Shown here piece by piece: positions 1 to 32,000 of a stretch of 32,000 bases of DNA. The stretch comes from Candidatus Electrothrix sp. GW3-4 (GTDB lineage: Bacteria; Desulfobacterota; Desulfobulbia; Desulfobulbales; Desulfobulbaceae). How positions within the stretch are numbered: position 1 is the stretch's first letter; each line of letters starts with the position of its first letter. The notes below the pieces were generated by a model. It was not told the origin of the DNA, searched no databases, and saw only the letters and a list, made by a program, of their open reading frames with translations. Position numbers and translations under genes: made by a program. The stretch is taken from contig NZ_CP147990.1 in NCBI RefSeq assembly GCF_037902255.1, positions 3,120,001-3,152,000 on the forward strand, written 5' to 3'.

Positions 1-29
1 ATTTAAAAGTACAAAACAAGGAGGCCGTT

Positions 30-338
30 ATGGCTGAAAAACACATGGAGAGTGTGAGGACGCACAAAGGGCATGATGAGGTGATTGCCGACAAACGGGG
101 CTTTCTCCGGTGGGCAGGGGCTGCACTGGGTATGGTGGTGGCGGCCGGTTGGACTGGAGCCGCGATCACAAAATCTGCCGAAAAAGTCGGCGATGTGAAC
201 GCCCGCGCCCGCTCCACTGAGGAGGATTTGCGGCAGCAGCAGATCATGACTGGCAAAAAATTAGTCATCATGCCCCAGGAAGAGAAGCAACAGATGCTTG
301 ACCGTATCCTGCGCAATCATTACCGGACGGTATCTTGA
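30..338 (+). CDS. small hypothetical protein with a Tat-signal-like or membrane-anchor N-terminus; first gene of the FeS/NrfD/cytochrome operon
   Basis: ATG at 30 with AAGGAGG 5 nt upstream. The KRGFLRWAGAALGMVVAAGW segment resembles a Tat signal or TM anchor. The next co-oriented gene starts 38 nt downstream. Confidence 0.55.
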   Translation: MAEKHMESVRTHKGHDEVIADKRGFLRWAGAALGMVVAAGWTGAAITKSAEKVGDVNARARSTEEDLRQQQIMTGKKLVIMPQEEKQQMLDRILRNHYRTVS

Positions 339-376
339 GCGAATTCAAAATGCCATATTAACGGAGGCAATATACG

Positions 377-1414
377 ATGTCGGAAGACAAAAGAAAAAAA
401 GATATCGCTGAAGGGCAAGACGACGGGAAGGCAAAAGAATCCCGCCGTGATTTCCTGAAGAAGCTGGGTGTTGCTACCGCTGCCACAACGGTAGCCCCGG
501 CAGCAACAGCCAAGGCAGGAAGCATTGCCGAAGCACTGCAGACGCACTTTCGCTTGATGAGTGATGACGAAAAGAAAAACGCCATTGCCCGCCTGGAAAA
601 ACGCTATACAGAGCAATTCAGTAAACAGGTCACAGTGGCTGACACGCCTGCCCCGGAGGGGGTCCTGTTCGGTTATGCACTCAATATCTCCAAATGTATT
701 GGCTGTCGTCGCTGCGTTGAGGCCTGCGTTCGGGAAAACAACCAATCCCGGGATCCTGCAATCCAGTGGATTCGGGTGTTGCGGATGGAACGAGGCAATA
801 ACACGTTCGAATTAAAAGAATTGAACGAGGGCTCTCCCAGCAGCAATCCCTTGGGAGACTACGGTATCCAATCCGGTGGCCATGCTGATAAGCATGTTGG
901 TCTTTCTGGCTCTACTGAGCATTACTATGAACCGGAGCAGGTTCCGGAAGACGATGCCATTTATTTTCCGGTACAGTGTCAGCAATGTGAAGACCCGGCC
1001 TGTGTCAAGGCCTGTCCGGTTCGGGCAACCTTTCGCGATCCCAATGGAATAGTCGTTATTGATTATAACTGGTGCATTGGCTGCCGGATGTGCCAGTTGG
1101 CCTGTCCGTATTGGGCCCGCCGCTTTAACTGGGGCGAACCGGTATTACCGAATGAAGACATGAATCCCAAGACCCATTATTTGGGGAACCGTCCTCGTAT
1201 GCGCGGAGTCATGGAAAAATGTACCTTTTGTTTACAGAGGGTCAGAGACGGACGCTATCCGGCCTGCGTGGAAGCCTGTCCTGTAGGGGCAAGAAAATTT
1301 GGCAACCTGCTTGATCCTAAAAGCGAAGTAAGGAAGATTTTGGCGACCAAGAAGGTATTCCGGTTTAAAGAAGAGTTTAACACCGATCCAAAATTTTTCT
1401 ATTACATGGACTAG
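377..1414 (+). CDS. Tat-exported 4x[4Fe-4S] ferredoxin-type oxidoreductase subunit (NrfC/PsrB/HybA-like)
   Basis: Twin-arginine motif SRRDFLKKLGVATAA. Four Cys clusters: CIGCRRCVEAC, CQQCEDPACVKACP, CIGCRMCQLACP and CTFC...CVEACP. GGAGG lies about 10 nt upstream of the ATG. Confidence 0.85.
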   Translation: MSEDKRKKDIAEGQDDGKAKESRRDFLKKLGVATAATTVAPAATAKAGSIAEALQTHFRLMSDDEKKNAIARLEKRYTEQFSKQVTVADTPAPEGVLFGYALNISKCIGCRRCVEACVRENNQSRDPAIQWIRVLRMERGNNTFELKELNEGSPSSNPLGDYGIQSGGHADKHVGLSGSTEHYYEPEQVPEDDAIYFPVQCQQCEDPACVKACPVRATFRDPNGIVVIDYNWCIGCRMCQLACPYWARRFNWGEPVLPNEDMNPKTHYLGNRPRMRGVMEKCTFCLQRVRDGRYPACVEACPVGARKFGNLLDPKSEVRKILATKKVFRFKEEFNTDPKFFYYMD

Positions 1415-1427
1415 AGGGGTATTACTA

Positions 1428-2690
1428 ATGACAATGAAAAAGCAAATAGCTTCAGCTTCTCAAAAGCCGATAGCTTTCGCCCGTGACTTTTTCAGCTATG
1501 CCATTAAAGGAGGAAACCTCTACTATGGCTGGCTGTTATTTCTTTCTTTTTTTGTAGTTGTAGGTCTGTACACCTCCTACGTGCAGATGACCAAGGGCCT
1601 CATCGTCACCGGGGCCACGGATCAAATCATTTGGGAGCTATTCATCTCCAACTTTATCTTTACCGCCCATATTGCTGCGGCAGCAGTGCTGGTGGTGATC
1701 CCCGCCTATATCTATAAGCGCGAAGATATGAAGCACCTGGCCGTTCTGGGTGAGATCATCGCCCTGACCTTCGTCATTATCGGCCTCAACTTCATCTTCT
1801 TTCACATGGGGCGCCCAGACCGTTTCTGGCACGCAATTCCAGGATTGGGTATCTTTAACTTTCCCAGTTCGATGCTCACCTATGATATCATCGTCCTGAA
1901 CACATACCTCGGAATCAACCTGGTGGCGGTTTCCTACTTGTTGTACAAGCGCTATCTTGGTCAGCCGATCAACACCAAGTTTTACACCCCGCTGATTTAC
2001 GTCGCCGTGGCTTGGGGGCCGTTGATTCATATCGTCACCGCCTTCATTCTCAGCAGCAACGCGGGAATCTCTGCCTGGCATACTGCGGTCCTCCCCTTTG
2101 CCTTTTTGTCTATGGCAGGTGCATCGGGATCCGCTCTGATCATTATATTTTTCCTTTTGATTCGTAAATTCAGCAAAATGGATATTGCTGACTCAGTGAT
2201 TGACTTCTTTTCTCAGGTCATTGTCTGGAGTTTGGGAATTATCATCCTGGTCTTTGCCTCTGAGTTTTTTACAGAACTGTATCCAGGCACCCATCATGCT
2301 GCTTCCCTGGAATACATGATACATGGTCACCACGGTCTGAATGCCTATGTTCCCTGGTTCTGGTGGACCATGGCCCTGATCGTGATTCCGTTCATCCTGC
2401 TGCTCAGCAGCAAAGTACGGAAGAGCTACAACTTCCTGTTACCGTTGATCAGCTTGGTGGTCTTCCTGATCATTCTGATCGAGAAACCGGCTGTCCTGGT
2501 CTTTCCGTCTTTCAGCCCGACCCCCTTGGGTGAATATGCAGTGTACCATCCAACCCTTATTGAAATCTTCAATGTCTTGTTTATTTGGGCATCTGGCTTT
2601 ATTATCCTGACCTTGCTCACCAAGGGTGCTATTGGCGTATTGACCGGTGAGGTACAAGATTCCCAAACAGTGGAAGGAGATGCGAAATGA
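1428..2690 (+). CDS. NrfD/PsrC-family polytopic membrane subunit (quinone-interacting)
   Basis: 420 aa, highly hydrophobic with many predicted TM helices. It directly follows the NrfC-like gene, which is the typical NrfCD/PsrBC order. Confidence 0.75.
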   Translation: MTMKKQIASASQKPIAFARDFFSYAIKGGNLYYGWLLFLSFFVVVGLYTSYVQMTKGLIVTGATDQIIWELFISNFIFTAHIAAAAVLVVIPAYIYKREDMKHLAVLGEIIALTFVIIGLNFIFFHMGRPDRFWHAIPGLGIFNFPSSMLTYDIIVLNTYLGINLVAVSYLLYKRYLGQPINTKFYTPLIYVAVAWGPLIHIVTAFILSSNAGISAWHTAVLPFAFLSMAGASGSALIIIFFLLIRKFSKMDIADSVIDFFSQVIVWSLGIIILVFASEFFTELYPGTHHAASLEYMIHGHHGLNAYVPWFWWTMALIVIPFILLLSSKVRKSYNFLLPLISLVVFLIILIEKPAVLVFPSFSPTPLGEYAVYHPTLIEIFNVLFIWASGFIILTLLTKGAIGVLTGEVQDSQTVEGDAK

Positions 2691-3580
2691 TTTCAGCGAG
2701 AAAATACGTGAGAGCAGCGATTTTCTTTGGCCTTTTTGCCTTAGTCACCGGCGGCTTACTCTTCCAACAAATGCCTGAAGAGGCTGTGGCACAAGATGCA
2801 GCACAAGACGATTCAGGGTCTGCCGCAGTACAAGAAGCCGCGCCCGATGCAACACCAGCCACATCTAATGCTGCATCGGTTGAGTGCTACGAGAGCATCA
2901 AAGATGCCACCAAGCTGCCAAAGGTGGATAATGTCGTCCCCAAATATGGTTATCCCAATGTGAAGTGTTCACCCACCACCGGAGCAGTCCTCTGGTACGG
3001 TGATCCCTACTATGGCACTGAACCCATGGGTGAGATGCCAAAATTCAACGATAAGACAGATGGTGACTTTGCCCAGGCAGTTATCAGGCCCCGTGTGGAG
3101 CACTTGAAAACACTCATTCAGACAAACATGCAGTGCAGCAGCTGTCATCCCGGTGCAGATCCGGCGACCCAGCAGAATGATCCTCGCCAGCTGATGATGC
3201 ATCAGGATATTATAGCTGATGCCCAAAACCTACAGCATGGTCGTGGGGCAATTTGGTGTTTTGATTGTCATAATGCTGCCAATCGTGACACCCTTGCTGA
3301 CCAGCAAGGAAATGAGGTCAGCTTTAATGAATCCCAGAAGGTCTGTGGGAGCTGTCACGGTGATATCTACAGCGACTGGCGGATGGGACTTCATGGCAAG
3401 CGTACTGGTGAATGGAAAGTCGGAGGGAAAAAACGGTGGTGGACCTGTACAGAATGCCATAATCCGCATACTGTTCAGGAACATCGCTTTCAGCCGATTA
3501 AGCCTGAACCGCCACCAGCTCTGCCCCGTGGTATGAGCGAAGACGACTTCAAGGGTGCTGACGAACACGGCGGTCATTGA
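2687..3580 (+). CDS. membrane-anchored tetraheme c-type cytochrome
   Basis: Four CXXCH motifs (CSSCH, CFDCH, CGSCH, CTECH). N-terminal hydrophobic anchor AAIFFGLFALVTGGLLF. The start overlaps the NrfD-like stop in ATGA, which suggests translational coupling. Confidence 0.8.
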   Translation: MISARKYVRAAIFFGLFALVTGGLLFQQMPEEAVAQDAAQDDSGSAAVQEAAPDATPATSNAASVECYESIKDATKLPKVDNVVPKYGYPNVKCSPTTGAVLWYGDPYYGTEPMGEMPKFNDKTDGDFAQAVIRPRVEHLKTLIQTNMQCSSCHPGADPATQQNDPRQLMMHQDIIADAQNLQHGRGAIWCFDCHNAANRDTLADQQGNEVSFNESQKVCGSCHGDIYSDWRMGLHGKRTGEWKVGGKKRWWTCTECHNPHTVQEHRFQPIKPEPPPALPRGMSEDDFKGADEHGGH

Positions 3581-3610
3581 TCCGTAGCAGCTTTCAAAGT
3601 AACGTTTAAA

Positions 3611-3639
3611 GGCCGGAGACAGCAGTCTCCGGCCTTTTT
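3611..3639 (+). terminator. rho-independent terminator of the cytochrome operon
   Basis: Perfect 10-bp stem ggccggagac/gtctccggcc with loop agca, followed by TTTTT. It lies 31 nt after the stop at 3580. Confidence 0.85.
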
Positions 3640-3643
3640 CATT

Positions 3644-3676
3644 TTCATTCTCCATCAATTCATACGAGGTGCAGAG
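3644..3676. repeat. 33-nt island repeat X, copy 1 (ttcattctccatcaattcatacgaggtgcagag)
   Basis: About 29/33 identical to 5148-5180 by manual alignment. It sits at the junction between the operon terminator and the AT-rich island. Confidence 0.7.
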
Positions 3677-3707
3677 TCCCTTTTAACGGGATAGGCTCTC
3701 TATTTAT
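3677..3707. repeat. island repeat Y, partial copy (tcccttttaacggg...ctatttat)
   Basis: Shares the ccttttaacggg core and the ctatttat end with 4041-4088 and 5259-5303. It abuts the stop of the 99-aa gene. Confidence 0.55.
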
Positions 3708-4003
3708 ATATAATTTCTTATAATCAAATAGAAAAACAGATATGCTATTACAGCATACATCAAAGTTCTAGAGTGCCTTAGGATATTATATTGAAGCAAG
3801 TAAATTTTTCTTTTAGCAGGGTTATTTACGCTATTTATTACTTCAATAAAATCATCAACTAAACATCCTGGTTTAATTCTAAAATCAAAGTTTCTTGACT
3901 TGTTTTCTAAGAACAAAACGAGTTGTATCAGCCCAATATTTATAGTTGCCAATGCAATGGTGAAAAACAAGATAAACTCTGCAAATGAATCAAGAAACTT
4001 CAT
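3704..4003 (-). CDS. small hypothetical membrane protein (about 2 TM helices)
   Basis: 99-aa ORF in the AT-rich island with hydrophobic N- and C-terminal segments. I recognised no known motif. Confidence 0.45.
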   Translation of the reverse strand: MKFLDSFAEFILFFTIALATINIGLIQLVLFLENKSRNFDFRIKPGCLVDDFIEVINSVNNPAKRKIYLLQYNILRHSRTLMYAVIAYLFFYLIIRNYI

Positions 4004-4040
4004 AGAGCACTAAGATTTTTAATTTCTCAATCGCTACATC

Positions 4041-4088
4041 TCTTATACGACTTGTTCCTTTTAACGGGGTACTAGATCCCCTATTTAT
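4041..4088. repeat. island repeat Y, full copy (tcttatacgacttgttccttttaacggggtac...cccctatttat)
   Basis: Near-identical to 5259-5303 apart from the hairpin loop. It lies 20 nt downstream of the stop of the 244-aa minus-strand gene. Confidence 0.7.
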
Positions 4089-4107
4089 TTTTGCAACAAT
4101 AATATAA

Positions 4108-4842
4108 TCAAGAAGACCTGTTGTTTTGCAATTCCTGCTTGGCATAATATTCAAATATACAAAGCATATTACAAGTCTTATACAGCATCAATACAAAACC
4201 AGTAAAAGCCCAAGGAAATGTCATAATATCAGAAAGTAAATTAAACATAAGGATAGAAATAAAAATATTAAAGCCTGTTAACCTATACAAATGCGCAGGT
4301 AAAATTTTCCCTTTAAAACTCTCTAAATAACCGGAAATAATAACCCAATCATCCGCTATAAAAAACAAGGCCCAGCTCAATGAAATTGTGACAGAATTAA
4401 CCATGTCATGCAGAGTGACATACCAAAGAGCCGTAATTGAATAGATATAAATTCCATATTGAGTAAACAGCATATGATTGTAAATCTCTGCATTACTAGA
4501 TAAATCATCATTTATGAAGCTACCACAACCGGTATAACGCAATATAGCGAATAACGCCTTTGTGCTAATCAACCAGCTTGCAACACGAAGACTCAGAATG
4601 CCATTCTGAAGTTCTCTGCTAATCACTGTGGTGAAATCACTATTGCAGAACTCTTGCAACAGAGTCATAGAAGAGAACGATAATGAAAATGTCCCAAGCG
4701 AGGCGACACTAAGCAATGAAAAAAATCTCAACCAATCGCGAAACTTTTCAAAAGAAAATTCTTTAAAGTTTAAGACAGAATAAAGTGTACCTATAAAAGC
4801 TAGACAAGAAAATGCTATCGATCCCATTATTATTGCAGTCAT
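4108..4842 (-). CDS. hypothetical polytopic membrane protein
   Basis: 244-aa ORF with multiple hydrophobic helices and AT-rich codon usage matching the island. I recognised no family. Confidence 0.55.
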   Translation of the reverse strand: MTAIIMGSIAFSCLAFIGTLYSVLNFKEFSFEKFRDWLRFFSLLSVASLGTFSLSFSSMTLLQEFCNSDFTTVISRELQNGILSLRVASWLISTKALFAILRYTGCGSFINDDLSSNAEIYNHMLFTQYGIYIYSITALWYVTLHDMVNSVTISLSWALFFIADDWVIISGYLESFKGKILPAHLYRLTGFNIFISILMFNLLSDIMTFPWAFTGFVLMLYKTCNMLCIFEYYAKQELQNNRSS

Positions 4843-5147
4843 TACCTTCTTACCTCAAGATGTCTACGTCACTGTTGCTTCGAAATGTGGTCTCTACCTG
4901 AGCGTCAAACTCTTTTGGAAGATCGACAGAAATACTATTTTCTGCAACCCTGCCGCATGTTATCCATCTGCTGATTTCTTGAATCTTTTTCTTGTGTTAC
5001 CTTTTGTGTATTGCATTAACCCAGCTAACGCCGTAAGAGGAAGCGGGACCAAACTTACAAGCAACAGTAACGCATAACGTCATATTACTTAGAATGATTA
5101 TAGATCATATCTTCCGGTATATCCAACTTCAGTTCTGTTATTTTCAT

Positions 5148-5180
5148 TTCATTCTCCATCAATTTATACGGAGTGCAGGG
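5148..5180. repeat. 33-nt island repeat X, copy 2 (ttcattctccatcaatttatacggagtgcaggg)
   Basis: Direct repeat of 3644-3676. The two copies bracket the 99-aa and 244-aa genes. Confidence 0.7.
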
Positions 5181-5209
5181 CACAGGAAATTATAATCAAG
5201 TGAATCAGA

Positions 5210-5365
5210 TTGATTTTGTTGCGTAATAGGTGGAAAGTTGGGTTAACATAACATCATCTCTTATGCGACTTGTTCCTTTTAACGGGGTACGTCCCCTATT
5301 TATGTTGATTTTGCTGTGTAATAGGTAGAAAGTTGGGTTAATATAACATTTCTTATGCGACATTT
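5210..5365. repeat. tandem duplication of a ~95-nt unit (ttgattttg.tg.gtaataggt.gaaagttgggttaa.ataacat..tcttatgcgac...)
   Basis: Unit 1 spans 5210-5304 and contains repeat Y at 5259-5303. Unit 2 starts at 5305 and runs into the 3' end of the DUF4145-like gene. The alignment is visible by eye. Confidence 0.7.
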
Positions 5366-6031
5366 CTATTTTACGGATTTTGATTGTTTATGTCTTGGCG
5401 GTACGACGATTTTATCTGCGTTAATTTTATTAATATATATTGATTCTATTATATTTTCCGTTATATCCATCAATTGAGTGAGATTGTCTTGGGTTGGCTT
5501 AAATTTTCTATGAATAGCTGCATGACCTGCCTGCAAAACAGAATTGATAGCCTCCTTTTGTATTTTGGAAATATATCCTTTAGACTCAAATTCGTTTAAA
5601 TTTTTATCAAACGTCCTTTGATCTCCGATACTTTCTATCATTATATTTTCTATTAATGCACGTATTCCCATTGCCGCCAAACGTGGCATATTCATCTTCA
5701 ATGCAATATATATTTCATCAATTAAATCTGCATTAGTATTGTCAGTTAGGCTTTGCCATATAATATGTATGAACCATTTAGGTTTTCTTCTAAATGTTAA
5801 TGGAGGGTAATATTCTTTATGACTTCCTTCAACTCCGTCTGTATCAAGACATAGCGATATATTTCCACAACCGCAACATTCAATTAATGAATATTTATAC
5901 TCCTGATAATACTGTGGACGATCATTCTCGAAATAATCCTCATCAATATATTCTTTGGAAAAAAGTACGATATGCCATGTATCTTGCGAGCATTTATTAC
6001 AATATTTTTTAGTTTTTTGCATATTATTCAT
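5366..6031 (-). CDS. zinc-ribbon plus DUF4145-like domain protein
   Basis: N-terminal CNKC...CCGC zinc-ribbon-like pairs. The C-terminal helical region (AINSVLQAGHAAIHRKF) resembles DUF4145. The family call is from memory only. Confidence 0.5.
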   Translation of the reverse strand: MNNMQKTKKYCNKCSQDTWHIVLFSKEYIDEDYFENDRPQYYQEYKYSLIECCGCGNISLCLDTDGVEGSHKEYYPPLTFRRKPKWFIHIIWQSLTDNTNADLIDEIYIALKMNMPRLAAMGIRALIENIMIESIGDQRTFDKNLNEFESKGYISKIQKEAINSVLQAGHAAIHRKFKPTQDNLTQLMDITENIIESIYINKINADKIVVPPRHKQSKSVK

Positions 6032-6042
6032 GAAATATTTTA

Positions 6043-6237
6043 TTATCCCATTCTCTTTTGATTCTCATCGATTAACTCCTCAAGAAGGAGTTTGGCAAGA
6101 AATTGATTATTTGACGAAGTTGAAGCCGTCCTGCTGCCTAAATTCACCGAAGACACAGTAAGAGTTTTACCTACAACAGTAGCTTCCCCAGTGAATTCTT
6201 TTTCGTTTTTTATTACCTTCACCTCAAATGTACGCAT
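6043..6237 (-). CDS. small hypothetical protein (64 aa), probably co-transcribed with the DUF4145-like gene
   Basis: I prefer the ATG at 6237 because AGAGGAAG lies about 8 nt upstream. The track ORF extends to 6288. The stop is 11 nt before the next gene's start. Confidence 0.4.
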   Translation of the reverse strand: MRTFEVKVIKNEKEFTGEATVVGKTLTVSSVNLGSRTASTSSNNQFLAKLLLEELIDENQKRMG

Positions 6238-6474
6238 GATTAAACTTCCTCTATTCAAATAATAATATTTTCTCTCAAAAAACATCAATTTTGTAAGTCA
6301 AAAAAAGTAAACAAAACATCGTTGGCGAAAGAACAAAAAGTAATCTTTCAGATATCACACCCCAGAATCAACCCCCGCACCATGCGGGTTGTAAATTCGG
6401 CTTGCAGCGTCAAATCCCCGACAACAATCATGCAAAACATCATTGCCGGAGATAATTCACCTTACTTTCCTTCC

Positions 6475-6930
6475 TTACCCTTCACCTCCCCCATCCTCTT
6501 TCTTCTCCTTCTTCCTCCCCGGCTTAAACGCCTTCATGAAATCAAGAAGAAACTTCCCTTCCTCGGCAATGTCAGGATACGCCTCGGAAAAGTCACGGAT
6601 ACGACGGGTGGAGTTGTAAAGCCCCTCCATACACCTGTCCGTGCCCCGCAGGCGTTGGTGATAGACCGACTGCTGTAATTTGTCCAGGGCATGTTCCCCC
6701 GGTTCAAGGCGCAGCACCTCGGCCAGTCCTTCCGTAAGGTCGGCAAGCACAGAGGCATCCAGATTCAGGGTTTGCCCGTGCTTCTGGACAAAGCGGGCAG
6801 CATCATCGGCTACGGCCTGATAGCCGGGCAGGGCCTTGTGCATCCCCTGGGCCTCGCTACCGTCCATGGGAGCGATGACCTCTACGTTCAGTACGGCGGC
6901 AAGCTGTTCGATCAGAGTTTGTTCGGGCAT
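6475..6930 (-). CDS. hypothetical protein with a Lys/Glu/Gly-rich C-terminal tail
   Basis: 151-aa ORF with AAGGAGG 6 nt upstream of the ATG at 6930. Its GC looks normal, unlike the AT-rich flanks. I recognised no motif. Confidence 0.55.
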   Translation of the reverse strand: MPEQTLIEQLAAVLNVEVIAPMDGSEAQGMHKALPGYQAVADDAARFVQKHGQTLNLDASVLADLTEGLAEVLRLEPGEHALDKLQQSVYHQRLRGTDRCMEGLYNSTRRIRDFSEAYPDIAEEGKFLLDFMKAFKPGRKKEKKEDGGGEG

Positions 6931-7441
6931 GACGTCCTCCTTGCGTTAATTTTGAAGAATAATTGCAAGCTATTGCGATACTTCCAATCTGTCAAGAATA
7001 AAAACTCTATCATCTCAGTGAGTTTGCAGGAAGAAAGAAAAGAGGAGAAAGTCTATTTTTTGTATAAAAAGATCAAAAAAATATATCTTTTTATCATTTC
7101 AATGTATCTGGATATATATTTTTTCTTTGTTTATAACAAAAAAATATACCTTCAGTAGCTCGCAACAGCAGGTATAAACCCCCTCAATCGCCTGCCAGTG
7201 TATAGAAATCCTGTTGTGGCACAGATAAAAATCTTTTTTTTGCGCTTACAAGCAGCCACCAATGAATCCCCCAGCCAATATTCCATCAGCAAAAAATAAC
7301 GTTCCTCGTCGCCATCCTCCTGTTCCATCACAACTGTTGTACTTCCAGAAGAATATGAATATACTGAGATCGAAATCATAACTGAGCACCGCCTGTTCCA
7401 TCTCATTACCATGCTCAAACAAGAGAAAAGATGAGAACATT

Positions 7442-8311
7442 ATGAAAACGAGACAATACGTATCCTTTGATTGGGCAATGAAACGACTCCTGCGCTCAAA
7501 AGCCAATTTTGGCGTCCTGGCAGGTTTTTTATCCGAACTCCTCAGGGAAAACATCACGATCCTTGAAGTTCTGGAGTCTGAAGCCAACAAGGACTTTAAA
7601 AAGCATAAAAAAAATGTGCTTGATCTGAAGGTGAAAAACTCCAGGGATGAGATTATCATCATTGAAGTCCAGTATGATCGCGACTACTCTTTTTTCCATC
7701 GCATCCTCTGGGGTACATCAAGGGTGGTGACCGAGCATCTTCACGAGGGGGATGATTATTTTCGGGTTCAAAAAGTCATCTCTGTTAACCTTATCTACTT
7801 CGATTTAGGGGAAGGCGAGGATTATATCTATCATGGCGTTACCTCGTTTCGAGGTATCCATAAAAACGACGTGTTGCGGCTCAGAGCCAATGAAAAAAAA
7901 GATCTCGGCAAAGACAGTGTTCACAAGATCTTCCCGGAGTATTACCTGATAAAAATAAATCGCTTTGATGATCTGGCAAAAGACACCCTTGACGAATGGA
8001 TATACTTTTTAAAAAACGAAGAGATTAAACCGGAGTTTACTGCCCAGGGCCTACAAGAGGCAGGAAGGGTTCTCGCCTATACCAAACTCAACAAAGAAGA
8101 ACAAATTGATTATAATAATTACATTGATACTCGTCGCCGAAGGGATAGTGAGCTTCGAACGAAATTCAGTGAAGGGCTTGAGGAAGGTTTGGAAAAGGGT
8201 TTGAAAAAAGGGCGGCTGGAAACTGCACGATCAATGAAAAAAGAGGGGATTCCTGGCGAAATTATCCAAAGATGCACCGGGCTTTCTCTTGACGAAATCA
8301 ATGGGCTCTGA
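7442..8311 (+). CDS. Rpn/YhgA-like PD-(D/E)XK nuclease family protein (recombination-promoting nuclease, annotated elsewhere as putative transposase)
   Basis: The N-terminus YVSFDWAMKRLL, the core DLKVKN...IIIIEVQ and the conserved C-terminal helix-rich tail are typical of the TIGR01784/Rpn family, recalled from memory. Confidence 0.7.
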   Translation: MKTRQYVSFDWAMKRLLRSKANFGVLAGFLSELLRENITILEVLESEANKDFKKHKKNVLDLKVKNSRDEIIIIEVQYDRDYSFFHRILWGTSRVVTEHLHEGDDYFRVQKVISVNLIYFDLGEGEDYIYHGVTSFRGIHKNDVLRLRANEKKDLGKDSVHKIFPEYYLIKINRFDDLAKDTLDEWIYFLKNEEIKPEFTAQGLQEAGRVLAYTKLNKEEQIDYNNYIDTRRRRDSELRTKFSEGLEEGLEKGLKKGRLETARSMKKEGIPGEIIQRCTGLSLDEINGL

Positions 8312-8313
8312 AA

Positions 8314-8337
8314 AAGAGGATGTCCTCCCATCCTCTT
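8314..8337. terminator. hairpin between convergent genes (possible bidirectional terminator)
   Basis: 9-bp stem aagaggatg/catcctctt with loop tcctcc. An A-run lies on the left and the T-run on the right is weak. Confidence 0.5.
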
Positions 8338-8393
8338 TCCAGAGAGCTTGCCGGAATACACCGACAGCTCAAAACATCAGTCAGATAAAATTC

Positions 8394-10352
8394 TCAAGCC
8401 CCTGCCAGCGTATTAAATGCATGTCGTTCATCTGCATTACCAACAACCGCGACCAAATCACCACTCTGAAAGGTATAATCCACTTTAGGATTCGAATAAA
8501 ATTCTTTCCCGTGAATAATCCCCACAATTGACGCTCCTGTCTTGGAACGCACCGCTGCTTCCCCGATATTTTTATGGGCAAGCGGACTTTCAGGAGCAAT
8601 AGTCACCCATGAAATTTCCAGCATATTCTTTATATTGCCAAGTTTTGCCAAAAGATCATGCCCGTCCTGGGCCTGATGAATGGGCGAATAGAGGTTTTGC
8701 CGTACCTCATCAGTATATTGCTGAATAACATTCACCGGGACATCCATATGCAAAAGCGCCTGCCGAGCAATCTCCAAGCCTGCTTCCATTTCAGGCAACA
8801 CCGCCATGTATATGCCACTTTCATATAATGCCTGGGTTTGCTTGATACCATCAGCTCGGGCAATAATATGGAGTTCAGGATTATGCTGCCGTGATTGCTT
8901 GACAATGGATTGCGAGGTTGTAACATCAGGGGTGGTAATAAGTAAGAGCTTGGCTGCCTCCACCTTTGCAAGTTCAAAAACCGTTGAGTGGCTTATATCA
9001 CCATAGATGACGGGATATTGAGCTGTTTTACATTCAATCATTCGTTGGTGGTTCATCTCAATAATGACAAAAGGGATACTGAGTTCCATCAGGACCTGAG
9101 CGATGTGTTGTCCTACCCGCCCACCTCCGGCAATGATGATATGGTCCTTAAAGCCGGAATCAGGGATGTTTTCTGTTTGCAAGGGTTCATATTGAAACCG
9201 GCTTTTTTTAAGTTTGTAGAGAGGGGCTGCCAGGGCTGAAGCAAAAGGGGTCAGCACCATGCTCAAGACTGACACGGCAAGAATAAGAGAATACATATCC
9301 TGGTCAATGGACTTTGTTTCAAGCCCTAAGCGTGCAAGCACAAAGGAAAATTCACCCACCTGAAACAACCCGAAGCCAATGGCAAGGGGAACAATATTGC
9401 CATAGCGGAACAGGATGGCCAGCACGGAAAAAATGACTCCTTTGAAAACCGCAATGGCTATACACAGGGAAAGGATAATAACCCAATTTTTGAACAAATA
9501 GACCGGGTCAAGCAGCATACCCACCGAGGTAAAAAACAAAAGACCAAAAATATCCCTGAGTGGGATAATGTCGCTCAGGGCCTGATGCCCATAATCAGAC
9601 TCACTCAACACCATGCCGGCAACAAAGGCCCCAAAAGCAAAAGACAGGCCAAAGAGGTAGGTGGCATAGCCTATACCGAGTCCTATGGCAGTGATAGATA
9701 AGATAAAAAGCTCTCGTGAATTCCACTGCGCTACATGCTCCATCAGCCAAGGCAACAACTTTCTGCCAAAATAAAACATCAAGACCAGGAAGACGACAGA
9801 TTTAACAATGGCAATGGCCAGGATAGGCAAACCTGCTTCAGGGTTGCTGAGTTGCGGGAGAATAATCATCATCGGGATGATGGCTAAATCCTGAATAATG
9901 AGCATCCCGATCATGACCCGGCTGGAAAGTGTCCCTAACAGCCCCCTGCTCATCAGGGTTTTTAAGGTCACCATGGTGCTGGAAAGTGAGATTAAGGCAC
10001 CGAACCATATTGCATGCACTGAAGAAAATCCTAAATACCTGCCAAGAACAAAGCCGAAGCCAATGGTGAGCAGGATTTGGATTGGTGTTCCTATCAAGGC
10101 GATATTTTTAACCGGCTTCAGTTCGCTGAGAGAAAACTCCAATCCCAGAGCAAAGAGCAGAAGGGCCACGCCGATCTCCGCCAGCAGCTCAATCTCATGG
10201 ATATCTCCGACAGTCACTCCGCCGGTATATGGGCCGACAACAATCCCGGCAATAATATAGCCTAGAATCAACGGTTGTTTGGCCCGTTGCGCAATAAGTG
10301 CGCCAAGCAAGGCGGCAACAACAATGATAACAATATCTGCGGCTACACCCAT
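8394..10352 (-). CDS. CPA2-family monovalent cation:proton antiporter (Kef/YbaL-like) with C-terminal RCK (TrkA-N/TrkA-C) domains
   Basis: The N-terminal two thirds is polytopic membrane. A Rossmann-type motif [10 protein letters not shown] follows, then a TrkA-C-like end. GAGGAG lies 6 nt upstream of the ATG. Confidence 0.85.
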
Positions 10353-10862
10353 CTTGTGCTCCTCATTCCTGAAATTTGTCTTTCTATCATGGTGATCTTT
10401 TCATCTCGAGCAGTACTACTCATTGAGATTTTTGATAATATTAAATGCAATGTACTGCTGTATTTTCCATCTCTACTGTGATATTCAAGTACTCAGCAGG
10501 GGAAATTGAATATTTACTTCAACAATAATATTGTTTAACCATTGAGGATTAGAAAGTAAACAGGAAAGAGCAGGTCGTTAACACCCCCTTTTTTTTCTTC
10601 CACCTGATCTTCCCTCAGCAGAGCTGCGGGGATGACCGGCCCGGAACAACAGCTCTCTTGCATCGATAAATTCGACTGATAGCCAAGAAAAAAACAGAAC
10701 TCCCTTCCGTTTCTTGTTGTTTTTTTAAGAACTTCCTTGAGGGATGCTCTGAAATTCGATAAGTTGGTCCCGTCAGCTGGAAAGGTCGAGCTCATAGAGT
10801 TGCTGTTAGGGAGCCTCGGAAAGGGTCCCCAAGACCATAATCAAATGCATCAGGAGTGAAGT

Positions 10863-12119
10863 ATGAAGTTTTCCCATCTACTGTCAATAGGAGTGAGTGT
10901 TTTGTTCCTGATCGGCGAATCTGCTGCTGCCTCCTGCTCTCCGCCGTTTAACAAGCTGATTCGCAACGGCGGCTATGGCGTTAGTGATGGCCAAGGCAAG
11001 ATTATTGCCTCCTGCAATTCTGATAAAGCCTATGTACCTGCCAGTGTTATTAAAGTTGCCACGGCCCTTGCTGCCTTTGATATTCTCGGACCGGATTACC
11101 GCTTTACCACGGCATTTTATACGGATAAGGAGCAGAACCTCTACATAAAGGGGACGGGTGACCCCATGCTGGTTTCCGATGAGATCCGTTTAATCCTTCA
11201 GGCCTTGCAAAAAAAAGGGCTAGAAAAGATCAACGCAATTTATGTCGACTCCTCCGCCTTTGCCCTGGAGCAGGACGTCCCAGGCAGTGAAGGCAGTGAC
11301 AACTCCTATGACGCCCCGGTTGGTGCGACCTCAGTTAATTTCAACAGCGTTCCTGTTCGAATAAGCAAAAAGGGAACAATTCGTTCCGGCGAAAAGGAGA
11401 CTCCGTTATTGCCTCTTATGGAAGAGCGAGCCAAAGGCTACCCAACGGGCCGACATAGACTCAATATCTGCCGCAGGAACTGCCAGACGGAAAAACAAAT
11501 AGCCTGCTATGCCACAGAACTCTTTCGGGCCTTACAGGAAGAGGCTGGAATCGCCGGAAAAGGGAAGATGGGCATCAGCTCTGTTCCGGAAGATGCCAAG
11601 CTGATGTATACCCACCAGAGCAGTAAAAATCTGAAAGAACTGACGACCTCTTTTCTGAAATACTCATCAAATTTTATCTCTAATCTGATCTACCTGACCT
11701 GCGGAGCAAAAAAATATGGCTACCCGGCAACCTGGGCTAAGGCAGAGCGGGCGGTCAATGAGGTGCTTGAAAAAAGGCTCGGCAAAAAAACCGCTGCTTC
11801 CATTATCCAAAAAGACGGGGCAGGCTTGTCTCGCGATAACAGGGTCACGGTCAGGGCCATGTTGGAGCTGCTCAAAGTCTTCAGGCCTCATACCTCTTTG
11901 CTGCGCAAGTACATGGGGGTACGGACAAAAACCGGGAGCATGAAAGGTATTTACAACTGCGCTGGCTATCTTGCTGACGGCAAGGCCTATGTTATCCTCC
12001 TCAATCAGCGGCGTAATCAGCGCAGAGCAGTGCTGGGCCTGCTCAAAAAAGGACAATATCCCGGCAGTGCTACATACCCCAAAAAAAAGAAGGGAAAAAG
12101 CACGAAAAAAAAGCAATAA
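10863..12119 (+). CDS. dacB: PBP4-family D-alanyl-D-alanine carboxypeptidase/endopeptidase (peptidase S13)
   Basis: Signal peptide present. The SxxK active-site motif occurs in the context PASVIKVATALAA, and the length and order match PBP4. The C-terminus is an unusual Lys-rich tail, KKKKGKSTKKKQ. Confidence 0.7.
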   Translation: MKFSHLLSIGVSVLFLIGESAAASCSPPFNKLIRNGGYGVSDGQGKIIASCNSDKAYVPASVIKVATALAAFDILGPDYRFTTAFYTDKEQNLYIKGTGDPMLVSDEIRLILQALQKKGLEKINAIYVDSSAFALEQDVPGSEGSDNSYDAPVGATSVNFNSVPVRISKKGTIRSGEKETPLLPLMEERAKGYPTGRHRLNICRRNCQTEKQIACYATELFRALQEEAGIAGKGKMGISSVPEDAKLMYTHQSSKNLKELTTSFLKYSSNFISNLIYLTCGAKKYGYPATWAKAERAVNEVLEKRLGKKTAASIIQKDGAGLSRDNRVTVRAMLELLKVFRPHTSLLRKYMGVRTKTGSMKGIYNCAGYLADGKAYVILLNQRRNQRRAVLGLLKKGQYPGSATYPKKKKGKSTKKKQ

Positions 12120-12195
12120 AAAAACCCCTGCCCCGAACAGTCACAAGACGCGTCAGGACAGAGGTATCATACAGAACAATGTTTTTGCAGCGCTA

Positions 12196-12534
12196 TCAGC
12201 CGCCGCAGGAACCGGTACTACAGGAACCGGAGCTGCAACCGCCACCACCACCTACAGGATTCTCAGAGGTGATGGAAAACCCAGAACGATATCCAGCTTC
12301 CAGGAAGTCCACTTTAATGGCACCGCAGGTTGTAAGCAATCCTTGTTCAACCAAAAACTGCACGCCGCCTTCTTCAAAGGCCTTATCATTTTCTTTTGGC
12401 TCATCCAGAGCCAATCCCAGTGATGGGCCTGCTCAGCCACCCTGCATCAACGAGATGCGGATCGCGGATTCAATATTATTGTCGGCGAGATATGTTTTAA
12501 GATTCTCCACCGCTGAATTGGTTACTTCCAGCAT
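12196..12534 (-). CDS. HesB/IscA-like selenoprotein (in-frame UGA read as Sec at codon 34) with a Gly/Cys/Ser-rich C-terminal tail
   Basis: Manual translation from the ATG at 12534 (GGAGG upstream) gives MLEVTNSAVENLKTYLADNNIESAIRISLMQGG-U-AGPSLGLALDEPKEND... The UGA at 12435-12433 falls where IscA/HesB proteins carry the conserved GGC Cys. The reading frame continues without interruption into the 72-aa track ORF. Confidence 0.75.
12396..12414 (-). promoter_or_regulatory. candidate bacterial SECIS hairpin
   Basis: On the minus strand, UUGGCUC-UGGAU-GAGCCAA forms a 7-bp stem with a G-containing loop, starting 18 nt after the UGA. A smaller CCCA/UGGG hairpin lies between the UGA and this stem. 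Confidence 0.5.
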
Positions 12535-12561
12535 AATAGCCTCCAGGTTGTTTAAAACTGA

Positions 12562-12590
12562 ATTTGATATTCATATTTCAAATATCAAAT
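12562..12590. promoter_or_regulatory. operator-like perfect inverted repeat ATTTGATATT-N9-AATATCAAAT
   Basis: 10-bp arms are read directly from the sequence. The site lies 28-56 nt upstream of the selenoprotein start codon, in a divergent intergenic region. Confidence 0.45.
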
Positions 12591-12947
12591 CAAACGCTTT
12601 CTTTTCGTTTTCCTTCTCTTTTACCCCTCGTTTTTCGCCGCTCTAAGCTCCCTGCTGAACAGCAGCTCGGGAAGAAAAAAAAGAAATATAAAAATATTCA
12701 TATTACCTCTATAGTACGGCAGTTTATTTGATAAGTCAACGTCTGAAAAAACATTTAATGGGATTTAATATCATCTAATGACCAGCAGAAAAGAAACCGG
12801 GAGAGCCGTCAGTAAAATTAATCCTCCACAAGAAGGGAAAAAAGTTGCAAAACCCCTGTTCCTTTCTTAGGATTATTACACTGTTGTTGCTTGGCAAGCG
12901 GTGTCGATGAATCAAGAGAACGAGTTTCTTCTAAGAACAGGAATATA

Positions 12948-14039
12948 ATGAATAAAATAGTAATTTCCACAGGTGGAGGCGATGCGCCTGGCCTGAACGC
13001 GGTGATTTTTTCGGTCGTGAAGTCTGCAACCAAACTCGGCTGGGAGGTCTACGGGAGTCGATACGGCTATATGGGTTTTTTGGATAAAGATGAGATGATA
13101 CGCCTTATGCCCTCCGATGTTGAGGGGATAACGCCCATGGGAGGCACCATGCTTGGCAGCACCAATAAGGGGAATCCCTTTTCCATGCCCGTGAAAAACC
13201 TTGCTGGTGAAGAGAACTTGATTGACGTCTCGGACAAGGTCATGGCCAGCTTTAAACGCATGGGTTTTGGTTGTCATATCGCGGTGGGCGGTGACGGAAG
13301 CCTGGAGATCGCCCACCGTTTTTCTCAAATGGGAATGCCGGTCATCGGGGTCCCCAAGACCATTGATAATGATCTGGAGGCCACAGACCGCACCTTTGGC
13401 TTTGATACAGCGGTTGCCACGGCCACCGAGGCCCTGGACAAACTCCATTCCACTGCCAAATCCCACGATCGGGTCATGGTTGTCGAGGTCATGGGCAGAG
13501 ATTCCGGCTGGATTGCCCTGTATTCCGGGATATCCGGTGGGGCTGACGTTATCCTGCTCCCAGAGATTCCCTTTGACATGGATGCCGTCTGCGCCAAGAT
13601 CACCGAGAATGAACTTCACGGCAAAGATTACTCAATCGTCGTGGTTGCGGAAGGCGCCAAGGAGGAAGGTGGCCAGGTAAGAAATCGGGGCAAAGGAGAA
13701 ACCGGTCGCGAAGAGGTTGTGCTTGGCGGTATCGGCGAATGGGTGGCCGAGGAAATCAGGCAACGGATCGGCAAGGACACCCGCTCACTGGTGCTTGGTC
13801 ATCTCCAACGGGGCGGTTCACCGACCACCTTTGATCGCCTGCTGGCCCTTCGTTTCGGCTCAGCTGCGGTGCGGATGGCTGCGGAAGGTTTGTTTGACCG
13901 GATGGTGGCCTGGACCCCACCCACCATGTCAGCTGTTTCACTGGAAGATGCTATCCGCTGTCGGAAGCAGGTGGGCCTGACAAGCGATAAGGTCCTGACA
14001 GCCCGCTCCATAGGTATCTGTCTTGGCGACAAGGAGTAG
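12948..14039 (+). CDS. pfkA: 6-phosphofructokinase (ATP- or PPi-dependent PfkA family)
   Basis: Motifs ISTGGGDAPGLNA, VGGDGS and PKTIDND are present. I prefer the ATG at 12948 (MNKIVIST) to the upstream alternative start of the track ORF. Confidence 0.85.
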   Translation: MNKIVISTGGGDAPGLNAVIFSVVKSATKLGWEVYGSRYGYMGFLDKDEMIRLMPSDVEGITPMGGTMLGSTNKGNPFSMPVKNLAGEENLIDVSDKVMASFKRMGFGCHIAVGGDGSLEIAHRFSQMGMPVIGVPKTIDNDLEATDRTFGFDTAVATATEALDKLHSTAKSHDRVMVVEVMGRDSGWIALYSGISGGADVILLPEIPFDMDAVCAKITENELHGKDYSIVVVAEGAKEEGGQVRNRGKGETGREEVVLGGIGEWVAEEIRQRIGKDTRSLVLGHLQRGGSPTTFDRLLALRFGSAAVRMAAEGLFDRMVAWTPPTMSAVSLEDAIRCRKQVGLTSDKVLTARSIGICLGDKE

Positions 14040-14042
14040 CCC

Positions 14043-14747
14043 GTGGTCCAGGATGAACTGGTGGAGATCTACCGCCGCATGCTGGAGCATTTCGGGCCCC
14101 AGCACTGGTGGCCCGGCGAAACTCCGTTTGAGGTAATGGTGGGCGCTATTCTCACCCAGAACACCAATTGGCAGAACGTGGAAAAGGCCATTGCCAACCT
14201 AAGGGGCAGAGAGCTCCTCTCTTTGCCTGCAATGGCAGCCCTGAGTACGGAAGAACTGGCCGAGTATATCCGCCCTGCTGGCTATTATAACATCAAGGCC
14301 AAGCGCTTGCAGAACCTGTTCGCCATGATTGCAGGACACTGGGAGAACGACCTGGATTATCTCCTGCAACAGCCTGCTCCTGTCCTGCGGGAGCAACTTC
14401 TCTCGGTTAAGGGCATCGGACCGGAAACAGCAGACTCGATGGTGCTCTATGCTGCTGGCCACCCGATGTTTGTGGTGGACACCTACACCCATCGTATCTT
14501 ACTGCGCCATGAAATTATCTCCGAAGACGCTGATTATTTTCAGATCCAGGAGCTGTTCATGGATAATCTGGAGGAGGACACGGCCCTGTTTAATGAATAC
14601 CATGCCTTATTGGTGCAGGTCGGCAAGCGGTTTTGTAAAAAATCCAAGCCCCAATGCGAGGAATGTCCACTCGCCGGGGTCGGAGGGGTGAGAAAATACC
14701 TTCCCTGCTCAAGAGGAGGAGAGATGTTGCGGGCTGTCTCCATCTGA
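14043..14747 (+). CDS. endonuclease III-related HhH-GPD family DNA glycosylase-like protein
   Basis: WWPGETPFEVMVGAILTQNTNW and LLSVKGIGPETAD (helix-hairpin-helix) are present, with a Cys-containing C-terminal segment. The start is GTG with AAGGAG 7 nt upstream. Confidence 0.7.
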   Translation: MVQDELVEIYRRMLEHFGPQHWWPGETPFEVMVGAILTQNTNWQNVEKAIANLRGRELLSLPAMAALSTEELAEYIRPAGYYNIKAKRLQNLFAMIAGHWENDLDYLLQQPAPVLREQLLSVKGIGPETADSMVLYAAGHPMFVVDTYTHRILLRHEIISEDADYFQIQELFMDNLEEDTALFNEYHALLVQVGKRFCKKSKPQCEECPLAGVGGVRKYLPCSRGGEMLRAVSI

Positions 14748-14778
14748 CCTACTGATGCTTGTGCCACACAGCCAAGAC

Positions 14779-14814
14779 AAAAAAAAACGGGTTACGCACG
14801 TTGCGCGTAACCCG
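14779..14814 (-). terminator. rho-independent terminator downstream of CZB gene 1
   Basis: 10-bp stem cgggttacgc/gcgtaacccg (14788-14814), preceded on the plus strand by A9, which is a U-tract for the minus strand. It lies between convergent genes. Confidence 0.75.
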
Positions 14815-14846
14815 GCAAAAAGCCCCTCTAACTAACGTTCAATTTT

Positions 14847-15212
14847 TCAAATACTCTCCTTTGAAGCCTTCGCCTGAACAGTCTCAAGTAACTTGATAAA
14901 GGTATCACAATCCGCCTTGAAATTTTGCAAGGCCTGTTTTCCTTCAGCAGACTTCCTTTTTTCTATCGGCATCTTGACGAGATATTTGATTTTTTCGTGA
15001 AACGACTTATGGAGAGATTCCACAGAGGTCATTTCCTGATATCCAGAAAATTCCTGCAACCCCGAGCTATATAACCACTTACCAAAATCGCATTCTGCAT
15101 GATCAGGGACTTGAGAAAGAGTCAGGTCACCCACTCCATAGAAAAAATCAGACAGTTTTGATTTCCACTGTAAATGACCAATGATGGCCACCTGTATATG
15201 TGCTACATCCAT
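14847..15212 (-). CDS. stand-alone chemoreceptor zinc-binding (CZB) domain protein, paralog 1
   Basis: Full CZB signature present: HLQW ... CDFGKW ... HKSFH. I prefer the ATG at 15212 (MDVAH, GAAGGAGA upstream) because it aligns with the paralog at 20229-20594. Confidence 0.8.
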   Translation of the reverse strand: MDVAHIQVAIIGHLQWKSKLSDFFYGVGDLTLSQVPDHAECDFGKWLYSSGLQEFSGYQEMTSVESLHKSFHEKIKYLVKMPIEKRKSAEGKQALQNFKADCDTFIKLLETVQAKASKESI

Positions 15213-15763
15213 TGCATCATCTCCTTCTAAGTAACATGATGTGTACATCACTGTTATTTCGAAATTTGGTCCCGGCCGGAGGCCGGGGGGGAGCGCTTTC
15301 TACCTATTTAATAATATCTCCCTCTCATACCTTGCTTACTCATATTTATAGCATTATGCTACCACAGATTGAGTAAGTATCAAGCCTTTTTAGCAGGTAA
15401 CCTACAGGTAACATAACAAAACACAGGCCCAAAAGAACACGCCGTAGCAGTATAAGAAAGGACAAAGACAATTTAACAAAAGAGTTACACAATCATGCGT
15501 ATCATATTTTAAGCGTGTACATTTTTCTCAGTTCCAAGCAGAAGCCGGAGATGAGATGGATACGATGACGGAAAAACAAGAAAAGAAGCTCAATCACGGC
15601 CAGATTCCCAAGAGAAGCAACAAACAGGCCAACTGAGCTCCCTGAAATTCTGCTCAAAAAAAAACATTCTTATTTGATATGATAGCCTCATATTTGATAC
15701 AGTGAAGGAATAGAAAGAAGGAGATGGATCACGACAAAAAAATCTTTTCTCTGGAGGAACCTC

Positions 15764-16054
15764 ATGGACAAGCCCATTATCCGAATAGTCTACCCCATCG
15801 AAGGCGAATCATACCCCGTCCTTCAGTCTGACGGATTGGCATCATCAGCCTACGTGACCGCCAGCTTGAGTATCACTGCAGCTGGCGGTCCCCATAAGGT
15901 AAAATGGGGATTTGATGACACCCCCATTGGCGGAGCGACGTTTTATGATCAGTTCAGCACACAGTTTGTGTGGGACTTGCCTGCAGGCGAGCATACCCTT
16001 CATGTTGTCTGCTGCAAAGGAGGAAAAGAGGCTGTCAACTTTGTCATAGCATAG
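15764..16054 (+). CDS. small hypothetical protein (96 aa, beta-rich)
   Basis: ATG with GGAGG 7 nt upstream. I recognised no motif. Confidence 0.45.
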   Translation: MDKPIIRIVYPIEGESYPVLQSDGLASSAYVTASLSITAAGGPHKVKWGFDDTPIGGATFYDQFSTQFVWDLPAGEHTLHVVCCKGGKEAVNFVIA

Positions 16055-16177
16055 TGCTATAATAGCATAGCGGTATCAGCGAAAGGACAGGGCTGTGTCC
16101 ATCTGCTCTTCGCAAAAGCATGGAGGCACCCTACGGTGGTGCGCCACCTTCTCTACGGAGCAACCAACAACTCCATC

Positions 16178-16525
16178 TTACAGGGTCATAACCGTATAGC
16201 CCTGCTTCATATATTCCGCCATTGCCGGGTGTCCTGCCATCTCCCCGATCAAAGGGATACCTTCTGCGCTCACCGCCTCAGCAACGCCCATCTTCCTGGA
16301 GCAGGCCTGACAGGCGCCAACAAGAAGTCCTTTTTCCTTGACCTTGCTATACAGGTTATGAAGAAAATGATCTGCTTGCGCCATTTCCGGCACCAGCCTG
16401 ACCGCCTCACCTTCTAAAATAATCTTTCCTTCCATCCCCTGGTTAGCCATATTCAAGGCATTGAGCAGGACATGAATAAAGCACAGGGGATTCCCCTGAA
16501 AGGCGAAAATAATCGTTTTCTGCAT
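16178..16525 (-). CDS. DsrE/DsrF-like (COG2044-like) small sulfur-relay or redox family protein
   Basis: 115 aa with the alpha/beta pattern MQKTIIFAFQG...LLVGACQAC, reminiscent of DsrE-fold proteins. The assignment is from memory only. Confidence 0.45.
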   Translation of the reverse strand: MQKTIIFAFQGNPLCFIHVLLNALNMANQGMEGKIILEGEAVRLVPEMAQADHFLHNLYSKVKEKGLLVGACQACSRKMGVAEAVSAEGIPLIGEMAGHPAMAEYMKQGYTVMTL

Positions 16526-16726
16526 GGTTCCACTCCTTATTTTTTATCCTTTTTATCCATCAAACCGTCTTCGCCTCCTCTGGAAAAAAGAGGATATTTG
16601 AGCAAGATTGCGGCGTACGAGGACATAAAAAAATCCGGCATTTTTCAGAGAAAAATGCCGGATAAAAGGTGGTTGTCTTTACACCTGGAGCAAAGAGCTC
16701 ACAAGACAATCACGGGTTTCATAGAA

Positions 16727-18283
16727 TTACTTCTTTTCCTTAGCTGCTCCAGGGACATGGGACCAGCCCGTTGTCAGCTTATCAACAACATTCGGCGGAT
16801 TACTCGGCTCACCAGTTGACTTAACCGTTACATTCTGCTCGGTCATATCAACCACCGGGACAGCAGGAATTTCGGTCAGACCATACCACTCATTCAGGTC
16901 AACGCCATCAGGCAGGTTGGTCAGCAGTTTTTCAGCAACCTTCTGACTGGCCTGGCGAAAACGAAGCTTGGCATGAACCTCCAGCTCATGTCCTTTTCCC
17001 TGCGGATAGAGGATGGTATAGACGATATCCCGATACCCCTTGGGTGGGATAAGACCGTGTTTGGCATAGGACACCACCTTCCAGGGATCAATCTGGAAGA
17101 CCTCATGCATATCGGTTCCTTCGGTGTTAAAGACGTGGGTGTTCCCGTCCAGCTCGCCCTTCTCATCCAGATAACCGCTCTGTATCAGTACCTTACCGGT
17201 TTTCTTATCTGTAATCTTGACTTCAAGCCACATCTCACGAACAGCGGTCAGCGAGGTCGGCAGGTTATGGCCTGCACGGCGGTTATGGACCCGAACCCTG
17301 ATCTTATACAGATCACCCTCCTTATTATACATGGGATCAATCTCGATCTCCGCAGCAGCCTGAAGGCGCTGGACCGCCATCTCGTACTTCTGTTGCAGAT
17401 TAGCCGCCAGCTTCTCATCACCCTCTTTCTCGGCCTTGAGTTTACCCAGGAAGTACATCAGGAAGTTGGCCCCATTAAAGTAATGGTGATACTCGCTCCG
17501 CTTGGGCTTGATGAACTCATCCGCAGAACGTTTAAAGGTGTCGATATCCACCATATGGCAGTCCTGACATTGAATACCGTTCAGGGCGTATAGGCTCTTC
17601 TTCCACTCACCATAGGTGAACTCATAGGGGAAGTGCTTGTCGTAATGGTAGACATGATGACAGCCTGCGCAGAGTTCAGCCGTCAGGTGCTTCGGAGACT
17701 CCACACATTCATGAAAACCACCACCACAGCCCTCGTAGTTGGGGAAAGGACCGTATTTGGTTCGGGTCACCGAGCCATCGGCGTTTTCACGGCCTGGAGA
17801 AAGAACAAAGGAGCCATTTTCCGGCTCATGGGATGGGGTCTCCCAATGGGTCAGCCGTTTAATGGAGTGACAGACATCACAGGACACACCGGCCTTGGCC
17901 AGAGGACTGAGATTGTTGAAATCCAATTCTGCGGTTTCCCCCTTAACAAAGGCGGCTGGTGTATGACAGCCCTCACACTGTTTGGTGATCTCTTTTCCCA
18001 CTGCTTTAATAGCCAGGTTCAGCTCCCCCAGATAGACCGGATCCTGAAAGGCCATGGAGTGCATGGAGCCCTGCCATTCTTCGTACTGCTTGGGATGACA
18101 ACCAGCACAGGTGGAAATAGACGGCGCGACAAAGTCGGCCTTGGTCTTCTCCCATTGCAGGTTTGACGGCTTAAAAGAAAGCAATTCAGGCTGCTTGGCG
18201 CCTTCGGCTGCAAAGCCTGAGGTAGCCACTGTAAGCAACCCGGCTGCCAGCCCCATAGCCAACCCAATGTATTTGTGTCTCAT
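16727..18283 (-). CDS. periplasmic pentaheme c-type cytochrome with a heme-free C-terminal domain
   Basis: Signal peptide MRHKYIGLAMGLAAGLLTVATSGFAAEG. Five CXXCH motifs (CAGCH, CEGCH, CDVCH, CAGCH, CQDCH), all in the first ~250 aa. Confidence 0.8.
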   Translation of the reverse strand: MRHKYIGLAMGLAAGLLTVATSGFAAEGAKQPELLSFKPSNLQWEKTKADFVAPSISTCAGCHPKQYEEWQGSMHSMAFQDPVYLGELNLAIKAVGKEITKQCEGCHTPAAFVKGETAELDFNNLSPLAKAGVSCDVCHSIKRLTHWETPSHEPENGSFVLSPGRENADGSVTRTKYGPFPNYEGCGGGFHECVESPKHLTAELCAGCHHVYHYDKHFPYEFTYGEWKKSLYALNGIQCQDCHMVDIDTFKRSADEFIKPKRSEYHHYFNGANFLMYFLGKLKAEKEGDEKLAANLQQKYEMAVQRLQAAAEIEIDPMYNKEGDLYKIRVRVHNRRAGHNLPTSLTAVREMWLEVKITDKKTGKVLIQSGYLDEKGELDGNTHVFNTEGTDMHEVFQIDPWKVVSYAKHGLIPPKGYRDIVYTILYPQGKGHELEVHAKLRFRQASQKVAEKLLTNLPDGVDLNEWYGLTEIPAVPVVDMTEQNVTVKSTGEPSNPPNVVDKLTTGWSHVPGAAKEKK

Positions 18284-18649
18284 TCTTCCTCCTTTCTTTG
18301 TTCGTTAATTCTCTGTTCGTTCAGTTAAACATTCAGTTAAACAAGCACCCTTTGTTATTCATAACCATCTTTTGTTATTAAAAAGTATTATAGGTCAACG
18401 CAGAAAAAAGGTACAAGGACTTTTTTTATAAAAAATCTCTCCCATGCAAAAAAAAGCATACCAGCTCTTCGGAAGCAACGTTGGCGTAGAACGTTATTCC
18501 CTCCCCCTCTGTTTCCCGGCATCCCACAGGGCAGGATACATACTGTCTCGCCAACTAGGAGACAGCTGCCCCCTTTTTTCCCTCTATACAGGACGAACGG
18601 AGGGATGGACGTGCAGAGGTACGCAGACGTGCTGCGGGGACCTGCCTAC

Positions 18650-19699
18650 TCAGAGACCATTGGTGAGCTGGCCCAAAAAGCCGTCTCTCTTGTCCTCCAC
18701 GCCCTGTTCCAACTCCATGACCCGTTCGGCGTAATCATCGTATTCTGTCACCAGCACTGAAACGATAAAGTTGCCTGGTCCCAACTTGCCATTGCCGAGC
18801 TGGGAACGGGGGATGGCCGGAAAGAGCTGGGGAGAGCTGGTCATGGCATAGCGCTGTCCATCAAGGGGGATACTGCCGAAGTTAAACTTTCGGGTGGCGA
18901 TAACTTCACTATGCCCCTGTTGCTGCCTGTCAAGCCAGACCGCAGTGATGGATACCTCTGCGGTTACATCGACCTTTTTCGGACGGGCCGGGGATAAGGA
19001 CCGGGTCTGCATCGTCTGCATGACGGTCCAGGGGGCAAGGAGATCAAAGCCAAAGGGCCGGCTGATATCAAAAGCAGCGACCTTGGCCTTGGCATGGGTC
19101 ATGGCAATGTTCTTGGGCCGGATCTGAAAGGCAGTGCCGTCAATGGTCTCTTCGATGGTAAAGACCAGGCTCATCACCTCACCGAGCTCGGGCAGGGAAC
19201 GGGTAAGGTGCAGCTCCTGGAGGTGAATACTCCGTTGGCCATCAGTGGGACAGGCATAGACCTGATCAGCAGAGGAGCGGTACTGCTTGGTAAAGTACGG
19301 AGAATCAGCGGGGTCGTTGGCAGAAAGACATTTACCATAGAAATGATCACCCACGGCCAGGGCCGAATAGGAGGCAGTATAGCGTTCTGCTTCCTTTTTC
19401 AGGAACTCCTGGACCTGTTCGGTTGCCATTTGCAGGACCGAGGCCGCTGTAGCAGAGGCGGGAGAGAACAAGGCCGTTTCTCGGGTTCCGTCTTCCTTCT
19501 TTGCTGTTGCCTGGCATGATTTCTTGATGTCGCACTCGGCCCATTCTTTGACATAGCCCAGAGAGAGCTGCACGGTTTCGCCCTCCCGTTGGTCCGAGTC
19601 AGGATAGGGAGGAAAGACCAGGTTGGAGACATTTCTATTCACAGAGGAACAGCCGGTCAGGGTTAGGCATAACAGGGATAGCACGAGCAGTCTTTTCAT
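18650..19699 (-). CDS. hypothetical lipoprotein
   Basis: Lipobox LTLTGC follows a signal peptide. I prefer the ATG at 19699 (AAGGAGA upstream) to the one at 19720. Confidence 0.6.
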   Translation of the reverse strand: MKRLLVLSLLCLTLTGCSSVNRNVSNLVFPPYPDSDQREGETVQLSLGYVKEWAECDIKKSCQATAKKEDGTRETALFSPASATAASVLQMATEQVQEFLKKEAERYTASYSALAVGDHFYGKCLSANDPADSPYFTKQYRSSADQVYACPTDGQRSIHLQELHLTRSLPELGEVMSLVFTIEETIDGTAFQIRPKNIAMTHAKAKVAAFDISRPFGFDLLAPWTVMQTMQTRSLSPARPKKVDVTAEVSITAVWLDRQQQGHSEVIATRKFNFGSIPLDGQRYAMTSSPQLFPAIPRSQLGNGKLGPGNFIVSVLVTEYDDYAERVMELEQGVEDKRDGFLGQLTNGL

Positions 19700-19848
19700 C
19701 TTCTCTCCTTTTCTCTTCATTGATCAAGGCCCTGGGCAGAGAACCGAGGACAGGTATCTCGCAGGTCAAGCAAACAGGGGAGAACGGAACAGCACAGTAA
19801 AGGAGCAGGCGTATTCGAGAGACATTGCCGGAAAGGATAGAATGATAT

Positions 19849-20085
19849 CTATATATGATATCGATTATAGATCTCCTTCCGTACCGGGCAGCCACAGAGG
19901 ACATCCTCTCCCAGGGTGTACTGGAAGTTACAGGTGCTGTTATCCCGGCATCGTATATAGAGGACGGACTCAAGAAGGCATTTTTCTGCCTGACAGATGT
20001 CCTGTTTGTTCTTATCAAGGCAGGAGAATCCTTTCTTGCATTTTGCGGCGCGTTCTCTTGCCTCCTCACTGACGTCAATATCCAT
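19849..20085 (-). CDS. small Cys-rich hypothetical protein (78 aa, 9 Cys)
   Basis: ORF between the lipoprotein and CZB genes on the same strand. The RBS is weak and I recognised no family. Confidence 0.4.
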   Translation of the reverse strand: MDIDVSEEARERAAKCKKGFSCLDKNKQDICQAEKCLLESVLYIRCRDNSTCNFQYTLGEDVLCGCPVRKEIYNRYHI

Positions 20086-20148
20086 TACTTCATCCGTTCT
20101 TTGTACTTACCCCTCGTCAGGGCCCACCGACTTTGCCTCCCCCTGGGG

Positions 20149-20187
20149 CAAAGAAAAACCGGGTTATGCACGAGGCACCTACCCGGT
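20149..20187 (-). terminator. rho-independent terminator downstream of CZB gene 2
   Basis: Stem accgggt/acccggt (20158-20164 and 20181-20187), followed on the minus strand by TTTTCTTT. It lies 42 nt after the stop at 20229. Confidence 0.65.
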
Positions 20188-20228
20188 CAGGAACGTATCT
20201 TCTCATCAAGAGCAACAAGGCAAGGCGC

Positions 20229-20594
20229 TCAGATACTGTCTTTTGCTGCCTGAGACTCGACCTGTTCCATCACCCTGATGAATTCATCACATTGTGCCTT
20301 AAACTTGCTCAGGGCCTCTTTACCTGCCGGACTTTTTCGCTCGGCCTCCGGCATCTGAACCAAGCGCTTGATGGCTGCATGGAAGTCTTTATGGAGACTT
20401 TCCACCTGTCCCATCTCAGAGTAGGCAGCGAACTCCTCCAGGCCGGACTTATAGAGCCATTGCCCGAAATCGCAGGACATATGGTCGGGAACATCGGCCA
20501 CAGTCAGGTTTTCCAGGCCATAGAAGAAATCAGCCAACTTTGATTTCCACCGTAAATGAGCAACCGTTGCTACCTGCAAATGTGCTACATCCAT
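20229..20594 (-). CDS. stand-alone chemoreceptor zinc-binding (CZB) domain protein, paralog 2
   Basis: CZB signature present: HLRW ... CDFGQW ... HKDFH. It is 121 aa and aligns without gaps to paralog 1, with about 62% identity by manual count. Confidence 0.8.
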   Translation of the reverse strand: MDVAHLQVATVAHLRWKSKLADFFYGLENLTVADVPDHMSCDFGQWLYKSGLEEFAAYSEMGQVESLHKDFHAAIKRLVQMPEAERKSPAGKEALSKFKAQCDEFIRVMEQVESQAAKDSI

Positions 20595-20760
20595 GCTTCA
20601 CCTCTTCTAACTCTGGGGGTTGAACTCCTGGGTTGAACTCCTGTCAGTTATTCTTCGGAGTTACGATTTTATGTCGGTCAACTTTTCTTGTCAATAATTT
20701 CTTATGGTACTGCCTTAAAAAAAGGAGTGCTGTTCCCTTCCCTTGGGAGGGGAAGGCCGG

Positions 20761-21138
20761 TTAGGCAAGAATCAAGAGCTCCTCTCTCTCCCCGATAAAA
20801 TTATAAAAGGCACATTCTCTGCATTCTTGCTCCTTATGTAAGCAAAGGCAGGACATATGGCCTTTATAGAGAGTCTGACGCAGGACCCAACAGCAGCGTC
20901 CCCCATTTTTGCCATGATGAATGCCATCAGTCTCGCCTTGAACACTTACCGGACAAAGGCCGTGGCGTAATACATTTTCCCCTCCTGGTTCCCTGCCGCA
21001 TCCATTGAATTCCCAACAATTTTCCTGCCTGTCATTCTCTATACTACCGATCATACTCCTCTCGATCACACTACTCTCAATCACACTCCTATTGACCATA
21101 CTCTCTATCATACTTTTGTTCCGTCTATGCTTTAGCAA
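20761..21138 (-). CDS. small Cys-rich protein with paired CW motifs (two-CW-domain-like); start codon uncertain
   Basis: NCWEFNGCGREPGG and GGRCCW motifs plus a CRECAF end. The N-terminal 30 codons are degenerate DNA tandem repeats (SMIE/SVIE). The ORF start is TTG and several internal ATGs are possible starts. Confidence 0.5.
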   Translation of the reverse strand: MLKHRRNKSMIESMVNRSVIESSVIERSMIGSIENDRQENCWEFNGCGREPGGENVLRHGLCPVSVQGETDGIHHGKNGGRCCWVLRQTLYKGHMSCLCLHKEQECRECAFYNFIGEREELLILA

Positions 21139-21263
21139 TTTACCCTTTAATCGCTTAGCATTATAGCATCTTTTGCACTACCCGCACAATAAGGTAACCG
21201 ACTCATTTTGTCAGGAAAATAACCCGACCATCCGGGCAAGAGACCGTAGAGAAACAAGGGAAA

Positions 21264-21286
21264 GGGCTTGGGGCTTGGGGCTTGGG
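21264..21286 (+). repeat. G-quadruplex-type motif GGGCTTGGGGCTTGGGGCTTGGG
   Basis: Four G3-4 runs separated by CTT, read directly. The motif sits in a G-rich stretch at 21250-21340. Confidence 0.6.
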
Positions 21287-21371
21287 AAGGAGAGAGGAGG
21301 CAGGTAAGGGTGGTTGTTGTATGGAGGGATTGTTAGGGGCAGAAGGCGGAGCAGATCCAAGGGACTGCCTC

Positions 21372-21407
21372 GAACTCATTCCCTCTTATAGAGGGTGGTG
21401 GCAAAAC
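21372..21407 (-). repeat. degenerate terminal CRISPR repeat
   Basis: gaactcattccctcttatagagggtggtggcaaaac aligns to the consensus repeat through the CCCTCTT..ATAG.GGT.GGTG...AAC core. It lies one spacer length (33 nt) from repeat 1. Confidence 0.6.
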
Positions 21408-21410
21408 CAA

Positions 21411-21441
21411 TATAGAGGCGACCGGTCGGTCGCCCCTACAG
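21411..21441. repeat. 31-nt palindromic element, copy A (tatagaggcgaccggtcggtcgcccctacag)
   Basis: 28/31 identical to 24077-24107 by manual alignment. It fills the slot between the degenerate repeat and repeat 1. Confidence 0.75.
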
Positions 21442-22183
21442 TCTTAATACCCTCTTCATAGGGTAGGTGTTCCAACGGCGATTTCCGTTGCTTTAATCTC
21501 AACCCTAAAGGAGTCTTAATACCCTCTTCATAGGGTAGGTGTTCCAACCGCAAAAAAAACAGCTATTTTGGACAAAGTTAATTAGTCTTAATACCCTCTT
21601 CATAGGGTAGGTGTTCCAACCAGGGCTTTGTGGGTTTGCTAGCACAACAACCTGTCTTAATACCCTCTTCATAGGGTAGGTGTTCCAACCTATCTTCCAC
21701 ATCCCGGGGGGGATAACCCCAAGCGTCTTAATACCCTCTTCATAGGGTAGGTGTTCCAACGAAATCCAAGATGTAACAGTAAACACGAATGCAAAGTCTT
21801 AATACCCTCTTCATAGGGTAGGTGTTCCAACGTAAATTAGGAGTGGATGTAACTCTTATCATGGGTGTCTTAATACCCTCTTCATAGGGTAGGTGTTCCA
21901 ACCGGATGAAAATCCGTATCAGTTGGCGACAGCGTCTTAATACCCTCTTCATAGGGTAGGTGTTCCAACTTTCAGGATGTCAGGAAACGGAAACGCAGTA
22001 TTATGTCTTAATACCCTCTTCATAGGGTAGGTGTTCCAACATTTTGGGATTTTTCCCAAGCATGATTAGCAACGAGAGTCTTAATACCCTCTTCATAGGG
22101 TAGGTGTTCCAACAACAGTATCTGCGTCCGGTCAGATCTGTTCTTTTGTCTTAATACCCTCTTCATAGGGTAGGTGTTCCAAC
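21441..22183 (-). CRISPR. CRISPR array with 11 identical 36-nt repeats and 10 spacers
   Basis: The plus-strand repeat is gtcttaataccctcttcatagggtaggtgttccaac, starting at 21441, 21513, 21585, 21654, 21725, 21796, 21867, 21934, 22005, 22078 and 22148. Spacer lengths are 36, 36, 33, 35, 35, 35, 31, 35, 37 and 34 nt, and all spacers are unique. I infer minus-strand transcription because the degenerate repeat is at the low-coordinate end and the reverse complement, GTTGGAAC...ATTAAGAC, has the canonical GTT...AAGAC form. Confidence 0.95.
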
Positions 22184-22216
22184 AGCGGCCCTGCATCAAA
22201 CAATACTGAATTCAGC

Positions 22217-22245
22217 AGATTATGCAAGTAAAATTTTACCATCAA
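22217..22245 (-). promoter_or_regulatory. candidate leader promoter for the CRISPR array
   Basis: The minus strand reads TTGATG-N17-TAATCT. The -10 element ends 34 nt upstream of the leader-proximal repeat. The call rests on pattern match only. Confidence 0.35.
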
Positions 22246-22590
22246 AACGGGTTTTGAAAGTTGTGGATTTTGAACCGCCATTTTCAACCCTCCAATAAAG
22301 CGATATGCGACATTGTGACCAATCAGTCATAATCGGTACAGCATCCTGTACATCCTCTTTCCTGCCCAAGAAAATTCCCTTTCCCTTCAAGGCAGTAGCA
22401 CCAGAACGGGAATTATGATGAAAAATGACACAAGGAAAAATCAACGCAAAATAATTTGATGTCCGGCCCTGTTTCCCTTCTTTCCCCTCTTTCTTTTTCT
22501 CCTCTATATTATACCTGCTCCTCTGGCCTGGGCAAAGAAAAAGGGGCAGGTCCCTTGATTTCCCCAACCAGGCAGGAAAAACAGCCTGAA

Positions 22591-22760
22591 CCTAAGGACT
22601 CCTCTCAGTTGTCCCTAGGGAGTTCTTCATCTCGAACCTAGGGAGTTCTTCATCTCGAACCTAGGGAGTTTCCTCTCTCGAACCTAGGGAGTTTCCTCTC
22701 TCGAACCTAGGGAGTTCTTTATCTCGAACCTAGGGAGTTTCCTCACTCGCCCCTAGGGAC
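22591..22760. repeat. 23-nt tandem repeat block (6 good units, a degenerate leading unit and a partial trailing unit)
   Basis: Units start at 22614, 22637, 22660, 22683, 22706 and 22729, with consensus cctagggagtt[cttcat/tcctct]ctcgaa. Two variants occur in the order A A B B A' B'. Each unit contains the CCTAGG palindrome. Confidence 0.9.
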
Positions 22761-22870
22761 AAGTCCCTCCTCCTCCTTGTCCACCAAAAAAACACGGTCC
22801 GCTCCACGATTTTTTCTCTTCTCGCACAAGATTATTCCGCAGCAACAGGACGTTACCCCACATATTCCCC

Positions 22871-22899
22871 TTGACAAGCCCTGCCCTCCTCCGTAGGAT
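22871..22899 (+). promoter_or_regulatory. candidate sigma70-type promoter of the HU-like gene
   Basis: TTGACA-N17-TAGGAT, read directly. The -10 element ends 57 nt upstream of the ATG at 22957. Confidence 0.45.
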
Positions 22900-22956
22900 A
22901 CCTCCCATGCGGTTTGCCCGGTGTATCAAGGAGTTCAATTCAACAGGAGAAGAACC

Positions 22957-24027
22957 ATGTCCACTGTTCAATGTCGCGTCGAAAGAAATACCCTGACCAC
23001 CCCTCCTTCCTATAGCCTCCGCTTCATCCCCCACAATATCTATGGTTATGAAGAGCTGGCCGATGAGATCGTGCGGGACAATCCCTCCCTGAACAGGGAT
23101 CAGGTCCTGGTGATGCTGCGGGCCCGGGATCAGACCGTGCAACGACTGCTCATCAACGGCAACCAGGTCACCCTGGAAGACGCCTTCAGCTACCGCCTCT
23201 CCTTTAAGGCCCGCCTCAACGAACCCAATGCGCCGCTGCCCTCAGCCGAGGAATGTCTGCGGGTCAAGATCTCGGCCTCCCGGCCCTTTATCAAGGAGGT
23301 GCGGCAAAAGGCCCGGCTGGAACGCCTGCCTGCCGAGGAAAAGCTGCCCCTGATCACCTCCACCGAAGACACGGAGCTGGGCCTGAACGATGTCCTGTAT
23401 GACCAGGGAGTACTCCGGCTGATGGGCAATGATCTCCTCTTTGACCGCAATGAAGCCGACTGTGGCTGCACCCTGACCGGGACCCGCAGTGGCGCTGCAG
23501 TCCAGCACCGCTTTGCGGCCATCTCCAACACAGAGGTCCTGATCGTGCCGACTATCCCGGCCCAGGAGGCGGCCTGGAACAACGAGTACCGGCTTGCCCT
23601 GGCCACCCGCTTTACCGAACACGGGACCCTGCGCACCGGCACCTATCGAGGCAGGCTCCGCACCCCCCTGGAGGTGAGCGGCTTTGACCATCCCAATATG
23701 GAGGTGGGGATCCTGACCGGCAAGGCCACGACGCCCCACGTCCTTATCACCGGCGGCAGCCTGCATGGGGAGGGGATGATCCGGGTCCAGGCCGTGTTGG
23801 ACGCCCGGGATGGGCATATCCTCTGTAACCTGTTGGATATGGAGGAAGAGGGGGCAGCGGGCGATCCGGTGGCAATGCGGGCCAATGGGACCTATACCCT
23901 GGCCGGTTTTAGCGGGGCCCTGGTGAGCAGCCTCAACCTGCGGGTGGATGACTACGAGGCCCTGCATGCCTTGATCCGCAACGACTATGCTGGCCAATTG
24001 GTGGATGTGTTGGCGGTGAGGCCCTAG
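22957..24027 (+). CDS. putative DNA-binding protein with an HU-like N-terminal domain and DUF4469-like Ig-fold region(s)
   Basis: I prefer the ATG at 22957 (AGGAGA 7 nt upstream). The N-terminus VERNTLT...Y.LRF....Y.YEELADEI...NPSLNRDQVLVML...Q.LLINGNQVTLEDAFSYRLSF matches the pattern of HU-fold fusion proteins, and the following ITSTED...GVLRLMGNDLLFD resembles DUF4469. Both calls are from memory only. Confidence 0.45.
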   Translation: MSTVQCRVERNTLTTPPSYSLRFIPHNIYGYEELADEIVRDNPSLNRDQVLVMLRARDQTVQRLLINGNQVTLEDAFSYRLSFKARLNEPNAPLPSAEECLRVKISASRPFIKEVRQKARLERLPAEEKLPLITSTEDTELGLNDVLYDQGVLRLMGNDLLFDRNEADCGCTLTGTRSGAAVQHRFAAISNTEVLIVPTIPAQEAAWNNEYRLALATRFTEHGTLRTGTYRGRLRTPLEVSGFDHPNMEVGILTGKATTPHVLITGGSLHGEGMIRVQAVLDARDGHILCNLLDMEEEGAAGDPVAMRANGTYTLAGFSGALVSSLNLRVDDYEALHALIRNDYAGQLVDVLAVRP

Positions 24028-24073
24028 GGGCAGACCTGCGTGGCTGCCCGGTTGGACTGAAGAGGGGCGAACC

Positions 24074-24109
24074 CACTGTAGGGGCGACCGGCCGGTCGCC
24101 CCTACAGTG
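24074..24109. repeat. perfect 36-nt palindrome (cactgtaggggcgaccgg/ccggtcgcccctacagtg), copy B of the palindromic element; probable bidirectional terminator
   Basis: The 18-nt arms are exact reverse complements. It lies between the convergent stops at 24027 and 24121. Confidence 0.8.
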
Positions 24110-24120
24110 TCCCTGCCCCC

Positions 24121-27100
24121 CTACAGGGGCAGGATATGCACTTCTTCCCGGGAGGGATGGATCCCCTTGAGAAAGAGACCATTACGGCCGTCAATGGAGA
24201 TCGGGTCACCAAAGCGGATCCGCACCCCATTGGTCACGGCATACTCCCGGCTTTCAAAGACCTGGAGGTCCCGGCACCCCACCACACAGGTCTTTTCCAG
24301 GCGGGTGGCCACCACCGAGGCATGGGAGGTCTGACCGCCCCGGGCAGTAAGGAGCCCTTCTGCCATGGAGATCTCCCGGATATCCTCAGGCACGGTATCC
24401 TGCCGGATCAGGATCAGAGGGACATCGGGCTGCTCCTCTCTCAGCTGCTGGATGTTCTCTTCTGTGAACACGGCCAGACCAGAAAGGGCAGAACCGCTCA
24501 CCCCGATCCCCTTGCCCAGGATACTCCCCTGCAGCTCCTCTGATTCGCGAAAGACGTGGAAACGTTCCTTCTTTTTCACCGTGATCATATCCCGGGTCTG
24601 GAGGATGTAGAGATCCTCTGCCGCAGGCCCTTCAAAGGTGAACTCGATCTCCTGGGGATTCCACTCCTTGGTATAGACCAGGTCCCGGGCAATGCTGAGC
24701 AGACGGCTATAGATGGCCGGGAACTTCCGTTCCAGGGTCTGTTCCACCGGTCTCCCGTCCAGTTCAGCCTGCTCCACAGAGACCGGGTAGCTGTTGACCA
24801 GGCCGGAAACGATATCCTCCCCCTGGTCCTCAGAGGCATAATCCCCCCACAGGGCCACCCGTCGCACCTTGCGATAAGGGTGGGCAGTAAACAGGACCCC
24901 ACTGCCCGCCTCTGCACTCCTATTGCCATAGACCATGGACTGGACAATCACGGCCGTGCCCCAATCATCGGACACATCCATCAGGTTGCGATACTGGGTT
25001 GCCTTGGCCGTATTCCAGGAGGAGAGCACCATTTCCACGGCCCCGATCAACTGCAACCAGGGGTCCTCAGGAGCGCTGCGCCCGCGCCTGCGCAAGGCAG
25101 CCTGGTAATCCAAGGCCAACTCCCGCATCTGTGGTGCGGAAAACTGCCGTTTCAGACGCACGCCATGCTGTTCTTTATGGCTGTTCATCAGCCCCTGGAA
25201 CTCCTCCCGTTCCATACCACCGGCCATGGCCCAGGACTGGAGAAAACGACGATAATTATCCCAGAGGAAATACTCTTTCTCCGGGTGATGCGCGACCAAC
25301 TCTTCCACCAGCTCCTCATTGAGCCCCACGTTATGGATGGTGGTCATCATCCCAGGCATGGACATGGCTGACCCGGAACGGACAGAGAGCAACAGGGGGT
25401 CTCTGGGTGAACCAAAACTCCGGTTCGTCTGCTCCTCCAGACTGGTAATAGCCCCCCGTACCCGTTGCATAAACTCATCACGGGCCCGTTTAAAGCCCTG
25501 CACGGCCCGCCAGCAGCGAAAGATCTCGGTGGTGATGATAAAGGCTGGCGGCACCGGTTTACCGTCCCCGGCCAAGATCATCAGGTTAAAGCCCTTATTG
25601 CCCAGATGGATCAGATTATGGGTGCGGAGATTTTCATTATACAAGGAGGAGATGGTCTTTTCCGGATTATAGGTCATGAGCAGGTCAATGGTCCGGGCAT
25701 CCAGGATATCCTTTTGCGCCTCCAGGGTATGGATGATACGGGTAATAAAGTTATCCAGATGTTGCAGACCAAAGGTACTGGCGATAAGGTCCCGGAAAAA
25801 GGACTCGGACAGGCGATGGACCGTGGCCGCCATATCCTCATCCTCACAGAGCGAACGGTACTTGGTCAGGAGATTCTTCTGCCCTGTCTGGGGAATAATT
25901 ATAGAGAGATTATTCTGATGAACATTGGTGTAATAGGCATAGATCACATCCTTGACCCCTTCAGAGAGGCCGCGAACAATGTCCAGATGCTGGGTATAGG
26001 TAAAGCGCTTCATGGTGATGGACGAACTAAGCAGACTGGTATAGGTATCCAGCCGCCGACTGGTGATCCCATCCACCTTCAGGGCCCGGAGAAGGAGGAG
26101 CAGGCAACGGGAGATGCGGATAAAGGTGGCCTGGGTGATAAAGCCCAGGTTGATGGAGCGGGTCAGGCGTTCTATATAGATATTGGCCAGGTTCTCCAGA
26201 CGGAAGCTCAGGCCCAGGGCATCAAATTTCCGTTCCGAATAGCGCCCATAGACCGAGGGGATATCCACGGCAATATGCCTTTTATAATAGATCTCCTCCC
26301 TGGGTTCAAACCGTTCCTCAGAGAGAATAATCTCCTTTAACCGCTCCAACTGGGTGAGCAGGGCATCAAGACAGGCAAAGATATCCCCCTTCTCCAGCAC
26401 ATCCAACAGGCCCTCCATCTCAGGAAAACCGCCTTGGGCCGCATCATGCAGTTGATGCCGCAGCTCTTGCATACTCAGGCTGTACTTATGCTGGAGGAGT
26501 TTGAACATCCTCACCAAGAGGGTAAAACGCCTGCGCTCCCCGAGCGAGATATCCTCCTGCTGGCTGAGCCAGGCATGACGTTCCTTCTTGGGCCAATCCA
26601 GGACCTCATCCATGGAGGAGATCTCCCGCTCCTGCTGGATCCGTTTGGTCAGGACATGCAATTCATCAATAAACGGGCCTTCGGTGACCACCTGGGCAAG
26701 GATCTCATCAGGGAGAAAGGGGCGGAGATGCCTCTTCTCCAGGGTCAGCCAGAAGACAAAGATCCCCTTGATAAAGCCGACAATCAGGTTGGAGGACTCC
26801 ACATGAGATTGCTTGCGCAGGAAGTGGATCAGCACATCATGGCGCTTATGCATCTCGTCCAGTTCAGTCGAGACATCCCGCAACTCCCCTTCTGCCCCGA
26901 TTTCGTTAAAGAAGACCGGCATCAACTTGGTGAACTGCTTGGCCAGATTATAGATAGGGAAGATGGGATGATTGAGCAGATCGGTGATGTCGCGTTGAAA
27001 GAGATCCGTATCCTTGACGCAGGTCCCGGAAAGCTTGATATTGATGATCAGGGCCGAGAACAGGGTGGAACACCATTTGGGTTCCTGCATAATCAGACTC

Positions 27101-28374
27101 AACCAGCCCCGGATATTGGCGAGATGGGCCGGGTTGGTGATGGGCTGCCAATCCTCGTCCACCCCCATGACATTGGCGTACTGAAAGCCAAAGCGAACCG
27201 TCTCAAAGAGAAAGGCCTCCACCAGACGCGAGTTATTGCGGCGAAAGACCTCGCCCCCAATCACCTGAATACATTGCAGGGAGGTATGGGGATATTTGCG
27301 CACATTGGCCTTAAGGAGGTGGAAGGTGGTGACAAAGAACTGTTCTATCTCCTCAAAGGTCTGCTTGCGAATGAGCTGGATCAGCGAGCGGTTGATCTCA
27401 CGCAGGCTTTCCTCATGGATCAGATAGAGGCCCGAGGTGTCCATGATCCGAAAGAGAAAGAAGAGCTTGCGGTTCTCGGCAAACGAGGCCTCCTGTTCAT
27501 CGTCGGTGTCTGGGGTTAACTGCTTGGGAATCTCCCGATAGAACCGGACAATATCGATATGGGCGGGCAGCTCCAGAAGCTCGCTCAGGGCCTGATAGGC
27601 ATCTGCCTCAATATCGATGATATCAAGGGCTGCCAGATGCTCTTGAAAACGGTCATGGGAGATGGCCGTGAGCAGCGATCCTGCCTGCCATCCGCTGCAA
27701 AACGAACCACATTGGGTCTCAAACCAGGGCTGAGGGTTTTCTTCACTGAGCCAATACGTATAATTCAGCCGGAGGATCTTTTTCATCAGCCGGGCCAGGG
27801 GGCCGCAGGAGAAGGAGATACCCTCATGGTTGCGCCCGAGTTTCATCAGATGCAAGGCCATCTTCTTCATGGGATGATGTCCCTGGACCATATACATCAT
27901 CACGCTTTCATCAATCTCATCCAGCCGAACCAATCGTTCAAAGAAGCTGTCCAGCTGTTCCTGATAGAGCTCAAATGAATCGATGTGCAACGAGGCGATG
28001 AGCTTATCAGCATAGGCCAACATAGCCTCCATGGTCATGGAGACCACCTTGCCGTTTTTCTTCGACTCTGTCAGGGCATCAAGAAAAACCCCTGCAAACA
28101 GAGAAAAACAGGCAGGCCCCAGTTCATGCCTTCGATATTGATTGAAATTTTTAAGGACAAAGGGGCGCAGTTCCAGGATAATCATCTGCCAGTTCCGATA
28201 GGGATGGCTGATCTCGTAGAGCAGGTGTTCCAGCTTGGTTGCCACCCCCTGATAGCGGGCTACAACCTCCTGGAGGACCCTGAAGCGTTCCGGGATCTCC
28301 ACAACACTGGCGGTTTCCTCTTTATTGGCCTCCCAGGCCTTGGATGTAAACACTGGAGATTGTTGATCAGTCAT
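24121..28374 (-). CDS. 1417-aa protein: uncharacterised ~900-aa N-terminal region fused to a PPDK/PEP-synthase-type ATP-grasp and phosphohistidine swivel domain, with no PEP/pyruvate TIM barrel
   Basis: The C-terminal ~510 aa (about 24121-25630) carries LGNKGFNLMILAG, SVRSGSAMSMPGMMTTIHNVGLN and TARGGQTSHASVVATRLEKTCVVG, with the catalytic His codon at 24324-24322. The protein ends about 55 aa after the His domain. GAAGAGG lies upstream of the ATG. Confidence 0.8.
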   Translation of the reverse strand: MTDQQSPVFTSKAWEANKEETASVVEIPERFRVLQEVVARYQGVATKLEHLLYEISHPYRNWQMIILELRPFVLKNFNQYRRHELGPACFSLFAGVFLDALTESKKNGKVVSMTMEAMLAYADKLIASLHIDSFELYQEQLDSFFERLVRLDEIDESVMMYMVQGHHPMKKMALHLMKLGRNHEGISFSCGPLARLMKKILRLNYTYWLSEENPQPWFETQCGSFCSGWQAGSLLTAISHDRFQEHLAALDIIDIEADAYQALSELLELPAHIDIVRFYREIPKQLTPDTDDEQEASFAENRKLFFLFRIMDTSGLYLIHEESLREINRSLIQLIRKQTFEEIEQFFVTTFHLLKANVRKYPHTSLQCIQVIGGEVFRRNNSRLVEAFLFETVRFGFQYANVMGVDEDWQPITNPAHLANIRGWLSLIMQEPKWCSTLFSALIINIKLSGTCVKDTDLFQRDITDLLNHPIFPIYNLAKQFTKLMPVFFNEIGAEGELRDVSTELDEMHKRHDVLIHFLRKQSHVESSNLIVGFIKGIFVFWLTLEKRHLRPFLPDEILAQVVTEGPFIDELHVLTKRIQQEREISSMDEVLDWPKKERHAWLSQQEDISLGERRRFTLLVRMFKLLQHKYSLSMQELRHQLHDAAQGGFPEMEGLLDVLEKGDIFACLDALLTQLERLKEIILSEERFEPREEIYYKRHIAVDIPSVYGRYSERKFDALGLSFRLENLANIYIERLTRSINLGFITQATFIRISRCLLLLLRALKVDGITSRRLDTYTSLLSSSITMKRFTYTQHLDIVRGLSEGVKDVIYAYYTNVHQNNLSIIIPQTGQKNLLTKYRSLCEDEDMAATVHRLSESFFRDLIASTFGLQHLDNFITRIIHTLEAQKDILDARTIDLLMTYNPEKTISSLYNENLRTHNLIHLGNKGFNLMILAGDGKPVPPAFIITTEIFRCWRAVQGFKRARDEFMQRVRGAITSLEEQTNRSFGSPRDPLLLSVRSGSAMSMPGMMTTIHNVGLNEELVEELVAHHPEKEYFLWDNYRRFLQSWAMAGGMEREEFQGLMNSHKEQHGVRLKRQFSAPQMRELALDYQAALRRRGRSAPEDPWLQLIGAVEMVLSSWNTAKATQYRNLMDVSDDWGTAVIVQSMVYGNRSAEAGSGVLFTAHPYRKVRRVALWGDYASEDQGEDIVSGLVNSYPVSVEQAELDGRPVEQTLERKFPAIYSRLLSIARDLVYTKEWNPQEIEFTFEGPAAEDLYILQTRDMITVKKKERFHVFRESEELQGSILGKGIGVSGSALSGLAVFTEENIQQLREEQPDVPLILIRQDTVPEDIREISMAEGLLTARGGQTSHASVVATRLEKTCVVGCRDLQVFESREYAVTNGVRIRFGDPISIDGRNGLFLKGIHPSREEVHILPL

Positions 28375-28428
28375 ACCGGGCCTCTTCGGTTTTTTGAAAA
28401 ATCGGTTAAAATTTCAGCAATAGTCTCT

Positions 28429-29040
28429 TTACAGAAGGTTTTGACGGCAGGCTTCCGTATAGACAAACGGTGATCTTCTTTTAAGAAAGTCGGTTGTACA
28501 AAAGCCTTCTATATATTCCTGATAATGCCGAGATCGCATTGCTCTGTTTCCGGCATCATCCAGACGAAGACGATCAATTGTTTCCTGTATCTGACGTGTT
28601 ATACTGAACGGCAAGCTCGGATTCGGATAGATCCGTCCGCTGACAAGCTCCAGAGAAAACCAGTTGTCTTTAATGTGAAACGGATCAAGAACATCATCAT
28701 ATCTCCCTTTACGACTGTTCATTATTGAGCAGGCCAGCCGATAATTGCTCCACTCGTGAGCAAGGCGGGCAGAAGTCCCGACTTTGACGGTAAAATGATC
28801 GGCAGACACGCCGCCAGTGACGCGCTCAATATAGACGGCAAGATAGGCACAACACCCCTTGTAACTGACATGCAGATCATCAAGGCAGTCGCGCCAGCAA
28901 GGTTTCAGTGTTATTCCTTCCGGCACAGGCTGATCTGGAGCAATGCCTTTTTTCTGTAGAAAAGCAAGTCCTTTCCGCCGTACCTTGGCATCAAAGTCAG
29001 CCGGTTCCGGTTGTTCAGTCACAGGAATCATCAAAGCCAC
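28429..29040 (-). CDS. ptuB: PtuB-like HNH-family endonuclease (TIGR02646-like), Septu-type partner
   Basis: The core DHFTVKV....LAHEWSNYRLACSIMNSRKG is typical of the TIGR02646/PtuB HNH-like family. The start overlaps the preceding ATPase gene by 10 nt. Confidence 0.65.
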   Translation of the reverse strand: MALMIPVTEQPEPADFDAKVRRKGLAFLQKKGIAPDQPVPEGITLKPCWRDCLDDLHVSYKGCCAYLAVYIERVTGGVSADHFTVKVGTSARLAHEWSNYRLACSIMNSRKGRYDDVLDPFHIKDNWFSLELVSGRIYPNPSLPFSITRQIQETIDRLRLDDAGNRAMRSRHYQEYIEGFCTTDFLKRRSPFVYTEACRQNLL

Positions 29041-30326
29041 CCTCTTTTCTCCGCCACAAAACGCCAGCGCATCCAGAAAGGGTCTGTGTCACCCAGGACA
29101 TTTCTCAACTCCTGGTCAAGCTGTTTGGCCTGAGCCGCATCAAAGGAGGTGTCACTCAGGGCAACCGCTGCTTTCCCAAGAACCTCTTCCGCTTCCGCTG
29201 ATCGGGCACTGGACAAATCAAACGCCTCACTGGTCAGCCAGCTTGAGGCGTCACCCCGCCGGATCAAAGGCCGCCTACTCAAGCTTACGCCGGGAATTCC
29301 GCCGTTGTCGCCTCCGAAAAGATCGAAGTCAAACCAAGCATCTTTATCGTGATCAAAAATCGGTTCCACCGAGGCCATAACAAGGGGCGAATGGGTGGAC
29401 GCGACAAGCTGCACCTTAGCATGTTCTGTCAGGGAGTGAACAACATCAAGCAGTGGCCTGATAATCCGGCGCTGCCATTTCGGATGAAGATGCGCTTCAA
29501 TCTCATCAATAAGAAAAACGGCCTGTGAAGTTGTTTCTTCGTCAAGAAGCCTGCTTGCCTTGACATGTTCTTCCCAGGTCCAGACAAGCAGATAGGCCAG
29601 CGCGAGAATTCGACGCATTCCCGCTGAAGCGTGCAGGACAGGAACAGATTGGCCGTACGGCATCTTGAGGGTCGGAATGTCCCGCGGGTCATCCAGGCTG
29701 ATCCGCACCAGCTCACCTGGAATGATTTTTTCCCCACTAGAAGGAGAGAGTTTTTCCAGCACTGCGCAAAGGCGCTTGAAGGCAGCACCGTTTTCTTTCT
29801 GCCAGCCGGACCAGTCCGCAATCAGCCCGTTACAGAGCAACCCCCGCTGATCATCCCGAAGACCATCCCAGACCTCTCTTGCATTAAATACATAGGCCGA
29901 AGGTCGCTCCTGAACATCGGAATTCCCTTTCCTGCGCCAATAATTACGGGCCGGATCCCAGACCGCGAAACTGCCGTCAACCTGGGCATAAAGAATCAGC
30001 CCCGGATTTGAAGGGCGACCCGCCTTACCTGCCCATGCCTGTGCTTTACGGTCAAATGTGCTGATATAACTGATAGGTTTTGATTTTGCGGTGAATGTAA
30101 ACTCAATAGATGCTTTCCCGGTTTCATGCGGCTTTGCCATCAGCCCTGCAGGAAGCCGGGGATTGACTTCTGCTGGCCATTTTTTAGTAAGCGACCACCA
30201 AATGATATCCAGCAGAAAACTTTTTCCCAGCCCATTGTCACCGGTCAGCAAGTTCAGCCGCTCGCCGAATTCCAGCTGCAAAGCAGGAGCCGGGCCTACA
30301 TTGTTCATGTTCAGTTGCTTAATCAT
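29031..30326 (-). CDS. ptuA: PtuA-like AAA/ABC-type ATPase, Septu-type
   Basis: Walker A LTGDNGLGKS near the N-terminus, Walker B/D-loop VFLIDEIEAHLHP, and an H-loop-like ASTHSP. It is paired with the HNH-like gene. Confidence 0.65.
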   Translation of the reverse strand: MIKQLNMNNVGPAPALQLEFGERLNLLTGDNGLGKSFLLDIIWWSLTKKWPAEVNPRLPAGLMAKPHETGKASIEFTFTAKSKPISYISTFDRKAQAWAGKAGRPSNPGLILYAQVDGSFAVWDPARNYWRRKGNSDVQERPSAYVFNAREVWDGLRDDQRGLLCNGLIADWSGWQKENGAAFKRLCAVLEKLSPSSGEKIIPGELVRISLDDPRDIPTLKMPYGQSVPVLHASAGMRRILALAYLLVWTWEEHVKASRLLDEETTSQAVFLIDEIEAHLHPKWQRRIIRPLLDVVHSLTEHAKVQLVASTHSPLVMASVEPIFDHDKDAWFDFDLFGGDNGGIPGVSLSRRPLIRRGDASSWLTSEAFDLSSARSAEAEEVLGKAAVALSDTSFDAAQAKQLDQELRNVLGDTDPFWMRWRFVAEKRGWL

Positions 30327-30451
30327 GGCACCAATCCTGTTTACTCTTCTTATTCAATCACATAGCCCCTCTTTCCTGTTTCAACACCGGGGACGGAAAA
30401 GGCACTACAGAAAAACTATATCAGAATCACCTGGATCATTTTTCACGGATT

Positions 30452-31048
30452 TCAGAGATTCAGTCCACGCAGGACCCCTCCCTCGGAAAACAGCTCCAGG
30501 ACAGTCAGGGAAGCGGGCTGGACATCGAAGAGCAGGTAGTTACGGGGAGAGATACCCAGGGCAAGACAAATCATGGTCCGGATGACACCACCGTGCGTCA
30601 TAACAGCAACGGTATTATGCTCTGATGCGCTGAACATTGCCAGCATGGCCTCAACCCGGGCAATAAAGGCTGAGACCGCTTCTCCTTCTGGAAAGACAAA
30701 GTCCAGGTATTGATTCCAGGCAGCGAGCTGCTCTTTATCCTGAGCAGCAATATCAGCAAAAGTTTGCAACTCCCAGCGTCCGAAGTTAATCTCCCGCAAA
30801 CGGTCCTCATAGAGAGGTTCTCCCACCGGGCAGCCCAGCTGACGCACATGTTCCAGGGTCTGCCGGGTCCGCAGCATGGGACTGCAATACCAGCATTCAC
30901 CCCCTTTCACGTCTGTTACGATATTACCTAAACGGGCAAGACCCTGGCCAGACAAAGGAACATCGCTGCTGCCAACAAGGCAACCCGAGGGGGCAGTGGT
31001 GGGTCCGTGACGGAGGAGAAGAAGCCGGGTCGGCATAGAGTCGGTCAT
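30452..31048 (-). CDS. histidine phosphatase family protein (CobC/GpmB-like)
   Basis: The N-terminal RLLLLRHGPT (RHG catalytic motif) and a later THGGVIR motif are present. Its length is typical of alpha-ribazole phosphatase-like enzymes. Confidence 0.7.
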   Translation of the reverse strand: MTDSMPTRLLLLRHGPTTAPSGCLVGSSDVPLSGQGLARLGNIVTDVKGGECWYCSPMLRTRQTLEHVRQLGCPVGEPLYEDRLREINFGRWELQTFADIAAQDKEQLAAWNQYLDFVFPEGEAVSAFIARVEAMLAMFSASEHNTVAVMTHGGVIRTMICLALGISPRNYLLFDVQPASLTVLELFSEGGVLRGLNL

Positions 31049-31206
31049 TCTATTAAACTCTTATCCCGCTCCCTGGGGCGGGACAACAAAACATGCAAGA
31101 GAGGAAGCCTGGTTGGCTTATCCGACCACCTTCATATAAAAATTTCATAAAGTACAGTTATCGTCCAGGGAAGACACAGGTGCGCAGGTTCTCCAATATA
31201 CACCCA

Positions 31207-31254
31207 TTACATACTCCTCTGTATACTCCACTGTATACTCCACTGTATACTCCA
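31207..31254. repeat. 12-nt tandem repeat ctgtatactcca, three perfect units plus one degenerate unit
   Basis: Perfect units at 31219, 31231 and 31243, with a degenerate unit at 31207. Each contains the GTATAC palindrome. The block lies in a divergent intergenic region. Confidence 0.85.
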
Positions 31255-31494
31255 TTGCCCCAGGGATACCAACGAGAAAAACATAGGTGTTTTGTACCAT
31301 TCCCAAGCCTTGCCTTCCTGAGCTTTGAGAACCTTTCCCCAGCAAGGCCTACCACAGCAAAGGAGGTCTCCCCTGTATAACTCTTTTTCCTGTCATATTT
31401 TTTTTATTTACTTCCCCTTTATTAATTCTGTATCCTATCAAGGATAGCGTAATATTTTTTTTAAGCAATGCTGAACCCTACACAGGAGGAAGAA

Positions 31495-32000
31495 ATGAAA
31501 AAGGTGATAGCAGCAGGGGCAATATTTCTGCTGGCCAGCGGGTCTCAACTATCCTATGCAGAAACCCAAAAAGTTGAACTGGAGGAAGTACAGCAACCCC
31601 AACAAGCATCACATCGCGATTGGGCAATCAGCGGATATATCGGTATGACGGATTTTGACGGCGACGAAAAACCAGATCCCTATCAACCGGAAAGAAGAAG
31701 CCATGAAATGGAATCAGATGCCGCCCTGACAGCGGGTGTTATCCTCAGTAAATATTACAAGGATTTCTCATTCAACCTCGGCATTGAATATATTCAGGAA
31801 GTCACCGTAGAAGACGAAGACGGTAACGAGCTCTCTGAACATAGCCACATCCCCATTTCTTTGGGTGTGAATTATCACTTTTATACAAACATCGTGGATC
31901 CGTATATTGGAGCTGGTATAGGCTATTCCTTCAACGACTCTTCAGACAGCGAATTTATCGCTAACCAGGGAATGAGTGCAGAAGTTGACGATAGCATGTT
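31495..32000 (+). CDS. OmpW-family outer-membrane beta-barrel protein, 5' partial (runs off the window)
   Basis: ATG at 31495 with AGGAGGA upstream. Signal peptide MKKVIAAGAIFLLASGSQLSYA. The frame stays open to the window end in my manual translation. The motif DPYIGAGIGYSF resembles the OmpW PYVGAGINY motif. This ORF is absent from the track because it has no stop in the window. Confidence 0.6.
   Translation, partial: MKKVIAAGAIFLLASGSQLSYAETQKVELEEVQQPQQASHRDWAISGYIGMTDFDGDEKPDPYQPERRSHEMESDAALTAGVILSKYYKDFSFNLGIEYIQEVTVEDEDGNELSEHSHIPISLGVNYHFYTNIVDPYIGAGIGYSFNDSSDSEFIANQGMSAEVDDSM

Follow-up and report, generated by a model that had tools for sequence, protein, structure and literature searches.

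The window analysed, a stretch of 32,000 nt, corresponded to positions 3,120,001-3,152,000 of the single 4.64-Mb contig of Candidatus Electrothrix sp. GW3-4; positions given below as nt are those of the window unless marked as genome positions. A CRISPR array was located at nt 21441-22183 on the minus strand. It was composed of 11 identical 36-nt repeats and 10 spacers of 31-37 nt, no two of them alike, with 67-73 nt from one repeat start to the next, and thus had the make-up by which a CRISPR array is defined, i.e. at least three near-identical repeats of 23-50 nt alternating with unique spacers of similar length. The eleven identical repeats and ten spacers, already described in a first-pass annotation made from the sequence alone, were borne out by sequence analysis of this region, although the span assigned there, nt 21372-22245, held not only the array but also a repeat remnant and about one third of the leader. 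Read in the crRNA sense, the repeat was GTTGGAACACCTACCCTATGAAGAGGGTATTAAGAC, beginning with GTTGGAAC at the 5′ end and closing with ATTAAGAC at the 3′ end of the minus-strand reading. RNA folding predicted a 6-bp stem (UACCCU/AGGGUA) that encloses a loop of 6 nt and leaves 7 nt unpaired on its 3′ side, the stem being the same as the internal TACCCT/AGGGTA hairpin noted before. All 11 repeats matched the Rfam family CRISPR-DR32 (RF01342), on the minus strand only and weakly, with 25 bits versus a gathering threshold of 48. With a score below this threshold, the repeat belongs to no curated repeat family, and its classification against the family database was informative for the strand only: the matches lend support to the minus-strand sense, not to membership in CRISPR-DR32.

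The flank of about 160 nt next to the first repeat (nt 22184-22345, minus strand) was homologous to the leaders of four sister arrays located elsewhere in the genome. In an alignment of the five arrays, leader plus first repeat had a mean column identity of 86%; therefore, nt 22184-22345 were assigned as the leader and the minus strand as the sense of transcription. This agrees with the earlier placement of the leader from nt 22184 onward and of transcription on the minus strand, to which the minus-only matches to CRISPR-DR32 also conform. The leader was present on one side of the array, was common to the other arrays of the same system, and had homologues in 11 of 13 same-genus genomes. It contained a candidate promoter, TTGCAT and TATTGT separated by 16 nt, which ended 16 nt before the first repeat and whose key positions were invariant in all five leaders. 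A consensus scan flagged no promoter there, since the -35 hexamer matched the consensus at only 3 of 6 positions. This pair of hexamers would be the putative promoter of the array.

Immediately past the last full repeat, at the low-coordinate end of the array, there was a GC-rich palindromic hairpin on the minus strand (nt 21411-21440, 30 nt), with a 13-bp stem, a predicted energy of -25 kcal/mol (z = -5.1 versus shuffles) and a U-rich tail, at which a terminator-like site was called on the minus strand. The hairpin was a variant of GTAGGGGCGACCGGCCGGTCGCCCCTAC, a 28-nt perfect GC-rich palindrome with about nine copies in the genome, namely eight listed copies and the diverged copy at nt 21411-21440. 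Copies were found at nt 21411-21440 and 24074-24101 in the window and at genome positions 3761748, 3771212, 3795095, 3800264, and 3802175, and six of the approximately nine, the window copy included, lay at or just past the end of a CRISPR array. In a relative, designated G008, an array with the identical repeat variant ended in this hairpin as well, and seven consecutive T residues came after it. The hairpin at nt 21411-21440 is likely the intrinsic terminator of the pre-crRNA. The slot for the oldest (eleventh) spacer, nt 21408-21440 (33 nt), thus turned out to hold no spacer but a terminator-like palindrome, one that recurs at the ends of sister arrays. Beyond the hairpin, a remnant of a repeat was observed at nt 21372-21407 on the minus strand. 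Its local alignment with the window repeat scored 26 (shuffle mean, 15.6), a value reached by 0.4% of shuffles, and the decayed terminal repeat proposed earlier for this end was thereby upheld, the alignment beating 99.6% of shuffles. With the 37-nt repeat of a sister family, the score was 32, which was reached by none of 2000 shuffles. It is credible from these alignments that nt 21372-21407 represent a decayed repeat fitting the 37-nt sister family better than the window repeat. Just past the decayed repeat, a G-rich simple repeat (GGGGCTT units) was present at nt 21260-21290, between the array and an ORF encoding a Cys-rich protein.

None of 28 window ORFs compared with Pfam or PADLOC matched a cas family, consistent with the initial statement that no ORF in the 32 kb resembles a Cas protein. 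The neighbourhood of the array was therefore free of cas genes, as in the definition of distant arrays (Bernheim et al. 2020). Its neighbours were as previously named: a CZB protein, which was a stand-alone protein, an HU-fold/DUF4469 protein, a dikinase-like giant, and a Septu pair, PtuA/PtuB (nt 28429-30326; PADLOC models, E = 5.5e-180 for PtuA and 1.1e-66 for PtuB). Redox and housekeeping genes were also among the neighbours. The array was situated within a lineage-specific segment of 5.7 kb (nt 18436-24117), flanked on one side by a multihaem cytochrome gene (nt 16727-18283) and on the other by the dikinase-like gene (nt 24121-28374). In eight same-genus genomes, these two flanking genes were only about 35-200 nt apart and the segment was absent. 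The segment contained an ORF of 356 aa, a CZB paralogue, an ORF for a Cys-rich protein of 125 aa, the array with its leader, a block of 23-nt tandem repeats, and the HU-fold/DUF4469 gene. The 356-aa ORF (nt 18650-19720, minus strand) belonged to no Pfam or PADLOC family and had no DNA match in 30 relatives. The Cys-rich ORF (nt 20761-21138, minus strand) had the pattern CWEF..GCG...CP...CCW...CxxC and at least 13 paralogues in the genome. Searches of the segment revealed no gene for an integrase, a transposase or a relaxase and none of replication or phage type, and its borders had neither a target-site duplication nor a terminal inverted repeat; that is, the array was surrounded by no recognisable mobility genes or element ends. 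One copy of the palindrome (nt 24074-24101) separated the HU-fold gene from the dikinase-like gene; together with the copy at nt 21411-21440, it brackets the module formed by the array and the HU-fold gene.

Allowing up to 3 mismatches, the repeat family had 202 occurrences in the genome, which formed five arrays: array A at 666 kb (17 repeats), array B, i.e. the window array, at 3.141 Mb (11 repeats), array C at 3.762 Mb (45 repeats), array D at 3.772 Mb (96 repeats), and array E at 3.792 Mb on the opposite strand (33 repeats). A sixth array, at 3.797 Mb, had the related 37-nt repeat. Arrays C, D, and E flanked a type III-B locus together with a Cas2-Cas1-RT module, which spanned 3.765-3.790 Mb. 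Genes for Cas2, Cas1 (463 aa), and a group-II-intron-like reverse transcriptase (277 aa) were situated between arrays C and D, while those for a Csm6-family protein, Cmr1, Cas10/Cmr2, Cmr3, Cmr4, Cmr5, and Cmr6 were situated between arrays D and E, all as open frames. Two Cas6 genes (PF10040; 50.3 and 44 bits versus a cut-off of 25) flanked the cmr operon. The effector set (Cas10 plus Cmr1, 3, 4, 5, and 6) and the adaptation set (Cas1 and Cas2) were thus complete and in open frames. Cas10 possessed the cyclase motif GGDD at residue 406, and no HD motif was seen when its N-terminal part was inspected for one. Two further Cas1 genes, at 0.90 and 1.73 Mb, were located beside arrays with unrelated repeats. 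Genome-wide family searches detected one Cas10 and one RAMP set only; therefore, the locus at 3.765-3.790 Mb is the only type III effector available in this genome. The distant cas locus that the first-pass annotation had envisaged as one option was thus recovered by a genome-wide cas family search: a single, complete type III-B locus, accompanied by two Cas6 genes and the Cas2-Cas1-RT module. It was not an operon just outside the window, as in an ordinary split locus, but lay about 620 kb away, which makes the window array a distant one. The interval was about 623 kb to the adaptation genes and about 640 kb to the cmr operon (620-650 kb overall), and across the genome the nearest cas gene of the families searched (Cas1, Cas6, Cas10, and RAMP) was about 623 kb away. 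The window array, first described as lacking cas genes in its surroundings, was one of two such satellites of its repeat family, the other being array A, which lay amid transposase and helicase genes. Array A also had an HU-fold paralogue 5 kb away, and one of the paralogues of the Cys-rich ORF was 2.2 kb from its leader. In array D (genome positions 3774050-3776243), a block of 16 spacers was duplicated internally in tandem, in addition to two smaller spacer duplications, and spacer 2 of this array was identical to spacer 2 of array E (genome positions 3792226-3792258).

Comparison of the repeats of arrays A to E showed that their differences were confined to the first 7 nt, the repeats starting with GTCGTAAC in A, GTTGGAAC in B, GTCGGAAC in C and D, and GTCGTAGC in E, whereas the last 29 nt, comprising the hairpin and the 8-nt 3′ segment, were identical. 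Compared to the repeats flanking the cmr operon, the window repeat had 1-2 mismatches, all within these 7 nt, and the last 29 nt were also identical across species of the genus. Each of the five arrays was uniform for its own repeat variant. Array-uniform variants, together with the absence of shared spacers, therefore fit growth in place, with uptake copying the leader-proximal repeat. The window spacers had a length range equal to that of the spacers in the cas-adjacent arrays; being unique and within this same range, they indicate that array B is not a copied piece of another array.

The window leader shared 74-76% identity with the other leaders of its own genome and 83% with a leader from another species (G013) that adjoined a Cmr1-like gene. 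In addition, the repeat variant GTTGGAAC was the main variant of arrays in the relatives G008 and G007. Because its leader is nearer to that of G013 than to those of its own genome, and because its repeat variant is the main one in G008 and G007, the array most likely came from a related cable bacterium. Array and 5.7-kb segment probably arrived together, by recombination with or transfer from such a bacterium, and the array has been compatible with the resident system ever since. No spacer was common to the window array and the arrays of relatives with the identical repeat variant.

The HU/IHF-fold DUF4469 gene (nt 22957-24024) was located 770 nt from the first repeat. The structure model of its product had a pLDDT of 87, with 4fmr as the best solved match, and the N-terminal domain of the predicted model superposed on HU/IHF proteins. 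About 10 copies of this family were present in the genome and about 100 across 10 of 14 genus genomes. Between the leader and the gene, 23-nt tandem repeats were found at nt 22588-22760. Similarly, HU-fold genes were preceded by 2-10 tandem units of 23/24 nt of their own in 24 of 30 loci (L057-L086); the unit sequence differed between paralogues, and such blocks also occurred in places lacking any CRISPR. Since the tandem blocks accompany the HU-fold family, the repeats at nt 22588-22760 belong to the HU-fold gene and not to the CRISPR leader. This layout resembles that of a DNA-binding protein with private iterons. Five or more further cases of an HU-fold gene adjoining an array end were encountered among three related species, with paralogues abutting a leader or leader stub in the same divergent layout in G007 (contig 99), G003 (contigs 26 and 105), and at two sites in G013. 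A general role of the HU-fold gene as a CRISPR helper was ruled out, as 28 of 30 genus leaders had no HU-fold gene within 1.5 kb and the tandem units follow the gene family. It is improbable, though conceivable from the recurrent adjacency, that HU-fold modules act as a vehicle or docking site through which leader-repeat units reach new chromosomal sites, or as local IHF-like architectural factors for spacer integration.

Spacers of the window array had no second copy elsewhere in the 4.64-Mb genome and thus no self-target. When the whole array was compared by blastn with 50,697 phage records and 72,556 plasmids, no spacer target was obtained. Exact 26-nt cores, taken from 8 of the 10 spacers, had no match in IMG/VR, and the cores of spacers 1 and 3 had none in JGI metagenome contigs. 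Spacers 1 and 2 were compared with 100 genomes of the family, and the only hit was a 25/29 match in three related genomes, which, with an E value of about 0.005 per genome, was taken as chance and not as a target. The suggested searches of spacers against viral, plasmid and host sequences therefore yielded no protospacer in the collections covered.

Taken together, the window array is very likely a distant satellite of the single type III-B CRISPR-Cas system of this genome and would be served by it in trans. Of the two possibilities raised at the outset, service by a distant cas locus or use by something that is not cas, the former is strongly supported, since the same repeat family and leader flank the type III-B locus, and nothing calls for the latter. 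On the evidence of array anatomy, use in trans appears well founded. Transcription, Cas6 processing, crRNA loading and ongoing spacer uptake can be inferred for the window array as follows. Transcription of the minus strand would start from the putative promoter in the conserved leader, cross the 11 repeats and be stopped by the GC-rich hairpin that comes after the last of them. Cleavage by Cas6 in type III systems is known to occur at the 3′ base of the repeat hairpin; each crRNA then starts with the 8-nt 3′ segment as its 5′ handle, and what it carries of the 5′ part of the following repeat is removed by trimming. Of the two Cas6 proteins encoded beside the cmr operon, about 640 kb off, one may thus cleave the repeat at the 3′ base of the 6-bp hairpin, leaving an 8-nt 5′ handle, AUUAAGAC, on each crRNA, and the variable first 7 nt of the repeat would fall within the 3′ part that is trimmed in type III maturation. 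Repeat variation confined to these trimmed nucleotides is therefore placed where the least consequence is expected. The crRNAs would be loaded into the Cmr1-6/Cas10 complex, and binding to a complementary invader transcript would elicit RNA cleavage and cyclic-oligoadenylate signalling; the latter is proposed in view of the GGDD motif of Cas10, in which no HD motif was seen at the N-terminus, and of the neighbouring gene of the Csm6 family with a CARF domain. New spacers would enter at the leader-proximal repeat by means of the Cas1-Cas2 module and the reverse transcriptase; RT-linked modules are able to acquire spacers from RNA. The window array was much shorter than the cas-adjacent arrays, with 11 versus 33-96 repeats, and its shortness could reflect low activity. 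Also counting against service in trans are the poor -35 match of the candidate promoter, the lack of a protospacer in the collections searched, and a leader identity of only 74-76% to the other leaders of the genome.

The same shortness would also be expected of a silent relic, i.e. an array carried in by rearrangement or transfer that is no longer transcribed or extended and has not yet decayed. Its position in a lineage-specific insertion, the decayed repeat at its low-coordinate end and the want of a target for any spacer in the collections searched fit such a history, and the stubs in relatives, consisting of a leader plus a single repeat, show that erosion does occur in this repeat family. 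Nevertheless, all 11 repeats are identical, the leader is preserved in full, including the invariant positions of the candidate promoter, the unit is delimited by a terminator-like hairpin, and the cognate Cas6, the effector and the adaptation module are intact in the same genome, no sequence feature blocking use in trans. A relic is thus unlikely. It is very improbable that the 5.7-kb segment is, or derives from, a mobile element exploiting the host type III-B machinery against competitors, a kind of co-option discussed for plasmids in Bernheim et al. (PMC7145637). The segment has neither the genes nor the ends of such an element, as described above, and no spacer matched the plasmid, phage or related-genome collections searched. 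That eight same-genus genomes lack the segment at this site, that the window leader has greater identity to the cmr-adjacent leader of another species (83%) than to those of its own genome (74-76%), and that the exact repeat variant is the main one in G008 and G007 would agree with an element, but a horizontal origin of the segment is also compatible with a distant satellite of the type III-B system.

Hardly conceivable at all is a use apart from Cas, in which the repeats would serve a neighbouring non-cas gene such as that for the HU-fold protein. Although this gene is only 770 nt from the first repeat and a small number of its paralogues in relatives likewise adjoin leaders of the same repeat family, repeat, leader and terminator are common to the cas-flanking arrays, the 23-nt tandem repeats are private to the HU-fold gene family and are found apart from CRISPR as well, and 28 of the 30 genus leaders have no such neighbour.

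The window array is a genuine but ordinary distant array, one more case of a type already described. Of all arrays, 40% are orphan or distant, 75% of distant arrays have repeats compatible with a cas cluster in trans, and distant arrays have fewer spacers than cas-adjacent ones (Bernheim et al. 2020, PMC7145637). Like the arrays in that study (PMC7145637), the window array has no cas genes nearby, its repeats fit a cas cluster of its own genome, it has fewer spacers than the cas-adjacent arrays, and several arrays go with one cas locus. Nothing essential sets it apart from them; particular to this case are the distance of about 620 kb, the 5.7-kb insertion and a leader lineage nearer to that of another species. 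Its weight for CRISPR biology in general is small, given how frequent cas-distant arrays are and that their use in trans is already known to be feasible. Defence systems and phages of cable bacteria have hardly been studied, and here the array contributes a single point: the type III-B system of these bacteria has several dispersed arrays with a common leader and terminator hairpin, at least one of them in a recently gained segment. Arrays of cable bacteria may be useful as strain markers, and possibly as a record of infection once viromes from the same sediments exist.

As in type III-B loci with Cas6 and RT-linked Cas1-Cas2, the sister arrays flank Cmr1-6, Cas10, Cas6, Cas2-Cas1, and a separate short RT; groups of RT-CRISPR systems were reportedly catalogued by Toro et al. 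in 2018. The window repeat likewise has a small hairpin, and the last 8 nt at its 3′ end are similar to a handle of the ATTGAAAC type, but the handle reads ATTAAGAC, and the window holds the array alone. Standalone repeats and eroded mini-arrays around type III loci are said to have been described by Shmakov et al. in 2023. Similarly, relatives of this strain carry many dispersed arrays and leader-plus-one-repeat stubs of the same repeat family, and the window array ends in a decayed repeat; unlike those mini-arrays, it is intact: its 11 repeats are perfect and its leader is complete. One stub, in Ca. Electrothrix aarhusensis (G007 contig 99, nt 8100-9554 of the contig), consists of a single decayed repeat with a leader 84-90% like that of the window array and lies beside an HU-fold paralogue and four tandem units of 23 nt. 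The chromosomal site of this stub is another one, corresponding by synteny to 3.26-3.29 Mb of the present genome.

What the first reader, a model, noticed from the sequence alone, without database searches (positions are those of the whole stretch)
21411..24109. Two copies of one palindromic element bracket the CRISPR/repeat/HU-like module, and one copy occupies the oldest spacer slot
The sequence tatagaggcgaccggtcggtcgcccctacag at 21411-21441 is 28/31 identical to tgtaggggcgaccggccggtcgcccctacag at 24077-24107 by my alignment. The second copy forms the core of a perfect 36-nt palindrome between convergent genes. The first copy fills the 33-nt interval between the degenerate terminal repeat and the first perfect repeat, so it sits exactly where a spacer would be. 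I see three readings. It could be a REP- or terminator-like genomic element that happens to abut the array. It could be an ancient self-derived spacer. Or the two copies could mark the ends of a 2.7-kb module containing the array, leader, 23-nt repeats and HU-like gene, acquired or moved as a unit.
Basis: seen in the sequence. Interest (0 to 1): 0.65.

Follow-up and report, generated by a model that had tools for sequence, protein, structure and literature searches.

The report
REP hairpin capping a CRISPR array
The two palindromes are copies of a common genomic hairpin repeat (a GTAG-tagged REP), not the ends of a mobile module, but the copy at the old end of the CRISPR array is not there by accident: all 12 array ends and remnants of this repeat family that I recovered stop against such a hairpin, which looks like a transcription terminator.

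Summary
GGCGACCGGNCGGTCGCCCCTACAG occurs at 21417-21441 and 24083-24107 (0 expected by chance), and the second copy is the core of a perfect 36-nt palindrome (24074-24109) between convergent genes. A degenerate repeat (21372-21407) leaves a 33-nt slot that copy 1 fills.

The "2.7-kb module" reading fails.
- The element is a GTAG-tagged REP whose core occurs in many phyla and flanks RAYT transposase genes there.
- HU-like paralogs, each with their own GAACCTAGG tandem repeats, occur elsewhere without an array or REP.
- Sister arrays with the same leader lack the HU-like gene.

"Happens to abut the array" also fails. In 12 recovered contigs, all array ends or remnants of this repeat family (about 8 distinct junctions) have the last repeat touching a GTAG-tagged GC hairpin. 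The arrays share no spacers, and the DNA beyond the hairpin differs. On the transcribed strand, 4 of 6 distinct intact-array caps are hairpin plus T5-7.

Best reading: a REP-family hairpin serves as the array's 3' cap. It would terminate the pre-crRNA and occupy, folded, the guide position of the extraneous crRNA. How it got there (insertion, replacement or REP-derived spacer) is unresolved. Function is inferred, not shown.

The parts
21372..21407 (-). Degenerate (decayed) CRISPR repeat beyond the cap. In the transcript sense it reads GTTTTGCCACCACCCTCTATAAGAGGGAATGAGTTC.
   Evidence: Semi-global alignment to the repeat scores 9, and 10 of 6192 background tiles reach that score. Local alignment gives p<0.0005 against shuffles. 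It shares the CACC-ACC 1-nt deletion with the remnant in L137.
21408..21440 (-). Copy 1, the array cap. It is a GTAG-tagged REP hairpin (minus strand: TGTAGGGGCGACC-GACC-GGTCGCCTCTATA, then TTGGTTTTG) that fills the 33-nt slot between the last functional repeat and the decayed repeat.
   Evidence: Exact core match. Terminator-like, with a 13-bp stem and a T-rich tail. The RNA fold of the 52-nt array 3' end is -25.4 kcal/mol, z -4.8. The 33-nt cap folds about 5 SD more stably than ordinary spacers. It is 96.6% identical over 29 nt to the caps of L127/L130.
21441..22183 (-). CRISPR array: 11 identical 36-nt repeats (plus strand GTCTTAATACCCTCTTCATAGGGTAGGTGTTCCAAC; transcript sense GTTGGAAC...ATTAAGAC) and 10 spacers of 31-37 nt.
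   Evidence: The polarity follows from the decayed or variant repeat at the left end, the conserved AT-rich leader on the right, and the same ATTAAGAC 3' handle in a cas1-cas2-leader-array type III locus, L141.
22184..22535 (-). Leader region with a promoter-like site (22535-22508, minus strand) pointing into the array.
   Evidence: Homology to sister-array leaders: 22176-22338 is 73% identical to L131, 22198-22282 is 82% identical to L127/L129, and 22411-22465 is 77% identical to L127. It is 79% identical over 157 nt to L137. Promoter-like site TTGCCC-16-TATAAT.
22614..22759 (+). 23-nt tandem repeats (6.3 copies, core GAACCTAGGGAG). They belong to the upstream region of the HU-like gene, not to the CRISPR unit.
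   Evidence: Similar GAACC(T/A)AGG repeats lie upstream of the HU-like paralogs in L122 and L123, which have no array.
22957..24027 (+). HU-like / DUF4469 gene (356 aa). It is an independent gene unit, and its stop codon TAG (24025-24027) lies inside the tag of the first REP unit.
   Evidence: Weak Pfam DUF4469 hit. 520 homologs, mostly cable bacteria, some carrying HU_HIG / HU-DNA_bdg / Bac_DNA_binding domains. The paralog loci lack both array and REP.
24024..24049 (+). REP unit of subfamily 2 (CTAGGGGCAGACCTGCGTGGCTGCCC).
   Evidence: 96% identical over 25 nt to GTAGGGGCAGACCTGCGTGTCTGCCC in Ca. Electrothrix communis, L125 2920-2945. Forms a hairpin.
24074..24109 (.). Copy 2: a perfect 36-nt palindrome, a double-headed REP of subfamily 1 (GTAGGGGCGACCGGCCGGTCGCCCCTAC).
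   Evidence: The same-strain Logan contig L121 breaks inside it.
24112..24133 (.). Third hairpin of the cluster (CCTGCCCC-CCTACA-GGGGCAGG). On the minus strand it reads TGTAGGGGGGCAGG, and its TAG is the stop codon of the PPDK-like gene (24121-24123).
   Evidence: The fold of 24010-24140 gives three hairpins, -42.2 kcal/mol, z -4.95. ORF end coordinate.

Best explanation
Both copies belong to one family of GTAG-tagged repetitive extragenic palindromes (REPs; GTAGGGGCGACC-loop-GGTCGCCC) that is common in cable-bacterium-like Desulfobulbaceae. Its core also occurs in many other phyla, where inverted copies flank REP-associated tyrosine transposase (RAYT) genes.

Copy 2 is the middle unit of a three-hairpin, BIME-like cluster that fills the 93-nt gap between two convergent genes. 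It most likely acts as a two-way terminator or 3'-end stabiliser.

Copy 1 is a 3' cap of the CRISPR array. The array is transcribed on the minus strand from the leader at 22184-22535. The cap lies immediately after the last functional repeat, as it does at all recovered ends of sister arrays. I infer two roles. First, the GC hairpin with its U-rich tail stops the pre-crRNA before it runs into the co-directional genes downstream. Second, because it takes the guide position behind the extra (last) repeat, the extraneous crRNA made from that repeat has a self-folded, truncated guide.

The array, leader and cap travel or persist together. The HU-like gene with its 23-nt repeats is a separate unit that happens to lie next to the leader here.

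Shown: the sequence family, its distribution, the strict cap-repeat association, and the predicted structures. Inferred: termination, the extraneous-crRNA effect, and how the REP reached that position.
For: REP identity:
- GTAG tag plus GC palindrome.
- In L077, inverted copies flank an ORF that matches NCBIfam REP-associated tyrosine transposase (E 9e-20).
- RAYT homologs occur in 5 of 120 loci. My estimate for a single-copy gene in random 8-kb windows is about 0.2-0.3.
- 11 of 120 loci have inverted pairs.
- GTAG-tagged perfect hairpins give 14 strand hits in 105 kb of related DNA, against about 0.4 in total in shuffled controls.
- These features match the family definition in PMC3733652.

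Cap association:
- All 9 contigs found with the CRISPR repeat end against a GGGCGA(C/T)C-loop-G(G/A)TCGCCC hairpin. These represent 6 distinct junctions, counting the fossil end in L130.
- Two further remnants occur in L136 and L137. L137 uses the other REP subfamily.
- The arrays share no spacers, and the DNA beyond the cap differs between them.
- 0 of 120 internal spacers are REP-like, and the caps fold 3-5 SD more stably than spacers.
- None of the 120 unrelated REP loci has an array next to the REP.

Terminator:
- 4 of 6 distinct intact-array caps are followed by T5-7 on the transcribed strand, against 7 of 146 pan-phylum copies.
- The window's cap passes the terminator scan.
- Co-directional HigB and MNT genes start right after the caps in L129 and L130.
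- Polarity is supported.

Concept precedent: extraneous crRNAs, and their suppression by terminators or guide-sequestering hairpins (PMC6610086, PMC12080349, PMC13187072).

Not a module.
Against: - The source genome could not be scanned, so the copy number there is unknown. Only two subfamily-1 copies and two related units lie in the 32 kb.
- No RAYT gene was found in the window or in any cable-bacterium locus.
- The window's own U-tail is weak (UCUAUAUUGGUUUUG), and the L134, L136 and L137 caps have none.
- Covariation support is minimal: one compensatory pair in one lineage, not above shuffles.
- Most sister arrays come from a single metagenome (Ga0316189), so the number of truly independent lineages is small.
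- A repeat remnant beyond the cap in the window and in L137 is not predicted by a simple 'terminator next to the array' model.
- There are no expression data.
Confidence: 0.7

Rival explanations
1. REP-derived spacer. Cas1-Cas2 once integrated a chromosomal REP fragment as an ordinary spacer. Because it folds into a terminator, everything older (downstream) was no longer transcribed and decayed. This would leave the REP 'spacer' as the apparent end of the array, with a decayed repeat beyond it.
For: - The element is placed exactly at the repeat boundary.
- The slot is 33 nt, within the 31-37 nt spacer range.
- Significant repeat remnants lie beyond the cap in the window (p<0.0005) and in L137 (p about 0.01).
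- The junctions vary by 0-1 nt, one cap is inverted, and a second REP subfamily is used. All of this suggests recurrent events.
- This would also explain why REP-like spacers are never seen internally.
Against: - The L137 slot is only about 21-25 nt and its upstream repeat is truncated by 4 nt, which does not look like integration.
- Most sister arrays show no remnant beyond the cap.
- The remnants in the window and L137 share the same 1-nt deletion, so the decayed repeat is ancestral while the caps differ. That fits replacement of the cap better than independent acquisitions.
- No PAM or protospacer logic could be tested.
Confidence: 0.2
2. Targeted REP insertion or replacement. RAYT-mobilised REPs, or REP-to-REP gene conversion, repeatedly land at the outer edge of the terminal CRISPR repeat because of a site or structure preference. 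Any terminator effect is a by-product.
For: - Two different REP subfamilies and both orientations occur at the same position.
- The junctions are slightly variable.
- REPs are known to sit downstream of transcription units and to be linked to RAYTs (PMC3733652; L077).
Against: - No RAYT was found in any cable-bacterium DNA held here.
- None of the 120 REP loci from other taxa shows a REP next to an array.
- T-tails are enriched at caps relative to REPs in general, which suggests selection for termination and not neutral insertion.
Confidence: 0.15
3. The two copies are the terminal repeats of a 2.7-kb unit (array, leader, 23-nt repeats and HU-like gene) that was acquired or moved as one block.
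For: Two similar palindromes bracket the block, with about 84% similarity over 43 nt including 11 nt of left flank.
Against: - The element is a widespread multi-copy family.
- Copy 1 matches the sister-array caps better than it matches copy 2.
- HU-like paralogs with their own tandem repeats exist without an array or REP.
- Arrays with a homologous leader and cap are followed by other genes (Cas_NE0113 in L127 and L137, msrAB-like in L131) and not by an HU-like gene.
- No transposase lies inside the block. Target duplications were not looked for.
Confidence: 0.03
4. Pure coincidence: an ordinary REP or terminator that happens to lie next to this one array.
For: REPs are common in intergenic DNA downstream of transcription units (PMC3733652).
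Against: All 12 recovered array ends or remnants show the same juxtaposition, in register, with unrelated flanks. Density outside arrays is only about one per 15-20 kb.
Confidence: 0.02

Closest known systems
GTAG-tagged REP / BIME elements and their RAYT transposases (Di Nocera 2013, PMC3733652; Nunvar 2010, PMC2817692)
   Same: Both are 20-40 nt GC-rich palindromes with a GTAG tag. They are extragenic, lie downstream of genes and between convergent ORFs, occur singly, as inverted pairs and in clusters, and inverted copies flank a RAYT gene (L077).
   Different: - Copy number in the source genome is unknown, and no RAYT has been found yet in cable-bacterium DNA.
- The same stem (GGGCGACC/GGTCGCCC) recurs in very distant phyla.
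- One position, the 3' edge of a CRISPR array, is occupied systematically. I found no description of this for REPs in the searches I ran.
Mechanisms that suppress extraneous crRNAs (Liao 2019, PMC6610086; Feussner 2025, PMC12080349; Migur 2026, PMC13187072)
   Same: A structure sits at the array boundary next to the 'extra' repeat. [quoted passage not shown]
   Different: - The published cases are class 2 systems (II-A, II-C, V-A, VI). In II-C the structures lie upstream of the array.
- Here the array is type III-associated (class 1). The hairpin is downstream of the last repeat and is itself the guide.
- It is recruited from a genomic REP family.
- Nothing has been tested experimentally.
Rho-independent terminators
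   Same: A GC-rich 8-10 bp stem, a 3-5 nt loop and a U5-7 tail (in four of the six distinct sister caps), at the end of a transcription unit and upstream of co-directional genes.
   Different: The window's tail is weak, and three caps have none. The GTAG tag and the family-wide sequence identity are not features of ordinary terminators.
Conserved trailer-end ('anchor') spacers of CRISPR arrays
   Same: The sequence occupies the oldest slot, is shared between related arrays, and is followed (in the window and L137) by a decayed repeat.
   Different: - It is not foreign-derived and belongs to a host repeat family.
- It is shared by arrays that share no other spacer and lie at different loci.
- Its sequence varies in the loop and even in REP subfamily, while its position is constant.

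Membership tests
GTAG-tagged REP (repetitive extragenic palindrome) | Short (20-40 nt) GC-rich palindrome able to form a stem-loop | tested here: met
   Copy 1 has a 13-bp stem. Copy 2 is a perfect 36-nt palindrome. The array 3' ends carrying the caps fold as RNA at -16 to -25 kcal/mol.
GTAG-tagged REP (repetitive extragenic palindrome) | GTAG tetranucleotide tag at one end | tested here: met
   GTAGGGGCGACC... is present on the minus strand of copy 1 and on both strands of copy 2. The definition comes from PMC3733652.
GTAG-tagged REP (repetitive extragenic palindrome) | Many dispersed copies in the same genome | tested here: inconclusive
   Only 32 kb of the source genome is available. It holds 2 subfamily-1 copies plus 2 related units. 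Related DNA is enriched: 14 strand hits in 105 kb against about 0.4 in total in shuffles.
GTAG-tagged REP (repetitive extragenic palindrome) | Extragenic, mostly downstream of genes, between convergent or unidirectional ORFs | tested here: met
   Copy 2 lies between convergent genes. Copy 1 lies at the 3' end of the array's transcription unit. Extra copies in L129, L130 and L134 lie at gene ends.
GTAG-tagged REP (repetitive extragenic palindrome) | Cognate RAYT gene flanked by inverted REPs | tested here: inconclusive
   Met in other phyla: the L077 ORF 4555-5157 lies between inverted copies and matches NCBIfam REP_Tyr_transpos at E 9e-20, 71 bits, below the 80-bit cutoff. RAYT homologs occur in 5 of 120 loci. 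None was found in the window or in L121-L141.
GTAG-tagged REP (repetitive extragenic palindrome) | Occurs as inverted pairs or clusters (REPIN/BIME) | tested here: met
   Three-hairpin cluster at 24024-24133. Inverted doublet in L125 2920-2982. 11 of 120 loci have inverted pairs.
CRISPR spacer | Flanked on both sides by repeats, with a length in the array's spacer range | tested here: met
   There is a perfect repeat on one side and a decayed repeat (p<0.0005) on the other. The slot is 33 nt, against a range of 31-37 nt. This does not hold for most sister arrays.
CRISPR spacer | Unique, invader-derived sequence that differs between independently evolving arrays | tested here: not met
   The sequence belongs to a host repeat family. 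It is present at the end of every sister array, although no other spacer is shared.
Rho-independent terminator | GC-rich stem-loop followed directly by a U-tract, in the direction of transcription | tested here: inconclusive
   The window's cap passes the simple scan (13-bp stem, then TTGGTTTTGC), but its tail is weak. Four of the six distinct intact-array caps have T5-7. L134, L136 and L137 have none.
Rho-independent terminator | Actually stops RNA polymerase | not testable with these tools
   This needs Term-seq, 3' RACE or a reporter assay.
ecrRNA-suppressing structure (as in type II-C arrays) | Stable hairpin involving the guide region next to the array's extra repeat | tested here: met
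   The cap begins 0-1 nt after the last repeat's ATTAAGAC handle in most arrays and folds by itself. It is 3-5 SD more stable than the 120 real spacers. The position of the handle is inferred from class 1 crRNA processing and from L141.
ecrRNA-suppressing structure (as in type II-C arrays) | Reduces production or activity of the extraneous crRNA | not testable with these tools
   This needs small-RNA sequencing or interference assays.
Mobile module bounded by terminal repeats | The block is present or absent as one unit in related genomes, and the end repeats are specific to the element | tested here: not met
   The HU-like unit occurs without an array or REP. The array, leader and cap occur without the HU-like gene. 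The end repeats belong to a widespread family.

The most novel reading that the evidence does not exclude
In cable bacteria and their relatives, a REP-family hairpin has been domesticated as a dedicated 3' cap of type III-associated CRISPR arrays. It terminates the pre-crRNA and turns the unavoidable extraneous crRNA from the last repeat into a self-folded, harmless species. Leader, repeats and cap form a portable cassette whose spacer content can be replaced completely. This would be the first class 1 example of ecrRNA control and the first specific cellular role tied to a REP at a CRISPR locus.
Probability: 0.3. Interest if true: 0.6.

Novelty: new variant of a known kind. Interest (0 to 1): 0.45.

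Why it matters
REPs are abundant, but their functions are mostly conjectural, and a position-specific, conserved use at a CRISPR array end would be a concrete case of REP co-option. It would also extend the recent idea that arrays need a device to neutralise the extraneous crRNA from class 2 systems to a type III-associated class 1 array, using a different device: a terminator hairpin that is itself the guide. In practice, it warns array-annotation tools that the 'oldest spacer' can be a host repeat, and it gives a simple marker for the transcriptional polarity of these arrays.

Tried and rejected
- Rfam gathering scan of the whole window: no family matched.
- Genome-wide count in the source genome: not possible.
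- The exact HU-like protein is on record only on a 1.4-kb Logan contig of the same strain, so the window could not be extended.
- Orthologous-locus synteny failed. The closest HU-like homologs (60-66% identity) lie at different loci with different neighbours. Their CZB genes are only about 25% identical, and there is no PPDK-like gene. L123 also has a 100-N gap in its upstream repeats.
- Covariation test on seven caps: one compensatory pair, not above shuffles.
- Search for arrays abutting REPs in the 120 unrelated loci: none.
- A type III locus from another organism with the same ATTAAGAC handle (L141) has no hairpin after its last repeat, so the cap is not a general type III feature.
- Viral-contig scans for one window spacer and for the cap-repeat junction: no hits.
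- Contigs of the two closest Cas_NE0113 homologs gave remnants, not full new arrays. The P0211 contigs held no arrays.
- A first fuzzy-regex script timed out.
- The held literature has nothing on cable-bacterium CRISPR arrays or on terminators capping class 1 arrays.


Full report
**1. The observation**

The quoted sequences are in the window. The 25-nt core GGCGACCGGNCGGTCGCCCCTACAG matches exactly at 21417-21441 and at 24083-24107 (and, because it is palindromic, on the other strand at 24076-24100). None is expected in 100 dinucleotide shuffles.

Copy 2 is the core of a perfect 36-nt palindrome, 24074-24109, which folds as a 16-bp stem. It lies between the HU-like/DUF4469 gene (22957-24027, +) and a 1417-aa PPDK-like gene (24121-28374, -).

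The CRISPR array has 11 identical 36-nt repeats (21441-22183) and 10 spacers of 31-37 nt.

A decayed repeat lies at 21372-21407. Its alignment score is 9, reached by 10 of 6192 background tiles, and p<0.0005 against shuffles. This leaves a 33-nt slot (21408-21440) that copy 1 fills.

Three refinements:
- The first perfect repeat begins at G 21441.
- The similarity between the two copies runs about 11 nt further left, into the decayed repeat.
- Copy 2 is not alone. 24024-24133 folds into three GTAG/CTAG-tagged hairpins (z -4.95). The stop codons of both convergent genes lie inside the tags (24025-24027 and the complement of 24121-24123).

**2. What the element is**

The 146 matches share one layout: a hairpin followed by CCTACA, which on the other strand reads TGTAGG plus hairpin. 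This is the architecture of GTAG-tagged REPs as defined in PMC3733652.

In L077 (Aggregatilineales), two inverted copies flank a 200-aa ORF that matches NCBIfam 'REP-associated tyrosine transposase' (E 9e-20, though 71 bits is below the 80-bit cutoff). RAYT homologs lie in 5 of the 120 loci. For a single-copy gene in random 8-kb windows I would expect about 0.2-0.3. Eleven loci have inverted pairs.

The window comes from a relative of cable bacteria. The HU-like protein has 520 homologs, and those that carry a source name are Candidatus Electrothrix or Electronema.

In 105 kb of related DNA, strict GTAG-tagged perfect hairpins give 14 strand hits, against about 0.4 in total in shuffled controls. 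They fall into two subfamilies:
- GTAGGGGCGACC...GGTCGCCC
- GTAGGGGCAGACC...GTCTGCCC. The second is seen as an inverted doublet in Ca. Electrothrix communis and as window unit 24024-24049.

I could not count copies in the source genome itself, and I found no RAYT in any cable-bacterium DNA held here. REP membership is therefore well supported by architecture and context, but two defining features remain inconclusive.

**3. The module reading fails**

The exact HU-like protein is on record only on a 1.4-kb contig of the same strain. That contig breaks in the 23-nt repeats and inside the palindrome.

The closest homologs (66%, 60% and 49% identity) sit at other loci with other neighbours. Those examined upstream (L122, L123) have their own GAACC(T/A)AGG tandem repeats, each has its own non-REP terminator hairpin downstream, and none of the loci has an array or REP.

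Conversely, arrays with a homologous leader are followed by other genes: a Cas_NE0113/TIGR02584 gene in L127 and L137, and an msrAB-like gene in L131. None is followed by an HU-like gene.

Copy 1 is closer to the caps of sister arrays (96.6% over 29 nt, with the same GGTC loop) than to copy 2.

**4. The unexpected part: the hairpin is a constant feature of the array end**

The single metagenome scan, using the core of the CRISPR repeat, found nine contigs.

In every one that contains the left (trailer) end, the outermost repeat touches a GGGCGA(C/T)C-loop-G(G/A)TCGCCC(C/T)TAC hairpin:
- L127/L130, L129 and L132/L133 have loops GGTC, GCC and GACC.
- L128/L131/L135 have a compensatory C:G to T:A stem change.
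- L134 has the hairpin in the inverted orientation next to a single repeat.
- L130 also holds a fossil: the L128-type hairpin followed by a truncated, decayed repeat.

Two more remnants came from contigs carrying Cas_NE0113 homologs:
- L136 has a truncated repeat followed by G and GTAGGGGCGACCGG....
- L137 (Ca. Electrothrix sp. GM3_4) has a solo repeat joined to a subfamily-2 hairpin.

Other observations bear on the association:
- The DNA beyond the hairpins is unrelated between the array groups.
- The arrays share no spacer at all, even where both flanks are 98-100% identical.
- None of the 120 ordinary spacers is REP-like.
- None of the 120 unrelated REP loci has an array next to the REP.
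- A type III array from another organism with the same 8-nt handle has no such hairpin.

The association is therefore specific to this array family and is not a coincidence.

**5. Polarity and likely function**

Several lines of evidence place the leader to the right of the window's array, so that transcription runs on the minus strand and the cap is at the 3' end:
- The right flanks of all arrays are AT-rich and homologous (73-98%).
- Variant repeats sit at the hairpin end, and newer variants spread from the other end.
- A cas gene lies beyond the right flank in L127.
- In L141, cas1-cas2-leader-array reads ...ATTAAGAC in the sense direction, the same handle as the reverse complement of the window's repeat.

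Read that way, four of the six distinct intact-array caps are a GC hairpin followed by T5-7, against 7 of 146 REP copies in general. The window's version passes the simple terminator scan but has a weak tail. Co-directional HigB and MNT genes begin right after the caps in L129 and L130.

The array 3' ends carrying the caps fold at -16 to -25 kcal/mol, and the caps themselves are 3-5 SD more stable than the real spacers.

I therefore infer that the hairpin terminates the pre-crRNA. In class 1 systems the guide follows its 8-nt repeat handle, so the last repeat would give an extraneous crRNA whose guide is the trailer. Here that guide is the self-folded, terminated hairpin. Suppression of extraneous crRNAs by terminators, guide-sequestering hairpins and terminal-repeat mutations has been described for class 2 systems (PMC6610086, PMC12080349, PMC13187072). 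In the held literature I found nothing comparable for class 1 arrays or for REPs. These functional steps are inference.

**6. How the REP got there is open**

The window (p<0.0005) and L137 (p about 0.01) have a repeat remnant directly beyond the cap. Both remnants carry the same 1-nt deletion (CACC-ACC for CACCTACC). This suggests an ancestral layout of repeat, cap, decayed repeat.

The caps in those two loci belong to different REP subfamilies, and the L137 slot is only about 21-25 nt with a truncated junction. The junctions elsewhere vary by 0-1 nt, and one cap is inverted.

This fits recurrent insertion or replacement of REPs at that edge. It also fits an old REP-derived spacer that silenced and doomed the older part of the array and was later replaced. 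I cannot separate these with the data at hand. Covariation is too thin to help.

**7. Verdict**

The element is a REP-family hairpin. The bracketing of a 2.7-kb 'module' is coincidental. The copy in the oldest slot is part of a conserved array-cap arrangement, whose most likely role is to terminate the array transcript and neutralise the extraneous crRNA.

It is a new variant of known kinds (REPs; array-boundary structures). Interest is moderate, and it depends on experiments and whole-genome surveys that I could not run.

Noticed in passing
window 22614-22759; L122 about 920-1110; L123 1990-2160: HU-like/DUF4469 paralogs carry tandem repeats of about 23 nt with a GAACC(T/A)AGG core just upstream of their promoter region, at unrelated loci. 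They could be binding sites for the HU-like protein itself or for a regulator.
   Followed up: partly
L128 vs L131; L132 vs L133; L127 vs L130: Arrays with 98-100% identical cap-side flanks (and identical leader flanks for L128/L131) share not one spacer, not even at the old end. This means whole-array turnover or cassette replacement between co-occurring strains or loci.
   Followed up: partly
L136 1-323; L137 595-935: Small genes (92 aa and 77 aa, antitoxin-like by eye) sit between a repeat or repeat remnant and the final capped repeat. They are protein-coding genes embedded in the tail of a CRISPR array.
   Followed up: no
window 24025-24027 and 24121-24123: The stop codons of both convergent genes are the TAG of a (G/C)TAG REP tag, so the REP units overlap the ends of the coding regions.
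   Followed up: yes
window 28429-30326 (-): A Septu defence pair is present: PtuA (PADLOC E 5e-180) and PtuB (E 1e-66; HNH). It lies directly upstream of the PPDK-like gene on the same strand.
   Followed up: partly
window 1-32000: Pfam scans of most of the larger ORFs in the 32-kb window found no cas genes, so the array looks orphan here. Sister arrays sit next to a Cas_NE0113/TIGR02584 ring-nuclease-family gene.
   Followed up: partly
L130 264-320 (oriented as): A fossil array end: the L128-type hairpin followed by ATCATAATACCCTTTTCATGGGG and then unrelated DNA. It lies about 940 nt from another capped array, so arrays come and go in the same neighbourhood.
   Followed up: yes
L110 2018-2983: Five REP copies at a spacing of 120-141 nt (one gap of 560 nt), with conserved flanks. 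This is a tandem array of a longer REP-containing unit in an unrelated genome.
   Followed up: no
window 21048-21114 and 21264-21286: There is a 15-nt tandem repeat (4.7 copies, CGATCATACTCCTCT) and GGGCTTG x3 in the non-coding stretch beyond the array's old end.
   Followed up: no
window 7442-8311; L134 1034-1858; L125 6217-7056: PD-(D/E)XK (PDDEXK_2, Rpn-like) putative transposase genes recur in these loci. In L134 the ORF (assigned by eye, not by Pfam) ends right at the cap next to the solo repeat.
   Followed up: no
L001-L120: The same 7-8 bp REP stem (GGGCGACC/GGTCGCCC) with a CCTACA tag recurs almost unchanged in very distant phyla. This is unusual for REPs, which are normally lineage-specific. 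It suggests a widely transferred or strongly constrained RAYT-REP pairing.
   Followed up: partly

What the first reader, a model, noticed from the sequence alone, without database searches (positions are those of the whole stretch)
24121..28374. Giant dikinase-like protein lacking the PEP/pyruvate domain, fused to a ~900-aa unknown region, directly downstream of Septu genes
The C-terminal ~510 aa carry clear PPDK/PEP-synthase nucleotide-binding (ATP-grasp) and phosphohistidine swivel motifs, including GGQTSHASVV. The protein stops about 55 aa after the His domain, so the TIM-barrel that binds PEP/pyruvate is absent. That domain logic, with ATP-grasp and swivel His delivering phosphate to a non-pyruvate substrate, is known from rifampicin phosphotransferase-type enzymes. 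In this protein the substrate-side module would be the large helical N-terminal region of about 900 aa, for which I recognise no family. The gene starts 54 nt after the ptuB-like stop on the same strand. I see no convincing terminator between them, so it may be the third gene of a defence operon. It could equally be an unrelated regulatory kinase.
Basis: partly seen in the sequence, partly recalled or inferred. Interest (0 to 1): 0.7.

Follow-up and report, generated by a model that had tools for sequence, protein, structure and literature searches.

The report
Conserved GAPDH-linked dikinase, not Septu
The giant gene is a conserved chromosomal gene of cable bacteria and many other anaerobes: a pyruvate-phosphate-dikinase-derived phosphotransfer module fused to a 900-residue domain with no recognisable relative, which in other lineages sits among glycolysis (GAPDH) genes, and the Septu defence genes beside it are a strain-specific insertion.

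Summary
ORF 24121-28374 (-) encodes 1417 aa. Residues 919-1407 align to the ATP-binding and phospho-histidine swivel domains of pyruvate phosphate dikinase (PPDK) (E 7e-75; His1351 in GGQTSHASVV). The protein ends where the PEP/pyruvate barrel would begin. Residues 1-915 match no Pfam family and no solved structure.

The defence reading does not hold. The window comes from a Candidatus Electrothrix cable bacterium. Full-length orthologues (60-90% identical over the N-terminal region) occur across Desulfobulbales, and more distant ones (26-50%) in Thermodesulfobacteria, Syntrophobacteraceae, Bacteroidales, Ignavibacteria and Cloacimonetes. None of 82 Desulfobulbales loci has ptuA or ptuB nearby, and none was called in seven further lineages. 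In sister Electrothrix genomes a His_Phos_1 gene lies about 75 nt upstream, so ptuAB is a 2.08-kb insertion.

The conserved partner is GAPDH. A divergent 405-425-aa GAPDH paralogue lies directly downstream in 29 of 39 non-Desulfobulbales loci. A canonical gap gene often lies upstream, and pgk and tpi are sometimes adjacent.

My best reading is an uncharacterised ATP-driven phospho-histidine dikinase acting at the GAPDH step, as enzyme or regulator. The chemistry is inferred, not shown.

The parts
24121..28374 (-). Complete gene for the 1417-aa dikinase-like protein
   Evidence: ORF list and translation. Full-length orthologues of 1412-1425 aa with the same two Pfam domains.
25630..28374 (-). 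N-terminal region, residues 1-915. It is mostly alpha-helical and has no detectable relative outside this family.
   Evidence: AF2 model: pLDDT 85.2, pTM 0.76. Foldseek against PDB finds nothing meaningful (best E 4.5e-3, TM <= 0.17). No Pfam or PDB profile hit.
26740..27189 (-). Most conserved block of the N-terminal region, residues ~396-545. Motifs: DTDLFQRD (455-462), FNEIGAEGELRD (489-500), HFLRKQSHVE (517-526).
   Evidence: 30-residue blocks from 421 to 540 have 70-76% column identity across 81 sequences from at least four phyla, with many invariant D/E/R/K/H residues.
26185..26305 (-). Predicted beta-hairpin, residues ~690-730, carrying the invariant KRHIAxDIPSxYGxYxExKF motif. The loop at 699-706 is predicted with low confidence.
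   Evidence: Secondary structure and pLDDT of both models. Invariant columns K698, R699, H700, P706, S707, G710, Y712, E714.
24589..25620 (-). PPDK-type ATP-grasp nucleotide-binding domain, residues ~919-1262
   Evidence: Pfam PPDK_N. Alignment to PPDK 1kbl residues 18-~340. TIGR01828 partial match to 923-1262.
24154..24528 (-). Phospho-histidine swivel domain, residues ~1283-1407. The catalytic His1351 codon is at 24322-24324.
   Evidence: Pfam PEP-utilizers. Match to PDB 2fm4, the isolated PPDK His domain, at 1283-1404. His position.
28375..30451 (-). Strain-specific 2.08-kb insertion carrying ptuA (29031-30326) and ptuB (28429-29040). This is a stand-alone Septu and is not part of the dikinase unit.
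   Evidence: PADLOC hits. The segment is absent from Electrothrix relatives, which have a ~75-nt spacer there.
30452..31048 (-). His_Phos_1 (phosphoglycerate-mutase superfamily) gene. It is the ancestral upstream neighbour of the dikinase gene in Electrothrix.
   Evidence: Pfam 9.2e-39. It lies 51-82 nt upstream of the orthologue in L001, L003, L004, L006 and L007.

Best explanation
The gene is a vertically inherited chromosomal gene of an uncharacterised but widespread protein family, and it is not a Septu component. Its C-terminal 500 residues are a complete PPDK-type phosphotransfer engine. By analogy with PPDK, the ATP-grasp domain would use ATP (probably with Pi, giving AMP + PPi) to phosphorylate His1351 on the swivel domain. 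The pyruvate/PEP barrel is replaced by a 900-residue helical domain with no solved relative. That domain has a strongly conserved charged core (residues ~396-545 and the 690-730 hairpin), which I infer to be the site that receives the phosphoryl group. The conserved genomic partner across phyla is glyceraldehyde-3-phosphate dehydrogenase. The commonest layout is canonical gap, then the giant gene, then a long divergent gap paralogue, sometimes followed by pgk and tpi. I therefore place its function at the GAPDH step of glycolysis and gluconeogenesis. My most likely specific mechanism (about 0.3-0.35) is an ATP/AMP- and Pi/PPi-linked interconversion of 3-phosphoglycerate and 1,3-bisphosphoglycerate, feeding or draining the dedicated GAPDH paralogue as a bypass of phosphoglycerate kinase. 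Nearly as likely (about 0.3) is a VadK-like regulatory dikinase whose His~P state controls a GAPDH. Shown here: the architecture, the conservation, the distribution, the insertion of ptuAB and the GAPDH linkage. Inferred: autophosphorylation, the acceptor site and the substrate.
For: Architecture and intact catalytic motifs.
Conserved chromosomal gene: the N-terminal query finds 1528 proteins, and the best 120 are 64-100% identical, mostly full-length at 1412-1425 aa, named from Electrothrix, Electronema, Desulfobulbus, Desulfogranum and Desulfolithobacter. 240 species genomes encode a relative. Nucleotide identity to E. scaldis is similar for this gene (81%) and its neighbours (74-80%).
Wider family: 583 clusters at 50% identity have E<=1e-3 and 198 have E<=1e-30, many full-length (1335-1430 aa) at 26-49% identity. 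Named members come from Bacteroidales, Ignavibacteria, Cloacimonetes, Thermodesulfobacteria, Syntrophobacteraceae and Desulfococcus.
No Septu link: PtuA and PtuB are found in 0 of 82 loci, there is no PADLOC hit, and the insertion boundaries are defined.
GAPDH linkage: the long paralogue GAPl lies 20-320 nt downstream (1.1 kb in one locus) in 29 of 39 non-Desulfobulbales loci, which is 29 of 33 loci with at least 1 kb downstream, and in 26 of these it is on the same strand. Canonical gap lies immediately upstream on the same strand in 11 loci, with a 4-bp overlap in L085 and L086. pgk and/or tpi are adjacent in L087, L089, L090 and L092. 12 of 16 lineage clusters (60% identity) have GAPl adjacent. 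47 of 82 Desulfobulbales loci have gap upstream on the same strand.
GAPl keeps the catalytic Cys149 and His176, the phosphate-site residues and WYDNE, so it looks like an active phosphorylating GAPDH.
The N-terminal region has about 80 positions that are >=97% conserved over 81 sequences, rich in D/E/R/K/H, and both models are confident (pLDDT 85 and 87).
Precedent: truncated PPDK (VadK/Rv1127c) autophosphorylates its His and interacts with metabolic enzymes.
Against: There is no biochemical evidence of any kind, and the substrate is a guess from gene order. PGK coexists in the same operons (L087, L090, L092), so the protein is not a simple replacement. A 900-residue helical domain is oversized for binding a triose phosphate. 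A subfamily carries an N-terminal hemerythrin sensor domain, which suits a regulator better than a pathway enzyme. In the clade closest to the window (Electrothrix, Electronema) the GAPDH adjacency is lost, and no GAPDH gene is present in the 32-kb window. In Desulfobulbales the long paralogue is not within 8 kb. Conserved synteny within one order partly reflects common descent. In this strain the gene may well be co-transcribed with ptuAB, because the native spacer was replaced.
Confidence: 0.6

Rival explanations
1. It is a regulatory, protein-directed dikinase. Like VadK, the truncated PPDK module autophosphorylates, and the His~P state (set by ATP/AMP and Pi/PPi) is relayed through the N-terminal domain to control a GAPDH paralogue or another target, switching between glycolysis and gluconeogenesis. 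This shares the GAPDH placement of the best explanation and differs only in the acceptor.
For: VadK precedent. Hemerythrin sensor fusions in P0159, P0163 and P0202. The large helical domain finds only weak, non-significant Foldseek matches to helical repeat proteins. PGK is present alongside. The gene is adjacent to ptsN, rapZ and EIIA-Man regulatory genes in L087 and L088. An invariant His700 sits on a flexible hairpin loop and could be a relay residue.
Against: The gene is tightly coupled with gap genes (4-bp overlaps) and sits inside gap-pgk-tpi operons, as pathway enzymes do. The dense set of invariant acidic and basic residues looks like a small-molecule/Mg2+ site. Other PPDK relatives that carry a non-barrel acceptor domain (rifampin phosphotransferase; PigC/RedH and glucan water dikinase, from general knowledge) act on small molecules or polymers.
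Confidence: 0.3
2. It is the third gene of a Septu (PtuAB) defence operon, supplying a phosphotransfer effector or sensor.
For: It is on the same strand, 54 nt downstream of ptuB, and the consensus scan finds no terminator-like site on that strand in the gap. The gene is bracketed by variable, defence-type DNA in this strain: ptuAB on one side and a CRISPR-like array on the other.
Against: 0 of 82 orthologous Desulfobulbales loci carry PtuA or PtuB, and none is called in seven loci from other lineages. There is no PADLOC hit. Orthologues are single conserved genes of constant length across an order and beyond. Sister genomes show ptuAB to be an insertion into a ~75-nt spacer. Septu is described in the literature found as a PtuA ATPase plus PtuB nuclease system.
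Confidence: 0.02
3. It is a bacterial analogue of glucan water dikinase. The N-terminal domain binds glycogen and the swivel His phosphorylates the polymer.
For: Its size is similar to that of plant GWD (about 1400 aa, from general knowledge). In 42 of 82 Desulfobulbales loci a glycogen-synthase-like gene (TIGR02095, 252 bits, below the cut-off) lies upstream of gap and the giant gene on the same strand.
Against: There is no carbohydrate-binding module or any Pfam hit in residues 1-915. The domain order is ATP-grasp then His, the reverse of GWD (general knowledge). The glgA linkage is essentially confined to Desulfobulbales, whereas GAPDH linkage spans phyla.
Confidence: 0.07

Closest known systems
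Pyruvate, phosphate dikinase (PPDK, EC 2.7.9.1; e.g. Clostridium symbiosum, PDB 1kbl/1dik)
   Same: Residues 919-1407 align end to end with the nucleotide-binding and phospho-histidine domains (E 7e-75). The ATP-grasp motifs and the GGxTSH catalytic histidine are conserved. The module is much closer to PPDK than to PEP synthase (E ~1e-14) or rifampin phosphotransferase.
   Different: It lacks the C-terminal PEP/pyruvate TIM barrel entirely and carries 915 extra residues at the N-terminus. It scores 347 bits against an 843-bit cut-off for TIGR01828.
VadK / Rv1127c of Mycobacterium tuberculosis (truncated PPDK; bioRxiv 10.1101/2025.10.30.685616)
   Same: It has the same truncated module, ATP-binding plus His domain without the PEP/pyruvate domain. 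VadK autophosphorylates its His with ATP/Mg2+ and interacts with enzymes of a central metabolic pathway.
   Different: VadK is about 490 aa with no additional domain. The window protein is below the cut-off of the corresponding NCBIfam model (NF004531: 286 against 456 bits), has a 900-aa N-terminal domain, occurs in different phyla and is linked to GAPDH rather than to the methylcitrate cycle.
Rifampin phosphotransferase and the PEP-synthase-like group (RPH, PigC/RedH)
   Same: The logic is the same: an ATP-grasp plus swivel His delivers phosphate to a non-pyruvate acceptor bound by a third, family-specific domain (PMC4844700).
   Different: The sequence relation is only weak (33 bits against a 999-bit cut-off). 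In RPH the acceptor domain lies between the ATP-grasp and the swivel, whereas here it is N-terminal. Foldseek against PDB, which should include RPH structures, gave no significant match.
Glucan, water dikinase (plant GWD/PWD)
   Same: It is a very large (~1400 aa) dikinase in which a long N-terminal region provides the non-pyruvate substrate site (general knowledge).
   Different: GWD has CBM45/CBM20 modules, and its His domain precedes the nucleotide-binding domain. Neither is seen here.

Membership tests
Pyruvate, phosphate dikinase (PPDK) | ATP-grasp nucleotide-binding domain | tested here: met
   Pfam PPDK_N E 2.3e-27. Alignment to 1kbl residues 18-~340 with conserved motifs.
Pyruvate, phosphate dikinase (PPDK) | Swivelling phospho-histidine domain with the catalytic His in a GGxTSH motif | tested here: met
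   Pfam PEP-utilizers E 6e-17. GGQTSHASVV with His1351.
Pyruvate, phosphate dikinase (PPDK) | C-terminal PEP/pyruvate-binding TIM barrel (PEP-utilizers_C) | tested here: not met
   No Pfam hit. The protein stops at the residue equivalent to ~510 of an 873-874-aa PPDK. TIGR01828 scores 347 bits against an 843-bit cut-off. All listed full-length homologues carry only PPDK_N and PEP-utilizers.
Septu defence system (PtuA/PtuB plus an accessory gene) | Match to a defence-system protein model | tested here: not met
   No PADLOC family at E<=0.01 for the 1417-aa protein, whereas PtuA and PtuB score 5.5e-180 and 1.1e-66.
Septu defence system (PtuA/PtuB plus an accessory gene) | Recurrent co-localisation of homologues with ptuAB or other defence genes | tested here: not met
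   tblastn finds PtuA and PtuB in 0 of 82 Desulfobulbales loci. No such genes were called in seven loci from other lineages. The 30 metagenome loci (L090-L119) were not screened for PtuA/PtuB.
Septu defence system (PtuA/PtuB plus an accessory gene) | Contribution to phage resistance | not testable with these tools
   This needs phage-challenge assays.
VadK-type truncated PPDK (NF004531/PRK05878) | ATP-binding plus His domain only, about 490-530 aa, scoring above the model cut-off | tested here: not met
   NF004531 scores 286 bits against a 456-bit cut-off, and the protein has 915 additional N-terminal residues.
VadK-type truncated PPDK (NF004531/PRK05878) | ATP/Mg2+-dependent autophosphorylation of the catalytic His | not testable with these tools
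   The catalytic residues are conserved, but the activity needs biochemistry.
Rifampin phosphotransferase / PEP-synthase-like phosphotransferases | ATP-grasp, then a central substrate-binding domain, then a C-terminal swivel, scoring above the family cut-off | tested here: not met
   NF041857 scores 33 bits against a 999-bit cut-off. The domain order differs, and there is no structural match in PDB.
Glucan water dikinase | N-terminal carbohydrate-binding modules, with the His domain upstream of the nucleotide-binding domain | tested here: not met
   No CBM or other Pfam hit in residues 1-915 in 22 family members. The order here is ATP-grasp then His.

The most novel reading that the evidence does not exclude
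The family is a previously unrecognised enzyme of central carbon metabolism in anaerobes. It would be a 3-phosphoglycerate:phosphate (or water) dikinase whose novel-fold N-terminal domain makes or consumes 1,3-bisphosphoglycerate via His~P. It would work as a module with a dedicated long GAPDH paralogue and so form an AMP/PPi-linked bypass of phosphoglycerate kinase. From standard free energies of hydrolysis recalled from memory, that step would be near equilibrium (roughly -4 kJ/mol in the glycolytic direction, against about -19 for PGK).
Probability: 0.25. Interest if true: 0.85.

Novelty: new variant of a known kind. Interest (0 to 1): 0.6.

Why it matters
Sources label these proteins 'pyruvate phosphate dikinase', 'phosphoenolpyruvate synthase' or 'PEP/pyruvate-binding domain-containing protein'. 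They lack the domain that binds PEP and pyruvate, so metabolic reconstructions that use these labels, including those for cable bacteria, are probably wrong at this step.

The family is large, with about 580 clusters at 50% identity and members in at least four phyla. It is strongly conserved, has a confidently predicted 900-residue domain with no solved relative, and sits inside the gap-pgk-tpi operon next to its own GAPDH paralogue. An unknown this large in the triose-phosphate part of glycolysis and gluconeogenesis is uncommon. It points either to a new energy-coupling reaction in energy-limited anaerobes or to a new way of regulating GAPDH flux.

For defence-system discovery the case is a caution. 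Same-strand adjacency to Septu with no terminator was produced here by insertion of ptuAB into a conserved spacer.

Tried and rejected
- megablast of the gene against all complete E. coli genomes found no match, so this is not an enterobacterial island.
- PADLOC, Pfam and NCBIfam on the N-terminal region found nothing. Pfam on 22 family N-termini gave only scattered chance hits.
- An HMM profile of the N-terminus against all PDB sequences gave nothing better than E 0.025, to unrelated helical proteins.
- Foldseek against PDB was run with the whole N-terminal model and with the conserved core 385-915. It returned only weak matches to helical repeat, transporter and designed helical proteins (TM 0.07-0.17), which I treat as no match.
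- Literature searches for a phosphoglycerate dikinase, for cable-bacteria dikinases and for dikinase-GAPDH clusters found no description of this family.
- A search for target-site duplications or inverted repeats flanking the ptuAB insertion found nothing convincing.
- The promoter and terminator scan of 23.9-31.3 kb gave counts at the chance level and no site in the ptuB-giant spacer on the coding strand.
- The metagenome scan picked C-terminal patterns, so 48 of its 80 loci were ordinary PPDKs and were discarded. Of the other 32, L090-L119 were used.
- I considered a split gene, with the barrel encoded separately downstream, and rejected it. The downstream DNA is a strain-specific insert followed by a cytochrome gene, and all homologues end at the same point.
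- No tRNA gene occurs in the window that could mark an integration site.

Full report
**1. The observation**

The minus-strand ORF 24121-28374 starts with ATG and encodes 1417 aa. Pfam finds PPDK_N at residues 967-1209 (E 2.3e-27) and the PEP-utilizers mobile domain at 1320-1399 (E 6e-17). It finds no PEP-utilizers_C barrel.

phmmer against all PDB sequences aligns residues 919-1407 to residues 15-510 of Clostridium symbiosum pyruvate phosphate dikinase (PPDK) with E 7e-75. That span is the complete nucleotide-binding domain, the linker and the phospho-histidine domain. The protein stops 10 residues later, where the second linker and TIM barrel of PPDK begin.

The ATP-grasp motifs are present, as is the catalytic histidine (His1351 in GGQTSHASVV, codon 24324-24322). 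NCBIfam confirms a partial match only. TIGR01828 scores 347 bits against a cut-off of 843. The rifampin phosphotransferase model scores 33 bits against 999.

The two upstream genes are PtuB (28429-29040; PADLOC 1.1e-66) and PtuA (29031-30326; 5.5e-180). A 54-nt spacer separates ptuB from the giant gene, and the consensus scan finds no terminator-like site on that strand in the spacer.

**2. Where the gene comes from and how it is inherited**

The gene has no match in E. coli genomes. A search with the N-terminal 915 residues returned 1528 proteins. The best are 90% identical and come from Candidatus Electrothrix aarhusensis and E. scaldis. Below them come Electronema (about 75%), then Desulfolithobacter, Desulfogranum and Desulfobulbus (65-74%). 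Most are 1412-1425 aa long and carry the same two Pfam domains.

A scan of one genome per species found relatives in 240 genomes, and the best 80 are almost all labelled as Desulfobulbales or their relatives. Nucleotide identity of the window to E. scaldis is 81% for this gene and 74-80% for the flanking conserved genes. That is what vertical descent predicts.

**3. The Septu genes are an insertion**

- In E. scaldis, the gene upstream of the orthologue is a 198-aa His_Phos_1 protein, 82 nt away. The gene downstream is a multihaem cytochrome.
- The same arrangement holds in E. aarhusensis, E. marina and further Electrothrix genomes.
- In the window the same His_Phos_1 gene (30452-31048) and cytochrome gene (16727-18283) are present, but two window-specific segments separate them from the giant gene. 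One is 28375-30451, which is exactly ptuA plus ptuB and replaces a ~75-nt spacer. The other is 18436-24118.
- tblastn with PtuA and PtuB finds nothing in any of 82 orthologous loci.
- The giant protein has no PADLOC hit.
- The literature found describes Septu as a PtuA ATPase plus PtuB nuclease system.

Read-through from ptuAB into the gene is plausible in this strain because the native spacer was replaced, but it would be incidental.

**4. The family is much wider than Desulfobulbales**

An exhaustive HMMER search of cluster representatives with the N-terminal region found 583 clusters at E<=1e-3 and 198 at E<=1e-30. Many are full-length (1335-1430 aa) at 26-49% identity. Two follow-up searches put names on these:

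- Bacteroidales, Ignavibacteria and Cloacimonetes.
- Thermodesulfatator, Thermosulfuriphilus, Syntrophobacteraceae and Desulfococcus.

Sources call them 'PEP/pyruvate-binding domain-containing protein', 'pyruvate phosphate dikinase', 'phosphoenolpyruvate synthase' or 'hypothetical'. I found no paper describing the family.

**5. The conserved genomic partner is GAPDH**

In loci from Bacteroidales-type, Cloacimonetes and Ignavibacteria genomes, the gene is preceded by a canonical 333-338-aa gap gene. In two of them the gap gene overlaps it by 4 bp. It is followed 30-110 nt later by a 417-418-aa protein with both GAPDH Pfam domains.

- In Thermodesulfatator atlanticus the order is gap(334) - giant - long gap(421) - pgk - tpiA - secG.
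- A Syntrophobacteraceae locus has the long gap 1.1 kb downstream.
- Another lineage has tpiA upstream and both gap genes downstream.

A tblastn census covered 39 non-Desulfobulbales loci: these seven plus the true family members from a metagenome scan.

- The long paralogue (GAPl) is adjacent downstream in 29 loci. That is 29 of the 33 loci with at least 1 kb of downstream sequence, and in 26 of them GAPl is on the same strand.
- Canonical gap lies immediately upstream on the same strand in 11 loci.
- pgk and/or tpi are adjacent in 4 loci.

Grouping the loci at 60% identity of the conserved core gives 16 lineages, and 12 of them have GAPl adjacent.

In Desulfobulbales, 47 of 82 loci have canonical gap upstream on the same strand. 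In 40 of the 69 loci with enough upstream sequence it is immediately upstream, at a median of about 215 nt. It is usually preceded by a glycogen-synthase-like gene (42 loci). None has GAPl within 8 kb. The clade nearest the window (Electrothrix, Electronema and close relatives) has lost this adjacency, and the window itself holds no GAPDH gene.

GAPl keeps Cys149 (SCTTT), His176 (TVHA), the phosphate-site residues (TTGAA, the Arg231 equivalent) and WYDNE. It has four insertions, and a Gly-Arg replaces the Asp of the NAD-binding 'IND' motif. It falls below the type I GAPDH cut-off (325 bits against 367) and has no close solved relative. I read it as an active, phosphorylating GAPDH-like dehydrogenase. 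It possibly prefers NADP, but that is an inference.

**6. The N-terminal region**

With an 81-sequence alignment spanning 26-90% identity, AlphaFold2 gives a confident model of residues 1-915 (pLDDT 85.2, pTM 0.76). It is almost entirely helical, with a few short strands and a beta-hairpin at 692-713. A second model of residues 385-915 reaches pLDDT 87.4 and pTM 0.82.

Conservation is uneven. Residues 120-300 are about 30% column-identical. Residues 421-540 reach 70-76% and residues 691-720 reach 79%. About 80 positions are at least 97% conserved, and many of them are charged:

- D455, D457, E495, R499, D506, E507, R511, D513
- H517, R520, K521, H524, E526
- K698, R699, H700, E714, R725, E727

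The KRH motif sits at the low-confidence tip of the hairpin. This pattern resembles a catalytic or ligand-binding site more than a passive scaffold.

A shorter family member (P0212) lacks part of the region N-terminal to about residue 350 but keeps the core. A subfamily (P0159, P0163, P0202) adds an N-terminal hemerythrin domain.

**7. Mechanism**

Shown here:

- The C-terminal module has the ATP-grasp motifs and the catalytic His conserved, in PPDK order.
- It is far closer to PPDK than to PEP synthase.

Established for the family (general knowledge of PPDK): ATP and Pi convert the histidine to His~P, releasing AMP and PPi, and the swivel domain carries the phosphoryl group to a second site.

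Precedent: the truncated PPDK VadK (Rv1127c) still autophosphorylates its histidine and interacts with metabolic enzymes.

Inferred:

- The second site is the conserved core of the N-terminal domain.
- The process it serves is the GAPDH step, because that is the only association conserved across phyla.

I commit to a dikinase acting at the 3-phosphoglycerate/1,3-bisphosphoglycerate level together with GAPl, at about 0.3-0.35. From textbook free energies of hydrolysis that I recall (1,3-BPG about -49 kJ/mol; ATP to AMP + PPi about -46 kJ/mol), such a reaction would be near equilibrium. PGK, in contrast, is about 19 kJ/mol uphill in the gluconeogenic direction. This model would explain three things: why the gene sits between gap and pgk, why there is a second GAPDH, and why PGK coexists.

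A VadK-like regulator of GAPDH is nearly as likely, at about 0.3. The hemerythrin fusions, the size of the helical domain and the neighbouring ptsN/rapZ genes in two lineages favour it. A glycogen-directed dikinase (about 0.07) and a Septu component (about 0.02) are poorly supported.

**8. Comparison with known families, and novelty**

The protein is not a PPDK, because a defining domain was tested and is absent. It is not a member of the VadK or rifampin phosphotransferase model families, because it scores below their cut-offs and has a different architecture. It is not a glucan water dikinase, because it has no carbohydrate-binding module and the domain order differs.

It works like the PPDK superfamily in its first half-reaction, and probably like the 'third-domain acceptor' members in its second. 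I class it as a new variant of a known kind. It is an uncharacterised, widespread dikinase family with an N-terminal domain that has no recognisable relative, and a conserved link to GAPDH that I did not find described.

As a defence-system lead it is negative. As an unknown in central carbon metabolism, and as a systematic mis-annotation, it deserves follow-up.

Noticed in passing
window 21441-22180: A CRISPR-like array: 11 copies of the 36-nt repeat GTCTTAATACCCTCTTCATAGGGTAGGTGTTCCAAC at 67-73-nt spacing. I recognised no cas genes in the window. It lies inside the strain-specific 5.7-kb segment.
   Followed up: partly
window 22565-22760: A tandem array of a 23-nt unit (GAACCTAGGGAGTT..TCTC), about 8 copies, just beyond the CRISPR-like array.
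   Followed up: no
window 18436-24118: A 5.7-kb segment absent from Electrothrix relatives, which have only about 40-200 nt between the cytochrome gene and the dikinase gene. It contains a 356-aa lipoprotein-like ORF (18650-19720, -) with no family hit. It also contains a GC-rich (0.63) 368-aa ORF (22921-24027, +) with a weak DUF4469 match.
   Followed up: partly
window 28375-30451: Stand-alone Septu (ptuA and ptuB overlap by 10 nt) inserted into a ~75-nt spacer. No reverse transcriptase or retron is present, and no flanking repeats were detected.
   Followed up: yes
window 30452-31048 and L001:9323-9919: A His_Phos_1 (phosphoglycerate-mutase superfamily) gene is the conserved upstream neighbour of the dikinase gene in Electrothrix only. 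It scores below the CobC cut-off (123 against 163 bits). It could be a phosphatase paired with the dikinase, but this is untested.
   Followed up: partly
L087:12314-13579, L086:12120-13376 and about 27 other loci: A distinct long (405-425 aa) GAPDH paralogue with four insertions, intact catalytic residues and the NAD-specificity Asp replaced. It is almost always next to the dikinase gene, scores below the type I GAPDH cut-off and has no close solved structure.
   Followed up: partly
proteins P0159, P0163, P0202 (representative library): A subfamily of the dikinase carries an extra N-terminal hemerythrin (HHE) domain of about 130 aa, which suggests O2, redox or iron input.
   Followed up: no
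L024:1578-3242 and 41 other Desulfobulbales loci: An unusually long (~550 aa) glycogen-synthase-like gene, below the TIGR02095 cut-off, lies upstream of gap and the dikinase gene. It is often preceded by chorismate synthase and shikimate kinase genes.
   Followed up: partly
window ~2200-10850: A second region not aligned to E. scaldis. It holds a multihaem cytochrome ORF (2687-3580), a DUF4145 ORF (5366-6031), a PD-(D/E)XK transposase-like ORF (7442-8311) and a Na+/H+ exchanger-TrkA fusion (8394-10352). GC falls to 0.34-0.35 at 4-6 kb.
   Followed up: no
window 28375-28390: A GC-rich hairpin (ACCGGGCCTCTTCGGT, then a T-run on the + strand) lies immediately upstream of the dikinase start codon, overlapping the likely ribosome-binding site on the coding strand.
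   Followed up: no
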